Origin: Candidatus Zhuqueibacterota bacterium
Lineage (GTDB): Bacteria > Zhuqueibacterota > Zhuqueibacteria > Thermofontimicrobiales > Thermofontimicrobiaceae
Reading direction: 5' to 3'
Assembly: GCA_049322915.1 (NCBI GenBank)
Contig: JBMOPW010000012.1
Coordinates: forward strand, 32,001 to 96,000
DNA length: 64,000 bases
The position numbers were made by a program, and so were the translations under genes. The notes under the pieces were generated by a model. The model made no database searches, was not told where the DNA came from, and saw only the letters and a program-made list of their open reading frames with translations. Of this stretch, positions 1 through 64,000 are shown one piece after another. Positions within the stretch are counted from its first letter, which is position 1. Every line of letters starts with the position of its first letter.

Positions 1-780
1 CCTGGCTGTGGCTTTAATGTAACGTATGCCCTCGGACTGAAACGCGATCTCCCGTTTGCCGCACAACCCGGGATTTTCAATATAGTCAATGTCAATGCCA
101 TCGGCATTATTCGTCTCCCAGGAAATCAGCAGCGGTCGGCCCACCTGGGCTGAATCCGGCGCTGTCAGGACTAGTTCGGGCAGCGCCGGATCTTTCACCT
201 TTTCCAATTGAAGATTCTTCACAACCACAATATCCACGCCCACTTCCACTGCCAGATACACCATCTTGAATCCCGGTTTTTCTGATTTCAGAAAATAACC
301 GCCTGGCTCCAACACATACGCTTTTTCCCGTTCATAGAACAAATCGAGGATTTCGCTCCGGTTGTTCGTCAGATAGGTGACGGCCGAATCCTCATTGACG
401 GTAATCAGCAACTGCCCCATATTCATCGGGATTTTCTCCAGCAGGGCTTCTAGAAAAACCAGCTTATCCGCTTCCACAGCCACGCTTTCACTATACAGCC
501 CATAGCCGCTTTTCTGAACTCTCACTGCACATCGTCCCACCTGCACATCTTCTTTTGAAAAAGGCGTATAGCCCATGAATTGTGAATTGACAAATACCTC
601 GGCGCTGTCCACTTTCTCCCCATTCTTGTCCGCGGCAGCGATGACAAGCTTCCCAAAGACTTCGCCCGGTTTCACGTCATCCTCTTCCGGATTCGTCGGC
701 AGCGGTGCTTTGCTGCATCCCCAATTGAACAGCGTCAAAAAAATCATCCCAACAAACACACTCACCCTGATGCTCAGCAT
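1..780 (-). CDS. PEGA-domain lipoprotein (runs off the left window edge)
   Basis: Not in the ORF track. Manual translation from ATG 780 (RBS GGAGGG): MLSIRVSVFVGMIFLTLFNWGC-SKAPLPTNPEE... has a lipobox-like Cys, then PEGA-like AEVFVNSQFMGYTP...VRVQKSGY; open to position 1. Confidence 0.7.
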   Translation of the reverse strand, partial: MLSIRVSVFVGMIFLTLFNWGCSKAPLPTNPEEDDVKPGEVFGKLVIAAADKNGEKVDSAEVFVNSQFMGYTPFSKEDVQVGRCAVRVQKSGYGLYSESVAVEADKLVFLEALLEKIPMNMGQLLITVNEDSAVTYLTNNRSEILDLFYEREKAYVLEPGGYFLKSEKPGFKMVYLAVEVGVDIVVVKNLQLEKVKDPALPELVLTAPDSAQVGRPLLISWETNNADGIDIDYIENPGLCGKREIAFQSEGIRYIKATAR

Positions 781-797
781 GGTATACCCCTCCCTGG

Positions 798-1805
798 TCA
801 ATTCATCAAAAATTTGAAATTCGTATTAATCATCAATCCACTCACCCATCGCTCCGGTTCAATCAACGTGCTCATTCGGGCGATGGAATAACCGACATAG
901 CCTTCGATGAATTTCCATTTGATCGAAGGACCGGCAGTCACTCCCAGAACCTTCATCGTCCACTCATCGGTCCTGGACAGGAATTCCCAGCCGGAAAACA
1001 GCCCGGACTTTATCTCAAATATCTCCTGCGGGAACAGCGCCATAGTGCCCATAATCAGTGCATCGCCGCGATCGCCGAATTCTGCCGGCTTGCTCCACGG
1101 CGTAAATCCGCCCTCGAACTCGAACGCCCAATATTTGCGCTTCAACGCGATTCCGATGCTGGGCACAGCCAGATCGTACCCTTGGCCGCCTGCCCAGGCC
1201 AGCATGCCGGTTTTGATCTCCCAATCATAACTCTCTGAGGACACGGTATTGTCGATTTGAATTCTGCCGTTCAACCCCAGCGAGTTCAGACTGTCACGGA
1301 TGGCTGCCAGCTGGTCGAGTTGACTCCGATTCCAGTCCGCCAATATATTCGCCAATGAATCGTTCATCGCCTGAAGCTGCTGAATATCCCGCTCCAGTTT
1401 GAAGAGGTCCGGCTTCTTCGGGCTCCACACCACCTTCACACCGCGAATGGGTTCATCGGTCACGCCAATCTCTCCCCAACCATACCGTTCCCGCAATCGG
1501 CTGGCGCGTTCCAATTTTTTCGCCTGATCCAGCGCCAGAGAAATCGCTTCATTCCTGTCCAGCGCTTTCCAACGCAGGGTATCTGCGCCGCCCAGAAAAA
1601 TCACTTCGATGTCGGTTCGCTGCATGAGTTTATCCAGCGCTTCGAGCGACAGATTGTCCAGCGACTCGTCCGCAGGATTGCCGCTTCCCGGACTATACGT
1701 CCTGATCCATATCGATCCGGCGTCCTGGCCAATGAGCGCACCGGGTAAAAGTAGCAACATCAGTATTCCGATCCACATCGTTTTCATTGAGTTCCCCATC
1801 ATCAC
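798..1805 (-). CDS. Secreted/outer-membrane protein, coiled coil plus C-terminal beta-barrel-like region
   Basis: Signal peptide, heptad segment, amphipathic beta-strands ending ...INTNFKFLMN; 17 bp upstream of the PEGA gene. Confidence 0.6.
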   Translation of the reverse strand: MMMGNSMKTMWIGILMLLLLPGALIGQDAGSIWIRTYSPGSGNPADESLDNLSLEALDKLMQRTDIEVIFLGGADTLRWKALDRNEAISLALDQAKKLERASRLRERYGWGEIGVTDEPIRGVKVVWSPKKPDLFKLERDIQQLQAMNDSLANILADWNRSQLDQLAAIRDSLNSLGLNGRIQIDNTVSSESYDWEIKTGMLAWAGGQGYDLAVPSIGIALKRKYWAFEFEGGFTPWSKPAEFGDRGDALIMGTMALFPQEIFEIKSGLFSGWEFLSRTDEWTMKVLGVTAGPSIKWKFIEGYVGYSIARMSTLIEPERWVSGLMINTNFKFLMN

Positions 1806-2653
1806 ATCCTCATCTTTTTGCTGTGTCGATTTTGAGTTACAAGACCAACGTGATTTGATTTCATCTGTTTTACGAATTTACTATTATTTCAGCTATTGAT
1901 GGTTGTTGTCTAATGTATTTGCAACTTTAATGCCATGATAAACGACACGACTCCGCCCCTTGAAAAATAGAGAATTACAGCCAATTGACCTGACAAAAAA
2001 GGCATTGAGCATCTTACATTTTTGTATTTTGGTGAAACAGGTGTTATAGAAACGTACGCCTGAGTGAGAACGTGGCGATGGAACAACCCGCACTCAATCT
2101 GACGTTGTCCAGCGAAATCTCCGCCCAAATATTGATGAGGCATAAACAGCTTGATTTCTCTCAACATCAATTGAAAAAACGGTGATTATTCAGGCATGAA
2201 TTCTTGCCTCTAAGTCACCAGGTCACGAAGTTACACGAAGATGGCAATGTCAATTTCAATTTCATTTTCATTCCCGGGTCGATTCGAAGAAGCCTTAAAA
2301 GGTTTTGCTACGTTGGGTATGATAACTTTTCCACGTCATCAATGACGTGGCAATTCATTGAAAAAGTTAAAAGTCAGGCACCTTGAATAGCCCTGCCTTT
2401 TAAGTCGGGGACTGTGAAATTCAATTTCATTTTTAAAACCAAATTCAGCTTTCCAGCATCGATAATGTCAGATGTCTCTTTTTCTTCGCGTCTTCGAGAC
2501 TTGGAGGCTGATACGCTTCAAAAAATGAAGACGGATCCTTCCGCACGCATACCAAAGAACCACACACCAGCGGGACACGGGAACAGTCTTTCCCTCTGTT
2601 CGTTATACTTTCTGACATTGTCCCGGAGATTAATCACAAGCTGGAAAGCCACT

Positions 2654-3655
2654 ATGCCGGAAATGCACCGCATTAAGGAATTCATTGATCAGGCCACCCA
2701 ATCGATTCAGGCGCAGGGCGCGCTCTGGTCTCGCTTCATTCTTCTTTCGGAGCGCGATGGTTCTGCGGCTGAATTGAAACGCCGGCTGATCGCATCCCCG
2801 GAGATTCAGGCTGTCGTTCGGAGTCTGGCGGACGCCGAACATGGCCTTGCCTCGCTCTCCCGGCGTCCTGCTGATTTTTTCAACTATCACAGCTTTTACT
2901 GGCAACTTCGCTTTTTGGCAGATGTTGGATTGGCAGCCGACGAACTGGGGATCCTTCCGTGTATTCATCGGCTAGAATTGGACCAGCAAGAGGATGGCCA
3001 ATTTTCCCTGAGCTACATTGCAAAGAAACAGCTCTCCATCCAGTTGGTCTGCGTGACGGCGCACGTGACTTACTGCCTGATCAGATTGGGACTGGCCCGG
3101 GGACGGACCGTGGCAGCGGCCGTGAACTACTTCCTCTCAACGCAGCGCCGCGATGGCGGTTGGCATTGCGATCGCTCCCGCCAAAATGGGGAGGCCGAGG
3201 CTGATTTGCCCAGTTGTCCGGCCGCGACGATTCACGTGCTGAAAGCGCTGGGAAGCCTTCCGCAGCGACCAGCCATGCTGCGCACTTCCGGGCTTGATAT
3301 GTGCTTTGATTACTTCAACGAACCGGACCGGAATCTGTGCGAATACAGCGCCGAAGACGGCATTGCGCTCACGAAACTGCGCTATCCCCCCCATTTTTCC
3401 GGTCTGGACGTGTTGAACCTGCTGGACACTGCGACGCTGTTCGCTGAACCTGCCTATGCGACGCCAATCGACGCACTCATCGGATCCATCCTGAATCAAT
3501 GGGACGGCGCAGGTTGGCTCATCTCGCAGAAAAAAATCCCTGCCTGGACGGGTTTTGATTTCGGACGAAGCGGCCAAAAATCATCCTGGCTCACCAGTCT
3601 CGCCGTACGGGCAATGCAACGGGCCGTTGAATCAGAAGAAGCCCGGCGCCGATGA
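2654..3655 (+). CDS. Prenyltransferase/squalene-cyclase-repeat-like (alpha/alpha barrel) protein
   Basis: QW-like motif LSTQRRDGGWHC and C-terminal G..SSWLT.LA; ATG 2654 preferred over the ORF start at 2414. Confidence 0.55.
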   Translation: MPEMHRIKEFIDQATQSIQAQGALWSRFILLSERDGSAAELKRRLIASPEIQAVVRSLADAEHGLASLSRRPADFFNYHSFYWQLRFLADVGLAADELGILPCIHRLELDQQEDGQFSLSYIAKKQLSIQLVCVTAHVTYCLIRLGLARGRTVAAAVNYFLSTQRRDGGWHCDRSRQNGEAEADLPSCPAATIHVLKALGSLPQRPAMLRTSGLDMCFDYFNEPDRNLCEYSAEDGIALTKLRYPPHFSGLDVLNLLDTATLFAEPAYATPIDALIGSILNQWDGAGWLISQKKIPAWTGFDFGRSGQKSSWLTSLAVRAMQRAVESEEARRR

Positions 3656-3912
3656 CGAATTTTCACCTCGCTCAGGGCTTATTTTCAAAGGACAAATTCA
3701 AGGTGAAAACCTGGACCAAAAGCACACGTTCGAAGGCATCCTTCTGAAAATTCCAAAATGATCATCAGCCCTTCTTCGTGGTCTTCGCGCCCTTCGTTTT
3801 GAGAGAGCATCTGCGATTCCATAATCATAATTTCCAGCAAATTTTTTTGTAAATTACGCTATTCGCGATTTGATGATAGCCAGGGCAAGGCCTGCTAAGT
3901 CCTATTTTTCAC

Positions 3913-3940
3913 TTGACATTCTTAGAATTATTCCTATATT
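3913..3940 (+). promoter_or_regulatory. sigma70-type promoter
   Basis: TTGACA-N16-TATATT upstream of the 4084 gene. Confidence 0.55.
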
Positions 3941-4083
3941 ATGGATAAAAAAAATTCAACAATCGGTGAAGACGCTGTGCTCCTGGATGAAGTGGCCAGG
4001 CCATTGTTCTTCTCCTGCCATTCATTTCACTCGGTTCGGTTTCCGTTGCGATTCATTCATTAACCATTGGGGAGTGGAAATTC

Positions 4084-4743
4084 ATGGTTCTGCTTGGTGG
4101 ATTAAGCATTGTCGTCAGTGTGATTGGTCTGTACCTGCTGCTGTTCTCCTCGTTCAAATCCAACGACACGCCGCAAATGACCAGTAACATCATCATCAAG
4201 GCATCGAGGAAAATCAGGATGCATCGCGAGAAAAAAAGCGATGAGGAGCCGGACGCTGATAAACCGAATCCTCAGTTCATCCTGATCCTGGAGACAATTG
4301 TCCTGGGCGAACTTGTCGGGCTTTTTTTTCTGTGGCTCACGGACGATCCTCTGAAATATTCAGTGATACTTTTCAATGGCGTCACGTACCTGATCGCCTC
4401 GTTTCTCTGCTCCATTCTGACCCTGTTCAACGCCTGGCTGAAAAAGAAAATGCATCACATCTTCCGCATCGTGATGCAAATCGTCACCCTGGTCATTGGC
4501 ATTTTGCTGTTCAATTTTTCATCGGAAGAAGATGTCGTCATTCCGGCCGATTACATCACCGCGACCTATTATGCATTCTACATCACCGTTGTGGTGGCCT
4601 TGCTCACCATGCTGTTCAATGTGGTGCGCGGGAACAAAGAAGAGGAAGTTGAATTTAATTACAACAATTACCTGCTGCTGGTCATCGTCTCAGGTCTGGT
4701 CATTGGGGCGAGTTTGCATCTGGCACAAGTCCTTGTGAGCTGA
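4084..4743 (+). CDS. Hypothetical multi-pass membrane protein
   Basis: 219 aa, about 6 hydrophobic segments, GGGGAG RBS. Confidence 0.7.
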   Translation: MVLLGGLSIVVSVIGLYLLLFSSFKSNDTPQMTSNIIIKASRKIRMHREKKSDEEPDADKPNPQFILILETIVLGELVGLFFLWLTDDPLKYSVILFNGVTYLIASFLCSILTLFNAWLKKKMHHIFRIVMQIVTLVIGILLFNFSSEEDVVIPADYITATYYAFYITVVVALLTMLFNVVRGNKEEEVEFNYNNYLLLVIVSGLVIGASLHLAQVLVS

Positions 4744-4852
4744 CCGACGGCGCAGGCGTTTTTGATTATCACTCCGGCGCGCGGAAACACCGCGGCCAGG
4801 GTGCTTGTTTAATCCGCTGTTCAATATCTCAAATTTTTCGAAAGGACATCTT

Positions 4853-5659
4853 ATGAAAACACTCACCATCAGGATAGTGGCGCTGGCAATCATTCTCATG
4901 GCCATTGCCGGAAGCGCATCCCATGGGTTCGCTCAAAAGCAGTTTGAAGGATACTGGGAACAGGACGCCATCCGTCCGGCCATGCCGTTCAATACAAAGT
5001 CCACGACCACGGAGAAGGAAAAGACCTTCTATAAAACAGGTAAATTCAAGATCGAAAATCTGACCACCGGCTTGATCATTATTTTCCGGTTCGATAAAGA
5101 AGTCATGTGGACCGTGGATACCAAAAAGAAAACCTACACGGAAATGACCTTTGCCCAAATGGAAGCCATGAAAAATTCCATGGCCTCTTCCATGCAGGAA
5201 CAGATGAAAAATATGTCCGATGAACAAAAACAGATGATGGAAAAAATGATGGGCAAAAAATTCAAGTCCATGATGACCGGCGATCCGGCCGATCTGGAAA
5301 TTCAGGTCACCAAAACAGGCAAGTCAAAGACCCTGCTGGGTTACTCGTGCGACGAAGTGCTTCTCAAACTGAACGAAGAACCGATGATGGAAATGTGGAT
5401 CACCAACAAATTCCGCATGGGACAGGAGTACCTGGATCTGTACAAAAAAATGGGATTCATGAAAGGCGAATATACCGACGAAGTGAAGAAGATTCAGGGG
5501 ATACCATTGGCTTCGAAAACGACGATCGACGCCGGCATGGGCAAAATGGAAGTCAGCACCACAGTCACCAAAATCGTTGAGCAGTCGGTGCCGAACAGCG
5601 AATTTGATCTGCCCGCCGGCCTGAAGAAGACCGAACATCCCGGCATGAATATCAAGTAA
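4853..5659 (+). CDS. DUF4412-like secreted protein
   Basis: Signal peptide; TGKSKTLLGYSCDEV, EMWIT, GIPL and SEFDLPAG motifs typical of DUF4412. Confidence 0.7.
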   Translation: MKTLTIRIVALAIILMAIAGSASHGFAQKQFEGYWEQDAIRPAMPFNTKSTTTEKEKTFYKTGKFKIENLTTGLIIIFRFDKEVMWTVDTKKKTYTEMTFAQMEAMKNSMASSMQEQMKNMSDEQKQMMEKMMGKKFKSMMTGDPADLEIQVTKTGKSKTLLGYSCDEVLLKLNEEPMMEMWITNKFRMGQEYLDLYKKMGFMKGEYTDEVKKIQGIPLASKTTIDAGMGKMEVSTTVTKIVEQSVPNSEFDLPAGLKKTEHPGMNIK

Positions 5660-6137
5660 ATTGACGCGTAATACCATTTTAACTTTTATGTGGCATCGAT
5701 AGGTGGCTGTTCCGTATCATCGCTGAATATCAGCCACGAAGACGCGAAGCCGCCAAGAGAGTAAAATACAAACAACGTGTACCGAATAATTCCTCTTGTT
5801 GAATTCATTTTCGGTAATGAATTACTAACTGCTCGAGGCAGGCTTGGTGTCCTGGCGCCTTTGAGGCAAATAAATGATGCAATGAAGATTTCCAGATGCA
5901 AAATTCATCGGTATGCCACTCAAAGGTTAACATGATATATGATATCTCTGTTACTGCGCAGTCAAATCAACTTTATACCTGAGTGCGACGCCTTTTTGGA
6001 ATCAGATTCCATGATAGCTGGTACAATATGTTTGAAAATATGCGATCATAATTCTTACATTGATTTAGCGTAAAATATTTGATATTTTCAGATATAATTT
6101 AAGGCGTTCAACACGGATTTTTATTCGGGAATTCATT

Positions 6138-6395
6138 ATGCCAACAATATTATTAATAATGGGATGGCGATTCTATTTTTATGCGAACGAAAGAAATGAA
6201 CCAATTCACATTCATTGTAGAAAAGCTGATAAGGAATGTAAATACTGGATTGACACAGAGAATTTTAACATTGATGAAGCATATAGTCATAACATGAATA
6301 ATAAAGATAAACGTCAAGTAAAAAAAATAATATTTGAATATTTTGAATTTATCGAAAGTGAATGGGATAAATTCCAAAAGGAAAAAGAACAATGA
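6138..6395 (+). CDS. DUF4160-family protein (putative toxin-antitoxin component)
   Basis: MPTI...GWRFYFYANE.NEPIHIH...KYW signature; AT-rich. Confidence 0.85.
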   Translation: MPTILLIMGWRFYFYANERNEPIHIHCRKADKECKYWIDTENFNIDEAYSHNMNNKDKRQVKKIIFEYFEFIESEWDKFQKEKEQ

Positions 6396-6655
6396 AAAGA
6401 ATTCATCATGTTCAGAAAATTATATTCAAAGAAGATAGGATGTATTTAACAGTGGACGATAAAGACTATGTATTTCAAATTGAAAAAATTTCTAAACGAT
6501 TGTTAAATGCAACCGAAATTGAGAGGGAAAAATTTGAAATATCACCATCCGGATATGGGATACATTGGCCGTTAATTGATGAAGATTTATCAATTGATGG
6601 ATTGCTTGGAATAAAACATATTCCCTTTCAGAAAAACGAAATAGCTATTATGTAG
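6392..6655 (+). CDS. DUF2442-family protein (partner of DUF4160)
   Basis: RLLNAT..ER..FEIS..GYGIHWPLIDEDLSIDGLL signature; ATGA overlap with the DUF4160 gene. Confidence 0.85.
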   Translation: MKRIHHVQKIIFKEDRMYLTVDDKDYVFQIEKISKRLLNATEIEREKFEISPSGYGIHWPLIDEDLSIDGLLGIKHIPFQKNEIAIM

Positions 6656-6929
6656 AAATTTTAACCGTTTATAAACATTAGTAGTATCCGCTCAATAATT
6701 GATTGCATCAGTAATAATACTTTGGTCAATATCCTCCCATTCGAAAGCAGGGACATCGACGGAATGAAGAGCTTGCCATTCAGCGGTTCCATTTATTGAG
6801 TGGATACCATTATCATTGCAAATGAGTATTTTGAAATCAAAACTAAATTGTACCAACGAGTCCGAAATACCGGGATATACAAAAGGATGGTATAGCGTCA
6901 GTATTTCTAAGATTGGACTAAAACCTTAT

Positions 6930-6984
6930 CACAATGAAAATTCAGCCGGCGCAGAAAACGCGCGGCTGACAGGCGCGTTGAAGG
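6930..6984 (+). repeat. Degenerate short attC-like site
   Basis: TCAGCCG-G-CGC-agaaaac-GCG-CGGCTGA hairpin with one bulged base, then caggcgc and core GTTGAAG (6977); the R'' AAC is degenerate. Confidence 0.5.
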
Positions 6985-7003
6985 ACGTTAGCAGAGAAGT
7001 AGT

Positions 7004-7405
7004 GTGAAGACGGGACAGAAGCCATTGAAAGGGCCACTAAGAATTTTGCTGTTTGTCCTGGGTTCGCTTTGTGTGGCTTTGGGCGTGCTTGGCATGTTCT
7101 TGCCAGTGTTGCCCACTACTCCCTTTCTGCTGCTGGCCGCCATCTGCTTCGCCCGCAGTTCGGAAAAGTCATATCATTGGCTAATGACCAACCGCTGGTG
7201 TGGAAAGTACATCAGTAACTATCGGGAAGGCAGAGGCATACCCCTCAAACAGAAGATAATCACCATCTTTTTTTTGTGGGTAACAATCGGGTCTACCGCC
7301 TGGTTTGCCATTTCGCAATGGTGGCTACGTTGGGTACTGCTTGGAATTGCTGCAAGCGTTACGATTCATCTGGTGAAGATGAAGACAAACAAATCGAAGC
7401 CATAG
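7004..7405 (+). CDS. ybaN: YbaN/DUF454 family inner membrane protein
   Basis: LGVLGMFLPVLPTTPFLLLAAICFARSS signature. Confidence 0.9.
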   Translation: MKTGQKPLKGPLRILLFVLGSLCVALGVLGMFLPVLPTTPFLLLAAICFARSSEKSYHWLMTNRWCGKYISNYREGRGIPLKQKIITIFFLWVTIGSTAWFAISQWWLRWVLLGIAASVTIHLVKMKTNKSKP

Positions 7406-7771
7406 CCTGGTCCCTCGCTCCGGGAAAATGACTCATCTGAACAAGTAGCTTCAGAACCTTCAACAGGCATTTTTGAACGACAGACGCAGCGATGCCGGCA
7501 GAGGTTGAAAGCGTAGGGTCAAGCCTACCCAAAGCACCTGCAGACGACCGCCTGATCAAGAGTCCTGTTGTGCAGGAATCGTTTTGTGTCGTAGCTGCAG
7601 GTGTCTAATACAAACGATTAGCACTCGCTCCATTTATAATTTTTTTTCAGAAGCTATCATTACCCATTTTAACTGAGCAGATTTTTCTAGTACCAATTTT
7701 CTCAACGACACGAGGGGCAGCGTCAACTCGATGCTGCTTCTTTTTTTCGACAGCAGGTCATTTTATAATCG

Positions 7772-9280
7772 ATGAAATTTTCTCCCAAACATTCCTTGAC
7801 GGATTCTGAACTTCAGGCTGGTTTGCGCTTCGTTGTCTACGATGGACTGGCATCCCAGGCCATGATCACTTTGACCAGCGGTGTTTTTCTGGTGGATTTT
7901 GCGCTTCAATTGGGCGCTTCGAATACCATCATCGGCTTGTTAGCTGCAATTCCGCCAATCACGCAACTGATCCAGATACCATCGGTTTATCTGGTGGAGC
8001 ATTATCAGAACCGCCGCAAAATTGCGGTCTATTCCGCGGCGCTGAGCCGGTTCTTTCTGCTGCTCATGGCGCTCATTCCGTTTTTTTTCAAATCAAATCT
8101 GGCGCTGGCCATGTTGTCCGGCGCCCTCATCGGCCATACCTCGTTGAATGCAGTGCTGGTGTGCTCGTGGAATTCCTGGATGCGCGACCTGGTGCCGCAG
8201 GACATTCTGGGCTCGTTCTTCTCCAAGCGCATCGCCTTTTCGCTGATCCCGGCGATCACGCTCAGCCTGGCAGCCGGCTTTTTCATTGACAACTGGAATG
8301 CCTTCTTCCCCGGGGACATTATTTTCAGCTATTCGGTTCTGTTCATTCTGGGCTTTGTCGCCGGCATGATCGGCGCAGCCATCATCGCTCGGATCCCGGA
8401 GCCGCTCATGGCCCGGTCGAAACAAAAACCCCAACTCTCCAAACTCATCAAGCAGCCTTTCAGGGATAAAAATTTCAAAAACCTGATCATATTTCTGGGC
8501 GCATGGAATTTCGCTGTCAATCTGGCGGCCCCGTTTTTCACCGTGTACATGCTAAAAAACCTCGAACTGGAGATGTCCTTTGTCATCGGATTTACCGTGG
8601 TGAGTCAACTGGCAAACATGGGGTTTTTGAGGGTATGGGGAAAATTGTCGGATCGCTTCAGCAACAAGCCGCTGCTGGCGCTGAGCGGAATCACGTTCAT
8701 TCTGTGCATTCTGGGATGGACATTCACGACCATGCCGGATAAGCACCAGTTCACCCTGCCGTTGCTCGCGGTGCTGCACATTTTTATGGGAATCGCCACG
8801 GCCGGCGTGGGACTGGCAGGCGGCAACATCGGACTGAAATTAGCGCCGCGCGGAAAAGCGACGTCCTACCTGGCGGCTAATAGCTTCATCAACTCGCTGG
8901 CTGCTGGAATCGCGCCGATTATTGGCGGCGGTTTCGTGGATTTCTTTGAGAAGCGGGAATTGTCCTGGACGCTCAAATGGACCAGCCCCGAAGGAATACT
9001 ATCGATCCAGACGCTGAATCTGCGCGGCTTCGACTTCTTCTTCTTCCTCGCTTTTCTCATCGGGCTTTATTCATTGCACAGGCTGGCGTTTGTCCGCGAA
9101 GTCGGCGAAGTCAGGGAGAAGGTCATTATCGAAGAAATTTTTGCCGGCGCCACCCGGCGGGTGCGCAATCTATCCTCGGTCGGCGGACTGCGGTATCTGG
9201 CTCAGCTCCCCACAACGCTATTCAAAAGCCGAACCCGGCAGGACGGCTCGAAAAAGAGACCCGGGCGCTCCACAAAGTGA
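7772..9280 (+). CDS. MFS transporter
   Basis: About 12 TM segments, WGKLSDRFSNK loop motif. Confidence 0.85.
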   Translation: MKFSPKHSLTDSELQAGLRFVVYDGLASQAMITLTSGVFLVDFALQLGASNTIIGLLAAIPPITQLIQIPSVYLVEHYQNRRKIAVYSAALSRFFLLLMALIPFFFKSNLALAMLSGALIGHTSLNAVLVCSWNSWMRDLVPQDILGSFFSKRIAFSLIPAITLSLAAGFFIDNWNAFFPGDIIFSYSVLFILGFVAGMIGAAIIARIPEPLMARSKQKPQLSKLIKQPFRDKNFKNLIIFLGAWNFAVNLAAPFFTVYMLKNLELEMSFVIGFTVVSQLANMGFLRVWGKLSDRFSNKPLLALSGITFILCILGWTFTTMPDKHQFTLPLLAVLHIFMGIATAGVGLAGGNIGLKLAPRGKATSYLAANSFINSLAAGIAPIIGGGFVDFFEKRELSWTLKWTSPEGILSIQTLNLRGFDFFFFLAFLIGLYSLHRLAFVREVGEVREKVIIEEIFAGATRRVRNLSSVGGLRYLAQLPTTLFKSRTRQDGSKKRPGRSTK

Positions 9281-9366
9281 GGCGATGGCCGGGCGCATGG
9301 GACGATAGGGAAAGACGTCGGACCGCTTTCGCCGCCGCGGTCGTTCGATCCCGGTAGCGTCGCCTG

Positions 9367-10296
9367 TCAGGCAGCCAGCAATTTCTCCACATCCGACCGC
9401 GTGGGCATCGATGGCTGAGCGCCCATTTTGGTCACAGACAGCGCCGCAACGGCGTTGGCAAATCGCACGGCTGAGGGCAACTTCTGCCCTTCAGCCAGGG
9501 CCACCGCCAGCCCGGCATTGAACGCGTCGCCGGCAGCCGTGGTGTCCACCGCCTTCATTTTCCATGTCGGAACTTCTCCGCTCTCGTCCGCGGATTGGAA
9601 GAACGCTCCCTGTTCGCCCAGCGTGAGCACAACTGTCCCAACACCCTTTCGCCGGAGCGCCTCCGCGATTGCGGTCAACTGCATCGCCGGCAGCGACGTC
9701 ATGGCCGCGGCTTCTGTCTCGTTCGGCGTGATGACTGAAATAGCGCCGAAAAAATCCTGCGGCAGTTCGTGCGCCGGCGCCGGATTGAGAATGACCGCTG
9801 CATTGGCGCGTCGGCCCGTCTTGAGAATGTACCCCACGGTCTCCAGCGGAATTTCCAATTGGATGAGAATGACGTCCGAGGTCTCCAGAGCAGGCCTCAG
9901 TTTTTCAAGATCAGAGACCGTCAACCGGGCGTTTGCCCCGGGCACGACGACGATTCGGTTCTGTCCGCGTTCGTCCACTTCAATCAGCGCCACGCCGGTG
10001 GGCGCCTGTTCATCCTGCAGAATGAAATCCGGCGCAATGCCATACCGGAGCTGATTTTCGCGCGCCTGTTGGCCGAACTGGTCAGCTCCGATTTTCGTGA
10101 TGAACCGTACGTCTCCGCCCAATCGGGCAACTCCCACAGCCTGATTGGCGCCTTTGCCGCCGTGGAAAATCTGAAACGCCTCGCCGATCACGGTCTCCCC
10201 CGTTGCCGGGAGCCGCTTTGCCTTTGCCACCAGATCGATGTTGGTGCTGCCAATGACGGTTATCTTCGACACTCGAATTGCTCCTTCTCTTTTCAA
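9367..10296 (-). CDS. rbsK: Ribokinase
   Basis: GGKGANQA, NPAPA, TPNETEA and DTTAAGDAFN motifs. Confidence 0.92.
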   Translation of the reverse strand: MKREGAIRVSKITVIGSTNIDLVAKAKRLPATGETVIGEAFQIFHGGKGANQAVGVARLGGDVRFITKIGADQFGQQARENQLRYGIAPDFILQDEQAPTGVALIEVDERGQNRIVVVPGANARLTVSDLEKLRPALETSDVILIQLEIPLETVGYILKTGRRANAAVILNPAPAHELPQDFFGAISVITPNETEAAAMTSLPAMQLTAIAEALRRKGVGTVVLTLGEQGAFFQSADESGEVPTWKMKAVDTTAAGDAFNAGLAVALAEGQKLPSAVRFANAVAALSVTKMGAQPSMPTRSDVEKLLAA

Positions 10297-10774
10297 CCTG
10301 GTTCTGAAATATCAGGCGCCCCCATGGATAAAAAAACCTCCTGGTCTGTTTTGAAAAAGTCGACGCCGCTCACCGCGCTGGCGCTGTCTTTATTTCAAAA
10401 ATCACTCCCGGAGGTTACTCGGATTTACAAATGAGAATCCACCCCATTATTTTGTTTCTGTCTGTAAATTTCAAGTGAAAAGTGTACCATTGTATTAATT
10501 GAAAAGTATACCAGTGGATTAACAATGTGCCCAATACTCACTGTATTGGATACGGGCACTACACCTGGGAGGCGAAGGGGAACATCTGTTCTCCCTCGCC
10601 TGTTAAGCACCCATATCTTTTCTAACGCAGAGGTCGCAGAGACCGCAGAGGTACGCAGCATTTTGGTATTGAAAAAAAGCAACTACTCAGGTTTCAAGGT
10701 TTATGGTTTCGGGTTAAAGAGAATTTTCGTCGCTATCCAGGCATGTAGTCTTGCCACGAAGTTTCGAACAGACG

Positions 10775-11728
10775 CTATTTGGCGTTTTCAGCCGCCAGCA
10801 AAATTGCGCCGACAACGCCGGCGTCGTTGCCCAGCGATGCTTTGATCACTTTCAATTTCCGGGCGATCGCTTTGATGGCGTGTTTCTTCACTTCATTTTC
10901 GATGCAGGAGATGAATTCCGGGCCGGCCTCGGAGACGCCGCCGCCAATGATGACAATATCCGGATCGATGACGTTGACGATGCTGGCGATTCCCACGCCC
11001 AGATATTCGCACGCCTCCTGTATGGTTTGTTTGGCCAGGTCTTCATTCATGGCCGCCTTGTGGAAAATATACTCCGTGGATAAATCGGCGATTTTGTATT
11101 CCACGCCGGTGCGCTTCAACTTTCTTCGATACCGTTTCACCATGGCCGGCGCCGACGCATAGGCCTCGAGACAGCCGCGATTCCCGCAGTTGCACGGGCG
11201 TCCCTTAAAAACAACGATCACGTGTCCCACCTCGGCTGCGGAATGATGCGCGCCGCGGAGGAGCTGGTGATTCAGAATGATCCCGCCGCCAATGCCTGTG
11301 CCCAACGTCAAAAACAGCGCATTGGGATAGCCTTTACCGGCGCCCACACGCGCCTCTGCCAGCGCCACCACATTGGCGTCGTTATCTGCCCAGGTTGTGA
11401 TGTTGAAACGCGCTTCGATATTCTTTTTGATGGGCGCGTCGGTCCAGGACTGGATATTCGGCGTGCTGTCGATCAACTGGCCTTTTTCGAAATGGATGCT
11501 CCCCGGACTGCCGACGCCAATGGCCGTCACGGTCTCATTCTGCTTTGCCGCTTCGCTCAGCAGCTCTTCAATCCCGGCATATATATTTTTAAAAATCGTT
11601 GACTGATCCCTGTCCGCCATCGATGGTCTGCTCAATTTTTTTATCAATTCTCCTGATCGCGTGCCCAGCGCATACTTTAAATTTGTCCCGCCTAAATCTA
11701 AGCCAATGAATAAACCCATGCAAATCAC
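10775..11728 (-). CDS. ROK-family sugar kinase (glucokinase-like)
   Basis: DLGGT, DNDAN, GTGIGGG, EVGH, CNCGNRGCLEAYAS. Confidence 0.9.
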   Translation of the reverse strand: MICMGLFIGLDLGGTNLKYALGTRSGELIKKLSRPSMADRDQSTIFKNIYAGIEELLSEAAKQNETVTAIGVGSPGSIHFEKGQLIDSTPNIQSWTDAPIKKNIEARFNITTWADNDANVVALAEARVGAGKGYPNALFLTLGTGIGGGIILNHQLLRGAHHSAAEVGHVIVVFKGRPCNCGNRGCLEAYASAPAMVKRYRRKLKRTGVEYKIADLSTEYIFHKAAMNEDLAKQTIQEACEYLGVGIASIVNVIDPDIVIIGGGVSEAGPEFISCIENEVKKHAIKAIARKLKVIKASLGNDAGVVGAILLAAENAK

Positions 11729-12101
11729 CTTTTATTTTATGCACGAAACGTGTTTCCAGATGTCCAGCAATTCTGGAGTTGACTATACGGTGAGGCCAAG
11801 TCCTCCATCCAACAGGCGCAGCAGCCACGTGGAAGACGCCCGCAGCCTCATTTTTTTGGGGATTAATTTAGTTTAAATTAGTAAATAATGCAAGTCATTT
11901 TTTCGATGCAGGTTGACTGGCTGAGGCTTTGGAAAAACGATCCATGAAAGCGTGGACAGGCGATAAAAGATCGGCGTCACTCTGAGCGGAACAGCCGTAT
12001 TGCCGGAACGCGATGTTCAAAAACCGGCGCTGAAGCCGGAGTGCCCCGGCCCGGACCACCGCAGCCAGCGACAGGCCAGGGTTTTCCCGTTGGTGGATGC
12101 G

Positions 12102-13673
12102 TTACTGCATGCGCATCAGTTGATTGCGGAGAGCGAATAAATCGCCCTCGAATTCGAGACCGCGGGCGCGGGCAGTCAATCCCCGGTATATTTTTTTGAG
12201 AAGCGCATAGTGCCCGGCAAATTGCGGCCTCGGCGATTTACGCTGATCTTCCTGGAGTTTAATGAACGGCGTCACCACCTGGCGCAGTGGCAGACCCGGC
12301 GCCGCTTCTTTTTTGTAAACCCAGGCCGCATGCAGCGCAGCGCCCAGGGCAGCGCCCTCGCCTTCGACAGGGACCACCGTGGCGTTGAAAACATCGGCGA
12401 TGGTCTGGCGCCAGACATCGGATTTTGCCAGACCGCCGGTCAGGCGTATCTCCCCCGGCTGCACCGGCATGCGCTGAAACCCGTCGTATAGATTGAGCAC
12501 ATGCCCTTCCAGCACAGCGCGGCAAAGGAATTCCGGCGTGAACTCATCCAGGCCGAAACCGAAATAGATCGGCGCAGCCAGCGGAATGTCCGGCGTGCGC
12601 TCGCCCGAGTACCACGGGACAAGAATCCGGCCGCGGCAGCCGACCGGCGTCAGGTTCGCCACTTCATTGAATTGCTCATGGGTCAGGCAGAATTGCTGCA
12701 GGATGGCATTGTATCCGTTGGCCAGATTGGACACGCACAACAGCGGCAAGTAGTGGCCGGTGCTATCGCAGAAAGCGCCAATCTCCCCGGCCGGGTCGAT
12801 GAATGCATGCTCCAGAAATGTGTACGCAGTGCCGCTTGTGCCCAGGCTGATCGTCACAATCCCCGGTTCGACATTGCCGGTGCCCACTGCGCCGTACATG
12901 TTATCGCCGCAGCCGGCGTCGATGGCGCAGTTCGGATCAAAGCCGAATTTGCCCGCCAGCGCGCCGGAAATTCGCCCGATGAATCGGTCCGAAGGGGAAA
13001 TCGGCGGGAGCTTTGCCGACAGATCCGGGGCCATGGCAGCCAGGAGCGCCTGGGACCACGCGCGTTTTTCCGGATGCCACAGCGCCATGCCGGACGCATC
13101 GCCCGGCTCCATGGCGCGCACGCCGCCGGTCAAATACCAGTTCACAAAATTATGGACGAGAAACAGCGTGGCGGTTCGCCTGTAATTCTCCGGCTCATGC
13201 CGGATGAGATGAAATATCTTCGCCGCTGTGTAGCCGGTCCGCTGGGTATTGCCGGCCTCGGCGATCATGGCGTCTTTTCCGCCGACAGCCACTGTGAGCA
13301 AATCGCATTCCTCCCCGGTCGAAAAGTCATTCCACAATTTGCTGGTGCGCCGGGACAGATTGCCATCCGCATCCAGCGCCACCAGACCATGCTGCTGCCC
13401 GGAAACGGACATGGCTTTTATGGCGGCCGGATTCACCGCAGAAAGCCTGAGCCGCTGAAAAAGCATGTTCAGCGCATCGATCCACATGTAGGGATTTGAT
13501 TCGGAAACGCCCTGGGCCAGCCCCTGAATGACGCCGTTCGACGTGTGGTAGTGAGGCAAATCCGTGTCGTAGTTCACCTGGTCAGCGTACACGACCGACT
13601 TTTCAGTCAGATCAATAATGACGAGCTTGCAGCTCTGGGTCGAACAATCGATTCCGGCAAATAATTCACTCAC
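12102..13673 (-). CDS. xylB: Xylulokinase (FGGY family)
   Basis: GIDCSTQSCK, SGQQHG, LWND, SLGTSG, GERTP. Confidence 0.85.
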   Translation of the reverse strand: MSELFAGIDCSTQSCKLVIIDLTEKSVVYADQVNYDTDLPHYHTSNGVIQGLAQGVSESNPYMWIDALNMLFQRLRLSAVNPAAIKAMSVSGQQHGLVALDADGNLSRRTSKLWNDFSTGEECDLLTVAVGGKDAMIAEAGNTQRTGYTAAKIFHLIRHEPENYRRTATLFLVHNFVNWYLTGGVRAMEPGDASGMALWHPEKRAWSQALLAAMAPDLSAKLPPISPSDRFIGRISGALAGKFGFDPNCAIDAGCGDNMYGAVGTGNVEPGIVTISLGTSGTAYTFLEHAFIDPAGEIGAFCDSTGHYLPLLCVSNLANGYNAILQQFCLTHEQFNEVANLTPVGCRGRILVPWYSGERTPDIPLAAPIYFGFGLDEFTPEFLCRAVLEGHVLNLYDGFQRMPVQPGEIRLTGGLAKSDVWRQTIADVFNATVVPVEGEGAALGAALHAAWVYKKEAAPGLPLRQVVTPFIKLQEDQRKSPRPQFAGHYALLKKIYRGLTARARGLEFEGDLFALRNQLMRMQ

Positions 13674-14038
13674 GTTGGCATCCTTTGTTTTTCAAATGGG
13701 AACAGAAATTTATTTTTAATTTTTGGGCTTTGGCCTATTATTCGAGTGGACACTAAAATGAAAAAGCCATGCCGGCCAAACACCCGGTCAAATACGGTGA
13801 AGTGTTGCGGCGGTAGATATCCCCGTCGTATTGTCATCCAAAACGTCGCTGCCACCCGGCGGAAAAAGTACATGGGAAATATAACACGGGATACTATTAA
13901 AAGTCAACAAGAAAATACAGACAGCATGCAGCGCCTGAACATGATTCTGTCTATCTGACCCGGCGTTCGTCGTCGACCGCGTTTCCATGACTCACTTCTT
14001 TTCGTTGGGTTCCATCCAGGAATATCTCCAAAAATGAC

Positions 14039-14066
14039 TTGACATTTTACGAATTTATTTTATATT
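14039..14066 (+). promoter_or_regulatory. sigma70-type promoter facing the cassette array
   Basis: TTGACA-N16-TATATT. Confidence 0.5.
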
Positions 14067-14436
14067 CATGTTCATACATGCCTGTCCAACATTCATGGCT
14101 CTTTCCCGCCCTGAAAAAGCTATCGGCTCTGACACACGTACTGAGCTTTTTTCAAAGCGACACAGGGATTTTGAATGTTGGCAGGATTTGGTTCCATTAT
14201 TAAACTATCTTTCTGTATATCATACTTTTTTGGGCGTTATGCGGTCTGTCTAATCTCCTGAGACAAAGAAAACCATTTCACAAAAGGCGCTGTTTCTATT
14301 GTTGTTTCGGGATGCAGTCTTAGCTTGTTTAGGGATGTTATGCAGAAAGTGTATAGTCACTTGTTCCGCGCGACGGCGTCGCGCGGAATCGCGGCGCTGA
14401 CTTCGTTAGTGCCATGTTCCCCCGCGCTGACGCGCG

Positions 14437-14534
14437 GCGGAACAAGGCACTTGACCCGACTGCGCGCGCTGTCTGTCCGTCCAGCAAGCGGGACTCCCAG
14501 CCAGCGTGCTCGCGGGTCAGCGCCGCGATTAGGC
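14437..14534 (+). repeat. attC site with mutated R' core (ATTAGGC)
   Basis: GCGGAAC-aa-GGCACT(T)GACCCG(A)C...GCGGGTCAGCGCC-gcg-ATTAGGC: inverted arms with two extrahelical bases; ATT occupies the GTT position. Confidence 0.7.
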
Positions 14535-14562
14535 ACCAGGATTGAAGGTAAAAGGTAATGCT

Positions 14563-16356
14563 ATGATTAAAAATGTGAAAATTGAGAACTTTAAAATTTT
14601 TAAATCAATTGAGACTGACATAAAAAATTTCACTGTTTTAATGGGTGAGAATGGATGTGGAAAAACGACTATATTGCAGGCAATTGCGCTTGGACTTAGG
14701 ATTTTCAGCTCAACTGATTTAATCAAATACGACAAGACAAGAAAAACGGTAAGATTTAGACCGAAGGGTGTTCCTTATCCTCAGCTACCAGGTTTTAATC
14801 TTGAAGATATTACAGAGATATTTTACTCCAAACAAGCTCGTGGTGGCTCTGGTGGGGGTGTTACCCCGATTAAGATCGAACTGACCGATAATGACGGCAA
14901 TGTTTATAAATTGAATATCACCTCTCTCTTTGGAGCATATACAACAAAATGTGAATCTAAGAAAAACGACTTTGTCGCGTATCCATCTTTGATTGACTGT
15001 AATCCCCTATTTATTTCTGGTTTTGTGGGAATCACCACAGCTGAAGAAAGATTATTTCCTCGAGTAATTCAAGATAGAATGATACGAGGTCAAGCAAGCA
15101 GCATTTTACGAAATCTTTTATTAGATTTAAAGGAAAATGAACCTAATAAATTTGAACGAATGAAAGATAAAATCGAGAAATTTTTTAACTTCAATCTAGG
15201 AATGATCGATTTTAATCAAGATAGGGATATATTCGTTCATGCAAAATTCACTGAAAAAATCGGTCCCAGAAAAATCGCTTTAGATTTATCATCTTCTGGG
15301 AGTGGTTTTTTGCAAGCACTTCAAATATTAACATCCATCTATTTATTTTCAGACAAATCAAAAGTTGTATTACTTGATGAGCCTGACGCTCATCTTCATC
15401 CAAATCTCCAAAGAATAACAGCACAGTTACTACAAGAGATTTCAAATGAAGAAAATCTTCAAATAATAATATCGACTCATTCTACACCAATTATCAGAGA
15501 AGTAGATCCATCATCAATTCTTCCAGTTTCCTCAAAGAAAAGCAGCCTGGCTTACCTAAAATCTGATGAAGAGATGGAATCAGAAATATTACTAAGGCTA
15601 GATAACTTCGAAAAAGCAAAAGCAAGCATTGCAGGGAAGATTTTTTTTGTAGAGGACAGAAATATTAAAATACTTAGAAAGCTTGATACATTATTAGAAA
15701 CCTACTTAATTGACGGCATTAATGCGGTTCCTCTAATAAGAGCAAACGGTAAAGATGATAAGATACCTTTTAGGATAAAAGGTCCGTTGGAAGCTATCAC
15801 AGGCACAAATATCGATGTCTATTTTTTAAGAGATAGTGATGGCATCAGTGACGAATGGAAAAAGAAAATAACAGATTACGCCAAAGATAATGATGTAAAT
15901 TTATTTTTACTGAATTGTCACGAGATGGAAAGTTACTTAATAAACCCAAAGGTCATTTCAGGGGTTTTATCCGAATTGTCAGTCAATCTTTCAGAAGAAG
16001 AGGTTAAATCAATTTTGGTTAAAATAATGAAAGATGTAATAGCAATGTCTAGATATGGTTTTGATAATACGTTGGCAAATGTGATTAATAATACTGCAAG
16101 ACTACTCAATGAACACGATTTTAAAATGCAAGATGCACAAAGAGAAGCAGCTGATATTAGAGGAAAGTATGAAAATATGAATGAATTTGAAGCACTTGCT
16201 AGGGTAGCTCCTGCAAAAGAGACATTAAAAGAATTTTTTAAAAAAATAAATGAGGAATATAAAATTCAAATTACATCTTCTCAATTATTATCAAGACTAT
16301 CTGCTGATGATATTGATAACGATTTAAAAGAATTTTTAAGGCAGATAAAGGCCTAA
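14563..16356 (+). CDS. ABC-type ATPase with C-terminal TOPRIM-like domain (OLD-family-like nuclease), cassette-borne
   Basis: Walker A GENGCGKT, LSSSGSG signature, Walker B LLDEPDAHLHP, STHS H-loop, TOPRIM-like FFVED and RDSD; AT-rich; stop codon lies inside GCCTAAC. Confidence 0.8.
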   Translation: MIKNVKIENFKIFKSIETDIKNFTVLMGENGCGKTTILQAIALGLRIFSSTDLIKYDKTRKTVRFRPKGVPYPQLPGFNLEDITEIFYSKQARGGSGGGVTPIKIELTDNDGNVYKLNITSLFGAYTTKCESKKNDFVAYPSLIDCNPLFISGFVGITTAEERLFPRVIQDRMIRGQASSILRNLLLDLKENEPNKFERMKDKIEKFFNFNLGMIDFNQDRDIFVHAKFTEKIGPRKIALDLSSSGSGFLQALQILTSIYLFSDKSKVVLLDEPDAHLHPNLQRITAQLLQEISNEENLQIIISTHSTPIIREVDPSSILPVSSKKSSLAYLKSDEEMESEILLRLDNFEKAKASIAGKIFFVEDRNIKILRKLDTLLETYLIDGINAVPLIRANGKDDKIPFRIKGPLEAITGTNIDVYFLRDSDGISDEWKKKITDYAKDNDVNLFLLNCHEMESYLINPKVISGVLSELSVNLSEEEVKSILVKIMKDVIAMSRYGFDNTLANVINNTARLLNEHDFKMQDAQREAADIRGKYENMNEFEALARVAPAKETLKEFFKKINEEYKIQITSSQLLSRLSADDIDNDLKEFLRQIKA

Positions 16357-16381
16357 CGAATGTTTCCAGCTGACGTTACCT
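16351..16381 (+). repeat. Truncated attC (R'' and L'' only)
   Basis: GCCTAAC (complement of TTAGGC at 14529)-gaatgt-TTCCAGCTGAC-GTTACC; no L' arm. Confidence 0.6.
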
Positions 16382-16407
16382 CTGACACCACCAAAACAGG
16401 TTCATTA

Positions 16408-16580
16408 ATGAAATATAACCACATCGGAATTCCAACTTCAGACCGATTCGAGGGCGAAATTGACCTGCCGCATTTGAAAATCACGGTGAGCGACCACACC
16501 AATAATCCTTTCGGAATCCAGTGGATGGGGTACAGGGAGGATTCGCCGTACCCTGAACTGGTCAAAACCGTCCCGCACGA
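16408..16580 (+). pseudogene. 3'-truncated VOC/glyoxalase-like gene fragment
   Basis: MKYNHIGIPT...NPFGIQWM...PELVKTVPH breaks abruptly into attC-like sequence. Confidence 0.55.
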
Positions 16581-16666
16581 TTGGGATTCTGCGCCCTCCC
16601 AAGCTTTTTTCTGGCTGGACGACTCCGACGTCCCCGCCCCAGCGCAGGTAACGCAAGCCGTTGGGC
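16581..16666 (+). repeat. 5'-truncated long attC (right half with GTTGGGC core)
   Basis: GGACG-actccga-CGTCC inner hairpin, CCCCAGCGCAGGTAACGC L' arm, aagcc, then GTTGGGC (GTTRRRY) 40 bp before yjhP. Confidence 0.65.
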
Positions 16667-16706
16667 AGTAAAGAAATAAATTCGAACCCGTAAGGAGGTT
16701 TTCACT

Positions 16707-17453
16707 ATGGACATTCCAAGGATCTTCAACATCACCGAAAGTGCGCATCGCATCCACAACCCGTTCACGCCCGAGAAACTGGCTACTCTTGGCGCGGCGT
16801 TGCGTATAGAACCGGGGACTAGTGTCCTTGACCTCGGTAGCGGCTCGGGCGAGATGCTGTGTACTTGGGCACGCGATCATGGGATAGTCGGCGCCGGCGT
16901 AGATATGAGCCAATTGTTCACCAAACAGGCGAGGCACCGCGCTGAAGAGCTCGGTGTCGCTGATCGAGTCAAGTTCATCCACGGCGATGCCGCCGGCTAT
17001 GTTTCTGACGAGAAGGTCGGGATCGCGGCCTGTGTCGGGGCCACATGGATCGGCGGAGGTGTAGCCGGAACAATCGAGCTTCTGAAGCGGAGCTTACTTG
17101 ACGGAGGAACCATCCTCATCGGCGAGCCCTTCTGGCGTCAGATGCCGCCGACAGAAGATGTCGCCAGGGAGTGCCATGCACACTCGATCTCCGACTATCT
17201 CCTGCTTCCTGAACTTCTCGCATCCATCGGCCACCTTGGCTACGATGTTGTGGAAATGGTCCTCGCCGATCAGAACGGCTGGGACAGATACGAAGCGGCC
17301 AAATGGCTCACAATGCGCCGATGGCTTGAAGCCAATCCCGACGACGAGATGGCCAAAGAGGTTCGCTCCCAACTGACCTCGGAACCCGAGCGCTACTCCA
17401 CCTACACGCGTGAATACCAGGGCTGGGGGGTGTTCGCGCTGATGCTGCGATGA
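16707..17453 (+). CDS. yjhP: Class I SAM-dependent methyltransferase, YjhP-like, cassette-borne
   Basis: MDIPRIFNITESAHRIHNPFT...VLDLGSGSGEMLCTWARDHG, recognised as close to E. coli YjhP; AGGAGG RBS. Confidence 0.85.
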   Translation: MDIPRIFNITESAHRIHNPFTPEKLATLGAALRIEPGTSVLDLGSGSGEMLCTWARDHGIVGAGVDMSQLFTKQARHRAEELGVADRVKFIHGDAAGYVSDEKVGIAACVGATWIGGGVAGTIELLKRSLLDGGTILIGEPFWRQMPPTEDVARECHAHSISDYLLLPELLASIGHLGYDVVEMVLADQNGWDRYEAAKWLTMRRWLEANPDDEMAKEVRSQLTSEPERYSTYTREYQGWGVFALMLR

Positions 17454-17499
17454 TAAGGGGATGAGCGGGCGACTTAGAAAGTGGAGAAAATCCAATCAT

Positions 17500-17519
17500 G
17501 CCTAACCCTATCGTTGGCT
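17500..17519 (+). repeat. Collapsed attC remnant
   Basis: GCCTAAC-cctatc-GTTGGCT: R'' and R' boxes only 6 bp apart; GCCTAAC nearly complements GTTGGGC at 16660. Confidence 0.45.
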
Positions 17520-17626
17520 GAACTCCGCTTTTACAGCACTAATCTAAGAAAAATATTATTATGACACACCCTAAAAAACGCCCGCCGTCCGTGTCGGGCT
17601 AATGAGAAGAAAACGGGAAGGTATCA

Positions 17627-17745
17627 ATGCTGAACCAAAACCCTGAGCAGATCGCACGAGACAATATTGATAATCAACTTATTGCTTGCGGTTGGGTCGT
17701 ACAAAACAAATCACAGATAAACATCAATGCTGGTCCCGGGGTGTC
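17627..17745 (+). pseudogene. hsdR: N-terminal fragment of a type I restriction enzyme R subunit
   Basis: NQNPEQIARDNIDNQLIACGWVVQ...INAGPGV matches the HsdR N-terminus and stops after about 39 codons. Confidence 0.6.
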
Positions 17746-17755
17746 GGAAATAAAA

Positions 17756-18145
17756 ATGAGATTAAACTGTCAACATGTCTCGGCTGACGAAGCGGGCGGT
17801 GAGATATTCCAGATCCTTTTCGAGGAGAAGGAAGATCAGTGCGACGAACCGTACGTGCTGATTCAACGCGCGTGGCTGGAAGAAGACGAAGGCGAGTTCA
17901 GCCCCATCTACGTGGAAACGCACGATGAGCGTTTGATCGGTCACTACCGAAAGGTCGATGCCGTGCTCACCAGAAGCCATCTCACACTCCGCTTGCCACC
18001 GCCCACAGAAGAGGTGATCGAGATCGACTTCACGACCTCGGACAGCACCTTCCGAAAAGTCAAGCGGATGCTCGGGATCATTCTGCAGAGGGACACGGAC
18101 GAAGACAAAGATGCCAACATCCAGGTGGATGGTATTCGTCCATAG
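17756..18145 (+). CDS. Hypothetical protein, probable cassette ORF
   Basis: Internal ATG after AAATAAAA; acidic 129 aa protein; TGCCAAC R''-like motif at 18112 near the 3' end. Confidence 0.55.
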   Translation: MRLNCQHVSADEAGGEIFQILFEEKEDQCDEPYVLIQRAWLEEDEGEFSPIYVETHDERLIGHYRKVDAVLTRSHLTLRLPPPTEEVIEIDFTTSDSTFRKVKRMLGIILQRDTDEDKDANIQVDGIRP

Positions 18146-18327
18146 CGCATTGTCGGGCAATGTATCCCGTGATGCACATGAATGTCATTCGCGGGAATTG
18201 GAAAATATCCGGACATCAGCACAAACGCCCCGGCGCCGTCGCTGAAGACGAGGTCAGGGCTATTGGTTCTATTTTAAAATGTCAGAAAATGCGATGGATG
18301 TGCAACGCGCAGGTTTCGCTGTCGCGG

Positions 18328-19581
18328 TTACTTCTCTCCAAAGGTAAACGACTGGCGATAGGTTTTGTCGCCGATGGAAGGATCACACGGGGGGAAATTG
18401 CGCCATTGCCGGATGCGGCCCACAATGCACGATTCCATTCTGGGACTTTCCAGCGTGGACGATACAATCGATACGGCGGAGATAATACCTTCGGGGTTGA
18501 GGACAAAGCGAACCACTATTTTCCCCCGGACTTCCGGATTGTATTTCAGTTCCTGGCGGTAGCAATCCTGCAAAGCGCGCTTGTGGGATTCCACCACACG
18601 AAGAACGTCCTGGGCGCTGCGGGTTTTGCCTTCGCCATCCGCTTTGGCGAGCTTGCTCAAATAGCTGGAGGACACATCCTCGAACTGGACGTTGCGGGCA
18701 ATGGGCGTTGTTCTCGCCTCTTCCAGCGGCTGCACATTGTCAACAATCTGCTTCACCTCGGCATCCGCGGACACGCGCCCCCGTTTCAAATCCGACAGGT
18801 CATTTCCGCCACTGCTCCGCGCAATTTTATTCAGGTAAGTGCTTCGGCCGTAGCGAGGCACTTCAATGCGGCGCAGCTTCGATAGGACATTGGACAGGTG
18901 GCTCGAATTTTCATTGGCGTATTCCAGCAAATCTTCAACATACTCATAATCAACGGCCGTCCCTTTTTTCGCAATCAATCCCAGCAGACCCACTGAACTC
19001 ATCTCAGCTTCCAGTTCTTCCCGGGAAAGCTGTCTCATTCGGTTCATTGCCCCGCGGGTCGTTTCGCGCGCTTCGTGCGTCATGGCATTGATTTCATCTA
19101 CTCCCTCAGGTTGTCCTGTTTTTCCCGGGTCTGGCAGGTCTGCAATGGACTCCATGATATTCTCTGTTAACGCACCCATCCACTGCTCCATTCCGGTGAT
19201 TACGCCGGTATCCAGCTTATCGCGGAGGCTCAGTCCCTCGGTGGACGGAGTTGGCTTCGCCTTGTCGCTCACATTCAGCAGCAATTGCGCGTACCTCTCC
19301 TGAATTCTTGTGATCTGTGTGGCGTCTGTTCGGTAGGGAAAAATTTCTTTCAGCAGTTGAAAAGCTCCGATGTGAAAGAAAAAGGAAGCCAGTAAAATCA
19401 GAATATATCTTTTGTCGAGCGTTTTAAAAAATGATTTTCTGAATTCACTCGGTAATCTATCGAGCATCAATCCGTCTGCAAGCCCGGGTTCGGGCTGGGG
19501 ATATTGCGGTACCACTTCATCCTCTTGCATGAAATCGGCGCTGTGATTCTCCTCGTTGTAGTCCTTCAATCCAATCTCCAA
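18328..19581 (-). CDS. AgmX/PglI (TonB-C-like) C-terminal domain membrane protein
   Basis: Single TM (ASFFFHIG) and C-terminal RSAQDVLRVV...LQDCYRQELKYNPEVRGKIVVRFVL...CIVGRIRQWRNFP; start may be ATG 19530. Confidence 0.75.
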   Translation of the reverse strand: MEIGLKDYNEENHSADFMQEDEVVPQYPQPEPGLADGLMLDRLPSEFRKSFFKTLDKRYILILLASFFFHIGAFQLLKEIFPYRTDATQITRIQERYAQLLLNVSDKAKPTPSTEGLSLRDKLDTGVITGMEQWMGALTENIMESIADLPDPGKTGQPEGVDEINAMTHEARETTRGAMNRMRQLSREELEAEMSSVGLLGLIAKKGTAVDYEYVEDLLEYANENSSHLSNVLSKLRRIEVPRYGRSTYLNKIARSSGGNDLSDLKRGRVSADAEVKQIVDNVQPLEEARTTPIARNVQFEDVSSSYLSKLAKADGEGKTRSAQDVLRVVESHKRALQDCYRQELKYNPEVRGKIVVRFVLNPEGIISAVSIVSSTLESPRMESCIVGRIRQWRNFPPCDPSIGDKTYRQSFTFGEK

Positions 19582-20339
19582 ATTAGTTGTGCCGGTTCGA
19601 CTGAATAAGAAGCCTATAATATAAGTTTTTATCGATAAAAGTCAAGGATAAAATAAGAGTTACTGTAATTTGTCAGAATTTTATTATGGCCTATCCGATA
19701 GCCGGTGTGTGAAAAATAAATGACTTGTCAGCCATGATTTTTTCCTCCGATTACCGATTCGAAATTCACCGCTGATTCGTTGATCGCTCGCGTTTTCTCT
19801 GACGTCCGATGTCTGAAAGCTCCGTGTTGTGTGGTTCTATCGCATCCGATCCAATCAATTTTTCTTCGGAGAGAAACCGTCGCTCGGAGCGCATTCGCTT
19901 CATGGAATGCCAGGATGGGGTGCATTCACGAGTATTTCCTGATTGTGGTCCAGTTTGCCGGATCAAAACACTTCATTCACCAGGCCATTTTTGCATGCGC
20001 CGGCTATCTGCTAAATCAATTGTGCTTCAGATGATACACTGTTCAAAGTCGCACAGGTCGCCTCGCAGGGTGCTGTTCGGCAGATCCCGTCAGCGTCGAT
20101 TCGCAGGTGGAATGCAGCAAGCCGACATTGCGCCTGCCCTGTTATGTGTACAAAAATTATACCCCAATTCTCCGAACACGCAACGCAGGGATTCATCCGA
20201 TAAAAATTCCAAAAAAATACGGGATTAAAATTAATTAATGATTCTTAAAAATGTAATATTTTGCTTGCATTTTAAGTTAAAAAATTTATCTTATAACGTT
20301 ATTCTTTCATAATATAATCCATCTATAAACGATACATTT

Positions 20340-21461
20340 TTGGAGGAAAAGATGAACATAGGAATCCCAAAGGAAATTCTCGCTGAAGAAAAACGGATTT
20401 CTCTGACCTCACACGGCGTATACTCTCTGGTGAAAGAAGGCCATAAGGTATACATCGAAAAAGGCGCCGGTCTGGACAGCAGTTTCTCAGATGAAGATTT
20501 CCAGAAAATGGGTGGCGAGATTGTGTTTTCTCATGAAGAAGCGTTTCAACGAGCTGATTTGATTATCAAAGTTATGCCTCCAACAGTTGAGGAATCCAAG
20601 CTGTTACATTCTGATCAAATGATTTTTTCGTTTCTGCAGTTGGGATTTTTGACCCAGGAAACAATACACAATTTACTCGAGGCCAATGTCACCGCGGTGG
20701 GCATTGACCTGATCGAAAAAGGGCATAAATATCGACCGATTCTGGTGGCCATGAGCGAAATTGCCGGAAACATGATGCCCCAGATCGCCGGCCGCTTCAT
20801 GCAAAACGACCAGGGTGGTCGGGGAATTGCCATTGGTGGATTTCCGGGAATACCACCGTCCACCGTTGTCATTCTCGGCGCCGGCAATCTCGGCTACAAT
20901 ACCGCTAAATCATTCCTGAAAATGGGCGCTCAGGTGATTGTCATGGATGAAGATATCTCCCGGCTGCGATACATCGATAATGAGCTGGATGGTCGCGCGA
21001 TAACAACCATCATCAACCACTACACGCTGGAACGCGCGCTGAGAATTTCGGACGTCTTCATTGGCGCGGTATATCAGAAAAACAGCAAGACCCCCACAAT
21101 CATCACCGAAGAGCATCTGGCCATGATGAAGAAAGGCGCGCTGATTATCGACGCGTCGATCGATCACGGCGGCTGCGTGGCCACAAGCCGACCCACCACG
21201 CATTCCGATCCGGTTTTCACCAAACACGGAATTTTGCACTACTGCGTGCCAAATATCCCGGCTGCTGTGGCGCGGACCAGTTCGCGGGCCATGGGCAATC
21301 TCGTTCTGCCGTTTGTCCTCTCCATTGTGCGACACGGCATTCGGGAGACCTGCCGCTCCAACGACGTTTTGACCACTGGAATCTACATTCACAATGGAAA
21401 ATGCACCAATAAAGCTGTTGCAGAATTATTTGATCTTAACTACCAGGAATATAACTGTTAA
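20340..21461 (+). CDS. ald: Alanine dehydrogenase-family protein
   Basis: IGIPKE, MSEIAG, ILGAGNLG, IDHGGCVATSRPTTH, HYCVPNIPAAV; likely start ATG 20352. Confidence 0.85.
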   Translation: MEEKMNIGIPKEILAEEKRISLTSHGVYSLVKEGHKVYIEKGAGLDSSFSDEDFQKMGGEIVFSHEEAFQRADLIIKVMPPTVEESKLLHSDQMIFSFLQLGFLTQETIHNLLEANVTAVGIDLIEKGHKYRPILVAMSEIAGNMMPQIAGRFMQNDQGGRGIAIGGFPGIPPSTVVILGAGNLGYNTAKSFLKMGAQVIVMDEDISRLRYIDNELDGRAITTIINHYTLERALRISDVFIGAVYQKNSKTPTIITEEHLAMMKKGALIIDASIDHGGCVATSRPTTHSDPVFTKHGILHYCVPNIPAAVARTSSRAMGNLVLPFVLSIVRHGIRETCRSNDVLTTGIYIHNGKCTNKAVAELFDLNYQEYNC

Positions 21462-21491
21462 TCATTGATTATAATTTGAGAGAGTCGAAAA

Positions 21492-22793
21492 ATGAAATGG
21501 ATGGAAGATTATAAGAAAAAACTTTCAAGTGCTGAAGATGCTGTTAAGCTTATCGAAAGCGGAACGCGAATTTATGTATCAGGAAACGCTGCTACTCCCT
21601 ATCCTCTTGTCAAAGCATTGGCACAACGAAAAAATGAACTCATGGATGTGGATGTCGTTCATGTGCTCCTGTTAGGCGAAGACCCGCTGTCTGCGCCGGG
21701 CATGGAAGGACATTTTCGCCATAAATCACTGTTCGTCGGGCCCGCCGACCGGAAGGCCGTCAACGATGGAAATGCCGATTATTTCCCGATCTTTTTGTAC
21801 GAAATTCCGGCGCTGTTCTATAAAGGCCGGGGCACGCTGCCGCTGGATACGGCTATCATTCAGACGTCGCCACCGGATTCGCACGGGTTTCTTTCCTTTG
21901 GCGTCGAAGATCTGGCCACCAAAAGCGCCGCGGAAAACGCCAAGTCGCTCATCGTGCAGGTGAATGACAAAATGCCGCGCACTCTGGGCGATAGTTTTGT
22001 TCACATTTCCCGGGCGACCCGAATTGTCGAGACTTCGGAAGAGCTGCCCACGCTGGAAATCAATCCTCCCAACGAAGTGGAGCAACGCATCGGCGAGTAC
22101 ATCGCTGAGCTCGTGGAGGACGGTTCCACGCTGCAGTTAGGCATCGGTGGAATTCCCAATGCCGCTCTGGCTGCAATGGCCACGAAAAAGGATCTGGGCA
22201 TCCACACCGAAATGGTCTCCGATGGCATCATGGAAGCCATTGAATCCGGCTTCATCAACGGCAGCCGAAAGACATTGCACGCCGGCAAAGTGGTGGCGAC
22301 GTTCATCCTCGGTTCCAAGAGTCTCTATGATTTTGTGCATAACAATCCCATGTTCGAAATGCACCCGGTCGATTACAGCAACGATCCGTTCATCGTCGCT
22401 CAGAACGACAACATGGTGGCCATCAACTCGGCCATCGAAGTCGATTTGACCGGCCAGGTCTGTTCGGATTCGATCGGGTATAAAATTTACTCCGGTTTTG
22501 GCGGCCAGGTGGATTTCATCCGCGGCGCGGCCAGATCCAAACATGGCAAGCCGATCATTGCGCTGCCTTCGACTGCCAAAAACGATACCGTCAGTAAAAT
22601 TGTTCCACATTTGAAGGAAGGTGCGGGAGTTGTAACGAGCCGTGGTGATGTGCATTATGTGGTAACAGAATTTGGTGTAGCTTATCTGCATGGAAAAAGC
22701 CTCCGACGCCGAGCTGAAGCTCTGATTAGCATCGCCCACCCCAACTTCAGAGACGAGTTAAAACATTTCGCACAAGAACGTAAAATCCTGTAA
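21492..22793 (+). CDS. Acetyl-CoA hydrolase / 4-hydroxybutyrate CoA-transferase family
   Basis: LQLGIGGIPNA, GIHTEM, SGFGGQVDF, VVTEFG. Confidence 0.9.
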   Translation: MKWMEDYKKKLSSAEDAVKLIESGTRIYVSGNAATPYPLVKALAQRKNELMDVDVVHVLLLGEDPLSAPGMEGHFRHKSLFVGPADRKAVNDGNADYFPIFLYEIPALFYKGRGTLPLDTAIIQTSPPDSHGFLSFGVEDLATKSAAENAKSLIVQVNDKMPRTLGDSFVHISRATRIVETSEELPTLEINPPNEVEQRIGEYIAELVEDGSTLQLGIGGIPNAALAAMATKKDLGIHTEMVSDGIMEAIESGFINGSRKTLHAGKVVATFILGSKSLYDFVHNNPMFEMHPVDYSNDPFIVAQNDNMVAINSAIEVDLTGQVCSDSIGYKIYSGFGGQVDFIRGAARSKHGKPIIALPSTAKNDTVSKIVPHLKEGAGVVTSRGDVHYVVTEFGVAYLHGKSLRRRAEALISIAHPNFRDELKHFAQERKIL

Positions 22794-22800
22794 ATATGAA

Positions 22801-22847
22801 TGACCATCCCCGGCGGCTCTCGGGCCGCCGGATGGTCATACTTTTTT
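22801..22847 (+). terminator. Rho-independent terminator
   Basis: TGACCATCC..CGGCGGC / GCCGCCG.GATGGTCA hairpin followed by a T tract. Confidence 0.75.
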
Positions 22848-23040
22848 AAAATGAAACGATCGAGGGGACGGGCTCGCCGATTCATTTCATTTTTTTCGGT
22901 GCAGCCATTCCCCGCGCATCAGAAAATTGAAGCGACAGCGGTGATGCGCCTTTTGACGCTGCGCCTCAGATATTTTCAACTCAGAACTTTAATTCATCCA
23001 TTGAAACCACAATCAAAATTGAAGTGAAGGAGAATTTCAC

Positions 23041-24237
23041 ATGGCAAAACTGACCATCGATGATGTTATTTTGAAAGATAAACGCGTGTTAATACGTGTC
23101 GATTTCAATGTACCGCTGACAGAAAATCTGGCAGTCAGCGATGATACCCGCATTGTCGCGTCGCTGCCCACCATAAAGAAGGTGATCGCCTCCGGCGGGA
23201 AAGCGATTCTGATGTCGCATCTGGGACGGCCCAAAGGTAAGGCCGTGGACTCCATGAGGATGGCTCCGGTCGCAAAACGGCTCTCCGAGCTCATTGGCAA
23301 GCCGGTCGCGACAGTCAATGACTGCATTGGCGAATCTGTCACCGCCGCAGTTGACAGGATGAAAAATGGAGACGTCCTGCTTCTGGAAAATCTCCGTTTT
23401 CACAATGAGGAAACGGACAATGAACCGGAGTTCGCTAAAAAATTGGCCAACCTGGGCGATATTTACATCAACGATGCGTTCGGCACGGCCCATCGCGCGC
23501 ACGCTTCCACCGAGGGCGTGACGCGATATTTCAAACAATGCGCCGCCGGCTACCTCATTCAAAAAGAATTGCAATATCTGGGCGACGCCATTGAAAATCC
23601 CAAGCGTCCGTTTGTGGCCATTCTGGGCGGCGCGAAGATCTCCGGCAAAATCGATGTCATCGAAAATCTGCTTGGCAAAGTGGATGCGCTGATCATCGGC
23701 GGCGGCATGACCTACACCTTTCTGAAAGCGCGGAATGTGGAAATTGGCAATTCCCTCCTGGAAGCTGACAAAATCGATCTGGCCAAACAGGTGCTGGATA
23801 AAGTCAAATCGAAGAAAGTCAATTTCAATCTGCCTCTGGATCATGTGATCGCAAAAGAGGTAGCCGAGGGGGCTGAAATGAAAACGACGAAATCGGATGA
23901 CATTCCGGCTGGCTGGGCCGGCGTGGATATTGGCCCGGAATCCATCGTCGCCTTCAAGAAAATTTTGAAAGGCGCGCAGACAGTCGTATGGAATGGCCCC
24001 ATGGGCGTATTCGAAATCAGCGCCTTTGCAAAAGGCACGCTGGAAATCGCCACGATTCTGGCCGACATCACATCAAAGGGCGCCGTCACTGTAGTTGGCG
24101 GCGGCGATTCTGTGGCCGCGCTGGCGAAAAGCAACCTGACCGAGAAAGTCTCGCACGTATCCACCGGCGGCGGCGCTTCGCTCGAATTTCTTGGCGGCAT
24201 CAAGCTGCCGGGCATTGAAGCATTGACTGAGAAATAG
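23041..24237 (+). CDS. pgk: Phosphoglycerate kinase
   Basis: [43 protein letters not shown]. Confidence 0.98.
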
Positions 24238-24258
24238 GAGTCAACTTTTCCGGTTCGT

Positions 24259-24297
24259 CCCCCGGACTTCGAATTCGATGAAATCGGAGTCCGGGGA
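24259..24297 (+). terminator. Hairpin after pgk
   Basis: CCCCGGACT / AGTCCGGGG inverted repeat with no clear U tract. Confidence 0.5.
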
Positions 24298-24467
24298 TGC
24301 GCGCCATCTAGGCTCTAACTTCGGCATGAACTTTGTACTTTAATTCGGGGGAACCAGGCAACATCATAAATCGACATGGCTTTTTCAGGCATCAGCATTG
24401 ATATTCAGCGACAGTCCGTTTAATAAGTTTTGCTACCTTTGCACTGCATCTTTGCACTGGAAAATTA

Positions 24468-25352
24468 ATGGCCAAAAAATTTACTAACACTCAGCAATTC
24501 TTTGAAATGTATTTAGAATTTCATGAAAAGATATTCAAGGTTCATGTGAAGTGTATGCAGCACTTGGTGGCTGTATTACCTTTCCAGGATTTGAATCGTA
24601 TTGATATCGCTGAAAAATTGGGCAACAACAGGCCGATTATTGACGCGGATTCGTTGATCATTTCTGAAAAAGACCTTGAGAAAGTATTTGATCAGATTTT
24701 CCCGCTGATTAAAAAGTACTCCAATCAGCATACGGATCAGATGCATCGTTTCGAAGAATTGTACGATCGACGCCGGATCGAACTGCTGGAACTTGTCCGA
24801 GCGCTTCTCGGGGAACACAGCGAACTCTTCACCGAAATCTCATCCAAGCATGACATCTCTCCCCTGCTGCTGGAACGAGTGGCAGAGCTCGTCATCAGCC
24901 CTTACTTTGAATTATGCGCCGAGTTGTTCGGTAAGCAATTGCGACTGCAGAACTGGAACAGGGAGATCTGTCCGATCTGTGGATTCCATCCATCCATGGC
25001 CATTGTGAATGAACAGCATCAAACCCGCCAGCTCTGGTGCCATTTCTGTGACACCACCTGGTCCTTTCGCGAAATGGTCTGTCCTTTCTGCCTGAGCGAC
25101 GATCCGAAAACCACAACATTGATTTTTCCTCCGAACAACAAACCGTATCGCATCGATGCCTGTACAAAATGCAATAACTATATCAAGACGGTCGACGAGC
25201 TTCTCATTCAGGACAAACAGAACCTCAGCGTGAGAAATGTTGCGACCTATTACCTGGATTTATTGGCATTAAAATTTGGTTTCAATGTTCAAAACTGTTT
25301 CAAATTCTACGTCGAAACAATTTTTAAAAAGGGAAAATCCAATGAAGAATGA
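24468..25352 (+). CDS. fdhE: FdhE-like formate dehydrogenase accessory protein
   Basis: CPICG..P, CHFCDTTW, CPFC and RIDACTKCNNYIKT (four CxxC pairs) with LDLLA tail. Confidence 0.75.
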   Translation: MAKKFTNTQQFFEMYLEFHEKIFKVHVKCMQHLVAVLPFQDLNRIDIAEKLGNNRPIIDADSLIISEKDLEKVFDQIFPLIKKYSNQHTDQMHRFEELYDRRRIELLELVRALLGEHSELFTEISSKHDISPLLLERVAELVISPYFELCAELFGKQLRLQNWNREICPICGFHPSMAIVNEQHQTRQLWCHFCDTTWSFREMVCPFCLSDDPKTTTLIFPPNNKPYRIDACTKCNNYIKTVDELLIQDKQNLSVRNVATYYLDLLALKFGFNVQNCFKFYVETIFKKGKSNEE

Positions 25353-25509
25353 TGCAGAAGTGACCTTATTGGTCAACGGTGAAAAAGTGAAACTGAATCC
25401 ATTTGTCCACTCCGTCTTTATCAATGTCGTTGGCGCACTCGTTTCCTCACTGAAATTGAACGAGGATGCAGAGAAAATTGAACTCACGGTTACCGCAGCC
25501 AGAGAATAG
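25342..25509 (+). CDS. Small protein resembling the MobB C-terminal extension
   Basis: VTLLVNGEKVKLNPFV...ALVSSLK; overlaps the end of fdhE. Confidence 0.55.
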   Translation: MKNDAEVTLLVNGEKVKLNPFVHSVFINVVGALVSSLKLNEDAEKIELTVTAARE

Positions 25510-25548
25510 CATCTCACGCTCAGGATTTATCAAAACGGAGGAATAAAA

Positions 25549-26331
25549 ATGAAACCCAACGGAATCATCACGCTGCTCACCGATTTCGGCGACGCCGACG
25601 GTTTCGTCGGCATCATGAAGGGGGTCATCCTCTCAATAAACGACCAGGCCAGGGTCATTGATATCAGCAATTCTCTGCCATCGCAGGACATCGAAGCCGG
25701 CGCGCTCATTCTGGAGAATAGCCACCGCTATTTTCCCAAAGGCACCATCCACGTCGCTGTGGTGGATCCGGGTGTAGGTTCTGACCGGCGAATTCTGGGC
25801 GTTCAAACGCAGGACTACTTCTTCATCGCCCCGGACAATACCCTGTTGAAATTTATCTTTTACAGGAATGAAACCTTATCCGTCGTTGAATTGTTAAACA
25901 AGCAATATTTTTTGCCCGAGATCAGCCGCACATTTCATGGTCGCGATATCTTTGCACCGGTAGCGGCTCACCTCTCACTGGGCGTGCCCTTGACGGATTT
26001 TGGACCGCAGGTGGTCGATTTTCAGCGCGGCGAAATTTTTCAGCCGGTGATTCTTTCAAAGAAGATCATTGGCAATATTGTTCACATCGACAAATTCGGC
26101 AATCTCATCACTGACATTCATGGAACCAGGCTGAACAAACCGATCCTGGTGATCTCCGCTGGCTCCACAGCAATTCACCGTCTCGTCGATTCGTACGCGC
26201 ATGTCACTGTGGGAGCGCCGTTGGCGATCATTGGCAGCTCCGGATTCCTGGAAATTTCGGTTCGGAACGGCAACGCCAGCGAACAGTGCGCCCTTCACCG
26301 TGGCGACATTGTACAGGTCGAATTCAGATAA
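25549..26331 (+). CDS. SAM hydroxide adenosyltransferase / chlorinase-fluorinase family (DUF62)
   Basis: ITLLTDFG, VVDPGVG, TFHGRDIFAP, IDKFGN. Confidence 0.92.
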   Translation: MKPNGIITLLTDFGDADGFVGIMKGVILSINDQARVIDISNSLPSQDIEAGALILENSHRYFPKGTIHVAVVDPGVGSDRRILGVQTQDYFFIAPDNTLLKFIFYRNETLSVVELLNKQYFLPEISRTFHGRDIFAPVAAHLSLGVPLTDFGPQVVDFQRGEIFQPVILSKKIIGNIVHIDKFGNLITDIHGTRLNKPILVISAGSTAIHRLVDSYAHVTVGAPLAIIGSSGFLEISVRNGNASEQCALHRGDIVQVEFR

Positions 26332-26379
26332 CGGCGCGCCGCGGACGTTCATGAAATGCAATGCAAATTTTGAATTATT

Positions 26380-27279
26380 GTGGATACATCGTTTATGCGC
26401 TATTCTGATTACGGGCCGGAATACACGAACTATTTTCATGCCCGACAAAGTCGATTTCCCATTCTTGATAAATTGAAGCTCCGGGGGCCATGGCTTCACA
26501 TTCTTCTGCTCGTGCTCACCTTCGGTTCGACTTATTTGTTGCAGGGTATCTGGTACTCCCTTTCCATCGTTTCCATTCTGTTCGCTCACGAAATGGGGCA
26601 TTATTTAATGTGCCGGCGTTACGGCATCAGCGCAACGCTGCCTTACTTCATTCCATTTCCGTTTCCCAAACTCAATCCATTTGGCACGCTGGGCGCCGTG
26701 ATAAAAATGAAAGGTCGCATTCCCAACCGGCGCGCTCTGTTTGATGTGGGAATTGCCGGGCCGCTGGCCGGTCTTGCAGTGACCATTCCCGTGCTCATCA
26801 TCGGATTGAGCAAATCGTCGTTCATTCCGCTGAGCACAGTGCCGCAGGGTGCCATGGGTTTGGGCGACTCCCTGCTGTTCTCTCAAATCGCGCGCCTCAT
26901 TCTGGGAGCAACGCCGGAAGGATATGACATGATGCTGCATCCCATGGCATTCGCCGGCTGGGCCGGTCTTTTTGTCACTGCATTGAACCTCATGCCTATC
27001 GGCCAGTTGGACGGCGGACACATCCTCTACGCCCTTTTTGGCCACAAAAGCGAAACGATTTACAAGTTCGTGATGATCGGATTCATCATCACCTGCGCGT
27101 TCTGGTACCAGGGCTGGTTATTGCTGATACTGCTTCTTCTGTGGTTTGGCTACCGACATCCGGCTCCGGAAAATGACTTTGTCCCGATAGACACAAAAAG
27201 AAAAATTCTCGGTTATGCCACGTTCGTCATTTTCATCATTTCGTTCGTACCACAACCACTCTATATTTATGGGAATTAA
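26380..27279 (+). CDS. Site-2 protease (M50) membrane metalloprotease
   Basis: HEMGH, GIAGP, NLMPIGQLDGGH. Confidence 0.92.
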   Translation: MDTSFMRYSDYGPEYTNYFHARQSRFPILDKLKLRGPWLHILLLVLTFGSTYLLQGIWYSLSIVSILFAHEMGHYLMCRRYGISATLPYFIPFPFPKLNPFGTLGAVIKMKGRIPNRRALFDVGIAGPLAGLAVTIPVLIIGLSKSSFIPLSTVPQGAMGLGDSLLFSQIARLILGATPEGYDMMLHPMAFAGWAGLFVTALNLMPIGQLDGGHILYALFGHKSETIYKFVMIGFIITCAFWYQGWLLLILLLLWFGYRHPAPENDFVPIDTKRKILGYATFVIFIISFVPQPLYIYGN

Positions 27280-27290
27280 AAGGTGACACA

Positions 27291-28247
27291 ATGGGTAAAA
27301 ACGGATTTCAGGCGAACCCTGATAATAGCGCCAAACTCCGTCCTAAAAATCGTATGAAAAAGATTTTCGCCAATAAAACAGTCATCACCTCGCTCATCAT
27401 CCTGCTCCTGTTCATTGTCCTGGAATTTACCACCGATTTCATCGAGATCATCATCGGCAGCGTGATTGACCTCACCAATCCGCTTCGACCCCAGTCCGGC
27501 ACCATCTGGGATTTGTACAACGCCGACCGTCGCGCCGCCAATCAGGTACTGGAAATTTCTTCGGCTGTACCGGACGGAGCCACGGAAAAACCCGATATCT
27601 CGAATCTCAGTCAATTGCGGGAAAAGCTGGAGCAGGACGGAACCCTGCTCATCTCTTCCGATAATTTTCTCGATCTGTACAATCAAATGCCGAACCGATT
27701 TTCGACCAAAGTCATCTCGCCCTTCGACCTGTTGAAATTGACGCACAGCGATCAATGGGTCTGGACAAAACTCGTGAAGAGCGAGAACAATATCAACATT
27801 TATTTTTTTGACGGAGACAAACAACTCATCATGGACACCTATCCGCCGATGACCGTTTTGTACGACGTCTCCACGCCGGAGCAGGAAAAGCGCGCCACTC
27901 TGGATTCTCTCGAAATGTACAGAGGTCGAACCATCTCCCGGGACAAGTTTTTTGAAACACTTGATAATCTCTCTTCCAACACAACAAAATATCAGCTCAT
28001 CAATGACCCGTTTCAACTCATCAAATGGGATAAAAGCATCCGCAGAGTGGGAATTTCCCGCTACATCACGCCAAACTTCACCGTCAATATTGGCTTTGAA
28101 GTGAAACAGGGAATTTACACTGAAATCTATACCTTCGAAGCCAGTGAATTAGCTGCCGGGTATTTCATCGCCAAACTGAATGAATTATACCCCGGGCTTA
28201 ATTTTGAATTTCCGGAGAGCACCTATCGTGGCTATCAGAATTACTAA
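27291..28247 (+). CDS. Hypothetical membrane-anchored protein
   Basis: 318 aa ORF with an N-terminal TM; overlaps the PBP start. Confidence 0.7.
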   Translation: MGKNGFQANPDNSAKLRPKNRMKKIFANKTVITSLIILLLFIVLEFTTDFIEIIIGSVIDLTNPLRPQSGTIWDLYNADRRAANQVLEISSAVPDGATEKPDISNLSQLREKLEQDGTLLISSDNFLDLYNQMPNRFSTKVISPFDLLKLTHSDQWVWTKLVKSENNINIYFFDGDKQLIMDTYPPMTVLYDVSTPEQEKRATLDSLEMYRGRTISRDKFFETLDNLSSNTTKYQLINDPFQLIKWDKSIRRVGISRYITPNFTVNIGFEVKQGIYTEIYTFEASELAAGYFIAKLNELYPGLNFEFPESTYRGYQNY

Positions 28248-30264
28248 AAAGAAGATACTCATCGGGATCTTTTCGGCCATCCTTCTGTCCCTGATTATCG
28301 CTTTCTTCATGGTCGTTTTTACATTGCCCCGATTGCCGGATAAAATCCACGACCTGGCGCTCAGTTCACCGACCGAGATTTATTCGGACACAGGGGAACT
28401 CATCACCGATCTATCCAACCGGCAGAATGTAAAATTGTCACAAATATCGCCCTATTTCATCCATGCCATCCTGGCGATGGAGGACGCTGAATTTTTCTCG
28501 CATCACGGCTTGAACAAAAAAGGCTTGCTGCGCGCCATTGTCGATCACATCTCCACGCTCAAACGTTCCGGCGGCGGCAGCAGCATCAGCCAGCAATTGG
28601 CTAAAAATATGTTTTTCTCCTTCGACCGAAGCTGGAGCCGAAAGATGAAAGACGCGCTGCTGGCCTGCCAGTTGGAGCGTCGCTATTCCAAGCAGGAAAT
28701 TCTGGAGGCCTATTGCAATCAAATCGATTTCAGCTCCAATTCCTACGGCATCGAACGCGCTTCCCAGACCTATTTTGCGAAGCATGCGGATGAGCTGTCG
28801 CTGGCCGAAGCGGCGTTTCTGGCCAATATCCCCCGATCACCGAATAATTACAATCCCTATCGCAATTTTGAAACGGCGCGGAAACGTCAGGAAATTGTGC
28901 TGAAGCGGATGGTCAAATTGGGCTACATCACCGCGGACCAGGAAAAAGTGGCGCTGGCCGAACCCATCGATCTGAAACGGCTCAATCTGCTCTGGGGCAA
29001 GGCCAATTACTTCATCGATTACATAAAAAATATCGTCGAGCGGAAATATTCCGGGGACGTGCTCTCTTACGGCGGTTTGAAAATTTACACCACCCTGGAT
29101 ACCCGGCTCCAGAATATCGCGCAGGACGCTGTTCGCGAGGGATTGGCCGAACTGGATACGCGTCTCGGCTACAGGGATTACGAACTCGCCAGCAATGAAG
29201 AACGGCAGCATTACATTCAATCCGCGCTGGTGGCCATTGATCCCAGGAATGGCAAAGTCAAAGCATTGGTCGGCGGACGCGATTTTTCTGTGAATCAGTT
29301 CAATCGGGCCATCAACAACAATCGGCTGCCGGGGTCATCGTTCAAGCCATTTCTGTACCTGGCCGCAATTGATCTGGGCGCCTACACGCCGGCGTCGGTC
29401 ATCGTCGATTCCGCTGTGACTTTCGAAATGGATGGACAGCGCTGGTCGCCGCAGAATTTTGACCATCGGTACTGGGGCTCCATGACGGTGAAGACGGCCC
29501 TCATTCACTCCCGAAATATCATCTCAGCAAAAATAATTGACACGATTGGCCCCAAAGCTATGGTGCAATACGCCCATAAAATGGGGATTAAAAGTCCGTT
29601 GAACGAGTATCTCTCTCTGGCGCTTGGGACATCCAGCGTTTCGCCTCTGGAAATGTGCGGCGCTTATTGTCCCTTTGCCAATGGCGGCGTACAGCGGGAT
29701 CCCACGGTGCTGAAATTTATTGAAAACTCCCAGGGCAAAGTGCTGTACGAAGAGATCAACGAGAGCAGTATGGTCGTGGACCCGCAGTCGATTTATCTTG
29801 TGCTGGATATGCTGCGCGGAGTTGTGGATGGTGGAACAGCAGAAAACGTCCGGCGCATGGGATTCACCCGACCGGCCGCGGGAAAAACCGGCACGACAAA
29901 CGACGGTCGCGACACCTGGTTCATTGGTTTCACGCCGGAACTGGTCGTGGCAGTCTGGGTCGGCTATGACGACAACCGTCCCATCAAGGACAAACGGGGG
30001 ATCGAGTTGTCCGGCGCGGCAACGGCCGTGCCCATCTGGGTTCGGTTCATGAACGTCGCCCTGGAAAATGAACGGTACCGCAGCTTTGCCATACCGGAAG
30101 GCATTGTCTTCACCTGGGTCGATCCGGTTACCGGGGAGCAGGTCGATGAGACCTATCCAAACGCCCAGGAAGTGGCGCTGAAGATCGGCACGAAACTGCC
30201 GGTGAAAAATTTGTCGCCCGATTTTGCGCCGGCGGATACCACGAAACCGATCTGGGTGCGATAG
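28228..30264 (+). CDS. Class A penicillin-binding protein (PBP1A family)
   Basis: Transglycosylase motifs ED..F..H.G and GGSSISQQLAKN; transpeptidase SSFK, SRN, KTGT; GTG start at 28228. Confidence 0.92.
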   Translation: MAIRITKKKILIGIFSAILLSLIIAFFMVVFTLPRLPDKIHDLALSSPTEIYSDTGELITDLSNRQNVKLSQISPYFIHAILAMEDAEFFSHHGLNKKGLLRAIVDHISTLKRSGGGSSISQQLAKNMFFSFDRSWSRKMKDALLACQLERRYSKQEILEAYCNQIDFSSNSYGIERASQTYFAKHADELSLAEAAFLANIPRSPNNYNPYRNFETARKRQEIVLKRMVKLGYITADQEKVALAEPIDLKRLNLLWGKANYFIDYIKNIVERKYSGDVLSYGGLKIYTTLDTRLQNIAQDAVREGLAELDTRLGYRDYELASNEERQHYIQSALVAIDPRNGKVKALVGGRDFSVNQFNRAINNNRLPGSSFKPFLYLAAIDLGAYTPASVIVDSAVTFEMDGQRWSPQNFDHRYWGSMTVKTALIHSRNIISAKIIDTIGPKAMVQYAHKMGIKSPLNEYLSLALGTSSVSPLEMCGAYCPFANGGVQRDPTVLKFIENSQGKVLYEEINESSMVVDPQSIYLVLDMLRGVVDGGTAENVRRMGFTRPAAGKTGTTNDGRDTWFIGFTPELVVAVWVGYDDNRPIKDKRGIELSGAATAVPIWVRFMNVALENERYRSFAIPEGIVFTWVDPVTGEQVDETYPNAQEVALKIGTKLPVKNLSPDFAPADTTKPIWVR

Positions 30265-30379
30265 GCAGGAACACCTTGCTCGCGATTTAGGGGGATTCAT
30301 CTTCACTGCGCCCATCAGTGTATCGGGCAAAATGTTCTGTCAATTTCGAATCGACTATAAATCGGAACAAAATCCGGAC

Positions 30380-31303
30380 ATGCGTATGACGAACGATCAA
30401 TTCAAAATTGTGGGATTGGGAGAAATCCTCTGGGATGTCTATGAGCACGGCAAATTTCTCGGCGGAGCGCCGGCCAATTTTGCCGTTCATTGCCATCAAT
30501 TGGGCGACCTGGGGATCATCGTCAGCCGCATTGGAATCGACGCGTTGGGTCGCGAAATGCTCCGGGAATTGGAATCGAGGAAACTCACTACCCTGTTGAT
30601 TCAAAGGGATAACAGTAATCCCACCGGCACAGTCCAGGTCTCCCTCGACGAACAGGGTCAGCCGAAGTTTCGATGCAGCGTGAACGTCGCATTCGATCAT
30701 CTGGAAATGGATCTGTCGCTGCGCCAATTGGCCGGCATTGCTGACGCGGTGTTATTTGGCACGCTCGCGCAACGAGGGGCGCAAACCAGGGAAGCGATTC
30801 ACTCCTTCCTGGCGTTAGCGAATCGCGCCTTCAAAGTATACGACGTGAATATTCGCGGTTGGGACGACGCCACGCGTTCGATTGTGGAATCGTCGCTGGT
30901 CCGAGCCGACGCCGTCAAATTGAACCAGAATGAATTGGCCATCCTGAAGGAGGCCTGGCGCCCCACCCTCGATGACGAATCGTTCCTCCGTTTCCTGTTC
31001 AACGAATTCAATTTGAAACTGGTCGCACTCACCCTCGGCGCTGATGGCTGCATGCTGTTGAATTCAGATGAACTGGTCAGGACGCCCGGCATTGCCATCA
31101 ATCCAATCGACACCACCGGTTGCGGGGATGCATTTGCCGCAGCTATGATACATCATTATTTGCGGGGAAATTCGCTGAAAGAAATCGCCGAGGCCAGCAA
31201 TGCGCTGGGCGCGTTTGTCGCCCAATTCTCGGGCGCGACCCCGGTCTATTCGCGGGAAAAATTTGAAGAATTTTGTCGGTCGGTGAAAACTTCATCGCGG
31301 TAA
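30380..31303 (+). CDS. PfkB-family carbohydrate kinase (fructokinase-like)
   Basis: GLGEILWD, GGAPANFA, DTTGCGDAF. Confidence 0.88.
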   Translation: MRMTNDQFKIVGLGEILWDVYEHGKFLGGAPANFAVHCHQLGDLGIIVSRIGIDALGREMLRELESRKLTTLLIQRDNSNPTGTVQVSLDEQGQPKFRCSVNVAFDHLEMDLSLRQLAGIADAVLFGTLAQRGAQTREAIHSFLALANRAFKVYDVNIRGWDDATRSIVESSLVRADAVKLNQNELAILKEAWRPTLDDESFLRFLFNEFNLKLVALTLGADGCMLLNSDELVRTPGIAINPIDTTGCGDAFAAAMIHHYLRGNSLKEIAEASNALGAFVAQFSGATPVYSREKFEEFCRSVKTSSR

Positions 31304-31332
31304 GAATACCTGATACAAAGGACAGACGAACC

Positions 31333-31677
31333 ATGAAAGCTGTGCATTATACGGACATTGACGCCAAATCCATTGAAGTGGACGGCGTTTCCGGAGTGAC
31401 CATGCGGATGCTCATTTCGCACGACGACGGCGCTCCAAATTTCGCCATGCGCTTATTCCATGTCGAACCGGGCGGCTACACGTTTCATCATAGCCACGAT
31501 TGGGAACATGAAATGTTTGTCATCGAAGGCCAGGGCGAAGCCATCACCCCGGACGGGACAAAACCGGTTCAGGCCGGTTACGCCATTTTTGTCCCGCCAG
31601 GTGAAGTCCATCAATTCCGAAATACCGGCGCAACGCGATTGAGCTTCCTCTGCCTCGTTCCGCTCGGCGCGCGGTAA
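31333..31677 (+). CDS. Cupin domain protein
   Basis: FAMRLF.VEPGG.T..HSHDWEHE and PPGEVHQF. Confidence 0.88.
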   Translation: MKAVHYTDIDAKSIEVDGVSGVTMRMLISHDDGAPNFAMRLFHVEPGGYTFHHSHDWEHEMFVIEGQGEAITPDGTKPVQAGYAIFVPPGEVHQFRNTGATRLSFLCLVPLGAR

Positions 31678-31678
31678 T

Positions 31679-32359
31679 TCATTTGCCGAACAGCGACGCA
31701 AAGAAATCGACGATCTGGTTCAGCAGAGATCTGTCTTTTCCAGCGGGAATTCTCACGTCGTCGGTTTCATCGATGTAAATGATGCCATCGCCATCTTCAT
31801 CGACCAATTCTCCGCTTCCGCTAGCGCCGCCGGGATAATCATCCACCGGCACCGAAGTGGAACCCAGACCCCGCTTCAACCGATTCCAGTCGAACATCTC
31901 ACCTGGATCCACTTTATGCGTGGAAATTTCCTGATGTCCCCGAATCAATTCAATGGGCACATTGAACTGATTCATTTTCTGTTTCACCAGCCAGATCAGT
32001 GCTTCGTACTGGAAATCCGTGTAGGGAACAAGGTTGCCATCGCCCTGCAATTCAATGCCGATGCTGCGATTGTTCAGATTCTGGCACAGCACCCCATTGA
32101 TCACCCATTCACTTTTACCTGCATGATACGATGAGTGCTCATCGCGCACCATCTGAATGATAGGCCTCTCCTCCCTCGCAATGACGTATTGCGCCGAAAC
32201 CTGATTTGTAGAACGCCACACATCCGGTTTGAACCAGGCCAGTGTTCCCTGCAGGCTATTGATTTTCCCGTTCGTGCTGCCCGTATGATGGACAATGATC
32301 ATATCATTGGCGATTTTGTTTGTATCGAAGAACTGGCTTTCAATCCATTCTATCTGCAT
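31679..32359 (-). CDS. N-acetylmuramoyl-L-alanine amidase (Amidase_2/AmpD-like)
   Basis: IVHHT, SAQYVI, HAG, NNRSIGIEL, GHQEI...KVDPG. Confidence 0.88.
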   Translation of the reverse strand: MQIEWIESQFFDTNKIANDMIIVHHTGSTNGKINSLQGTLAWFKPDVWRSTNQVSAQYVIAREERPIIQMVRDEHSSYHAGKSEWVINGVLCQNLNNRSIGIELQGDGNLVPYTDFQYEALIWLVKQKMNQFNVPIELIRGHQEISTHKVDPGEMFDWNRLKRGLGSTSVPVDDYPGGASGSGELVDEDGDGIIYIDETDDVRIPAGKDRSLLNQIVDFFASLFGK

Positions 32360-32531
32360 CTCTCCTCCGTGTATGATTGGTTTCCTATTTCAGTAAATGT
32401 GTATGTGAACTATGCGGTCGATTTCAACGACTCGCGGAATGAAGCAGCGACCGGCTGTCTCGCACCTCATCGCTCATCGCTTCGGACAGCGTTCCTTCAT
32501 GCCGAAGACGCACAGCGATTGAGCGCATTAT

Positions 32532-33554
32532 TCAAAACAGCTTTGTTATTTCATCCTGAGTGAATTCAGGCAAATCGACCTCGTCGCCATTCCTGTCAAC
32601 CAATTTCATCCCTTCTGCCTGCGCAACCATGTGCCCAATAATTTTCACCGAAACATCATGCCGCTTCAGTTCCGAAATAATTTTCTCGCTTTGCCGGGGC
32701 TCTGCAACAATGAGTAGCGCGCCGGAAGCGATTGCCCCCATGGGATCAATTTCAAACTGCTCGCACAGCAATTTCGATTCAGGGAAAATTGGGATTTCAT
32801 CGACATTGATTTTCAGTCCCAATTGAGCGGCATGGGCAAGCTCGTACAATCCCATGGCCAAACCACCCTCTGTTGGATCGTGCATCGCATGGACAGATGC
32901 TGCGGCAATGGCCAACTGCGCTTCTTTCAATACGCTGATTCCCGGCGCGTAAATGAAATTCCTGCATCGTTCGACCAAGTCAGCCGAATACATTTCCACC
33001 AGGACATCTCGCCTCTCCCTCGCGATGATGGACGTTGCTTCAATCGCTATTCCTTTGGTCAGAAGAATGGTATCGCCAACCGCAGCGTTCTTATTGACCA
33101 CGAGATTTTGCTTGAGCACCGTTCCCAGCATGTTGCCAACTACAATGGGCCGATTGATGCCATAGGTCACTTCAGTATGTCCGCCGCAATAACTGATGTT
33201 CAATTTCTCACACGCAGCGCTCAACTGAGCAAAAATCTCCTCCACGCGCGACACATGAGTGTGGTTTTCCGGCAAAAGCACCGTGGCTAAAAACCATTGC
33301 GGAACGCCTCCCATACAGGCGATGTCGTTCGCATTGACATTGATGGCGTAATAGCCGATGTCACCGGTGACAAACGTGATCGGATCGGTCTTGGCCACCA
33401 GATAGTAATCGCGCATGTCGATGACTGCGGCATCTACTCCGAGCGCTGCTCCAACGATGACCGACTCGTCGTGTCGGACGTACGTCTTCAGCAATTCAGA
33501 AAGCACGCTCGGAGGCAATTTTCCCAGTGGTAAAATTTCCGCTCGATCCCTCAT
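32532..33554 (-). CDS. AIR synthase/HypE-like protein
   Basis: GVDAAV, TDPITF, NANDIA, GGHTE, MHDPTEGG. Confidence 0.88.
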   Translation of the reverse strand: MRDRAEILPLGKLPPSVLSELLKTYVRHDESVIVGAALGVDAAVIDMRDYYLVAKTDPITFVTGDIGYYAINVNANDIACMGGVPQWFLATVLLPENHTHVSRVEEIFAQLSAACEKLNISYCGGHTEVTYGINRPIVVGNMLGTVLKQNLVVNKNAAVGDTILLTKGIAIEATSIIARERRDVLVEMYSADLVERCRNFIYAPGISVLKEAQLAIAAASVHAMHDPTEGGLAMGLYELAHAAQLGLKINVDEIPIFPESKLLCEQFEIDPMGAIASGALLIVAEPRQSEKIISELKRHDVSVKIIGHMVAQAEGMKLVDRNGDEVDLPEFTQDEITKLF

Positions 33555-33945
33555 TTCTTACTCCAACTCAGACGACACACAGGGCAAGAACATTGGCGAA
33601 TGCTTGGTTCGATGTCTGACACGAAGACAGCACCGCTGTTCGAAAAAAAGGATGATTGCACATCAAGGGCGCACGTGCAGGATGATGGCTGTTACTAATT
33701 CATTCGGTGTGTGGTTAAAAATAGCATAGAAATTAATAAATAGCAAGAAGTTTCTTCGAAGTATCCGAAGCGAAACTGTATTTCTCAAAAAGAATATTTA
33801 TGGCGGTGCAACGTCGATCAACGCTCGAGATCAAAGTGATCATTCAAAAGAATGAACAGTGAAAAATTGACCCGAGACTGAAGGAATGCCCGGGATCGAG
33901 TCTGGATTTTCGGCCCATAAAAATTAACAAAAATTAATTTTGTAC

Positions 33946-33974
33946 TTGACTCTTTACAAAAAAATTATTATACT
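33946..33974 (+). promoter_or_regulatory. sigma70-type promoter
   Basis: TTGACT-N17-TATACT upstream of the RRM gene. Confidence 0.65.
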
Positions 33975-34209
33975 TCGAGTTATTTTTACACGAACCAGTA
34001 ATTTTTCGACCGGGGTTCTTTTCCTGTTCATGACATAACGGAAGTGATACGTTGTTGAATGCGCACCAACCAGGAAAATTCCAATGCAGCATCTTGCTAC
34101 GACAGGAATTCAGCCGAAACAGGAATCGGTACAACCGATAGAAAAATGAATTATTAGTTCATTTCAAATTTATGTCATAGTCACTTGTCTTATTCAGGAG
34201 GGAGATAAG

Positions 34210-34491
34210 ATGCGCATTTACGTTGGAAATTTGCCCAAAGACACCGACGAAGACGATCTTCTCGAAATGTTCGAAGAATACGGCAGCGTAAAGAATATCA
34301 AAATAATCCGGGATAGATATTCCAAAAGCTGTCGTGGTTATGGTTTCTTAGAACTGCCGGATGAAAACGCCGCCCGGCAAGCGATTGAGGACTGGGATCA
34401 GGGTTCAATTGATGACAATGTCATCAGGGTTGATATTGCCAAAGCCTCGGTTAAAAGCCGGCGAAGTCCATTTTCAGATACATGCGCGTAA
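34210..34491 (+). CDS. RRM RNA-binding protein
   Basis: RNP2 IYVGNL and RNP1 RGYGFLEL. Confidence 0.92.
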   Translation: MRIYVGNLPKDTDEDDLLEMFEEYGSVKNIKIIRDRYSKSCRGYGFLELPDENAARQAIEDWDQGSIDDNVIRVDIAKASVKSRRSPFSDTCA

Positions 34492-34792
34492 TAATTTGAA
34501 GCCAGCAGATTGCTTTGAAACAGTAATTCAGGATTATTAATCCAATCGTACAGTTGATTACGCAGCATAATCTCACTGCCTGCACCCCATTCTTCCAGTT
34601 TAGAATTGCCGCATTCTATTCATCGGGATTGTTCGCTTGATGTGAATCGATGCGCGCGTCCTATTGCTGCCGTTTCCTTCATTTAATTTTAATTTTCTTA
34701 TAAATCGAATAAACACATGTGCCGTCATTGTCGCTGCGCAGATTTTTTATTTCTTCCGGCGATAAAAGAAAAGCACCCTCTCATTTTTTTGA

Positions 34793-34821
34793 TTGACTAT
34801 TTTAAAAAAATTAAGTATAAT
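34793..34821 (+). promoter_or_regulatory. sigma70-type promoter of the sugar ABC operon
   Basis: TTGACT-N17-TATAAT. Confidence 0.7.
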
Positions 34822-35031
34822 TGGACTCAAATTCTTAAACAAAATTAAACATTGGTTTAAGCTCAAATTCATGTCGATCATTGATCAGCAAAATGGCAGG
34901 AATGGATAGCGTCACCGCCGATGCACTGAAATTTCAACCTGACTGATTTGACTACAACGGAGCTCTCTTTTTTCGGGCAGCCGATAGCTGAGACATTAGC
35001 GCCTCTGAAAAACAATCCGATTTGAATTACG

Positions 35032-36270
35032 ATGAAAAATAAACTCATTCCCATCTTCTCTATTTTAATCATCTTCATCTTTCTGACCTGCGCCGGCCAG
35101 CGAGAAAAAAGCATCATGATCTGGCATTCGATGCGGCCTCTGGCTACGAAAATTTTGCAGGACAAGCTGGATGAATTTTCCGAACGACACCCGGGCTGGA
35201 AATTCAGCCAGCTTTTTTACGAGCCGGAAACAGCCCGAACCAATTACATCATCTCTGCCATGGGCGGCAGCGGCCCGGATCTCTTCTGGGGCGCCAGCGA
35301 TAATATCGGTCCGTTTGTCGAGCTCAATGTCATTCAGCCTCTGGAATCAATCTTCAACCCAGCCTTTCTGGATAGCTTCATCGCTGAGCCTATCCCGGCG
35401 AACATCTGGTTTCAGAATCATCTCTACCAAATTGCGGATCAGATCGGGAATCATCTGTGTCTGGTGTACAATAAAGACCTTGTGCCCGTTCCACCCCGGA
35501 CTATCGGCGAATTGATCCGTTTGGGGAAACAATTGACCAGAGACCTGGACGGCGACGGCAAACCGGATCGCTATGCATTGGCCTGGAATTACACGGAGCC
35601 TTTCTTTGCAGTGCCGTTCATCAGTGGCTATGGCGGATGGATAATGGATTCCGATAATCATCCCACGTTGAACACCGATGCAGTGGTCAAGGCCGCACAG
35701 CTCATTTTTGATCTGGCAAATAAAGAAAAAATCATTCCAATGGAATGCGATTACGAGATTGCCAACGCCCTTTTCCTCGACGGCTATGCCGCAATGATCA
35801 TCAACGGGCCGTGGTCGTGGGGCACTTACCTGGAAAATAAAATCAATTTGGGGATCGCCCGAATTCCCAAAATCGATGAGACAGGGCTGTGGCCTGCCCC
35901 ACTGGTCTCCTCCATGGGCTACTCAGTCAATATCAATGTGAAGGATGAAAAGCTGGCCATTGCCACAGAACTGGTTGAATTTTTAACGTCAGACTCGATG
36001 CAGCTCACGTTCTCGCGGGCCATGGGCACAGTGCCCTCGCGCAAGGCGGCGTTCAGCGACACGCTCATCACCCGAAATCAAATTGTGCAGAGCTCCATTG
36101 ACCAGATGCAGGTCGCCCGAGTGATGCCGGTTGTGACGGAACTGCGCTGGATCTGGGACGCCATGCGGCCGAGTTATCAATCCATTTTCACAGGGGGAAT
36201 GAACCCGAAACAGGCCGCTGAAGCGATGCAGGCGCTGGCCGAAAAATTAATCAAGGAAAATCGGGAGTGA
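35032..36270 (+). CDS. Sugar ABC transporter substrate-binding lipoprotein (MalE-like)
   Basis: Lipoprotein-like N-terminus, GPDL, LVYNKDLV, AAMIINGPW. Confidence 0.88.
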   Translation: MKNKLIPIFSILIIFIFLTCAGQREKSIMIWHSMRPLATKILQDKLDEFSERHPGWKFSQLFYEPETARTNYIISAMGGSGPDLFWGASDNIGPFVELNVIQPLESIFNPAFLDSFIAEPIPANIWFQNHLYQIADQIGNHLCLVYNKDLVPVPPRTIGELIRLGKQLTRDLDGDGKPDRYALAWNYTEPFFAVPFISGYGGWIMDSDNHPTLNTDAVVKAAQLIFDLANKEKIIPMECDYEIANALFLDGYAAMIINGPWSWGTYLENKINLGIARIPKIDETGLWPAPLVSSMGYSVNINVKDEKLAIATELVEFLTSDSMQLTFSRAMGTVPSRKAAFSDTLITRNQIVQSSIDQMQVARVMPVVTELRWIWDAMRPSYQSIFTGGMNPKQAAEAMQALAEKLIKENRE

Positions 36271-36271
36271 T

Positions 36272-37165
36272 ATGGCTTCTGGTATCGGAAATATCGAGAA
36301 CAACCGTCTTGCCTACCTGTACACGGTGCCGGCCTTCGTGGTCATGGGGCTGGTTGTGCTGTACCCGTTTGTCTATAACATCATCCTGTCTTTTTCCAAC
36401 ATGAATCTGAGCCATTTCAACAACTGGCGACTCACAGGTTTTGAAAATTATTCTGCCGTCTTCCGGGAACGCACATTCTGGTATTTTTTAGGCAAGACTT
36501 TTTTGTGGACGGCGGTCAATGTATTTTTCCACGTGACCATCGGCGTCGCGCTGGCGCTCATTTTGAACAAAGACATCAAAGGGAAATCGTTTTTCCGCAC
36601 CCTGCTCATTCTGCCGTGGGCTGTCCCGCAGTACATCACCGCCCTCACCTGGCGCGGTCTGTTCAACTCCGAATACGGCGCGGTGAGCCTCATGCTGGAT
36701 CAGGCTTTCGGCGTGCAGATTCCCTGGCTCACCACCGAATGGGGCGCGTTCACTGCCTGCGTCATCACCAATGTCTGGCTGGGCTTCCCGTTTATGATGG
36801 TCATTGCCCTGGGCGGATTGCAGAGCATCCCGGAAGAATTGTACGAAGCCTCGGACATCGACGGCGCTTCCTGGTACCACAAGCTGAAACATATCACACT
36901 GCCGCTGCTCAAGCCGGTGATGATCCCGGCCATCACGCTCGGCATTATCTGGACGTTCAATAATTTCAACGTGGTGTGGCTGGTGAGCAACGGCGGCGAG
37001 CCGGCGGATACGACGCATATTCTGGTCTCCTGGGTCTACAAGTCAGGATTCCGCTATTTCCGCATGGGCTACGCCGCTGCGTTCTCCATGATCATCTTCA
37101 TCTTCCTGCTCACGTTCAGTTGGAATTTCATCAAAAAGACGCGGGCGACCGAGGCGGTGTATTAG
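36272..37165 (+). CDS. Sugar ABC permease (MalF-like)
   Basis: EAA loop LQSIPEELYEASDIDGA; ILPWAVP. Confidence 0.92.
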   Translation: MASGIGNIENNRLAYLYTVPAFVVMGLVVLYPFVYNIILSFSNMNLSHFNNWRLTGFENYSAVFRERTFWYFLGKTFLWTAVNVFFHVTIGVALALILNKDIKGKSFFRTLLILPWAVPQYITALTWRGLFNSEYGAVSLMLDQAFGVQIPWLTTEWGAFTACVITNVWLGFPFMMVIALGGLQSIPEELYEASDIDGASWYHKLKHITLPLLKPVMIPAITLGIIWTFNNFNVVWLVSNGGEPADTTHILVSWVYKSGFRYFRMGYAAAFSMIIFIFLLTFSWNFIKKTRATEAVY

Positions 37166-37329
37166 CTTTTTTTTGACCTGAATTATTTGTATATTTTCCA
37201 CTGTTTTCATTTCCCAATATTCAGAGTACATCGGTTAAGATATCTGATCTTAACGATTCGATTTAACATGCTGTTCAACATATCAGCAATGTCAATAAAA
37301 AGATGAATCAAACGCAGCAGGGACTCACG

Positions 37330-37574
37330 ATGTACGAAATAAAATTTAAGAAAAATGCAGTTTAGGAATTACAAAAGCTACCTCAAAAAGATGGTCAAAA
37401 AATTATAGAAAGATTTCACTGCTGGCAAATGGTCTAACTGGTGATATTAAAAAACTGACAGATTTTACACCTGAGTATCGGCTTAGGGCTGGTGGTTATC
37501 GCGTTCTGTTTGAAATAGAAGAAAATGGTATCATAATTTATCATATAAAGCAAAGAGGAGAGGCATACACATGA
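37330..37574 (+). pseudogene. relE: RelE/ParE toxin pseudogene
   Basis: MYEIKFKKNAV* (TAG at codon 12), a frameshift near 37410, then GDIKKLTDFTPEYRLRAGGYRVLFEIE...HIKQRGEAYT; ATGA overlap with the antitoxin. Confidence 0.8.
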
Positions 37575-37771
37575 TAGCAATTAACCCAGAAATTTTAAAA
37601 AGAGACAATAAGGCTGACTTTGCAATTCTTGATTATAATGAGTATCATAAGTTGCCCGAATATATTCAAGATATTGAAGACCTTGTAGACTTACGAAACG
37701 CAAAAGCGGATACTAAAGATGAAGCAACAATTTCGCTTGATAAAGTAAAAGAAACTTTAGGCATTGATTGA
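37571..37771 (+). CDS. Antitoxin (RelB/Phd-like)
   Basis: FAILDYNEY...IEDLVDLRNAK...ISLDKVKETLG; coupled to the relE remnant. Confidence 0.75.
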   Translation: MIAINPEILKRDNKADFAILDYNEYHKLPEYIQDIEDLVDLRNAKADTKDEATISLDKVKETLGID

Positions 37772-37790
37772 AAATCAACTTCAATCGATA

Positions 37791-37963
37791 GTGACAGCAA
37801 TTAAGCCGAAGAAAAAATTCACCGCAAATATCAGGAAAATTGATAATACAGCATTCACTATCGGCAGTCTTCACGACGATGGGGATGAAAAGCAAAACCG
37901 GTCAACCAAAACATATCAATAAAAAATACAAGCTCTTGAAATGCTGAGACAAATAATCTATGG
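37791..37963 (+). pseudogene. 5' part of a small hypothetical gene interrupted by the cassette
   Basis: KIDNTAFTIGSLHDDGDEK...*KIQALEMLRQIIYG; the frame continues (YDSSTERI...) after 40541; one internal TAA. Confidence 0.6.
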
Positions 37964-40541
37964 TTAGCCGTGTATACAAATACAATATTGTGATAAAATT
38001 ATGATAACACAAATTAATAAATTAAAAGAGATCGGTATTTTCAAAGATTTCAATTGGAACAATGACATTCCTGATTTTAATAAAAAAAATATAATATTTG
38101 GATATAACGGATGTGGAAAGACGACATTAACTAATATTTTTAATTTGTTTTCCCAAATAGACAAAATTGAAAAAGATGAGTTATTTGCGGACATAGTGAA
38201 TGATAAAGACATTTCTGAAATTGAATTAGTTTTCGATGGGAAAAAAGTTAAATACAATAAAGATTTAGCTAATGAAAAAATATGGATCTTTAATACAGGA
38301 TTTATTACAGGTCATATTTATGATGGTTCTTCATCAAATATTAAACAGTTTGATTCAAAGGTTGTAACAAAAGAACAACTCAAAAATCCAGAAATAAAAA
38401 AAATTGAAGTAACTATTACGGTGAAAAAAGATACCTTTGCTAATTTTAAAACAGATAAAGAGAAATACGAAAATGAATTTGAAAAAATTAAGAAGAAATA
38501 TCAAATTGATTTTAATAATAAAATTTCTAATAAAAGATTAACGGGTTGGAATTTACCCAGCCATGCAACCCAGATCGATCTTAATAAAATCGATCAAGAG
38601 CTTGATGGATATTATAAGAAATACGAGCTTTCCCAAAAACAGGATGAATTTGCTAATGATATAGTCGAAATCGAAAAAATATTCATAAAATCAATTAAGC
38701 TTGATTTTGAAAATCTAACGATTGCATTTTTAAAAAGTATCTCAGAAACTGCAAGAGAGAAAGTTGAACAAAAAATAGCAACCTTATCTGAAGTTCAATT
38801 AAAAAATTATAAAAGTTTGAGTGAATGGTTTGAAGATGGACTCCAGCTTTTAAAGAGAAATGATTCAAGTAAATTTTATAAATGCCCACTCTGTGATAGC
38901 GATATAAAATTGAAAATTAATTCGTTAATTGGTGATTATGAAAGCTATTTTAATGATGAGTATAAAATTCTTATTAAAGACCTAAATACTCAATCAGAAC
39001 AAATCGACATTATTAAAGAAATTTTGAAAGATAATATAATTTCCATTGAAAAAATAAAAACATTTGATAGTAAGTATTCTTATCTCATTGATACAGACAA
39101 AAAAATAAATTATGAATATTCATTGGAGACCTGTGAAAAGGAATTAGAAAATTTACAGAAGCTGATTTCAGATAAAAAGGAAAATGTATCATCCAAAGTA
39201 CAGGCAGATAGTCTATTAAAAAACTTGAAGAATTTAGTTAATGATTATAATGTTAATTTCTTAAAACCTATCCATGAACAGAAAACTCTTATTTTTCAAG
39301 AATTGAAGAATCAAACTTTAAATGAATCTGTAATCGCTGATAAAATAAAAAATTTAATACAACAGAAGGGCAATTATGATTTTGATACTTTTGATACTGG
39401 TAATTTAATAAGCGTATATTGGCAGAATGAAAATAATATAAAAAACATCAAAGATGACTTGTCGAAATTAGAAAGACAATTAGAATCTTCATTGGCTAAA
39501 CTAAAAAATGAATCCAAATATGTTAATTTTTTTCTGAAACGATTGGGGATATTTCATTTTGAAATAAACATTGACAACACGAAGCCAAAAGAGAATATTT
39601 CAATACTTTATGAAAGCGGATGCACCAAAAATAAATTAAAAAATTCAATCAGCGAAAGTGAAAAATCAGCCTTAGCATTTGCTTACTTCTTAAGCAAATT
39701 ACAATATGAAGTAATTGATAATACAACAACCAAATTGTCAGAATGTATCGTTATACTTGACGATCCAGTTTCAAGCTTAGACGAAAGGCGGCTTTATTCT
39801 ACAGCTTTTTTAATAAATGATTTGTTAAAAGATGCAGGTCAATTATTTGTTATTAGTCATAATCTTATATTCTTAAAATATTATGGTAATATTCTTAGTG
39901 GCGATGATAGAAATGACTATTTTTTAAATGTAAGAAATAATCTTCCACTACTTCAATCCCTTCCTAAATCACTCTCAAATTATAAGACAGCTTATTTTCA
40001 AAAATTAGATGATATTTTATCATATATAAATAATGACATTGATTACGAACAAGCTAAAAAGTCTATACCAGGTTGTATTCGTGTTGTCTTAGAAACATTT
40101 TTAAGTTTTAAGCTCTATATTTTAAAACAAGGTAGTAGCACTAATAAATATTTGTCGCCTGGATTAGATAAATTGATAAAAACTTTGAGCGGCCATATCG
40201 GATTATTTAAGAAATATGAAAAAGTCGAAGATATTGATCATGAAAATATTATCTCAAAATTGGAATTTATAAAAAAGACGACTGATCCCCAATGTCATGG
40301 TAGTCCGCAAAATATTGATGAATTCAATTTTATTGATGAAGCTGAATTGAAATTAATTTCTCGTGACGCTTTAAATATCATTAAATTTTTTGATAACGTT
40401 CATTATAATCAAATACAAAACGGCTAACAATCGGCTGCACCTGACAAAACTGCGGTGTTTCAAATCGGGTTAAGTGCAAAGTTTTACAGTCATTTCGTTG
40501 TGTTAAATATAGTGTAGCAGTTTTGCAGGTGAGCCGGGTCG
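37964..40541 (+). mobile_element. Complete integron gene cassette at a secondary site
   Basis: Starts G|TTAGCCG, carries a single ORF whose stop overlaps CGGCTAAC (exact complement of the left core), then a full attC, and ends G|TTATGA. Confidence 0.88.
38001..40427 (+). CDS. RloC-like AAA_13 ABC ATPase with zinc hook and HEPN-like C-terminus
   Basis: GYNGCGKT, coiled coil with CPLC hook, ISESEK signature, ILDDPVSSLD, ISHN, C-terminal IRVVLETFLSFK...QCHG; very AT-rich. Confidence 0.8.
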   Translation: MITQINKLKEIGIFKDFNWNNDIPDFNKKNIIFGYNGCGKTTLTNIFNLFSQIDKIEKDELFADIVNDKDISEIELVFDGKKVKYNKDLANEKIWIFNTGFITGHIYDGSSSNIKQFDSKVVTKEQLKNPEIKKIEVTITVKKDTFANFKTDKEKYENEFEKIKKKYQIDFNNKISNKRLTGWNLPSHATQIDLNKIDQELDGYYKKYELSQKQDEFANDIVEIEKIFIKSIKLDFENLTIAFLKSISETAREKVEQKIATLSEVQLKNYKSLSEWFEDGLQLLKRNDSSKFYKCPLCDSDIKLKINSLIGDYESYFNDEYKILIKDLNTQSEQIDIIKEILKDNIISIEKIKTFDSKYSYLIDTDKKINYEYSLETCEKELENLQKLISDKKENVSSKVQADSLLKNLKNLVNDYNVNFLKPIHEQKTLIFQELKNQTLNESVIADKIKNLIQQKGNYDFDTFDTGNLISVYWQNENNIKNIKDDLSKLERQLESSLAKLKNESKYVNFFLKRLGIFHFEINIDNTKPKENISILYESGCTKNKLKNSISESEKSALAFAYFLSKLQYEVIDNTTTKLSECIVILDDPVSSLDERRLYSTAFLINDLLKDAGQLFVISHNLIFLKYYGNILSGDDRNDYFLNVRNNLPLLQSLPKSLSNYKTAYFQKLDDILSYINNDIDYEQAKKSIPGCIRVVLETFLSFKLYILKQGSSTNKYLSPGLDKLIKTLSGHIGLFKKYEKVEDIDHENIISKLEFIKKTTDPQCHGSPQNIDEFNFIDEAELKLISRDALNIIKFFDNVHYNQIQNG

Positions 40542-40547
40542 TTATGA
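40422..40547 (+). repeat. Canonical attC site
   Basis: R'' GGCTAAC; arm CGGCT(G)CACCTG(A)CAAAACTGC pairs with GCAGTTTTGCAGGTGAGCCG except for two extrahelical bases; R' GTTATGA. Confidence 0.92.
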
Positions 40548-40599
40548 TTCGTCAACCGAACGGATTAATAAATATTTTAAAATGGTAATGGGTTGAACT

Positions 40600-41442
40600 A
40601 TGCGAAAACCACGAGACCTATCTCTCACAGGAAAAATCGGCGCGTACTCGGTGCTGACGCTGTTCACACTGTTCTCTGTCTACCCCATCCTTCGCGTCTT
40701 CACGATCTCGATTCGGCCCGGGGACAGGCTGTTGAGCAAATCGCTGGCGCTCATTCCCGAGAACGCCACGCTGGACACCTACGTTCGTCTGTTCACAAAC
40801 GAACCCTTTCTCACATGGATGGGCAACAGCCTCATCATTTCATTGGTGGTTATGATTGTGGGCGTGGGATTGGCCGCCACTGCCGGCTATGCCTTTTCGC
40901 GGTACAAATTTGTCGGCAAGGATGCAGCCATGTTCAGCCTCATCACCACGCAAATGTTCCCCATGACCATGTTGCTGCTGCCTTTGTTCATTATGCTGAT
41001 CAAATTAAAACTTTACGATTCATACATCGGACTCATCGTTGCCTATTCCGCCACGGCATTGCCCTTTACCACGTGGCAGATGAAAGGCTACTACGACACC
41101 ATACCGTACAGTCTGGAAGAGGCCGCGTCCATTGATGGCTGCTCCCAGTTCGCCACCTTCTGGCGGATTGTCCTTCCCCTTGCCGCGCCGGCGCTGGTCA
41201 TCACCGCGCTGTTCTCGTTCATGGCCGCCTGGTCTGAATATCTCGTTGCAGCGGTGCTCATTCAGGACCAGAGCCTGTTCACGCTGCCGCTGGGATTGAA
41301 GACATTCCAGTCCGCCATGGAAACATCCTGGGGATTGTATTCTGCCGGGGCAATCATTGTAAGTCTGCCAGTCGTCATTCTGTTTCTCTTTCTCAGTCGT
41401 TGGTTAATTTCCGGTCTCACTCTCGGAAGCGTTAAAGGTTAA
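40600..41442 (+). CDS. Sugar ABC permease (MalG-like)
   Basis: KGYYDTIPYSLEEAASIDGC, TQMFP, GLTLGSVKG. Confidence 0.92.
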   Translation: MRKPRDLSLTGKIGAYSVLTLFTLFSVYPILRVFTISIRPGDRLLSKSLALIPENATLDTYVRLFTNEPFLTWMGNSLIISLVVMIVGVGLAATAGYAFSRYKFVGKDAAMFSLITTQMFPMTMLLLPLFIMLIKLKLYDSYIGLIVAYSATALPFTTWQMKGYYDTIPYSLEEAASIDGCSQFATFWRIVLPLAAPALVITALFSFMAAWSEYLVAAVLIQDQSLFTLPLGLKTFQSAMETSWGLYSAGAIIVSLPVVILFLFLSRWLISGLTLGSVKG

Positions 41443-41455
41443 TTGGAGGAAATCA

Positions 41456-41614
41456 ATGAGCAAATTATCGATTTTAGCTGAACTGTGGGAATTCTTAAAA
41501 GTGAGAAAAAAGTGGTGGCTCGGTCCCATCATCTTTTTCCTGTTACTCCTGGGATTACTCATTGTGCTCACCGAAGGTTCAGCATTGGCGCCGTTCATTT
41601 ACGCCATATTTTAG
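41456..41614 (+). CDS. DUF5989-family small membrane protein
   Basis: Not in the ORF track: MSKLSILAELWEFLKVRKKWWLGPII...GSALAPFIYAIF (52 aa), GGAGG RBS. Confidence 0.85.
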   Translation: MSKLSILAELWEFLKVRKKWWLGPIIFFLLLLGLLIVLTEGSALAPFIYAIF

Positions 41615-41865
41615 CTGTCGTTTTCATCCGTTGGAATCGTTGATTGCGGCGTAATGGATGGGTTGAGAATGTATGGGCTTAACCACTCAGGTTGGCTGGT
41701 CCAGCGTTCAGGGTTCAAGGTTAGATTCATTTCATTATGAATATTTTATAAATGAATATTCGTTACTGTTCAGCTACAAAGCGCATCAAAGCCTTTTAAG
41801 GCATTTTTGAGTCGCCCCATAATTCACTGAAAATTATCCAACACCCCAAAGTTTTTATCGGTTGA

Positions 41866-43878
41866 ATGACTGTTATCTCTAAGAAAAGCATCTTCTCCGG
41901 CATCATGGTACTGTTGCCGTTTCTGTTTCTTTTCCTATTCGAAATCAGTCTCAGGGTTTTTCGCTACGGTGATGATTTAAACCTCGTCCTTGTCAGGGAG
42001 GCGAACGGCGAAAAATTTTACCAGCTCAACGAAAATGTCGCCAAACGATATTTCATCCGGACGCCGGCCCACCTCATTCCCCAGCTCTATCCGCAAAAAT
42101 TCGAGTATAACAAATCACCGCGCACCGTGCGAATTTTCTTGCTGGGCGGATCGACCATGGCAGGCTTCCCGTTCGAGCTCAATGCCCGAATCAACAGCCT
42201 GCTGCGCGATCGCTTGTTTCATTTTTACCCGGGCAAAGAATTCGAGGTGATCAATGTTGGATTGTCGGCGATCAACAGTTACACAGTGATGGAATTTGTC
42301 GATGAACTGGTGAAGTATGAACCGGACCTGTTCATTTTCTATCTGGGGCACAATGAATTTTACGGCGCGTTTGGCGCTGGCTCTGTGGAAAGGCTTGGCA
42401 AAATCCCGGCAATCACCCGCACCTATCTGAACCTGCGCAAGCTGAGGACATTTCACCTGCTCAGGAATATCTACGCAGCCATTTCAGCGTCAACCAGGAG
42501 CGCGCCGGACCAGCCCTCAAATCGGACATTGATGGCGTCCATGGCCGACAAAAAATCTATCGCTTTTGGCAGCAGCGATTACCGGCTGGCTCACGCCAAT
42601 TTTGAGAAAAACATGTCGCGCATCTTTGCCACCTGCCAATCGAATGACGTGCCCGTCCTGATGAGCACCATTACCAGCAATCTCCGCGGACAGCCGCCGT
42701 TCATTTCCCTGTTCAGCGATTCGCTCTCCGAGGCATCCAAAGCCCGCTGGAACACGTTTTTCAGATACGGAGGGACGTATAAAAAAGAAGGCCGATGGGT
42801 CCTGGCGCTTTCATCATTCGAAGACGCAAAAGCCATCGACGCCATGCCGGCGCAGCTTCATTTTGAAATGGGCGAATGCGTTCTCGGGTTGGGCGATAGT
42901 GCAACAGTCAGAGAGTATTTCGTCCGCGCGCGGGATCTGGATGGGCTCCGTTTTCGCGCCTCCTCGGATATCAATGCCATCATCAGAAAGCTATGCACGC
43001 AGCGCAAAATTCCTCTCGTGGACACGGATGCTGCTTTTGCCGGCCAATCGCCGCGCGGCATCATCGGCAATGAGCTGATTAGCGAGCATTTGCATCCCAA
43101 TTTCAACGGCTATTTTCTGATGGCAAAAACATTGGCTCAGGCGATTGATGAATTCAATTTCTTCGGGACGCAGGCTCAAAACCTGCATCTCACCGATGAT
43201 TTTTTTGCGGACTATTCGCGGGTCACGCTGATTGACAGGGCTATTGGGGACAAGAAGATCGAGCAACTCACCTCCGGATGGCCGTATTCAAAAAAGGTGA
43301 CAGCGACGATTCCAGCCGATCCGCAGACAGCAACGATGGTGGAACTGCTTGTGTCACAATACTCCAGTCAGCAGATTTCGTGGAATGAAGCCCATAACCG
43401 TCTGGCCGGATACTATGGGGATCGAGGCATGTTTCCGCAGGCTGTGAATGAATATCAGGCCGTTATCAAGGTTGTGCCGGAGAATTACTTCCCGTATTTC
43501 AAAATTGGCAATCTGTTTTTCATTCAGAATCAACACGACCTGGCGGAGCAATGGTTCAATCTTGCGTTCAAATTGAACAGTGGAGGAGCGTTCATCCCGG
43601 CGAAATTGGGCATGGTGTATCTGATGAAAAAAGATTATGCCAGCGCCGTCTCGAACTTTCAACAGGCGCTGTCACTGGACAAAAAGCAGAATCAGCTTTC
43701 CAACGATGAAAAAATTTTAGCCCATTATTATCTGGCTGTGAGTTACGTGAGCACGAAGCAACCGGCCCTGGCCAAAGCCGAACTGGAACAGGTGCTTCGC
43801 CTGGATCCCAGCCACGCCAATGCCCGGCAGTTATCCGGTTTGTTAGCCCAAAATAAAGAAATAAAAATCCAATTTTAA
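41866..43878 (+). CDS. SGNH/GDSL-like hydrolase with TPR repeats
   Basis: N-terminal TM, LGGSTMAG, YLGHNE, EHLHPN, C-terminal TPRs. Confidence 0.78.
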   Translation: MTVISKKSIFSGIMVLLPFLFLFLFEISLRVFRYGDDLNLVLVREANGEKFYQLNENVAKRYFIRTPAHLIPQLYPQKFEYNKSPRTVRIFLLGGSTMAGFPFELNARINSLLRDRLFHFYPGKEFEVINVGLSAINSYTVMEFVDELVKYEPDLFIFYLGHNEFYGAFGAGSVERLGKIPAITRTYLNLRKLRTFHLLRNIYAAISASTRSAPDQPSNRTLMASMADKKSIAFGSSDYRLAHANFEKNMSRIFATCQSNDVPVLMSTITSNLRGQPPFISLFSDSLSEASKARWNTFFRYGGTYKKEGRWVLALSSFEDAKAIDAMPAQLHFEMGECVLGLGDSATVREYFVRARDLDGLRFRASSDINAIIRKLCTQRKIPLVDTDAAFAGQSPRGIIGNELISEHLHPNFNGYFLMAKTLAQAIDEFNFFGTQAQNLHLTDDFFADYSRVTLIDRAIGDKKIEQLTSGWPYSKKVTATIPADPQTATMVELLVSQYSSQQISWNEAHNRLAGYYGDRGMFPQAVNEYQAVIKVVPENYFPYFKIGNLFFIQNQHDLAEQWFNLAFKLNSGGAFIPAKLGMVYLMKKDYASAVSNFQQALSLDKKQNQLSNDEKILAHYYLAVSYVSTKQPALAKAELEQVLRLDPSHANARQLSGLLAQNKEIKIQF

Positions 43879-44167
43879 AGCCCGGGTCTCAGTTCTCAAA
43901 TCGATTCTTTGAAAGAACATAACCTGAACACGCCATGACTAAAATGAGATAGAACGCTGATTACGCGGATGATCCTCCAAAAAGATCGGTAGACGTTCCG
44001 CGCTGATCTTCACGGATTCTTAATCAGTGTAAATGCACCGAAGGACGCATCTGCCTCTGGCATGATCTATGCGGATCGTCCGCCATTTTTTAAGTCGATC
44101 ATCATCGTCATCAGTTTTCTATAATATAATCTGCCAAAAAAAGTTTGAAAATTATTTGTCAGGTACT

Positions 44168-45115
44168 ATGGACATAAAAAAAATCTTTTTCCACTTCCGA
44201 AAATTGGCCTCTGTGCTCAGTCTCCTTCTCATCATGATCGTTCTGACCATTCTCTCGCCGCATTTTTTGACCACGGATAACTTTCTGTCCATTGGGCTGC
44301 AAATGGCGGTGATCGCCATTATGTCCATCGGCCAGGTGTGGATTATCATCGCCGGCGGCATCGATTTATCGGTCGGATCGATCATGGCCATTTCCGGCGT
44401 GGTGACCACGTTGCTCATCGCGGACGGCATCGACCTGTTTCTCGCATCGGCTGTGGGCATTCTGGTCGGTGCGCTGTGCGGTTTCATCAATGGATTTCTG
44501 ACCGCGGTTGGCAAGCTGCCGCCATTCATTTCCACGCTGGGCATGATGGGGATTGCCCGCGGATTGGCGCTCATCATCACAAAGGGTGTGCCGGTCTTCG
44601 GCCTGCCGCCGGAGTTCTCTCTGATCGGCAACGGCCGATTTGCCGGCCTCTTCCCCATTCCGGTGCTAATCACCCTCGTGCTCGCCGTCATCGGGCACAT
44701 TGTCTTGTCGAAAACACCGTTCGGCCGTTACACCTACGCCATCGGCAGCAATTTTGAGGCGGCGCGGCTGGCCGGCATACGAACCACGCCAATGGTCATT
44801 TATATTTATCTGCTGGCTGGATTTCTGTACGGATTGGGCGGCATCATTCTGGCGTCGCGGCTGAGTACGGGACAGCCCACTTCCGGCATGGGCTACGAAC
44901 TCGATGTCATTGCAGCCTGCGTCATCGGCGGCGCCAGCCTGAGCGGCGGCAGTGGCACAATCTGGGGCGCTATTCTGGGCGCTCTGCTCATTGGCGTTCT
45001 GCGCAATGGCTCCAATTTGCTCGACATCTCCGCGTTCTGGCAGCAGGTGGCCATTGGAACGATCATCGTCTTTGCCGTATTCATTGACCAGCATCAAAAA
45101 GCAAAAAAGTCCTGA
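44168..45115 (+). CDS. Ribose/monosaccharide ABC permease (RbsC-like)
   Basis: GGIDLSVGS, PPFISTLG, YELDVIAACVIGGASLSGG. Confidence 0.9.
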   Translation: MDIKKIFFHFRKLASVLSLLLIMIVLTILSPHFLTTDNFLSIGLQMAVIAIMSIGQVWIIIAGGIDLSVGSIMAISGVVTTLLIADGIDLFLASAVGILVGALCGFINGFLTAVGKLPPFISTLGMMGIARGLALIITKGVPVFGLPPEFSLIGNGRFAGLFPIPVLITLVLAVIGHIVLSKTPFGRYTYAIGSNFEAARLAGIRTTPMVIYIYLLAGFLYGLGGIILASRLSTGQPTSGMGYELDVIAACVIGGASLSGGSGTIWGAILGALLIGVLRNGSNLLDISAFWQQVAIGTIIVFAVFIDQHQKAKKS

Positions 45116-45268
45116 TGGCCTAGCTGGGAGCGCCTGATCCTTTGATGGCCAGGTTCGTTGATTTCGCTGAGTGAGGCGCTGGATCCGCGCTGCTCACTGA
45201 ATCTTTCAAATAATTAAACGGGATAAAAACTCAGTCAGGAAACTGACCTTTGTGAAGGAGGTATTTCT

Positions 45269-46219
45269 ATGAAACGTCGGCTGCTTGTAATTTCCATAAT
45301 TTTGGGAGCGCTGTTTTTCACCCACTGCTCCACCGATTCTCAAAAGGCGACCACCCGAAAAATTCTCGTCTCGCCCAAAGGCCTGGTGCATTCATTCTGG
45401 ACAACGGTGAAGGCGGGCGCAGATTCTGCGGGAAAAGAATTCGGCGCTGACGTGATCTGGAAGGGCCCCACTCAGGAGACCGACATCGCCAGCCAGATCG
45501 CCATTGTCGAAGATTATATCAACAAAGGGATCGACGCCATTGTCCTTGCCGCCTGCGACGCCCAGGGTCTGATCCCTGTCATTCAACAGGCAGCGGAGAA
45601 AAATATACCGATCATCACCATCGACTCCGGAGTCGATTCCGATATCCCGAAGAGCTTCATCGCCACGGACAATAGTGTCGCTGCTCAAAAGGGCGCACAG
45701 GCATTGGCCAGACTGATTGGCGAACAGGGCAAAGTTGCCTGTATTCCGTTTGTGCCTGGCGCTGCTACATCCAACTGGCGCGAACAGGGATTTGTCGAAG
45801 AGATCAAAAAATATCCGAACATTGAACTGCTTCCCATCCGTTACTCGCAGAGCGAAGTGGCCGTTGGCATGGCAGTGACGGAAGATATTTTAACCGGCCA
45901 CCCGGACATCAAGGGAATTTTCGCCGCCAATGAAGCCGGGACAATCGGCGTCGTTCAGGCGCTGAAGACAAAAAATAAATTGGGCCAGGTGAAGGTCGTT
46001 GGATTCGACGCTGCACCCAACGAAGTGGAAGCCCTGACCTCCGGCTCCCTGGATGCGCTCATTGTTCAGGATCCGTTCAAGATGGGGTACGAAGGCGTGA
46101 AAAGCGCTGTGGCTGTTCTGAACGGTCAGCACATTCCAGAGAGAATAGACACCGGCGTTTATGTAGTGACCCGGGATAATTTGAATCAGCCGGAAATAGT
46201 CCGGCTCCTTTCCAAATAA
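45269..46219 (+). CDS. Monosaccharide ABC substrate-binding protein (RbsB-like)
   Basis: FWTTVKAGA, IATDN, VVGFD, VQDPFKMGY. Confidence 0.88.
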   Translation: MKRRLLVISIILGALFFTHCSTDSQKATTRKILVSPKGLVHSFWTTVKAGADSAGKEFGADVIWKGPTQETDIASQIAIVEDYINKGIDAIVLAACDAQGLIPVIQQAAEKNIPIITIDSGVDSDIPKSFIATDNSVAAQKGAQALARLIGEQGKVACIPFVPGAATSNWREQGFVEEIKKYPNIELLPIRYSQSEVAVGMAVTEDILTGHPDIKGIFAANEAGTIGVVQALKTKNKLGQVKVVGFDAAPNEVEALTSGSLDALIVQDPFKMGYEGVKSAVAVLNGQHIPERIDTGVYVVTRDNLNQPEIVRLLSK

Positions 46220-46418
46220 GGTGATGCGTTTTGAGACGTCCGGCAAATCGTGTCGATTGCGGAGACACTTTAATCCGCTGGAATGAATCGGCAGCGGCTC
46301 GGTATGGGAAAACACGATCCTTGCGGCTTGAATCCGTCTCTTTCCCACGGGAAGACGGGCTCATGCATTCCTTTATTTGCAATGGACGTACGCTTTTCTG
46401 AGACCGGCCAAAAACAGC

Positions 46419-46447
46419 TTGACAATTGGTAATTTATATAGTATATT
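46419..46447 (+). promoter_or_regulatory. sigma70-type promoter
   Basis: TTGACA-N17-TATATT upstream of dksA. Confidence 0.65.
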
Positions 46448-46517
46448 TATGTCACTTTTCAGAACACCTGCGCTCAGAATCGGAGGGAACGCTTCGTAAT
46501 AACTACGAGAGTGGAAG

Positions 46518-46886
46518 ATGGATAAAAAAGATTTAGAGTATTTTAAACAACTCCTGTTGCAGAAGCGCGAAGAAATCCTCCATGAATTAGGTTATTACAA
46601 AGAGACAGCGAGCGATACGTCAAAGCAGATTTCCGGCACAGATACAACCTACGCAACGCACATGGCGGATCATGGCACGGACGAGAGGGAGAGGGAAAAA
46701 TCATTTTACTATGCTTCCCGGGAAAATAAGTACCTTCTCTACCTGAATGAAGCGCTGCAACGGATTGAAGATGGCACCTATGGCATTTGCATTTCCTGCC
46801 ATCAGGAAATCCCGAGAGAACGGTTAGAAGCAGTGCCGCACACTCAACTCTGTGTTCCATGTAAGCTTGCTGACAAAAAAGAATAA
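46518..46886 (+). CDS. dksA: TraR/DksA family zinc-finger regulator
   Basis: HMADHGTD coiled-coil tip; GTYGICISC...RLEAVPHTQLCVPC. Confidence 0.9.
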   Translation: MDKKDLEYFKQLLLQKREEILHELGYYKETASDTSKQISGTDTTYATHMADHGTDEREREKSFYYASRENKYLLYLNEALQRIEDGTYGICISCHQEIPRERLEAVPHTQLCVPCKLADKKE

Positions 46887-46995
46887 CCTGTCATCGAGTT
46901 CCCAATGTAATTCGCTGGCTCCAGCGAATGAAGGTTCCCAATCTTTGTCTTCATTCGTAAAATTGAGCATGACGGTTTGGCATAAAAAATTTAAT

Positions 46996-47034
46996 CCCCA
47001 ATCTCCCCTCATCATCGAGATTGGGGTTTTTTTT
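46996..47034 (+). terminator. Rho-independent terminator
   Basis: CCCCAATCTC / GAGATTGGGG followed by T8. Confidence 0.8.
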
Positions 47035-47296
47035 ACTGAACCAGAGCATTCCTGATGAGCTCGTTCGGATCCTGTTCGCGCTGGATATCCATCCAGCGCA
47101 GGTAATAGCTGGGACGTGTCGTATCCCCGAACAGGCGAATGGTTCTGGAAAAATATCCCGAACGATCAGGTGGCAGTCTTTGTGTTCCATAAATGACTGC
47201 ACCATGACGTTTTAATTAAAAAATTCTTTCCACTGGTAATTCCCCTATCTTCAAAATTTTCAATTTTATTAATAGTTACCACTGCGTTCACTGCAC

Positions 47297-47323
47297 TAAA
47301 GTCTCTATAAATCAAGTCGATAT
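47297..47323 (+). promoter_or_regulatory. Possible sigma28 (FliA-type) promoter
   Basis: TAAAGTCT-N11-GTCGATAT versus consensus TAAAGTTT-N11-GCCGATAA. Confidence 0.4.
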
Positions 47324-47375
47324 TTTAGGTAAGTTACAAAATTAAAATTCAATTCGACTTTGCATAGAGGAATTC

Positions 47376-48797
47376 ATGGACAATTTCAATTCGACGAAGG
47401 GCAACATCTTAATCATTGACGACGATACCGACATTTCGAACATTTTCAGAATAAATTTCGAACGTCAGGGGCATGTCGTCCATCTGCTCCAGCGACCGCG
47501 GGGATTTTTGGACATCATTCGCGACCGCGATGTGGACACGGTGCTGCTGGATATTATGATGCCGGAATCGAGCGGATTTGAAGTGCTGAAGCAGATCCGG
47601 CTGCAATTTCCTCATGTGCCGGTGATTATGATAACAGCCCTTCAGTCCATCGACCCGGCCGTGGCAGCGATGAAATTGGGCGCTTATGATTACATTTTAA
47701 AACCCGAGGGTATTTCAGATTTTGACCATCTGAATTTGATCATTCGAAATAGCATTGCCATTTGCCAGTCTGTGAAGGAATTGAATTCACTGCGAGAGAA
47801 CATCACGAAAAAGTACCGGTTCGAGAATATTATTGGCACAAGCGAGCACATGAAAAATATTTTCGAGCAGATCAAGAAAGTCGCTGATAGCAATATTAAC
47901 GTGCTCATTTACGGGGAGAGCGGCACAGGCAAAGAGCTCGTGGCCCGCGCCATTCATTACAACAGCGGCCGCAGAGAGGCCCCATTTGCGGATATGAACT
48001 GCGCAGCCGTGCCTGAAAATTTGATCGAAAGCGAACTGTTCGGGCACGAAAAAGGCGCATTCACAGGGGCGCATATTCGGAAGATCGGTAAATTCGAACA
48101 CGCCCATACCGGCACCCTGTTTCTGGATGAAATCGGCGACATGCCCCTGACCACCCAGGCCAAGATTCTGCGGGTCACTCAGGAATTGGCGTTTGAGCGA
48201 CTCGGCGGCCGCGAAAAAATTAAGGTCGACGTCAGGATCCTTTCGGCGACGAATAAAAATTTGCAGGACGAGGTGAAGGAAAAAAAATTCAGGGAAGACC
48301 TGTACTATCGGCTATCCGCCTTCCCCATTTATTTGCCGCCTCTCCGCGAACGAGTGGAAGATATTCCGGCGTTGGCGTCCCACTTCATCCTCAAATTCGC
48401 AAAAGAGATGAACAAGCAGATCGAGGAACCGACGGCTGAGACGCTGCTGGCGCTGAAAACCTACTACTGGCCGGGCAATATCCGCGAACTGGAAAATGTC
48501 ATTCAGCGCGCCGTGGTGCTGGCGGACCGATACGATAAAAAATTGAATCAGGAATACCTGCCATTGGAAATTCAAAAGACATTAATGGAAACCGATTTCT
48601 ATGAAAAGCACAATGGACTGTCTTCGCTCACCATTCGCTCGGATAAGATACTGTCGTTCGAAGAAATCGAAAAGCGGGTACTGACTGAGGCGTTGATGTT
48701 CACCAACGGCAATGTCTCACAGGCTGCCGAGGAGTTGAAGATTGGCCGTGCCACCATCTATCGGAAGATTGAGAAATATGGATTAAAACATAAATAG
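47376..48797 (+). CDS. NtrC/AtoC-family sigma54-dependent response regulator
   Basis: REC domain (IIDDD, LLDIMMP), [22 protein letters not shown], Fis-type HTH. Confidence 0.95.
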
Positions 48798-48886
48798 TCA
48801 AAACTCATGCATTCAATTATTTGAACAGGAAAAATCGATGAAAAAACTGAGACTTACAAACAGACTTATTTACGGAGGAACCTGAT

Positions 48887-49069
48887 ATGAATCCATTGCC
48901 TATTTGTTGCTATTGTCAAAAACAAATCACAGGCAAAGCATTTATTCCTGTCAATAGCGCACAACCGTATCACTGGAAATGCTACATTAGCAAAATTAAA
49001 AAAAATGAAGAGTATGAAACTGAAATTGTCGAAGAGTACGAGGTAGAAAAAGTAGAAATGATCGAATAG
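48887..49069 (+). CDS. Small zinc-finger protein
   Basis: C-x2-C-x18-H-x2-C and an acidic tail; GGAGGA RBS; followed by a terminator. Confidence 0.6.
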   Translation: MNPLPICCYCQKQITGKAFIPVNSAQPYHWKCYISKIKKNEEYETEIVEEYEVEKVEMIE

Positions 49070-49089
49070 ATAACAGTTCATCGCACGGT

Positions 49090-49126
49090 AAAAACCTCTG
49101 GAATTTTCCAGAGGTTTTTCTTTTTT
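49090..49126 (+). terminator. Bidirectional terminator
   Basis: AAAAACCTCTGGAA-tt-TTCCAGAGGTTTTT plus a T tract. Confidence 0.8.
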
Positions 49127-49314
49127 GTAGCGGTTCAAATTTCACTTTGAAATCAGTGAATCGGCCGCACTCGATGGTTTTTGTTTTCAGGCCAGCAATG
49201 GTCGCCGAAAAGAAGAGCCACTCCAGCACCCTCCAGTTTACTCATAGGAAAGGCTGTTTCTGCAGGCCGAATTGGTCACCGCAGGCTCCTTATACCCGAC
49301 CGGTCTGTCAAAGC

Positions 49315-49382
49315 AAAAAAAAAAGCAGCCTTAAATCATAATGGGAAGAAAGGAGGTAAAACCCAAAAGAATTAAGGCTGCT
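49315..49382 (-). ncRNA. Candidate small RNA or terminator with an anti-Shine-Dalgarno loop
   Basis: Minus strand: AGCAGCCTTAA stem, loop UUUUACCUCCUUUCUU, U10 tail. Confidence 0.35.
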
Positions 49383-49616
49383 AAAATTCGACTCAATTTG
49401 TTCTATTCAATGTAACAATTGTTGTCTGAAAAACTTGCTCTTTTTTTACTATCAGAACAAGGTGTCAACTTCGTTTTAATTTTCGGGATATTGTACTTTG
49501 AAAAAAAAGAGAAGTTCCCAAATTTCCCGGCATTATAAATTTTTTTTTGGCCAGTTTAATTTATTGATTTTTTGTTAATTGATCAGGCCGATAAATTTTG
49601 ATTCAGTATTTTTTTC

Positions 49617-50951
49617 TCACTTGAATTTTTTCTCCGCCCGCTTTTTTATATCAAAATCCTCCATTAATTTTTCATAGGACCCGATCTTTGAATCATCGAG
49701 AATGATGGGAGTTAAAAATATCGCCAGTTCCGTCTTCTCATTCGATTTGATATCGCTTCGAAATAGATAGCCGAGGAGCGGAATTGAGCCCAGGATTGGG
49801 ACTTTGTTCCGCGTGGATGTTTCGGCATTGCGAATGAGTCCGCCGATAACGATGGTGGAGCCATTCTTCACCACGACACTGGTTTTCGCTTTACGCATGG
49901 CGATGATGGGCGTCCCATCCGGCGTGATGCCATTCTGATAGTCCGCATTCGGTTCCAGGTACACGGTGATCGTTTGGTCATTGTTGATATGGGGCTTGAC
50001 TAACAATTTGATTGTGGCGTTTTTGAATTCGTACGAAGTGATACCAAATTCATTCAGCACTTTGTACGGGATTTGATCGCCGACTTCGATGGTTGCTTCT
50101 TCATTGTCCAACGTGATCAGCCGGGGACGGGAGAGCAGATTCATTTCATAATTCGTCTTCAGCGCGTGAAGTACCACATCCACATGGGCATTCATGAGCC
50201 CAACGCCCAGACCATTCCCCAGCGACAATCCTTCACTGATCGAGTTTTCATTCGCATTTTGGTCTTCTCCACTGCCAGATTGCAGCCCAAAATCCGTCTT
50301 GACCGTCCCTGTGACATTGCCGCTTTTTGGGTCCTTCCAAAACCACTCCACACCGGTTTCCAGATTGTTGTTGAGTGAAATTTCAACGATGGCTGCCTGA
50401 ATATAGACCTGCGGTGTGGGCTGGTCCAGTTTCTCGAGCAACGCTTCGATGTCCCGAATGACCTCGGGGCTGTCCCGAACAATCAGTGTATTTGTACGTT
50501 CATCCGCAAACGCGGAGCCGACCCCCGGCGTGGTAATTTTGGTCAGAAGTTCGACCAGCTTCGTCGCTTCGGCATATTCGAGCCGAATGCTTTTTATGGA
50601 CGTCACTTTCATGATTGTGGCGATCTCGTCAACCAGATACACATTCGTCCCTTCCTGCTGCCGATAGCCCAATTTGTTCGTCTCCATAAACAGCGTCACT
50701 GCGTCATCGACGGTCACGTTGTCGAGATTGATATTGATTTTGTGATGCGCGATGCCGGCATTTGCCGGCATAAAATTCAAACCGGTCTTGGCGCTGAGCA
50801 CTTCCAGCGCCTTGTCCAACTGCGCTCCCCGAAGACTTATGGTCAGTTTCGGCTTCTCTTCAATCGATTCTTGCTGGGCGAATCCTGCCACGCTGAAAAT
50901 GTTTATGAATGCAAAACAAATGCACATCCGTGTTGCGCGTTTCAATTTCAT
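49617..50951 (-). CDS. pilQ: Type IV pilus / T2SS secretin
   Basis: DERTNTLIVRD, LDQPTPQVYIQAAIVE, LLSRPRLITLDNEEA, KVPILGSIPLLGYLFRS. Confidence 0.88.
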   Translation of the reverse strand: MKLKRATRMCICFAFINIFSVAGFAQQESIEEKPKLTISLRGAQLDKALEVLSAKTGLNFMPANAGIAHHKININLDNVTVDDAVTLFMETNKLGYRQQEGTNVYLVDEIATIMKVTSIKSIRLEYAEATKLVELLTKITTPGVGSAFADERTNTLIVRDSPEVIRDIEALLEKLDQPTPQVYIQAAIVEISLNNNLETGVEWFWKDPKSGNVTGTVKTDFGLQSGSGEDQNANENSISEGLSLGNGLGVGLMNAHVDVVLHALKTNYEMNLLSRPRLITLDNEEATIEVGDQIPYKVLNEFGITSYEFKNATIKLLVKPHINNDQTITVYLEPNADYQNGITPDGTPIIAMRKAKTSVVVKNGSTIVIGGLIRNAETSTRNKVPILGSIPLLGYLFRSDIKSNEKTELAIFLTPIILDDSKIGSYEKLMEDFDIKKRAEKKFK

Positions 50952-51157
50952 GCTGTTCGGTCCTTTTTATTCTGGTTATTTGAAATACCGGCAGATAAGT
51001 AGAAATGGGAGCGACATCGCGCTAATCCAGCAACCTCTTGGCGTCCCTCCCCCTGTTCAATGCAATCTGGCAATGACTCCCGAAAAGGATTAGCGCATGC
51101 GGGAATAGCGCATCAGCGAGCATTCCACCGGCGCATCGCTGCGGCTGTTTCCTTCTC

Positions 51158-51688
51158 TCACGGCTCCCAGAGAACCAGTTGCCTGCCGTTCCTGGAAAGC
51201 ACCACCCGGTCTTTTTTCACGTCGTCCACGCGATAGCCCAGGATTGAATCGCCCTTTCCAACGATTTCCCCGTTGATCAAAGCAGTCGGCGCGCGCTCGT
51301 CCCAGATGATTCCCTGCAACGTCAAGGCCGGCGCCTTCTCTTTTTTCACCTGACTCGAACTGCCGGATGGAGATGATCGGGGCGCATCATTTTCAGCTAT
51401 TTTGAACGGGTCCCGGTGCTCCAGCACATCCGCCATGGTGATTTTCAGCAGCGGTTCATAGTCCCGTAAATCGAGATGCTGCGTCGATTTTTTATGGTAC
51501 CGGGTCAGAATGATTCTCACAGTTTCGTCGCTCAAAATGCCATATTTATTCTTTTCGCCGGAAACGTCCTGTTTATTTTTGGACTTATGGGAAAATAAAA
51601 AGTCAGGCGAACCCAGGGCGATATACCACACCGCCGCCATGAGAAATGTCAGAACGCCCAATGTGATTTGCTTCTTTTTGTCGCTCAT
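51158..51688 (-). CDS. PilP/GspC-like assembly protein
   Basis: RDPF motif, LTLQGIIWDE..ALING..VGKGD; lies between pilO and the secretin. Confidence 0.7.
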   Translation of the reverse strand: MSDKKKQITLGVLTFLMAAVWYIALGSPDFLFSHKSKNKQDVSGEKNKYGILSDETVRIILTRYHKKSTQHLDLRDYEPLLKITMADVLEHRDPFKIAENDAPRSSPSGSSSQVKKEKAPALTLQGIIWDERAPTALINGEIVGKGDSILGYRVDDVKKDRVVLSRNGRQLVLWEP

Positions 51689-51698
51689 GGTCCGCGGT

Positions 51699-52277
51699 TC
51701 ATTTTTCCGAAATATAAATGAAAATAGCTAAATCCACGATCAGGTTGTTTTTCGTGTCATGGGGGTTGACAATTTTAAAACTATGCAACCGGGCCAGATA
51801 GCGAAACTCATCCAGCTCCAGCAAAAAATTGACAAGATTATAGAACTGGCCGTTCAATTTCAACTGAAGAAATTGCTTTGTTATATTGAGCAGTTTCTGG
51901 TCTCTGTCCTCCGGATTGGCGAACGAAAGAACGGTCAGGTCATTTTTTCTGGCAAGATTTTGTATCTCTGACCAGACGATTTTTTTTTCAATCGCCGGCA
52001 CCAGCCGACTTTCAATGCCCTCCATCCGATAGATCAGGTCTTCCCGCTGAAACGATAATTTCTGAATGAGCTCGTCGAGATCAATGGCGCGGGTGTCCAC
52101 ATACAGGTCTTCAATCGCCTTTTTCCGCTTTTTCAATTCGCGGGAGTTGTCGATCATCGGTTGCAGCACAGCGAAATTGTAAATGACGACCACGGCAATG
52201 TACGCCAAAATCCCGAACAGCAGGCGATTCAATTTTAATGAACGCTTCACCTGGCTATATTCAGATTTCCAACCCAT
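51699..52277 (-). CDS. pilO: PilO-like protein
   Basis: TM, coiled coil, LKLNGQFYNLVNFLLEL; synteny. Confidence 0.75.
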   Translation of the reverse strand: MGWKSEYSQVKRSLKLNRLLFGILAYIAVVVIYNFAVLQPMIDNSRELKKRKKAIEDLYVDTRAIDLDELIQKLSFQREDLIYRMEGIESRLVPAIEKKIVWSEIQNLARKNDLTVLSFANPEDRDQKLLNITKQFLQLKLNGQFYNLVNFLLELDEFRYLARLHSFKIVNPHDTKNNLIVDLAIFIYISEK

Positions 52278-52281
52278 CCTG

Positions 52282-52920
52282 TCAGTACCCCGCAGTTGAA
52301 TTGGCGTAAATCCAGTTGCCTTCCATTTGAAAACTCACGGCTGGTTGATTCCTTACATTGGAAATTTCAGAACTGACAATACTCAGGTTTTCAACATAGT
52401 CAGAGAAAACGCCGCGCTGCTGCAACAGATCATTGAAGGCATTTAAATAATGCAAATCAGGATGGGACGACTGCAAGAAATACGCCCCCCGAATCGTGAA
52501 CTTCCGAACGGCCGACTGCGCCTTTGCTGCCTGCTTTTTGGGCTTCTCCCCCTCCAATGACATCTCTTCCAGCCATATCCGCTCCGGCACTATTTTGGCA
52601 ACCGAAAAAAGCTTGTCCGCCAGAACCAACGGCGACATTGTATTTTCCTCAATGGCTTGCAATCCCTGTTTGTATTCCTGGATTGTCAAAAACAGATTTT
52701 TCAGTCGCTCCATGTTCGGCTGAATTTTCCGAATATCTCTTTCAATTCGGGATGCATCCTGCTCATAGGTCACTTTGATGAATCTGTTCACCTGATACGA
52801 CTGGAAGATCATGTACAAAGAAAAAAGCCAAATGCAGATGTAGCTGATTGTGATGATCAGTTTGATCCGTTTGCTTTTCTTTTTCAGCGATTGCTTTTGC
52901 AGAAAATTTATCTTAATCAT
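52282..52920 (-). CDS. pilN: PilN-like protein
   Basis: MIKINFL N-terminal motif, TM, VPERIWLEEM. Confidence 0.78.
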   Translation of the reverse strand: MIKINFLQKQSLKKKSKRIKLIITISYICIWLFSLYMIFQSYQVNRFIKVTYEQDASRIERDIRKIQPNMERLKNLFLTIQEYKQGLQAIEENTMSPLVLADKLFSVAKIVPERIWLEEMSLEGEKPKKQAAKAQSAVRKFTIRGAYFLQSSHPDLHYLNAFNDLLQQRGVFSDYVENLSIVSSEISNVRNQPAVSFQMEGNWIYANSTAGY

Positions 52921-53146
52921 TTTCGTTTTTGAAAAATAATTCAGCCTGGACTATCCGACTCTACTAAATAGTCAGGGAAAGAATCCTCAATCTGGGTTGC
53001 CGTTTACCTATTGTTGCCATTTTTAAATATGGTCAACGCGGCGACCGAGGAACGCTGCCCGGGCGCATGAACAGAATCCGATTGACTTTTCGAATCCGTC
53101 AGGATTGTTCACACCCCATTGCAAAAAGTCCCGGCCAGCAGCGTGA

Positions 53147-54226
53147 TCATGCCCAATCATCGCGAAGCGCCGTCCCCAGGCAGACCGGTAGCTGGTACTT
53201 AAATTTTTCTATCACATCGGCGTTGTTACGCGCCCAATTCACGTTCAGGTATTTCAACGGAGTCCAGTGATTGATTGGGAATTCCAAATACTCGCGCATG
53301 ATTGAGAGCATACTCTGCAATTTCGTGCTGCCGCCGGTTAAATAGATCGCGTCGATCTGCTCCGCATTTGTCTTTGTCTGAAAAAACTTGATGAACTGAT
53401 CCAGCTCGCTGCAAAAACGTTTGAATGCTTCGAGCAAATTATCGCGCAGAGTGTACCACTGCTGAACCTGAAATTTTTTAATAAGTTGGGATAGGTTAGT
53501 CGACCGCTTAATATGCTCCGCCTCCAGATAGGACAGGTTCAAATTTTCCTGCATCGTTTTATTGATTGTCGATCCGCCGAACTCCAGGTTTCGGAAGTAA
53601 ATATTGCCATCCGGATGGAACGCCACGCAATTAGTCGAATAGGCGCCCACGTTGACAAGTATACTGGACGTCGATTTTTTGGTATCATTAAAAAATTCAT
53701 AACAATTGTAGAGCGAGAGGCAATCCAGTTCCACGATACCCGGCTCCATGCCGGCATTGGAAAAGATGCTGAGGTATTTGCCTAACCGATCCCGTTCCGC
53801 TACCGCCAGAATGATTTGCCGCTGGCGTTGAGCGCTATTTTTTAGAGGAATGGGATAATAATCCAGCTCGACTTTCTCCAGTTCCCAGGGCACAATTGCT
53901 TTGAGCTGCCACTGAATTGCCCGCATTATTTCGCTGTGCGATACATCTGGAATTTCCAGGTTGTAGAGATAGGTCGATGGTCCGGACAGGCTAACATTGA
54001 TTTTTTCTTTTTTAATATCAAGCTCATACTTCAATTCTAAAAGGATATCGCTGATAATGGTATTGTTAAGCTCATCCGGATGCCGGATATGGCCTTCATC
54101 GTACAAATCAATCGCCCGGAAAAATTCCAGAACCGGGGATTTCATGGTCTGTTTTATCCCAACAATTTTGATCGAGCTGGAACCGATATCAACTCCAATA
54201 TTCAATTTGTTTTTGAAAATAGACAA
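53147..54226 (-). CDS. pilM: Type IV pilus assembly protein PilM
   Basis: GVDIGSSSIK, VNVGA, FGG, YLTGGS, CLGTALR. Confidence 0.9.
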   Translation of the reverse strand: MSIFKNKLNIGVDIGSSSIKIVGIKQTMKSPVLEFFRAIDLYDEGHIRHPDELNNTIISDILLELKYELDIKKEKINVSLSGPSTYLYNLEIPDVSHSEIMRAIQWQLKAIVPWELEKVELDYYPIPLKNSAQRQRQIILAVAERDRLGKYLSIFSNAGMEPGIVELDCLSLYNCYEFFNDTKKSTSSILVNVGAYSTNCVAFHPDGNIYFRNLEFGGSTINKTMQENLNLSYLEAEHIKRSTNLSQLIKKFQVQQWYTLRDNLLEAFKRFCSELDQFIKFFQTKTNAEQIDAIYLTGGSTKLQSMLSIMREYLEFPINHWTPLKYLNVNWARNNADVIEKFKYQLPVCLGTALRDDWA

Positions 54227-54236
54227 CGTCTTCGCC

Positions 54237-55253
54237 TTAATTTATCATTCGCCAGGTCCCATATTTTTCAATCTGATACCAATCTTTATCCTCGGCTGAC
54301 TCGAAACCAGGGGGATAGGAATAATATTTTCTTGACCCTAAATCCCAGATAAGCGTCAGCGACTTTAAACTTATGGTCGGCGCGACCAACGGCCCTGTTG
54401 AATAATTGGTTTTGAGCTCCAGAAACGACGATGCATAAATTGCCCCGAACACAGCGACTCCGGATAACAATCCTTCGCTCTGGGAATATACCGAATCGCC
54501 AGCAACAATCGCCGGATAGTAACTGGCGCATGACGGCATGAGCGCCGAGGAAACAATGGCAGTCCCGGTCAGCCGGACGCTCCCTGTGGCGATGATAGTG
54601 CCATTCACCAACGCAGCATTGCTCACGATGGCGTCGCCATCGACATAATGAATGCCGGAAGCAACCGTCCCCTGAAATATTTTGTCGCCGGAATAATGGT
54701 AATTGGCGATGGTGTTCCAATAGTTGAAATCGACGGTCGGGAAGTCCGAACAGCGTTGTGCGCTGTGACCATTGGTGCAAATCGTGATCGTCCCCCAGCC
54801 GCTGCTCATATTGTCGTAACTGATGATATGCCGGAAAGGATGATCATGCTCCAAAACGACTTCAATGGTTCGCTCCATATCGCCGCTGTAGCCTGTGGCA
54901 GTGAGTTGGTACGTCGTTGAATCGTACGTCACTGCATGCTCCTGAGAGGTGAACGTTCCGGCCCAGTCGCCAGCATGGTTGATCCGCCAGATAGCCAGCT
55001 TGATTCCTCCCTGGGCCAGGTAAAACGCCTGACTGCGTTGTTCGAAATGGATTGTTTGAATCCCTTCGAGGGAAGCCAGATGCAGAATGGCAATTCCCAG
55101 AATTGTCATGATGAAGAAAAAGACCATCACCATCTGCAGGATGTATCCGGATTCATTGCTGCAGATGGTTTTTAAACGAAATCCGGCTGGCGGATTATTT
55201 CGATTCAACTGCTTCATCGGACCAATCCAATCATGCAAGTCACTTTCGTCCAT
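54237..55253 (-). CDS. PilX-like minor pilin
   Basis: NESG|YILQMVMV hydrophobic segment lacking E5; QAFYLAQGGI motif. Confidence 0.75.
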   Translation of the reverse strand: MDESDLHDWIGPMKQLNRNNPPAGFRLKTICSNESGYILQMVMVFFFIMTILGIAILHLASLEGIQTIHFEQRSQAFYLAQGGIKLAIWRINHAGDWAGTFTSQEHAVTYDSTTYQLTATGYSGDMERTIEVVLEHDHPFRHIISYDNMSSGWGTITICTNGHSAQRCSDFPTVDFNYWNTIANYHYSGDKIFQGTVASGIHYVDGDAIVSNAALVNGTIIATGSVRLTGTAIVSSALMPSCASYYPAIVAGDSVYSQSEGLLSGVAVFGAIYASSFLELKTNYSTGPLVAPTISLKSLTLIWDLGSRKYYSYPPGFESAEDKDWYQIEKYGTWRMIN

Positions 55254-55751
55254 CTAATTTCTGAAACGATACTGACAGGAATTCGAAAGTGTGTACCCAC
55301 CGAGATAGCCTGTCATGCTCACCTGAATGACATTGCTGCTATTGGAAAAAGTCAGGCCGGACACCATATCGGTCAATAAAACCTGGGCTGTCTCCGTTTT
55401 CTTTTTAACTAACAGACTGCTGCTCTGTTTATAAATATAGTAGCCCTCTGTTGCCGAGTATTCTACATAAATACAGGACCCGGAGCCACTGATGATGCCT
55501 CCGTATTGCGTATAAATAGCATAGCGGCTCAAGTCGCTCTCGCGGATCCGCTTCCCGATCAATTCGAACGCGAAATTCATCTCCTGCTGAAGCACCGCTT
55601 TTTGAGTCGCTTTCTCGAAGAAACGGTACGAGCTCACAAGGATTATCCCGGCGCCAATGGCGATAATTGAGGAAATAACCATCACATTCATCAACTCGAT
55701 GAGCGTAAATCCGGCCTCATTCCTCTGCCTGCTTTGTTCAATGCATGTCAT
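55254..55751 (-). CDS. PilW-like minor pilin
   Basis: EAG|FTLIELM prepilin site. Confidence 0.8.
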   Translation of the reverse strand: MTCIEQSRQRNEAGFTLIELMNVMVISSIIAIGAGIILVSSYRFFEKATQKAVLQQEMNFAFELIGKRIRESDLSRYAIYTQYGGIISGSGSCIYVEYSATEGYYIYKQSSSLLVKKKTETAQVLLTDMVSGLTFSNSSNVIQVSMTGYLGGYTLSNSCQYRFRN

Positions 55752-56245
55752 GATGCTAAGAATAACCGATTTGGATAAAAGATTGTCTCAAGCACGACCG
55801 ATTGGGTATCCGATTTAATCCAAAAAATTTCAACTGTCACACGTTTATAATCGATGAGATTCAGGTCGTCGTCGTTCACGCCCAGGCCATCCAATGAATC
55901 ATCCACTGAGATCATCGCTGTCGTTCGAAACGCAGCAGTCGATCCCAGCAGAATCGATGTGGCCGTTTCTGCCTGTCCGCTCAACTGGTCGTAGTTCAAC
56001 CCGGTCAGGTATTCCATCCGCTCGATGGCTTTATTGACAGCCAATCGTCTGACTGTTGCCCGGTCAGTTTTCATGTTTCCACCATAAAAAAAAGCGCCAC
56101 CGGCAACCATGACGACAAAGAAAATGAACATGGCAATCGTTGCTTCAATGAGCGTCGCACCGCTCTGGAGTTTCAGTCGATTCCAGAAGATGGACATGTC
56201 CGCATTTTCAATGAATTTCGACCAGGCGCCCTTCAAAATCCACAT
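55748..56245 (-). CDS. PilV-like minor pilin
   Basis: QSG|ATLIEATIA prepilin site; YKRVTVEIFW. Confidence 0.75.
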   Translation of the reverse strand: MWILKGAWSKFIENADMSIFWNRLKLQSGATLIEATIAMFIFFVVMVAGGAFFYGGNMKTDRATVRRLAVNKAIERMEYLTGLNYDQLSGQAETATSILLGSTAAFRTTAMISVDDSLDGLGVNDDDLNLIDYKRVTVEIFWIKSDTQSVVLETIFYPNRLFLAS

Positions 56246-56647
56246 GACTTTATTCCGGTTGTAACATGTATGTTTTATCTAACTTGTTCGAATCGAATAC
56301 AATAAAGTCTTGAATAACATTGCATACCGAAAACGTTGACGCGAAGATAATCCGGTCCCAAGTAACTCCAGGCATCCGAACGACATATTGGGCATTGAGC
56401 CTGTTTATCCCACGCCAATCAACACAAGGCAGATGCCTATTGATGAAACAGTAATTCAGGCTCTGCAAATGTACATAATATTTTGAGTTCTGTCTTGTAC
56501 ATATTATCCGCAGAGCCTGTTACACTTCAATCAACACAGCACCCCCTTTCAGATGAAAGTATACTGAGCCGAATTACCTCATGCAGGTTGCGCATGCAAC
56601 GCCGATGGTTCTCGGGCGAGATTGGTTCGCATAAAATATTTTAATAA

Positions 56648-57067
56648 TTATTCCGATGCTAACACTGAATCCGCCATGACACCACTGGTATTCATTGAAC
56701 GAATTGGAAGAGTCCCGGCGCCATCATCGGCTTTGATAATATAACCAACTCCGGCAGCGCTTTTGTAATAATAATATGAATCGTCATAATATTTACCAGT
56801 CAAATCCGTTATATCCAGATCGATGCCGCTGATGCTTGTAACATTCGCAAAAGACGCGCTCGTCGGATACGTGGAGTTTGCTGCATAATAAACTCTCAGT
56901 GAAGTTCTGATTGTGCCCAGGGTTGCTTCCGCCTCACTTGCTTTGGCTTTATTCACATTCGCCTGGTAAATTGGAACGGCTACAGCAGCCAGAATTCCAA
57001 CAATGACGACCACAATCATCAACTCCACCAATGTGAAGCCTTGTTCACTTTCCTTTGTTTTACGCAT
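56648..57067 (-). CDS. pilA: Type IV major pilin
   Basis: MRKTKESEQG|FTLVELMIVVVIVGILAAVAVPIY; GGAGGT RBS before ATG 57067. Confidence 0.88.
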   Translation of the reverse strand: MRKTKESEQGFTLVELMIVVVIVGILAAVAVPIYQANVNKAKASEAEATLGTIRTSLRVYYAANSTYPTSASFANVTSISGIDLDITDLTGKYYDDSYYYYKSAAGVGYIIKADDGAGTLPIRSMNTSGVMADSVLASE

Positions 57068-57140
57068 TGAAGATACCTCCAATAAATTAATAATAGATAA
57101 TTGAATTATACCTGGATTAACTATAACAATCGAAACGCTT

Positions 57141-58385
57141 TCATCGCACGGCCCCGGACATCTGGAAAATTGGCAGGTACAGCGCAATGACAACCACTAG
57201 CGCCAGGATGCCCAGTCCGATCATCATCGCCGGTTCAATAATGGAAGTGAGGCTGGATATGGTCGATGAAAATTGTCGGTCATAAAATTCCGATACCTTG
57301 CCCAGCATCTTATCCAGCGCCCCGGATTCCTCTCCCACAGCGACCATCTTGATCACAATTCTGGGAAAGAGCTGCTGTTCATTGAGCATGTCCGAGATAC
57401 GCGCCCCTTCCATAACCCCTTTTCGCACGCGCTGAATGGCCTCCTGTACAACAATATTATCGGCAGTTTCTCCCGCAATCTGAAGTGCTTCGATGATGGC
57501 AACGCGGCTCATTGTTAAAGTTTTTAACGTTTTGCAGAATCGGGAAATGAGCGATTTGAGCATCAGTTTGCCAACGACCGGAATGCCAAGCTTCAATCGG
57601 TCGATAAAAAATCGGCCATTGGGCGTTTTCACAGCATATTTGTAAAGGGCAACCAATAACGCAATCACAGCTAGTTCGTAAAATCCATTCCGCTTGATCG
57701 CATCGCTCGCATCGAGCAGAATTTGCGTTGGTCGCGGGAGTTCGTTACCCAGGCTGGCGAAAATAGCTTTGAACTTGGGCATCAACCCAAAAATCACGGA
57801 TAGCACCACTGCGCCAAAAAACAGAAAGGCAAATTTTGGGTAGGCCATGGCCGATTTTATTTGCTTTTTGATCTGATCTTCTTCTTCCAGGTAATCCGAA
57901 AGCTGCGCCAACAATGGCGCCAGGCCTCCGCCGCTCTCTGCCGCTTTCGACATGGCTACCGCCAATCGGGGGAAAGTCCGGGGATGCCGACCCAGTCCAT
58001 CTGAAAAAGTCATCCCGCCCTGAATGTCAGTTTTAATCGTCCGAATGATGCCTTTGAATGACTGATTTTCGATCTGATCTTCCAGAATATCCAGGGCGTC
58101 GACTAACTGAATGCCCGCATCGATCATGGTCGAGAGTTCCCGGAAAAAAATGATGATATCATCGTTCTTCACCCTCTTATTGGATTCCGATTTTTCCTTG
58201 CTCGCCTTCAATTGATCCGGGCGCGCTTTTTCCGCCCAGATGATTCGGATTCCTTTCTGCTCCAGCACTCGGGTGAGAATGAATCGATTGTCCGCGAACT
58301 CAATGCCCTTGACATTGCGGCCATTTCGGTCGATCCCTTTATATTGAAATGCTTCCATCCATGCCCTGCTATTAGAAAATATCAC
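57141..58385 (-). CDS. pilC: Type IV pilus platform protein PilC/GspF
   Basis: FFRELSTMIDAGI, AMAYP, VGEESG, IEP, ALYLPIF. Confidence 0.92.
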   Translation of the reverse strand: MIFSNSRAWMEAFQYKGIDRNGRNVKGIEFADNRFILTRVLEQKGIRIIWAEKARPDQLKASKEKSESNKRVKNDDIIIFFRELSTMIDAGIQLVDALDILEDQIENQSFKGIIRTIKTDIQGGMTFSDGLGRHPRTFPRLAVAMSKAAESGGGLAPLLAQLSDYLEEEDQIKKQIKSAMAYPKFAFLFFGAVVLSVIFGLMPKFKAIFASLGNELPRPTQILLDASDAIKRNGFYELAVIALLVALYKYAVKTPNGRFFIDRLKLGIPVVGKLMLKSLISRFCKTLKTLTMSRVAIIEALQIAGETADNIVVQEAIQRVRKGVMEGARISDMLNEQQLFPRIVIKMVAVGEESGALDKMLGKVSEFYDRQFSSTISSLTSIIEPAMMIGLGILALVVVIALYLPIFQMSGAVR

Positions 58386-60048
58386 TGAACGAAGTGAACG
58401 CGACCCGGAAGACCTCCTCCAGCGTTGTCACGCCCTCACTCACTTTTTCGAGGCCATTTTCCACAAGGGATTTCATCCCCATTCGGCGCACTTCCTTGCG
58501 TAGCTCGTTTTCTTCAACATCCTTAGAGATCAATGTTTTCAATTGATCTGTCAAAAATACAAATTCATAAATAGCAATTCGCCGTTTGTAGCCGGTATTG
58601 CCGCATAGCCGGCAACCGGTCCCCCTATAAAATCGAATAGTTTCATCCAGGTCAGCATTCAGCCGATGGTAGCGAGCCATAACCTCATTCGAGGGAGTGT
58701 ATTCTATTTTGCACTGGGGACAAATCTTGCGCACCAGCCGCTGACTCAGGACCATCCGTATGGATGCGGTCAATAGAAATTTGTCGATACCCATATCCAC
58801 CAGCCGCATGATGGATGCGACCGCATCATTTGTATGCAGCGTGCTCAAAACCAAATGTCCGGTGAGCGAAGCGCGGATGGCAATTTCAGCCGTTTCAAGG
58901 TCGCGAATCTCGCCCACCATCACAATATCCGGGTCCTGGCGCAAAATCGACCGCAGCCCGGAGGCGAACGTCAACCCGATTTGCGGCTTCACCTGCACCT
59001 GATTGATCCCGTGCAGCCGGTACTCCACCGGGTCTTCCACGGTGATAATATTCAAATGCGGGCGACTGATGTATTTCAGCGCTGAATAAAGGGTGGTGGT
59101 TTTACCGCTGCCAGTGGGGCCGGTCACCAGCACCATGCCGTTGGGCATCTCCAGAATTCGTTTGAAGTTGTCCCGCATTTGCTCTGAAAAACCGAGATCA
59201 TCGATATTCAAGAAATTGCCGCTCTGGTCCAGCAATCGCAGCACGACTTTTTCGCCGTAGATCGTGGGCAGCGTCGAAATGCGAATATCCACACTGCGGC
59301 CCAGCATTTTAATTTTGCAGCGACCATCCTGCGGGACTCTTCGCTCCGCAATATCAAGATCGCCCAATATTTTTATTCTTGAAATGATACCATTCTGCAT
59401 CTTCTTCGGCGGCGGTGGAACGATTTCCCGCAGCATGCCATCGATTCGATACCGCACACAAATCGTGTTTTCCTGAGGTTCGATATGAATATCACTGGCG
59501 CCATCCCGAATCGCCTGCAGCAGCGTGAGATTGACGAACCGAATGGCCGGAGCGTCGTTGGCCTGTATCCGCAGCATTTCCACATCGGACTCGTCCTCCT
59601 GCAGATCATCTTCCACCTCAAAATCAACAATCTCCTGGAGGCTCTGCTCAATGGAGCCTTTGTGGCTATACAATCGCTCCAGGCAGTCGTTTATCCCCTT
59701 TGCCGGATAAAAAAACGGATTGACGTCGCAGCCGGTCTTTCGTTTGACCACATCCCTCGCCTCGAGATCAAAAGGATTCGCCATGGCCAGATCAAGCACA
59801 TTGTCATTTCGCTCCATGGGAATGACCGACAACTGGAAAGCGATCTCCTCTGAAATTAAATTCAGCAGATTCTGGTCGATCGCCTTGTCATCGATATAAT
59901 CGATTTGCGGGATTTTCGCCTGTTTCACCAGCTTCTCTAAAAACGCAGCCTGTTCTTCTTCAGGCACAACCACGACAGAATGATTTTCGGTTGCTTTGTT
60001 CTTAGGCGCGGAACGAGGCGTCAATGCTTTTCTGAAAAATTGGGCCAT
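58372..60048 (-). CDS. pilB: Type IV pilus extension ATPase PilB/GspE
   Basis: ASDIHIEP, PQDGR, GPTGSGKTTT, RQDPD, GHLVLSTLH, CPQC/CRLC. Confidence 0.93.
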   Translation of the reverse strand: MAQFFRKALTPRSAPKNKATENHSVVVVPEEEQAAFLEKLVKQAKIPQIDYIDDKAIDQNLLNLISEEIAFQLSVIPMERNDNVLDLAMANPFDLEARDVVKRKTGCDVNPFFYPAKGINDCLERLYSHKGSIEQSLQEIVDFEVEDDLQEDESDVEMLRIQANDAPAIRFVNLTLLQAIRDGASDIHIEPQENTICVRYRIDGMLREIVPPPPKKMQNGIISRIKILGDLDIAERRVPQDGRCKIKMLGRSVDIRISTLPTIYGEKVVLRLLDQSGNFLNIDDLGFSEQMRDNFKRILEMPNGMVLVTGPTGSGKTTTLYSALKYISRPHLNIITVEDPVEYRLHGINQVQVKPQIGLTFASGLRSILRQDPDIVMVGEIRDLETAEIAIRASLTGHLVLSTLHTNDAVASIMRLVDMGIDKFLLTASIRMVLSQRLVRKICPQCKIEYTPSNEVMARYHRLNADLDETIRFYRGTGCRLCGNTGYKRRIAIYEFVFLTDQLKTLISKDVEENELRKEVRRMGMKSLVENGLEKVSEGVTTLEEVFRVAFTSFSDIF

Positions 60049-60335
60049 AAAATTATATAGCTCGGAATTGAAGGATAGTGTTCTTCCAGGTAAAATTGAA
60101 GGAGCTCATCAGTATCTATATCGGAAGATATTTATTAAAATTTAGAAAAAAAGCAGCCTGTGGGGAAATTTTCTTGGCGTGTGAGGAGAAAACTCACAGT
60201 GCAAAAACGGATTCACCGGGTAACTATCAACGGAATGCAGCTCGCTTTGATGAAAGCGTTCTTTGTGGAAAATGGATGGTGGAATGGCGATACCAGAATC
60301 GGCAGAGTCTGAAAAATAGCGTCAACGACAGCGAC

Positions 60336-60959
60336 TCAAAACAACGGAAGCCACGGCCGCGGGATAATTTTTATCGAAACGCCCATGTATTCACGGATGT
60401 AATTTCGGCGATTGGGGAATGAATATCTGTATTCAATCTCGCTCTCAAAATGGCTGCGCGGCCGTCTGAACCAACGGACACTTACGAACGGCGCTGGCCG
60501 CCAGTAGCTCTTTTGTCGTACCGGATTATCAGTGTGGTCACCATTCGAATCACCCGAATCGATGACTTCAATGCCAAAATATCTTCTCAGATTCATCGAA
60601 AGGCCAACGTCCTCCAGAAATCGAAGCGCGGGACTGTAATAAAAAGCGCGCGCCCTGGCTTTAATGATGCCCAACTGAGGATGGTTGAATTCGACGTCCA
60701 CAAAAGCGCCATCCCGAAGCCACGGCCCCATTCGACGAAAATCTTTTTTTGGTAATACGATTGCATTTCGGTGGTCATACTTTCTGCTTTGCTTGAGCTG
60801 GTCGAAAATCTTTCTATCAAAAATATTACATGAGGTGTAATACAGCTCGTGCGAGAAGAGTGAAATCGCGGCCCGCATTACGAAAAATGCGAAGGCAGCC
60901 GCCGCAATGACCAGAAATACTATTTCCAAAAAGTTTTTAATTGTGTAAACCGGTTCCAT
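60336..60959 (-). CDS. Hypothetical membrane-anchored protein
   Basis: 207 aa ORF with an N-terminal TM. Confidence 0.55.
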   Translation of the reverse strand: MEPVYTIKNFLEIVFLVIAAAAFAFFVMRAAISLFSHELYYTSCNIFDRKIFDQLKQSRKYDHRNAIVLPKKDFRRMGPWLRDGAFVDVEFNHPQLGIIKARARAFYYSPALRFLEDVGLSMNLRRYFGIEVIDSGDSNGDHTDNPVRQKSYWRPAPFVSVRWFRRPRSHFESEIEYRYSFPNRRNYIREYMGVSIKIIPRPWLPLF

Positions 60960-61154
60960 CGGGTCAATCGAAATTTTAATTCAGTTTTATTCGCTGAAAA
61001 ACACCATGATGTTCTTAATGGCAGGGTGAGGCATCATGGCTTTTTTCTGTTACGCGGCAGGTACGTGGAGCGATTTCTACTCATGTCGCCCCAGCATGCC
61101 CGATGATTCGTGAATTGTCGAGCCAATATACTAATTTACTCCCTATTAGTCAAT

Positions 61155-61195
61155 AAAAAAAAGCGGCACCTTATCAAGTAGTGTGCCGCTTTTTT
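61155..61195 (-). terminator. Bidirectional terminator after the second pilin
   Basis: A8-GCGGCAC / GTGCCGC-T6. Confidence 0.8.
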
Positions 61196-61217
61196 GAACG
61201 AGGGAGAAAACAAAGAT

Positions 61218-61640
61218 TTAAATCACGGAGCACGCTAACACAACACCATCTTGACGAATTTCACGGTTCAGGGAACTCTCTTTTTCATTGGAAACGATCG
61301 CTTTTAAAATATACTTTTGACCATCGTCTGTGCTTCGGTAAATATAATCCGTTGAATGATAATTTTTCCCATCCAGTTCCATCGGGTCAATCTCTAATTC
61401 GGGTATCAAACAGACGCATGTAAATTTTTCGACGACTGGAAATTTTCCGTTCTCTTCGTAGTAGGAATTCAGCAGACTTTGTATGGTCTTTAACGTTACT
61501 TCAGCTTCATACGCTTTGGCTTTTTTCATATTACTATTGTACGCTGGCAGCGCTACTGACGCCAGTATTCCGATGATGACAAACAGGATAAATAAATCAA
61601 GCAGTGAAAAACCCCCATTGAAAAAAGTTTGACGTTTCAT
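61218..61640 (-). CDS. Second pilin, paralogue of PilA
   Basis: NGG|FSLLDLFILFVIIGILASVALPAY; KAKAYEAEVTLKTI aligns with PilA KAKASEAEATLGTI. Confidence 0.8.
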   Translation of the reverse strand: MKRQTFFNGGFSLLDLFILFVIIGILASVALPAYNSNMKKAKAYEAEVTLKTIQSLLNSYYEENGKFPVVEKFTCVCLIPELEIDPMELDGKNYHSTDYIYRSTDDGQKYILKAIVSNEKESSLNREIRQDGVVLACSVI

Positions 61641-61748
61641 TGCAATCACCTCGCTCTTTCAATGTTTCATTTGCTACTCTAATAATACATTTTCAGAGAA
61701 TTGGCATCGTGATCTATCTCACATCGGACAGGTATCAACATTCATTCT

Positions 61749-61764
61749 ATCAAGTTTCATTCCA
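61749..61764 (-). promoter_or_regulatory. Possible sigma54 promoter
   Basis: Minus strand TGGAAT-N5-TTGAT with -24/-12 spacing, about 110 bp upstream of the pilin. Confidence 0.35.
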
Positions 61765-62130
61765 GTTCAATGGCGCGGAATGATCGGGATTAATTCATTG
61801 AAAAACAGTCGATCAACTTTTTGCCATCAGTACCGAAATATGGGAAAGATTCATCAGTTATGGAGAAGATACTATGGAGTGAATTCCAGTTGAGTTCCTC
61901 TCACGAATCTTTCAGGATAAAAACCAATTCCATTATTATGGTATACCTGGTCCGAATGAAGGTTGTCATGAATCCCTGGTATATCAAAATTTACATTTGT
62001 TTTACATTCAGCTATTGACATTGTAACATTATTTCATCAAATTGGTTGTTGAATTTTATTATTTTTAAAGTACAATTCGCACCATTAATTCACCCTCATT
62101 CTCAATCCAAATTTTAAAAGGAAAAGTAGC

Positions 62131-62922
62131 ATGGCTGAGGAAAACGTTAGTGTTGTTTCTCCGTCTCCTTTTTCACTGGATGTTAATAATTTTCAAATCA
62201 AGATTGCCGAGACTGACGAAGAAATCCTGTCTGCTCTGCGGCTGCGGTTTGAAGTGTTTAACATCGAAATGAATGAAGGTTTGGCGTCATCATGGGAAAC
62301 CGGATTGGACCAGGACAAATACGATGCACATGCCGATCACCTCATCGTTATCGACAAACAGACTCAAGCGATTGTCGGGACGTATCGATTGATTCGGAAA
62401 TCGCGGGTCATTTCCAATGGCGGTTTTTACTCAGAAGGCGAATTTAATCTGGATAGCTTGAAAATTTTGCCCGAAGAGATTTTAGAACTGGGCCGGTCGT
62501 GCGTTCATAAAGACTACCGATCGACCGGGGTGATCAATTTGCTATGGGTGGGAATTGCCAAATATGTCGAAGTTACCAACTCCCGCTACCTCATCGGCTG
62601 CGGCAGCTTGCACACGCACGACGTGAATGAAATAAGCGAGATTTACAGCTACTTGAAATTGAATTTCTTCTCCGATCACCGTTTCCGGGTATTCCCGGTG
62701 GAAAAGTGCGTGGTGAAAGGATTGCGCGACAATATGGCCGTCGAAGATCCACGGTCGCTGATGAAAAAAATGCCTCCACTGCTCAAAGGTTACTTCAGAG
62801 CTGGGGCAGTGATTTGCGGAGAACCGGCGTTGGACAGTGAATTCGGAACAACCGATTTCCTTATTCTTCTGACGACCGAGAATATTTCAAAACGTTATTC
62901 GCAACATTATCGTACCGCATAA
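62131..62922 (+). CDS. GNAT N-acyltransferase (OlsB-like)
   Basis: RLRFEVF..E, D.DKYD..ADHL, VGTYRL, LELGRSCV, PPLLKGY.R.GA..CGEP..D.EF...D. Confidence 0.85.
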   Translation: MAEENVSVVSPSPFSLDVNNFQIKIAETDEEILSALRLRFEVFNIEMNEGLASSWETGLDQDKYDAHADHLIVIDKQTQAIVGTYRLIRKSRVISNGGFYSEGEFNLDSLKILPEEILELGRSCVHKDYRSTGVINLLWVGIAKYVEVTNSRYLIGCGSLHTHDVNEISEIYSYLKLNFFSDHRFRVFPVEKCVVKGLRDNMAVEDPRSLMKKMPPLLKGYFRAGAVICGEPALDSEFGTTDFLILLTTENISKRYSQHYRTA

Positions 62923-63051
62923 ATTCTGATTAATTTCAGGATTGCTCTCTCCGCTAAATACCGGCGTTGTCGGTATATGAAGTGAAATCATTTACGTTTC
63001 AACTCAGCCACATCCTGAGTCGAGTCATTCCTGTATAAATGGAGAAGCATC

Positions 63052-63864
63052 ATGCGTCGGATTTTACGTCTCATTGGATTCATCTTTGTAAATTTTCTTT
63101 TTTTGGTATTAGCCGTGTTATTGGCCCCGGTCACTTTGTTCTTTGGAAGACGCGCCCATCGAAAATTGGCCATCAAAATTACGAAAGTCTGGGCTCAATG
63201 GATGGTTGTCATCCTGGGATTCACGGTTAAACTGCGCAATGAACATCTCATCGATGAAAACCAGCACTATTTCATCGTTGGCAATCATCTCAGCTATCTG
63301 GATATCATTCTGGTCGGATGCAAAAAACCGGGCCTTTTCGTCGCGAAAAAGGAAGTCCGCTCGTGGCCGTTATTGGGACAACTTGCATGGCTGGGCGGGA
63401 CTATTTTCGTCGATCGCAGCAAACGCGGGAAAGAGGATCGACCCTACATTGGACAAATTGCCAAATATTTACGACAGGGTCTCACCATTCTCGTTTTTCC
63501 GGAAGGGACTTCCACCGAAGGCGATACTGTGCTGCCGTTCAAAAAGACGATTTTTTCCTCACCCATTTTAGCCGAAACGCCGATTCTGCCATTGACGGTC
63601 AAATACGTTTCAGTGAATCACCAGCCGTTCGGGCCGGGCAATCGCGACCTGGTGTGCTGGTACGCGGATATGACTTTTGTCGATCATTTCTGGAATATGC
63701 TCAATTTGAAGGAATTCACTGTGGAGATTATCGCGAATCCACCGGTCGTCGAAAAACCTGTCGATGAAAATGTGCTGCCCCAGGCGAGGGAGCTTTCCGA
63801 AACAGTCTACAACGCAGTGCTGGAAACCTACAAACAGGGCAAAAATGAAGCAACATACGCCTGA
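63052..63864 (+). CDS. Lysophospholipid acyltransferase (OlsA/PlsC-like)
   Basis: NHLSYLD, FVAK.EV..WP, FVDR, FPEGT, LPFK, WYADM. Confidence 0.88.
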   Translation: MRRILRLIGFIFVNFLFLVLAVLLAPVTLFFGRRAHRKLAIKITKVWAQWMVVILGFTVKLRNEHLIDENQHYFIVGNHLSYLDIILVGCKKPGLFVAKKEVRSWPLLGQLAWLGGTIFVDRSKRGKEDRPYIGQIAKYLRQGLTILVFPEGTSTEGDTVLPFKKTIFSSPILAETPILPLTVKYVSVNHQPFGPGNRDLVCWYADMTFVDHFWNMLNLKEFTVEIIANPPVVEKPVDENVLPQARELSETVYNAVLETYKQGKNEATYA

Positions 63865-64000
63865 GAATTTTTTAAAAAACATGTCACTTTCAATGCGGGA
63901 CAACTATCCCGCATTTTTATTTTCAGTAAATTCGGAACAATTCAGGGCTCAGGTCGTCTCATGTAAAAAACGTAACGATTCCTTTCACTCGTGGCAAGCG

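Follow-up and report, generated by a model that had tools for sequence, protein, structure and literature searches.

Genes and features at the locus

The window (the whole 64-kb stretch of DNA that was analysed) carries a pair of ABC sugar-transporter permease genes, and between them lie a toxin–antitoxin module and a small gene that is interrupted by an integron gene cassette. The genome carrying the window, G000, is a metagenome-type assembly of 45 contigs with a completeness of 96.3%, and the same-genus genome with which it was compared, G001, is 94% complete. The features are as follows.

36272–37165, + strand: ABC sugar-transporter permease 1, the upstream host gene (Pfam BPD_transp_1, 1.1e-16)
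37331–37573, + strand: RelE/ParE-like toxin pseudogene with an in-frame TAG and a frameshift (frame translations)
37571–37771, + strand: intact Phd/YefM/RelB-like antitoxin gene, 66 aa (identified via the G001 orthologue)
37836–37963, + strand: left part of the target gene, residues ~5–47 of a ~70-aa family (tblastn of 13 homologues)
37963/37964, + strand: left recombination junction, between G of the target and TTAGCCG of the cassette
37964–40541, + strand: integron gene cassette, 2578 bp, with TT of the left crossover as its first bases and G of its own attC R′ as its last
38001–40427, + strand: cassette ORF, 808 aa, coding for an AAA_13 ATPase that has a CPLC motif and, at its C-terminus, a putative Abi_C/DUF4145-like domain; the TAA stop codon falls within R″
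40422–40547, + strand: attC site, 126 nt (fold, 11-site alignment, covariation, covariance models)
40422–40428, + strand: attC R″, GGCTAAC
40541–40547, + strand: attC R′ (hybrid), GTTATGA
40541/40542, + strand: right recombination junction, between G of the cassette and TTATGAT of the target
40542–40596, + strand: right part of the target gene, YDSSTERINKYFKMVMG followed by TGA (homologue matches and G001 alignment)
40600–41442, + strand: ABC sugar-transporter permease 2, the downstream host gene (Pfam, 5.1e-21)

Permease 2 starts 3–641 bp past permease 1 in all of the metagenomic relatives (72/72). The toxin gene is conserved yet disrupted in G001 too, where it has no ORF of at least 40 aa. 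The G001 orthologue of the antitoxin matches PF02604 below threshold (1.1e-5, 25.6 bits, cut-off 29.8) and PF18506 (8e-4), and the window copy has no Pfam match at E 0.01. The target gene came with this older toxin–antitoxin insertion between the two permease genes, and G001 carries the module without the cassette. A promoter scan was uninformative (24 sites vs 17.8 ± 4.3 expected). The cassette is probably transcribed by read-through of the co-oriented operon.

Cassette ends

The GC content of the cassette is 23–30% (0.23–0.30), compared with 48.8% for the genome and 0.49–0.59 for the flanking permease genes. It has a single ORF, which starts 37 nt from the left end and stops within R″, and neither a transposase nor terminal inverted repeats were found in the insert, which consists of this ORF and attC. 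Across the left junction the sequence reads ...ATCTATGG up to 37963 and TTAGCCGTG from 37964. GTTA is common to both junctions, and the crossover can be placed at any point inside it. The R″ core CGGCTAAC (40421–40428) is the exact reverse complement, 8/8, of G (37963) plus TTAGCCG (37964–37970), and the present R′, GTTATGA, does not match in this way; both points had been made in an earlier reading of the DNA from its letters only (the sequence-only reading) and were confirmed. In the circular form of the cassette, the left end would supply the rest of an R′ that pairs with R″.

A 26,709-nt Logan contig, the product of an independent assembly, spans 37700–40800 and bridges both junctions with 0 differences, and its word depth is even across them (61.8); the run behind this contig is probably the source sample of the assembly. 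No minority empty-site joint was seen in the assembled contigs of that run. Two other runs of the same study, X2 and X3, hold next to none of the stretch and are not evidence of absence.

The attC site

The attC site consists of R″, the spacer AATC, the L″ arm, a variable loop of ~65 nt, the L′ arm, the spacer GGGTC and R′. The L″ arm has two extra top-strand bases, G and A, 6 nt apart. The folded bottom strand is a long imperfect hairpin in which the central spacer stays unpaired and T and C, 6 nt apart, are extrahelical; its energy of −19.3 kcal/mol (z −2.77) was equalled in 2 of 200 shuffles. When 37100–40620 was scanned for hairpins closed by AAC and GTT, attC gave −21.9 kcal/mol and the next unrelated site −8.4. 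BLAST detected homologues of the site in 9 of 125 genomes of the class, G000 counted, and eleven sites were aligned, namely that of the window and ten homologous ones from G000 and related genomes. In this alignment 8 of 23 hairpin pairs covary and 96.7% of cells are paired, a value matched by 0 of 500 shuffles, and slid-alignment controls reached only 28–47%. AAC/GTT is kept in 10–11 of the 11 family members, and the bulged columns 17 and 24 are present in all of them (11/11). The attC hairpin exceeds chance.

Two covariance models built from homologues of the same attC family, and distinct from the attC model of IntegronFinder, were used. R1 gave the window site 127.6 bits; R2, a leave-one-out model that excludes the window site, gave 112.4 bits (E 8.7e-26) over the full length 40422–40547. 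With filters off, neither found a second attC anywhere in the 64 kb (next + strand match of R2, E 0.51), in agreement with the solitary attC proposed earlier for these positions. The attC consensus is RYYYAAC for R″ and GTTRRRY for R′, and the window R″ departs from RYYYAAC at one position. The canonical extrahelical bases of the attC bottom strand are G and T; the first is C in 5 of the 11 family members, the window's among them.

The interrupted gene and its empty site

Contig G001:C137 matches window positions 36302–37966 (79% identity) and 40593–41399 (85%), and between these matches it has about 100 nt vs 2627 nt in the window. At the junction it reads ...CAAATAATCTATGGTTATGATCC..., with 37963 joined exactly to 40542. 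The GTT-bearing empty site in G001 is TATGGTTATGAT. The G001 sequence ...ATCTATGGTTATGAT..., inside an intact 67-aa gene, is identical to the rejoined flanks that the sequence-only reading had predicted for a related genome. The target site of the insertion is ATCTATGGTTATGATCC. The empty site is known from one genome only, G001.

At E ≤ 0.001 the 67-aa gene has 502 homologues, and ...MRQIIYG/YDPST... runs continuously over the junction in 13/13 of those examined. In tblastn, the left match stopped at the G codon (window 37964) in all 13, at 46–70% identity, and the next residue opened a second match at window 40543 in 8 of the 13. Homologues of the left fragment thus run on into YD(P/S)STERL-like sequence, in line with the sequence-only reading. 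The target GTT lies in codon 47 (GGT) of the ~70-aa gene. The rejoined frame ...QIIYG-YDSSTERI... exists as had been described, but in G000 no more than 31 open codons separate its stops; with an in-frame TAA at 37920–37922 and no start codon, the target gene of G000 has decayed to a pseudogene. The widespread protein family indicates that the uninterrupted gene is the ancestral state.

The target GTT fits 5′GWT3′, the attG consensus (Loot et al., bioRxiv 10.1101/2022.09.11.507474). The IntI1 hotspot motif CRGM has no match at positions 6–9 after the cut (ATTC).

The cargo gene

Pfam AAA_13 (PF13166) matches residues 11–707 of the cargo protein at 1.6e-50. In PADLOC it matches PDC-S06, a candidate defence family (1.6e-55), and PrrC (1.1e-9), the PrrC profile covering residues 473–647 of the ATPase part alone. 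The nearest homologues are 48% identical, and one of these is named wobble nucleotide-excising tRNase by JGI. Among 20 homologues there is no variation at residues G34/N36/G37/G39/K40, C295/C298, D587/D588, R694/E698, H766 or H801. The anticodon-nuclease domain of RloC/PrrC has catalytic Arg/Glu/His residues. Pfam has no match on residues 640–808, and the Atlas structure leads, Abi_C (TM 0.56) and DUF4145 (TM 0.55), are both under the naming bar. None of the curated NCBIfam models passes on the cargo, and a PDB sequence search gave no solved relative; a PDB match to a PHD finger (E 0.0011) was rejected as a low-complexity chance match.

Like RloC/PrrC and PDC-S06, the cargo is an ~800-aa AAA_13 ATPase with an invariant mid-region CxxC and a putative C-terminal Abi_C/DUF4145-like domain. 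It is a candidate RloC/PrrC-type defence gene, and its product may be an abortive-infection type nuclease-ATPase. The prrC and rloC genes are linked to restriction-modification genes, whereas the window gene is cassette cargo without linked restriction-modification genes. The nearest homologue of the cargo, L060 (48% identity), sits outside any cassette and thus did not reveal where the cassette came from.

Integrase genes and other attC sites

The flanks of the cassette are ABC-transporter genes and the toxin–antitoxin module, and not the intI and attI that stand beside the cassette in a complete integron. The sequence-only reading had pointed to the rest of the genome for intI, and none over the cut-off was found in the G000 assembly (best 79 bits vs 265, TIGR02249); none was found in G001 either. 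Because the assembly is fragmented and the attC cluster on C36 runs to the contig end, this absence is weak evidence either way. An intI gene over the cut-off is present in 14 of 41 related genomes. The attC family of the window shares contig and strand with intI once, in G018:C187, where intI (411.5 bits, cut-off 265) lies at 8558–9388(−) and R1 attC sites lie at 5566–5696(−) and 48–182(−).

G000 holds 15 sites of one attC family, and attC clusters without intI lie on its contigs C14 (3 sites) and C36 (4 sites). The attC sites of G073 (5 contigs) are dispersed and its intI genes are on other contigs. R1 had 0 matches in 17 loci, made up of the inter-permease regions of 11 relatives and 6 intI loci (1.5-kb flanks); at these 6 loci either other attC families are present or the flanks are too short. 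For the lone attC on C20 of G000, G001 matches only downstream of attC and does not show the left boundary, and for the lone attC on C2 there is no match in G001; neither comparison was informative. Group II introns lie directly behind three attC sites, and defence-type AAA_13 genes recur as cargo.

Discussion

Our data show a precise insertion bearing an attC site in an ancestrally uninterrupted gene, with no integron nearby. We assign a probability of about 0.88 to the reading that this is a natural SALIN, an attC × attG ("GWT") insertion of the type described by Loot et al. (bioRxiv 10.1101/2022.09.11.507474). A circular cassette, composed of the RloC-like AAA_13 gene and attC, would have been inserted by an integron integrase that recombined the folded bottom strand of attC with an ordinary double-stranded chromosomal 5′-GTT-3′, the crossover falling between G and TT. 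The target would have been the GTT of codon 47 (GGT) in the ~70-aa gene within the older toxin–antitoxin insertion, and the product would be a SALIN, a single attC without integron integrase. Insertion would have turned the attC R′ into the hybrid GTTATGA and put TTAGCCG, the R′ half that belonged to the cassette, at the left end. As no integron integrase was found in G000 or G001, the enzyme is one that we infer: IntI probably catalysed the insertion, presumably acting in trans from an integron that is now lost, unassembled or was transient. The empty site, the attC and the homologues support the earlier proposal of a cassette placed in the chromosome outside an integron by attC × secondary-site recombination. 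The accompanying claim that excision should be inefficient with one attC finds no support in the literature consulted, in which cassettes inserted into a genome are reported to be excised (Loot et al., bioRxiv 10.1101/2022.09.11.507474).

Toxin–antitoxin genes are typical cassette cargo, and such genes lie on the left flank. The locus might be what is left of a once larger integron or CALIN, in which the toxin–antitoxin module and the small ORF are older cassettes with decayed attC sites and the integrase was deleted. The whole of 37166–40599 is indeed AT-rich and foreign to the operon, the gap being 3–641 bp in 72/72 relatives, and the attC clusters on C14 and C36 have no intI. However, both covariance models with filters off found no second attC in 37100–40620, the next best hairpin there reaches −8.4 kcal/mol, the left junction lies inside a coding gene that homologues read through and not at an attC or attI, and G001 has the toxin–antitoxin module without the cassette. 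The remnant explanation is largely refuted by these data and is very unlikely. About as improbable is that the common ancestor of G000 and G001 already carried the cassette and that the G001 lineage lost it by precise IntI excision, which would reverse the polarity for that difference only. Loot et al. (bioRxiv 10.1101/2022.09.11.507474) report that cassettes inserted into a genome are excised exactly where they had entered, and a single genome provides the empty site. An earlier attC × GTT insertion is still required in that case, so that the timing changes and the mechanism stays the same. The gene is intact in G001, whereas in G000 the start was lost and a stop gained, which fits a longer disruption in G000 only, and two events are less parsimonious than one.

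The GTTA at both junctions can also be read as a 4-bp target duplication, and the metagenome-type assembly in 45 contigs leaves room for a misjoin; an assembly chimera or another mobile element (a transposon duplicating GTTA, homologous recombination) might then account for the structure. Against this, the insert has no transposase or terminal inverted repeats, a second assembler joins both junctions in one 26.7-kb contig with an even word depth of 61.8, and the complementarity of R″ and the left end is predicted by the cassette model alone. The independent assembly, though probably from the same sample, also speaks against the chimeric junction that the sequence-only reading had considered, and this explanation is the least credible of all. 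We therefore retain attC × attG insertion of a cassette.

This is a new clean example of a mechanism that is already published (SALIN/attG). The insertions of Loot et al. (bioRxiv 10.1101/2022.09.11.507474) were made in the laboratory, by IntI1/2/3 in E. coli and V. cholerae, and the accompanying IntegronFinder census lists 3400 SALINs in RefSeq. Like those SALINs, the window insertion has one ORF and one attC with no neighbouring intI or other att site; the G/TT crossover occurred at a 5′GWT3′ in ordinary double-stranded genomic DNA, a gene was disrupted, and the cassette is co-oriented downstream of host genes and hence expressible. Unlike the insertions described there, it arose naturally in an uncultured lineage whose nearest named relatives belong to candidate division KSB1/Calditrichaeota, its empty site is kept in a sister species, and CRGM is absent at +6 to +9. 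The aadB cassette at secondary sites in the plasmids RSF1010 and pRAY (Loot et al. Discussion, refs 28–30; bioRxiv 10.1101/2022.09.11.507474) is likewise one complete cassette that was inserted with precision into a non-att site, with a host promoter upstream of it. In contrast with aadB, where resistance cassettes are carried on plasmids of clinical bacteria, the window cassette has a candidate defence gene and interrupts a gene of the chromosome. A CALIN is a cluster of at least two attC sites that has no integrase (Cury et al. 2016, PMC4889954); the window resembles it in having attC without intI beside it and differs in having exactly one attC in 64 kb.

Off-integron cassette insertion has been demonstrated in the laboratory and deduced from lone-attC censuses. 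Here the whole model can be followed at a natural locus, from the donor attC, hybrid R′ and complementary left end to the G/TT crossover and the untouched site in the sister species; which state is ancestral is shown by the widespread protein family. In a phylum about which little is known, a candidate anti-phage gene has become fixed in the chromosome apart from its integron. The locus confirms the published work and leaves it unchanged.

The members of one attC family occur as singletons or small clusters on many contigs, in genomes with and without intI, an observation that raised the idea of an off-integron lifestyle. Tentatively, and with more doubt than confidence, we suggest that off-integron insertion may be a main lifestyle of cassettes, and not an occasional accident, in this lineage near KSB1/Calditrichaeota. 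If this is true, the target preferences of a non-clinical, co-oriented integrase could be learned from these genomes, which would serve as a natural record complete with empty sites, and the window copy would be a cassette wired into a sugar-transporter operon for expression.

Results

The cassette lies between the two permease genes of a sugar ABC-transporter operon in an assembly (G000) of 6.25 Mb, 45 contigs and 96.3% completeness.

Features of the locus
35032-36270, + strand, solute-binding protein gene of the operon
36272-37165, + strand, permease 1 gene of the operon
37331-37573, RelE/ParE-like toxin pseudogene with an in-frame TAG and a frameshift, disrupted in the window and in G001
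37571-37771, intact Phd/RelB-like antitoxin gene, overlapping the toxin pseudogene
38001-40427, sole ORF between the cassette cores, 37 nt from the left end, its TAA stop within the R'' core
40600-41442, + strand, permease 2 gene of the operon

The inter-permease stretch is 3434 bp long and AT-rich, with a GC content of 0.33-0.40 (37050-37950) and 0.23-0.30 (37950-40350), compared with 0.49-0.59 in the permease genes and 0.488 genome-wide. Both permease genes were present on 72 of 80 fetched loci of metagenomic relatives; in all 72 the gap was 3-641 bp (median 39), and in none did it hold the antitoxin, the small ORF or the AAA_13 gene. In other genera of this family the gaps are similarly short. 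Among permease homologues, the nearest (80-89% identity) carry the names candidate division KSB1 and Calditrichaeota. In another genus of the family (L009, G011:C729), a different insert, about 1.5 kb long, occupies the same spacer; its first ORF resembles a DNA methyltransferase (MLDWKNQLYYGDNL...), and the covariance model of the attC family (R1) found no attC in it. Foreign DNA seems to land in this spacer repeatedly.

A genome of the same genus (G001) preserves the empty site. A single G001 contig matches window 36302-37966 (79% identity) and 40593-41399 (85%), with about 100 nt between the matches compared with 2627 nt in the window. The G001 sequence ...GAGGCAAATAATCTATGGTTATGATCCATCTACCGAACGA... 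equals the left flank to 37963 plus the right flank from 40542 exactly, as the sequence-only reading had predicted for the rejoined flanks. This sets the insert at 37964-40541, a length of 2578 bp. The crossover may lie at any point of the shared GTTA, consistent with cleavage between G and TT.

In G001 the site is inside an intact ORF of 67 aa. The protein has no Pfam family and 502 homologues at E <= 0.001; most of the best 120 have 62-72 aa and 55-75% identity. All 13 homologues printed carry the junction-crossing motif ...(L/I)MRQI(I/V)YG YDP(S/A)..., and in tblastn on the window the left match stops at 37964 for each of them. For eight of the 13 a second match resumes with the very next residue at 40543, although these stretches are short and none is strong by itself (E 0.005-0.14); the remaining five have no second match. 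Since the homologues read across the junction, the uninterrupted gene is ancestral, and the cassette split its codon 47 (GG/T). The continuous frame proposed earlier is real only in light of the homologues; in the window it is open for only 31 codons, and the gene has decayed, with its start codon lost, a TAA at 37920-37922 and a divergent C-terminus. The target gene is part of an older, genus-specific insertion with two other genes, the toxin pseudogene and the antitoxin gene listed above. At the same place in G001 the toxin is also broken and the antitoxin intact, and an orphan antitoxin has therefore been retained in both genomes.

The cassette ends are as first described. At 37963/37964 the left junction is ...ATCTATGG/TTAGCCGTG..., CGGCTAAC (40421-40428) is the exact reverse complement of G+TTAGCCG (8/8), and the 3' core now present differs from it (GTTATGA, 40541-40547). 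In the bottom strand, 40415-40555 forms a long, imperfect hairpin; a spacer adjoining the AAC/GTT pairs is unpaired, and the R''-L'' arm carries two bulged bases at a distance of 6 nt. The energy of the hairpin is -19.3 kcal/mol compared with -12.2 +/- 2.6 for shuffles, of which 2/200 were equally stable. Among 125 genomes of the class, nine (G000 is one of them) gave homologues in a BLAST search with the 146-nt site, and G000 itself yielded two more. Eleven sites could be aligned end to end, loop included. On a structure written down by the analyst, 96.7% of cells in this alignment are paired and 8 of 23 pairs show both-sided changes (e.g. GGCTGCACCTG/CAGGTGAGCC versus GGTTTCAACCTG/CAGGTTAAACC). 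None of 500 shuffles matched these values, and sliding the partner by 1-3 columns lowered pairing to 28-47%. R2, a covariance model for which only the other ten sites were used, recovered 40422-40547 at full length (112.4 bits, E 8.7e-26). No second + strand attC was found in the 64 kb, the next R2 match having E 0.51 with filters off, and a family-independent AAC...GTT hairpin scan of 37100-40620 gave -21.9 kcal/mol for the attC, compared with -8.4 for the next site unrelated to it. Hence this attC stands alone, as had been expected.

The 808-aa cassette protein is an AAA_13 ATPase (1.6e-50) with a PADLOC match to PDC-S06, a candidate defence family (1.6e-55); its PrrC match is weak (1.1e-9) and confined to the ATPase part. 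Its closest relatives are 48% identical, one being labelled a wobble nucleotide-excising tRNase. The P-loop, a CxxC pair (C295, C298), DD587-588, R694/E698, H766 and H801 are kept in 20 homologues. No Pfam family matches the last 170 residues; the ESM Atlas model aligns them to Abi_C (TM 0.56) and DUF4145 (TM 0.55) clusters, and these are no more than leads. We infer a RloC/PrrC-like abortive-infection ATPase-nuclease. The closest homologue (L060) does not lie in a cassette. An attC of the same family (L058, G073:C5, 1209-1337, minus strand) likewise comes after an AAA_13 homologue with 31% identity in a related genome (G073). That assembly is near-complete, with 5 contigs, and its two intI genes are on other contigs; L058 may likewise represent a cassette with similar cargo outside an integron.

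Discussion

One public run contains the stretch and is probably the source sample. An independently built contig of this run (26,709 nt) spans 37700-40800 with 0 differences at a word depth of 61.8, and its contig assembly showed no alternative joint there. This rules out a single-assembler error, although the data are not independent. The solitary attC, the empty site and the homologues uphold both the original observation and its interpretation as insertion of a cassette at a non-integron secondary site.

As Loot et al. (bioRxiv 10.1101/2022.09.11.507474) describe it, the folded bottom strand of an attC recombines with a double-stranded genomic site (attG), for which 5'GWT3' is the sole general requirement, and attG is cleaved between G and W. 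They also cite earlier secondary-site cases, and the product, a lone cassette (SALIN), may disrupt a gene, be expressed from a host promoter or be re-excised. The anatomy of our locus matches the product of attC x attG recombination: the attC bottom strand would have recombined with a GTT target in codon 47 of the small gene. Unlike the IntI1 hotspot, which has CRGM at +6 to +9, the target has ATTC, which is unsurprising for an integrase other than IntI1. The cassette is oriented as the operon, and no terminator-like sites were predicted on the + strand of 36900-40800; read-through expression from the operon is therefore plausible.

The attC family is tied to true integrons. In a related genome (G018:C187), an intI (8558-9388, minus strand; 411.5 bits versus the TIGR02249 cut-off of 265) has two sites of the family downstream on the same strand (5566-5696 and 48-182). 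Across 48-9388, intI and attC are co-oriented, not divergent, as in so-called inverted-integrase integrons. An intI above the cut-off occurs in 14 of 41 related genomes. The integrase had been proposed to act in trans, and none was detectable in G000: the best TIGR02249 matches, two Xer-like ORFs, reach 79 and 66 bits, a level reached by all 14 control genomes. G001 (94% complete) also has no intI. In G000 the integrase may have been lost, or may be unassembled or unbinned, and not finding it in the assembly says little in either direction.

At E <= 1 the attC model found 15 sites in G000, of which 10 fell below 1e-3. Single sites are on C12 (the window's), C32, C19, C20, C2, C34 and elsewhere, and two clusters are CALIN-like, with no intI in the assembly.

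attC clusters in G000
C14:535711-539208, three same-strand sites
C36:220365-230671, four same-strand sites, reaching within 118 bp of where the contig ends

A missing integrase could lie beyond the C36 end. Three G000 sites of the family are followed on the same strand by a group II intron: L044 (C32, ~240.6-242.2 kb), L046 (C36, ~229.0-230.5 kb) and L047 (C19, ~87.4-88.9 kb). Straight after GTTAnn comes GTGCGACACGA(G/A)G and then the intron (Rfam group-II-D1D4-7 80-83 bits, Intron_gpII 68-69 bits). They resemble attC-targeting group II introns and run here in the orientation of the attC top strand; their repeated copies probably caused the contig breaks.

The phenomenon has already been published as SALIN/attG, and the locus is a well-documented further case. 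Its value is that of a natural example in which both the empty site and the ancestral gene family are preserved, in an uncultured phylum and with a candidate defence gene.
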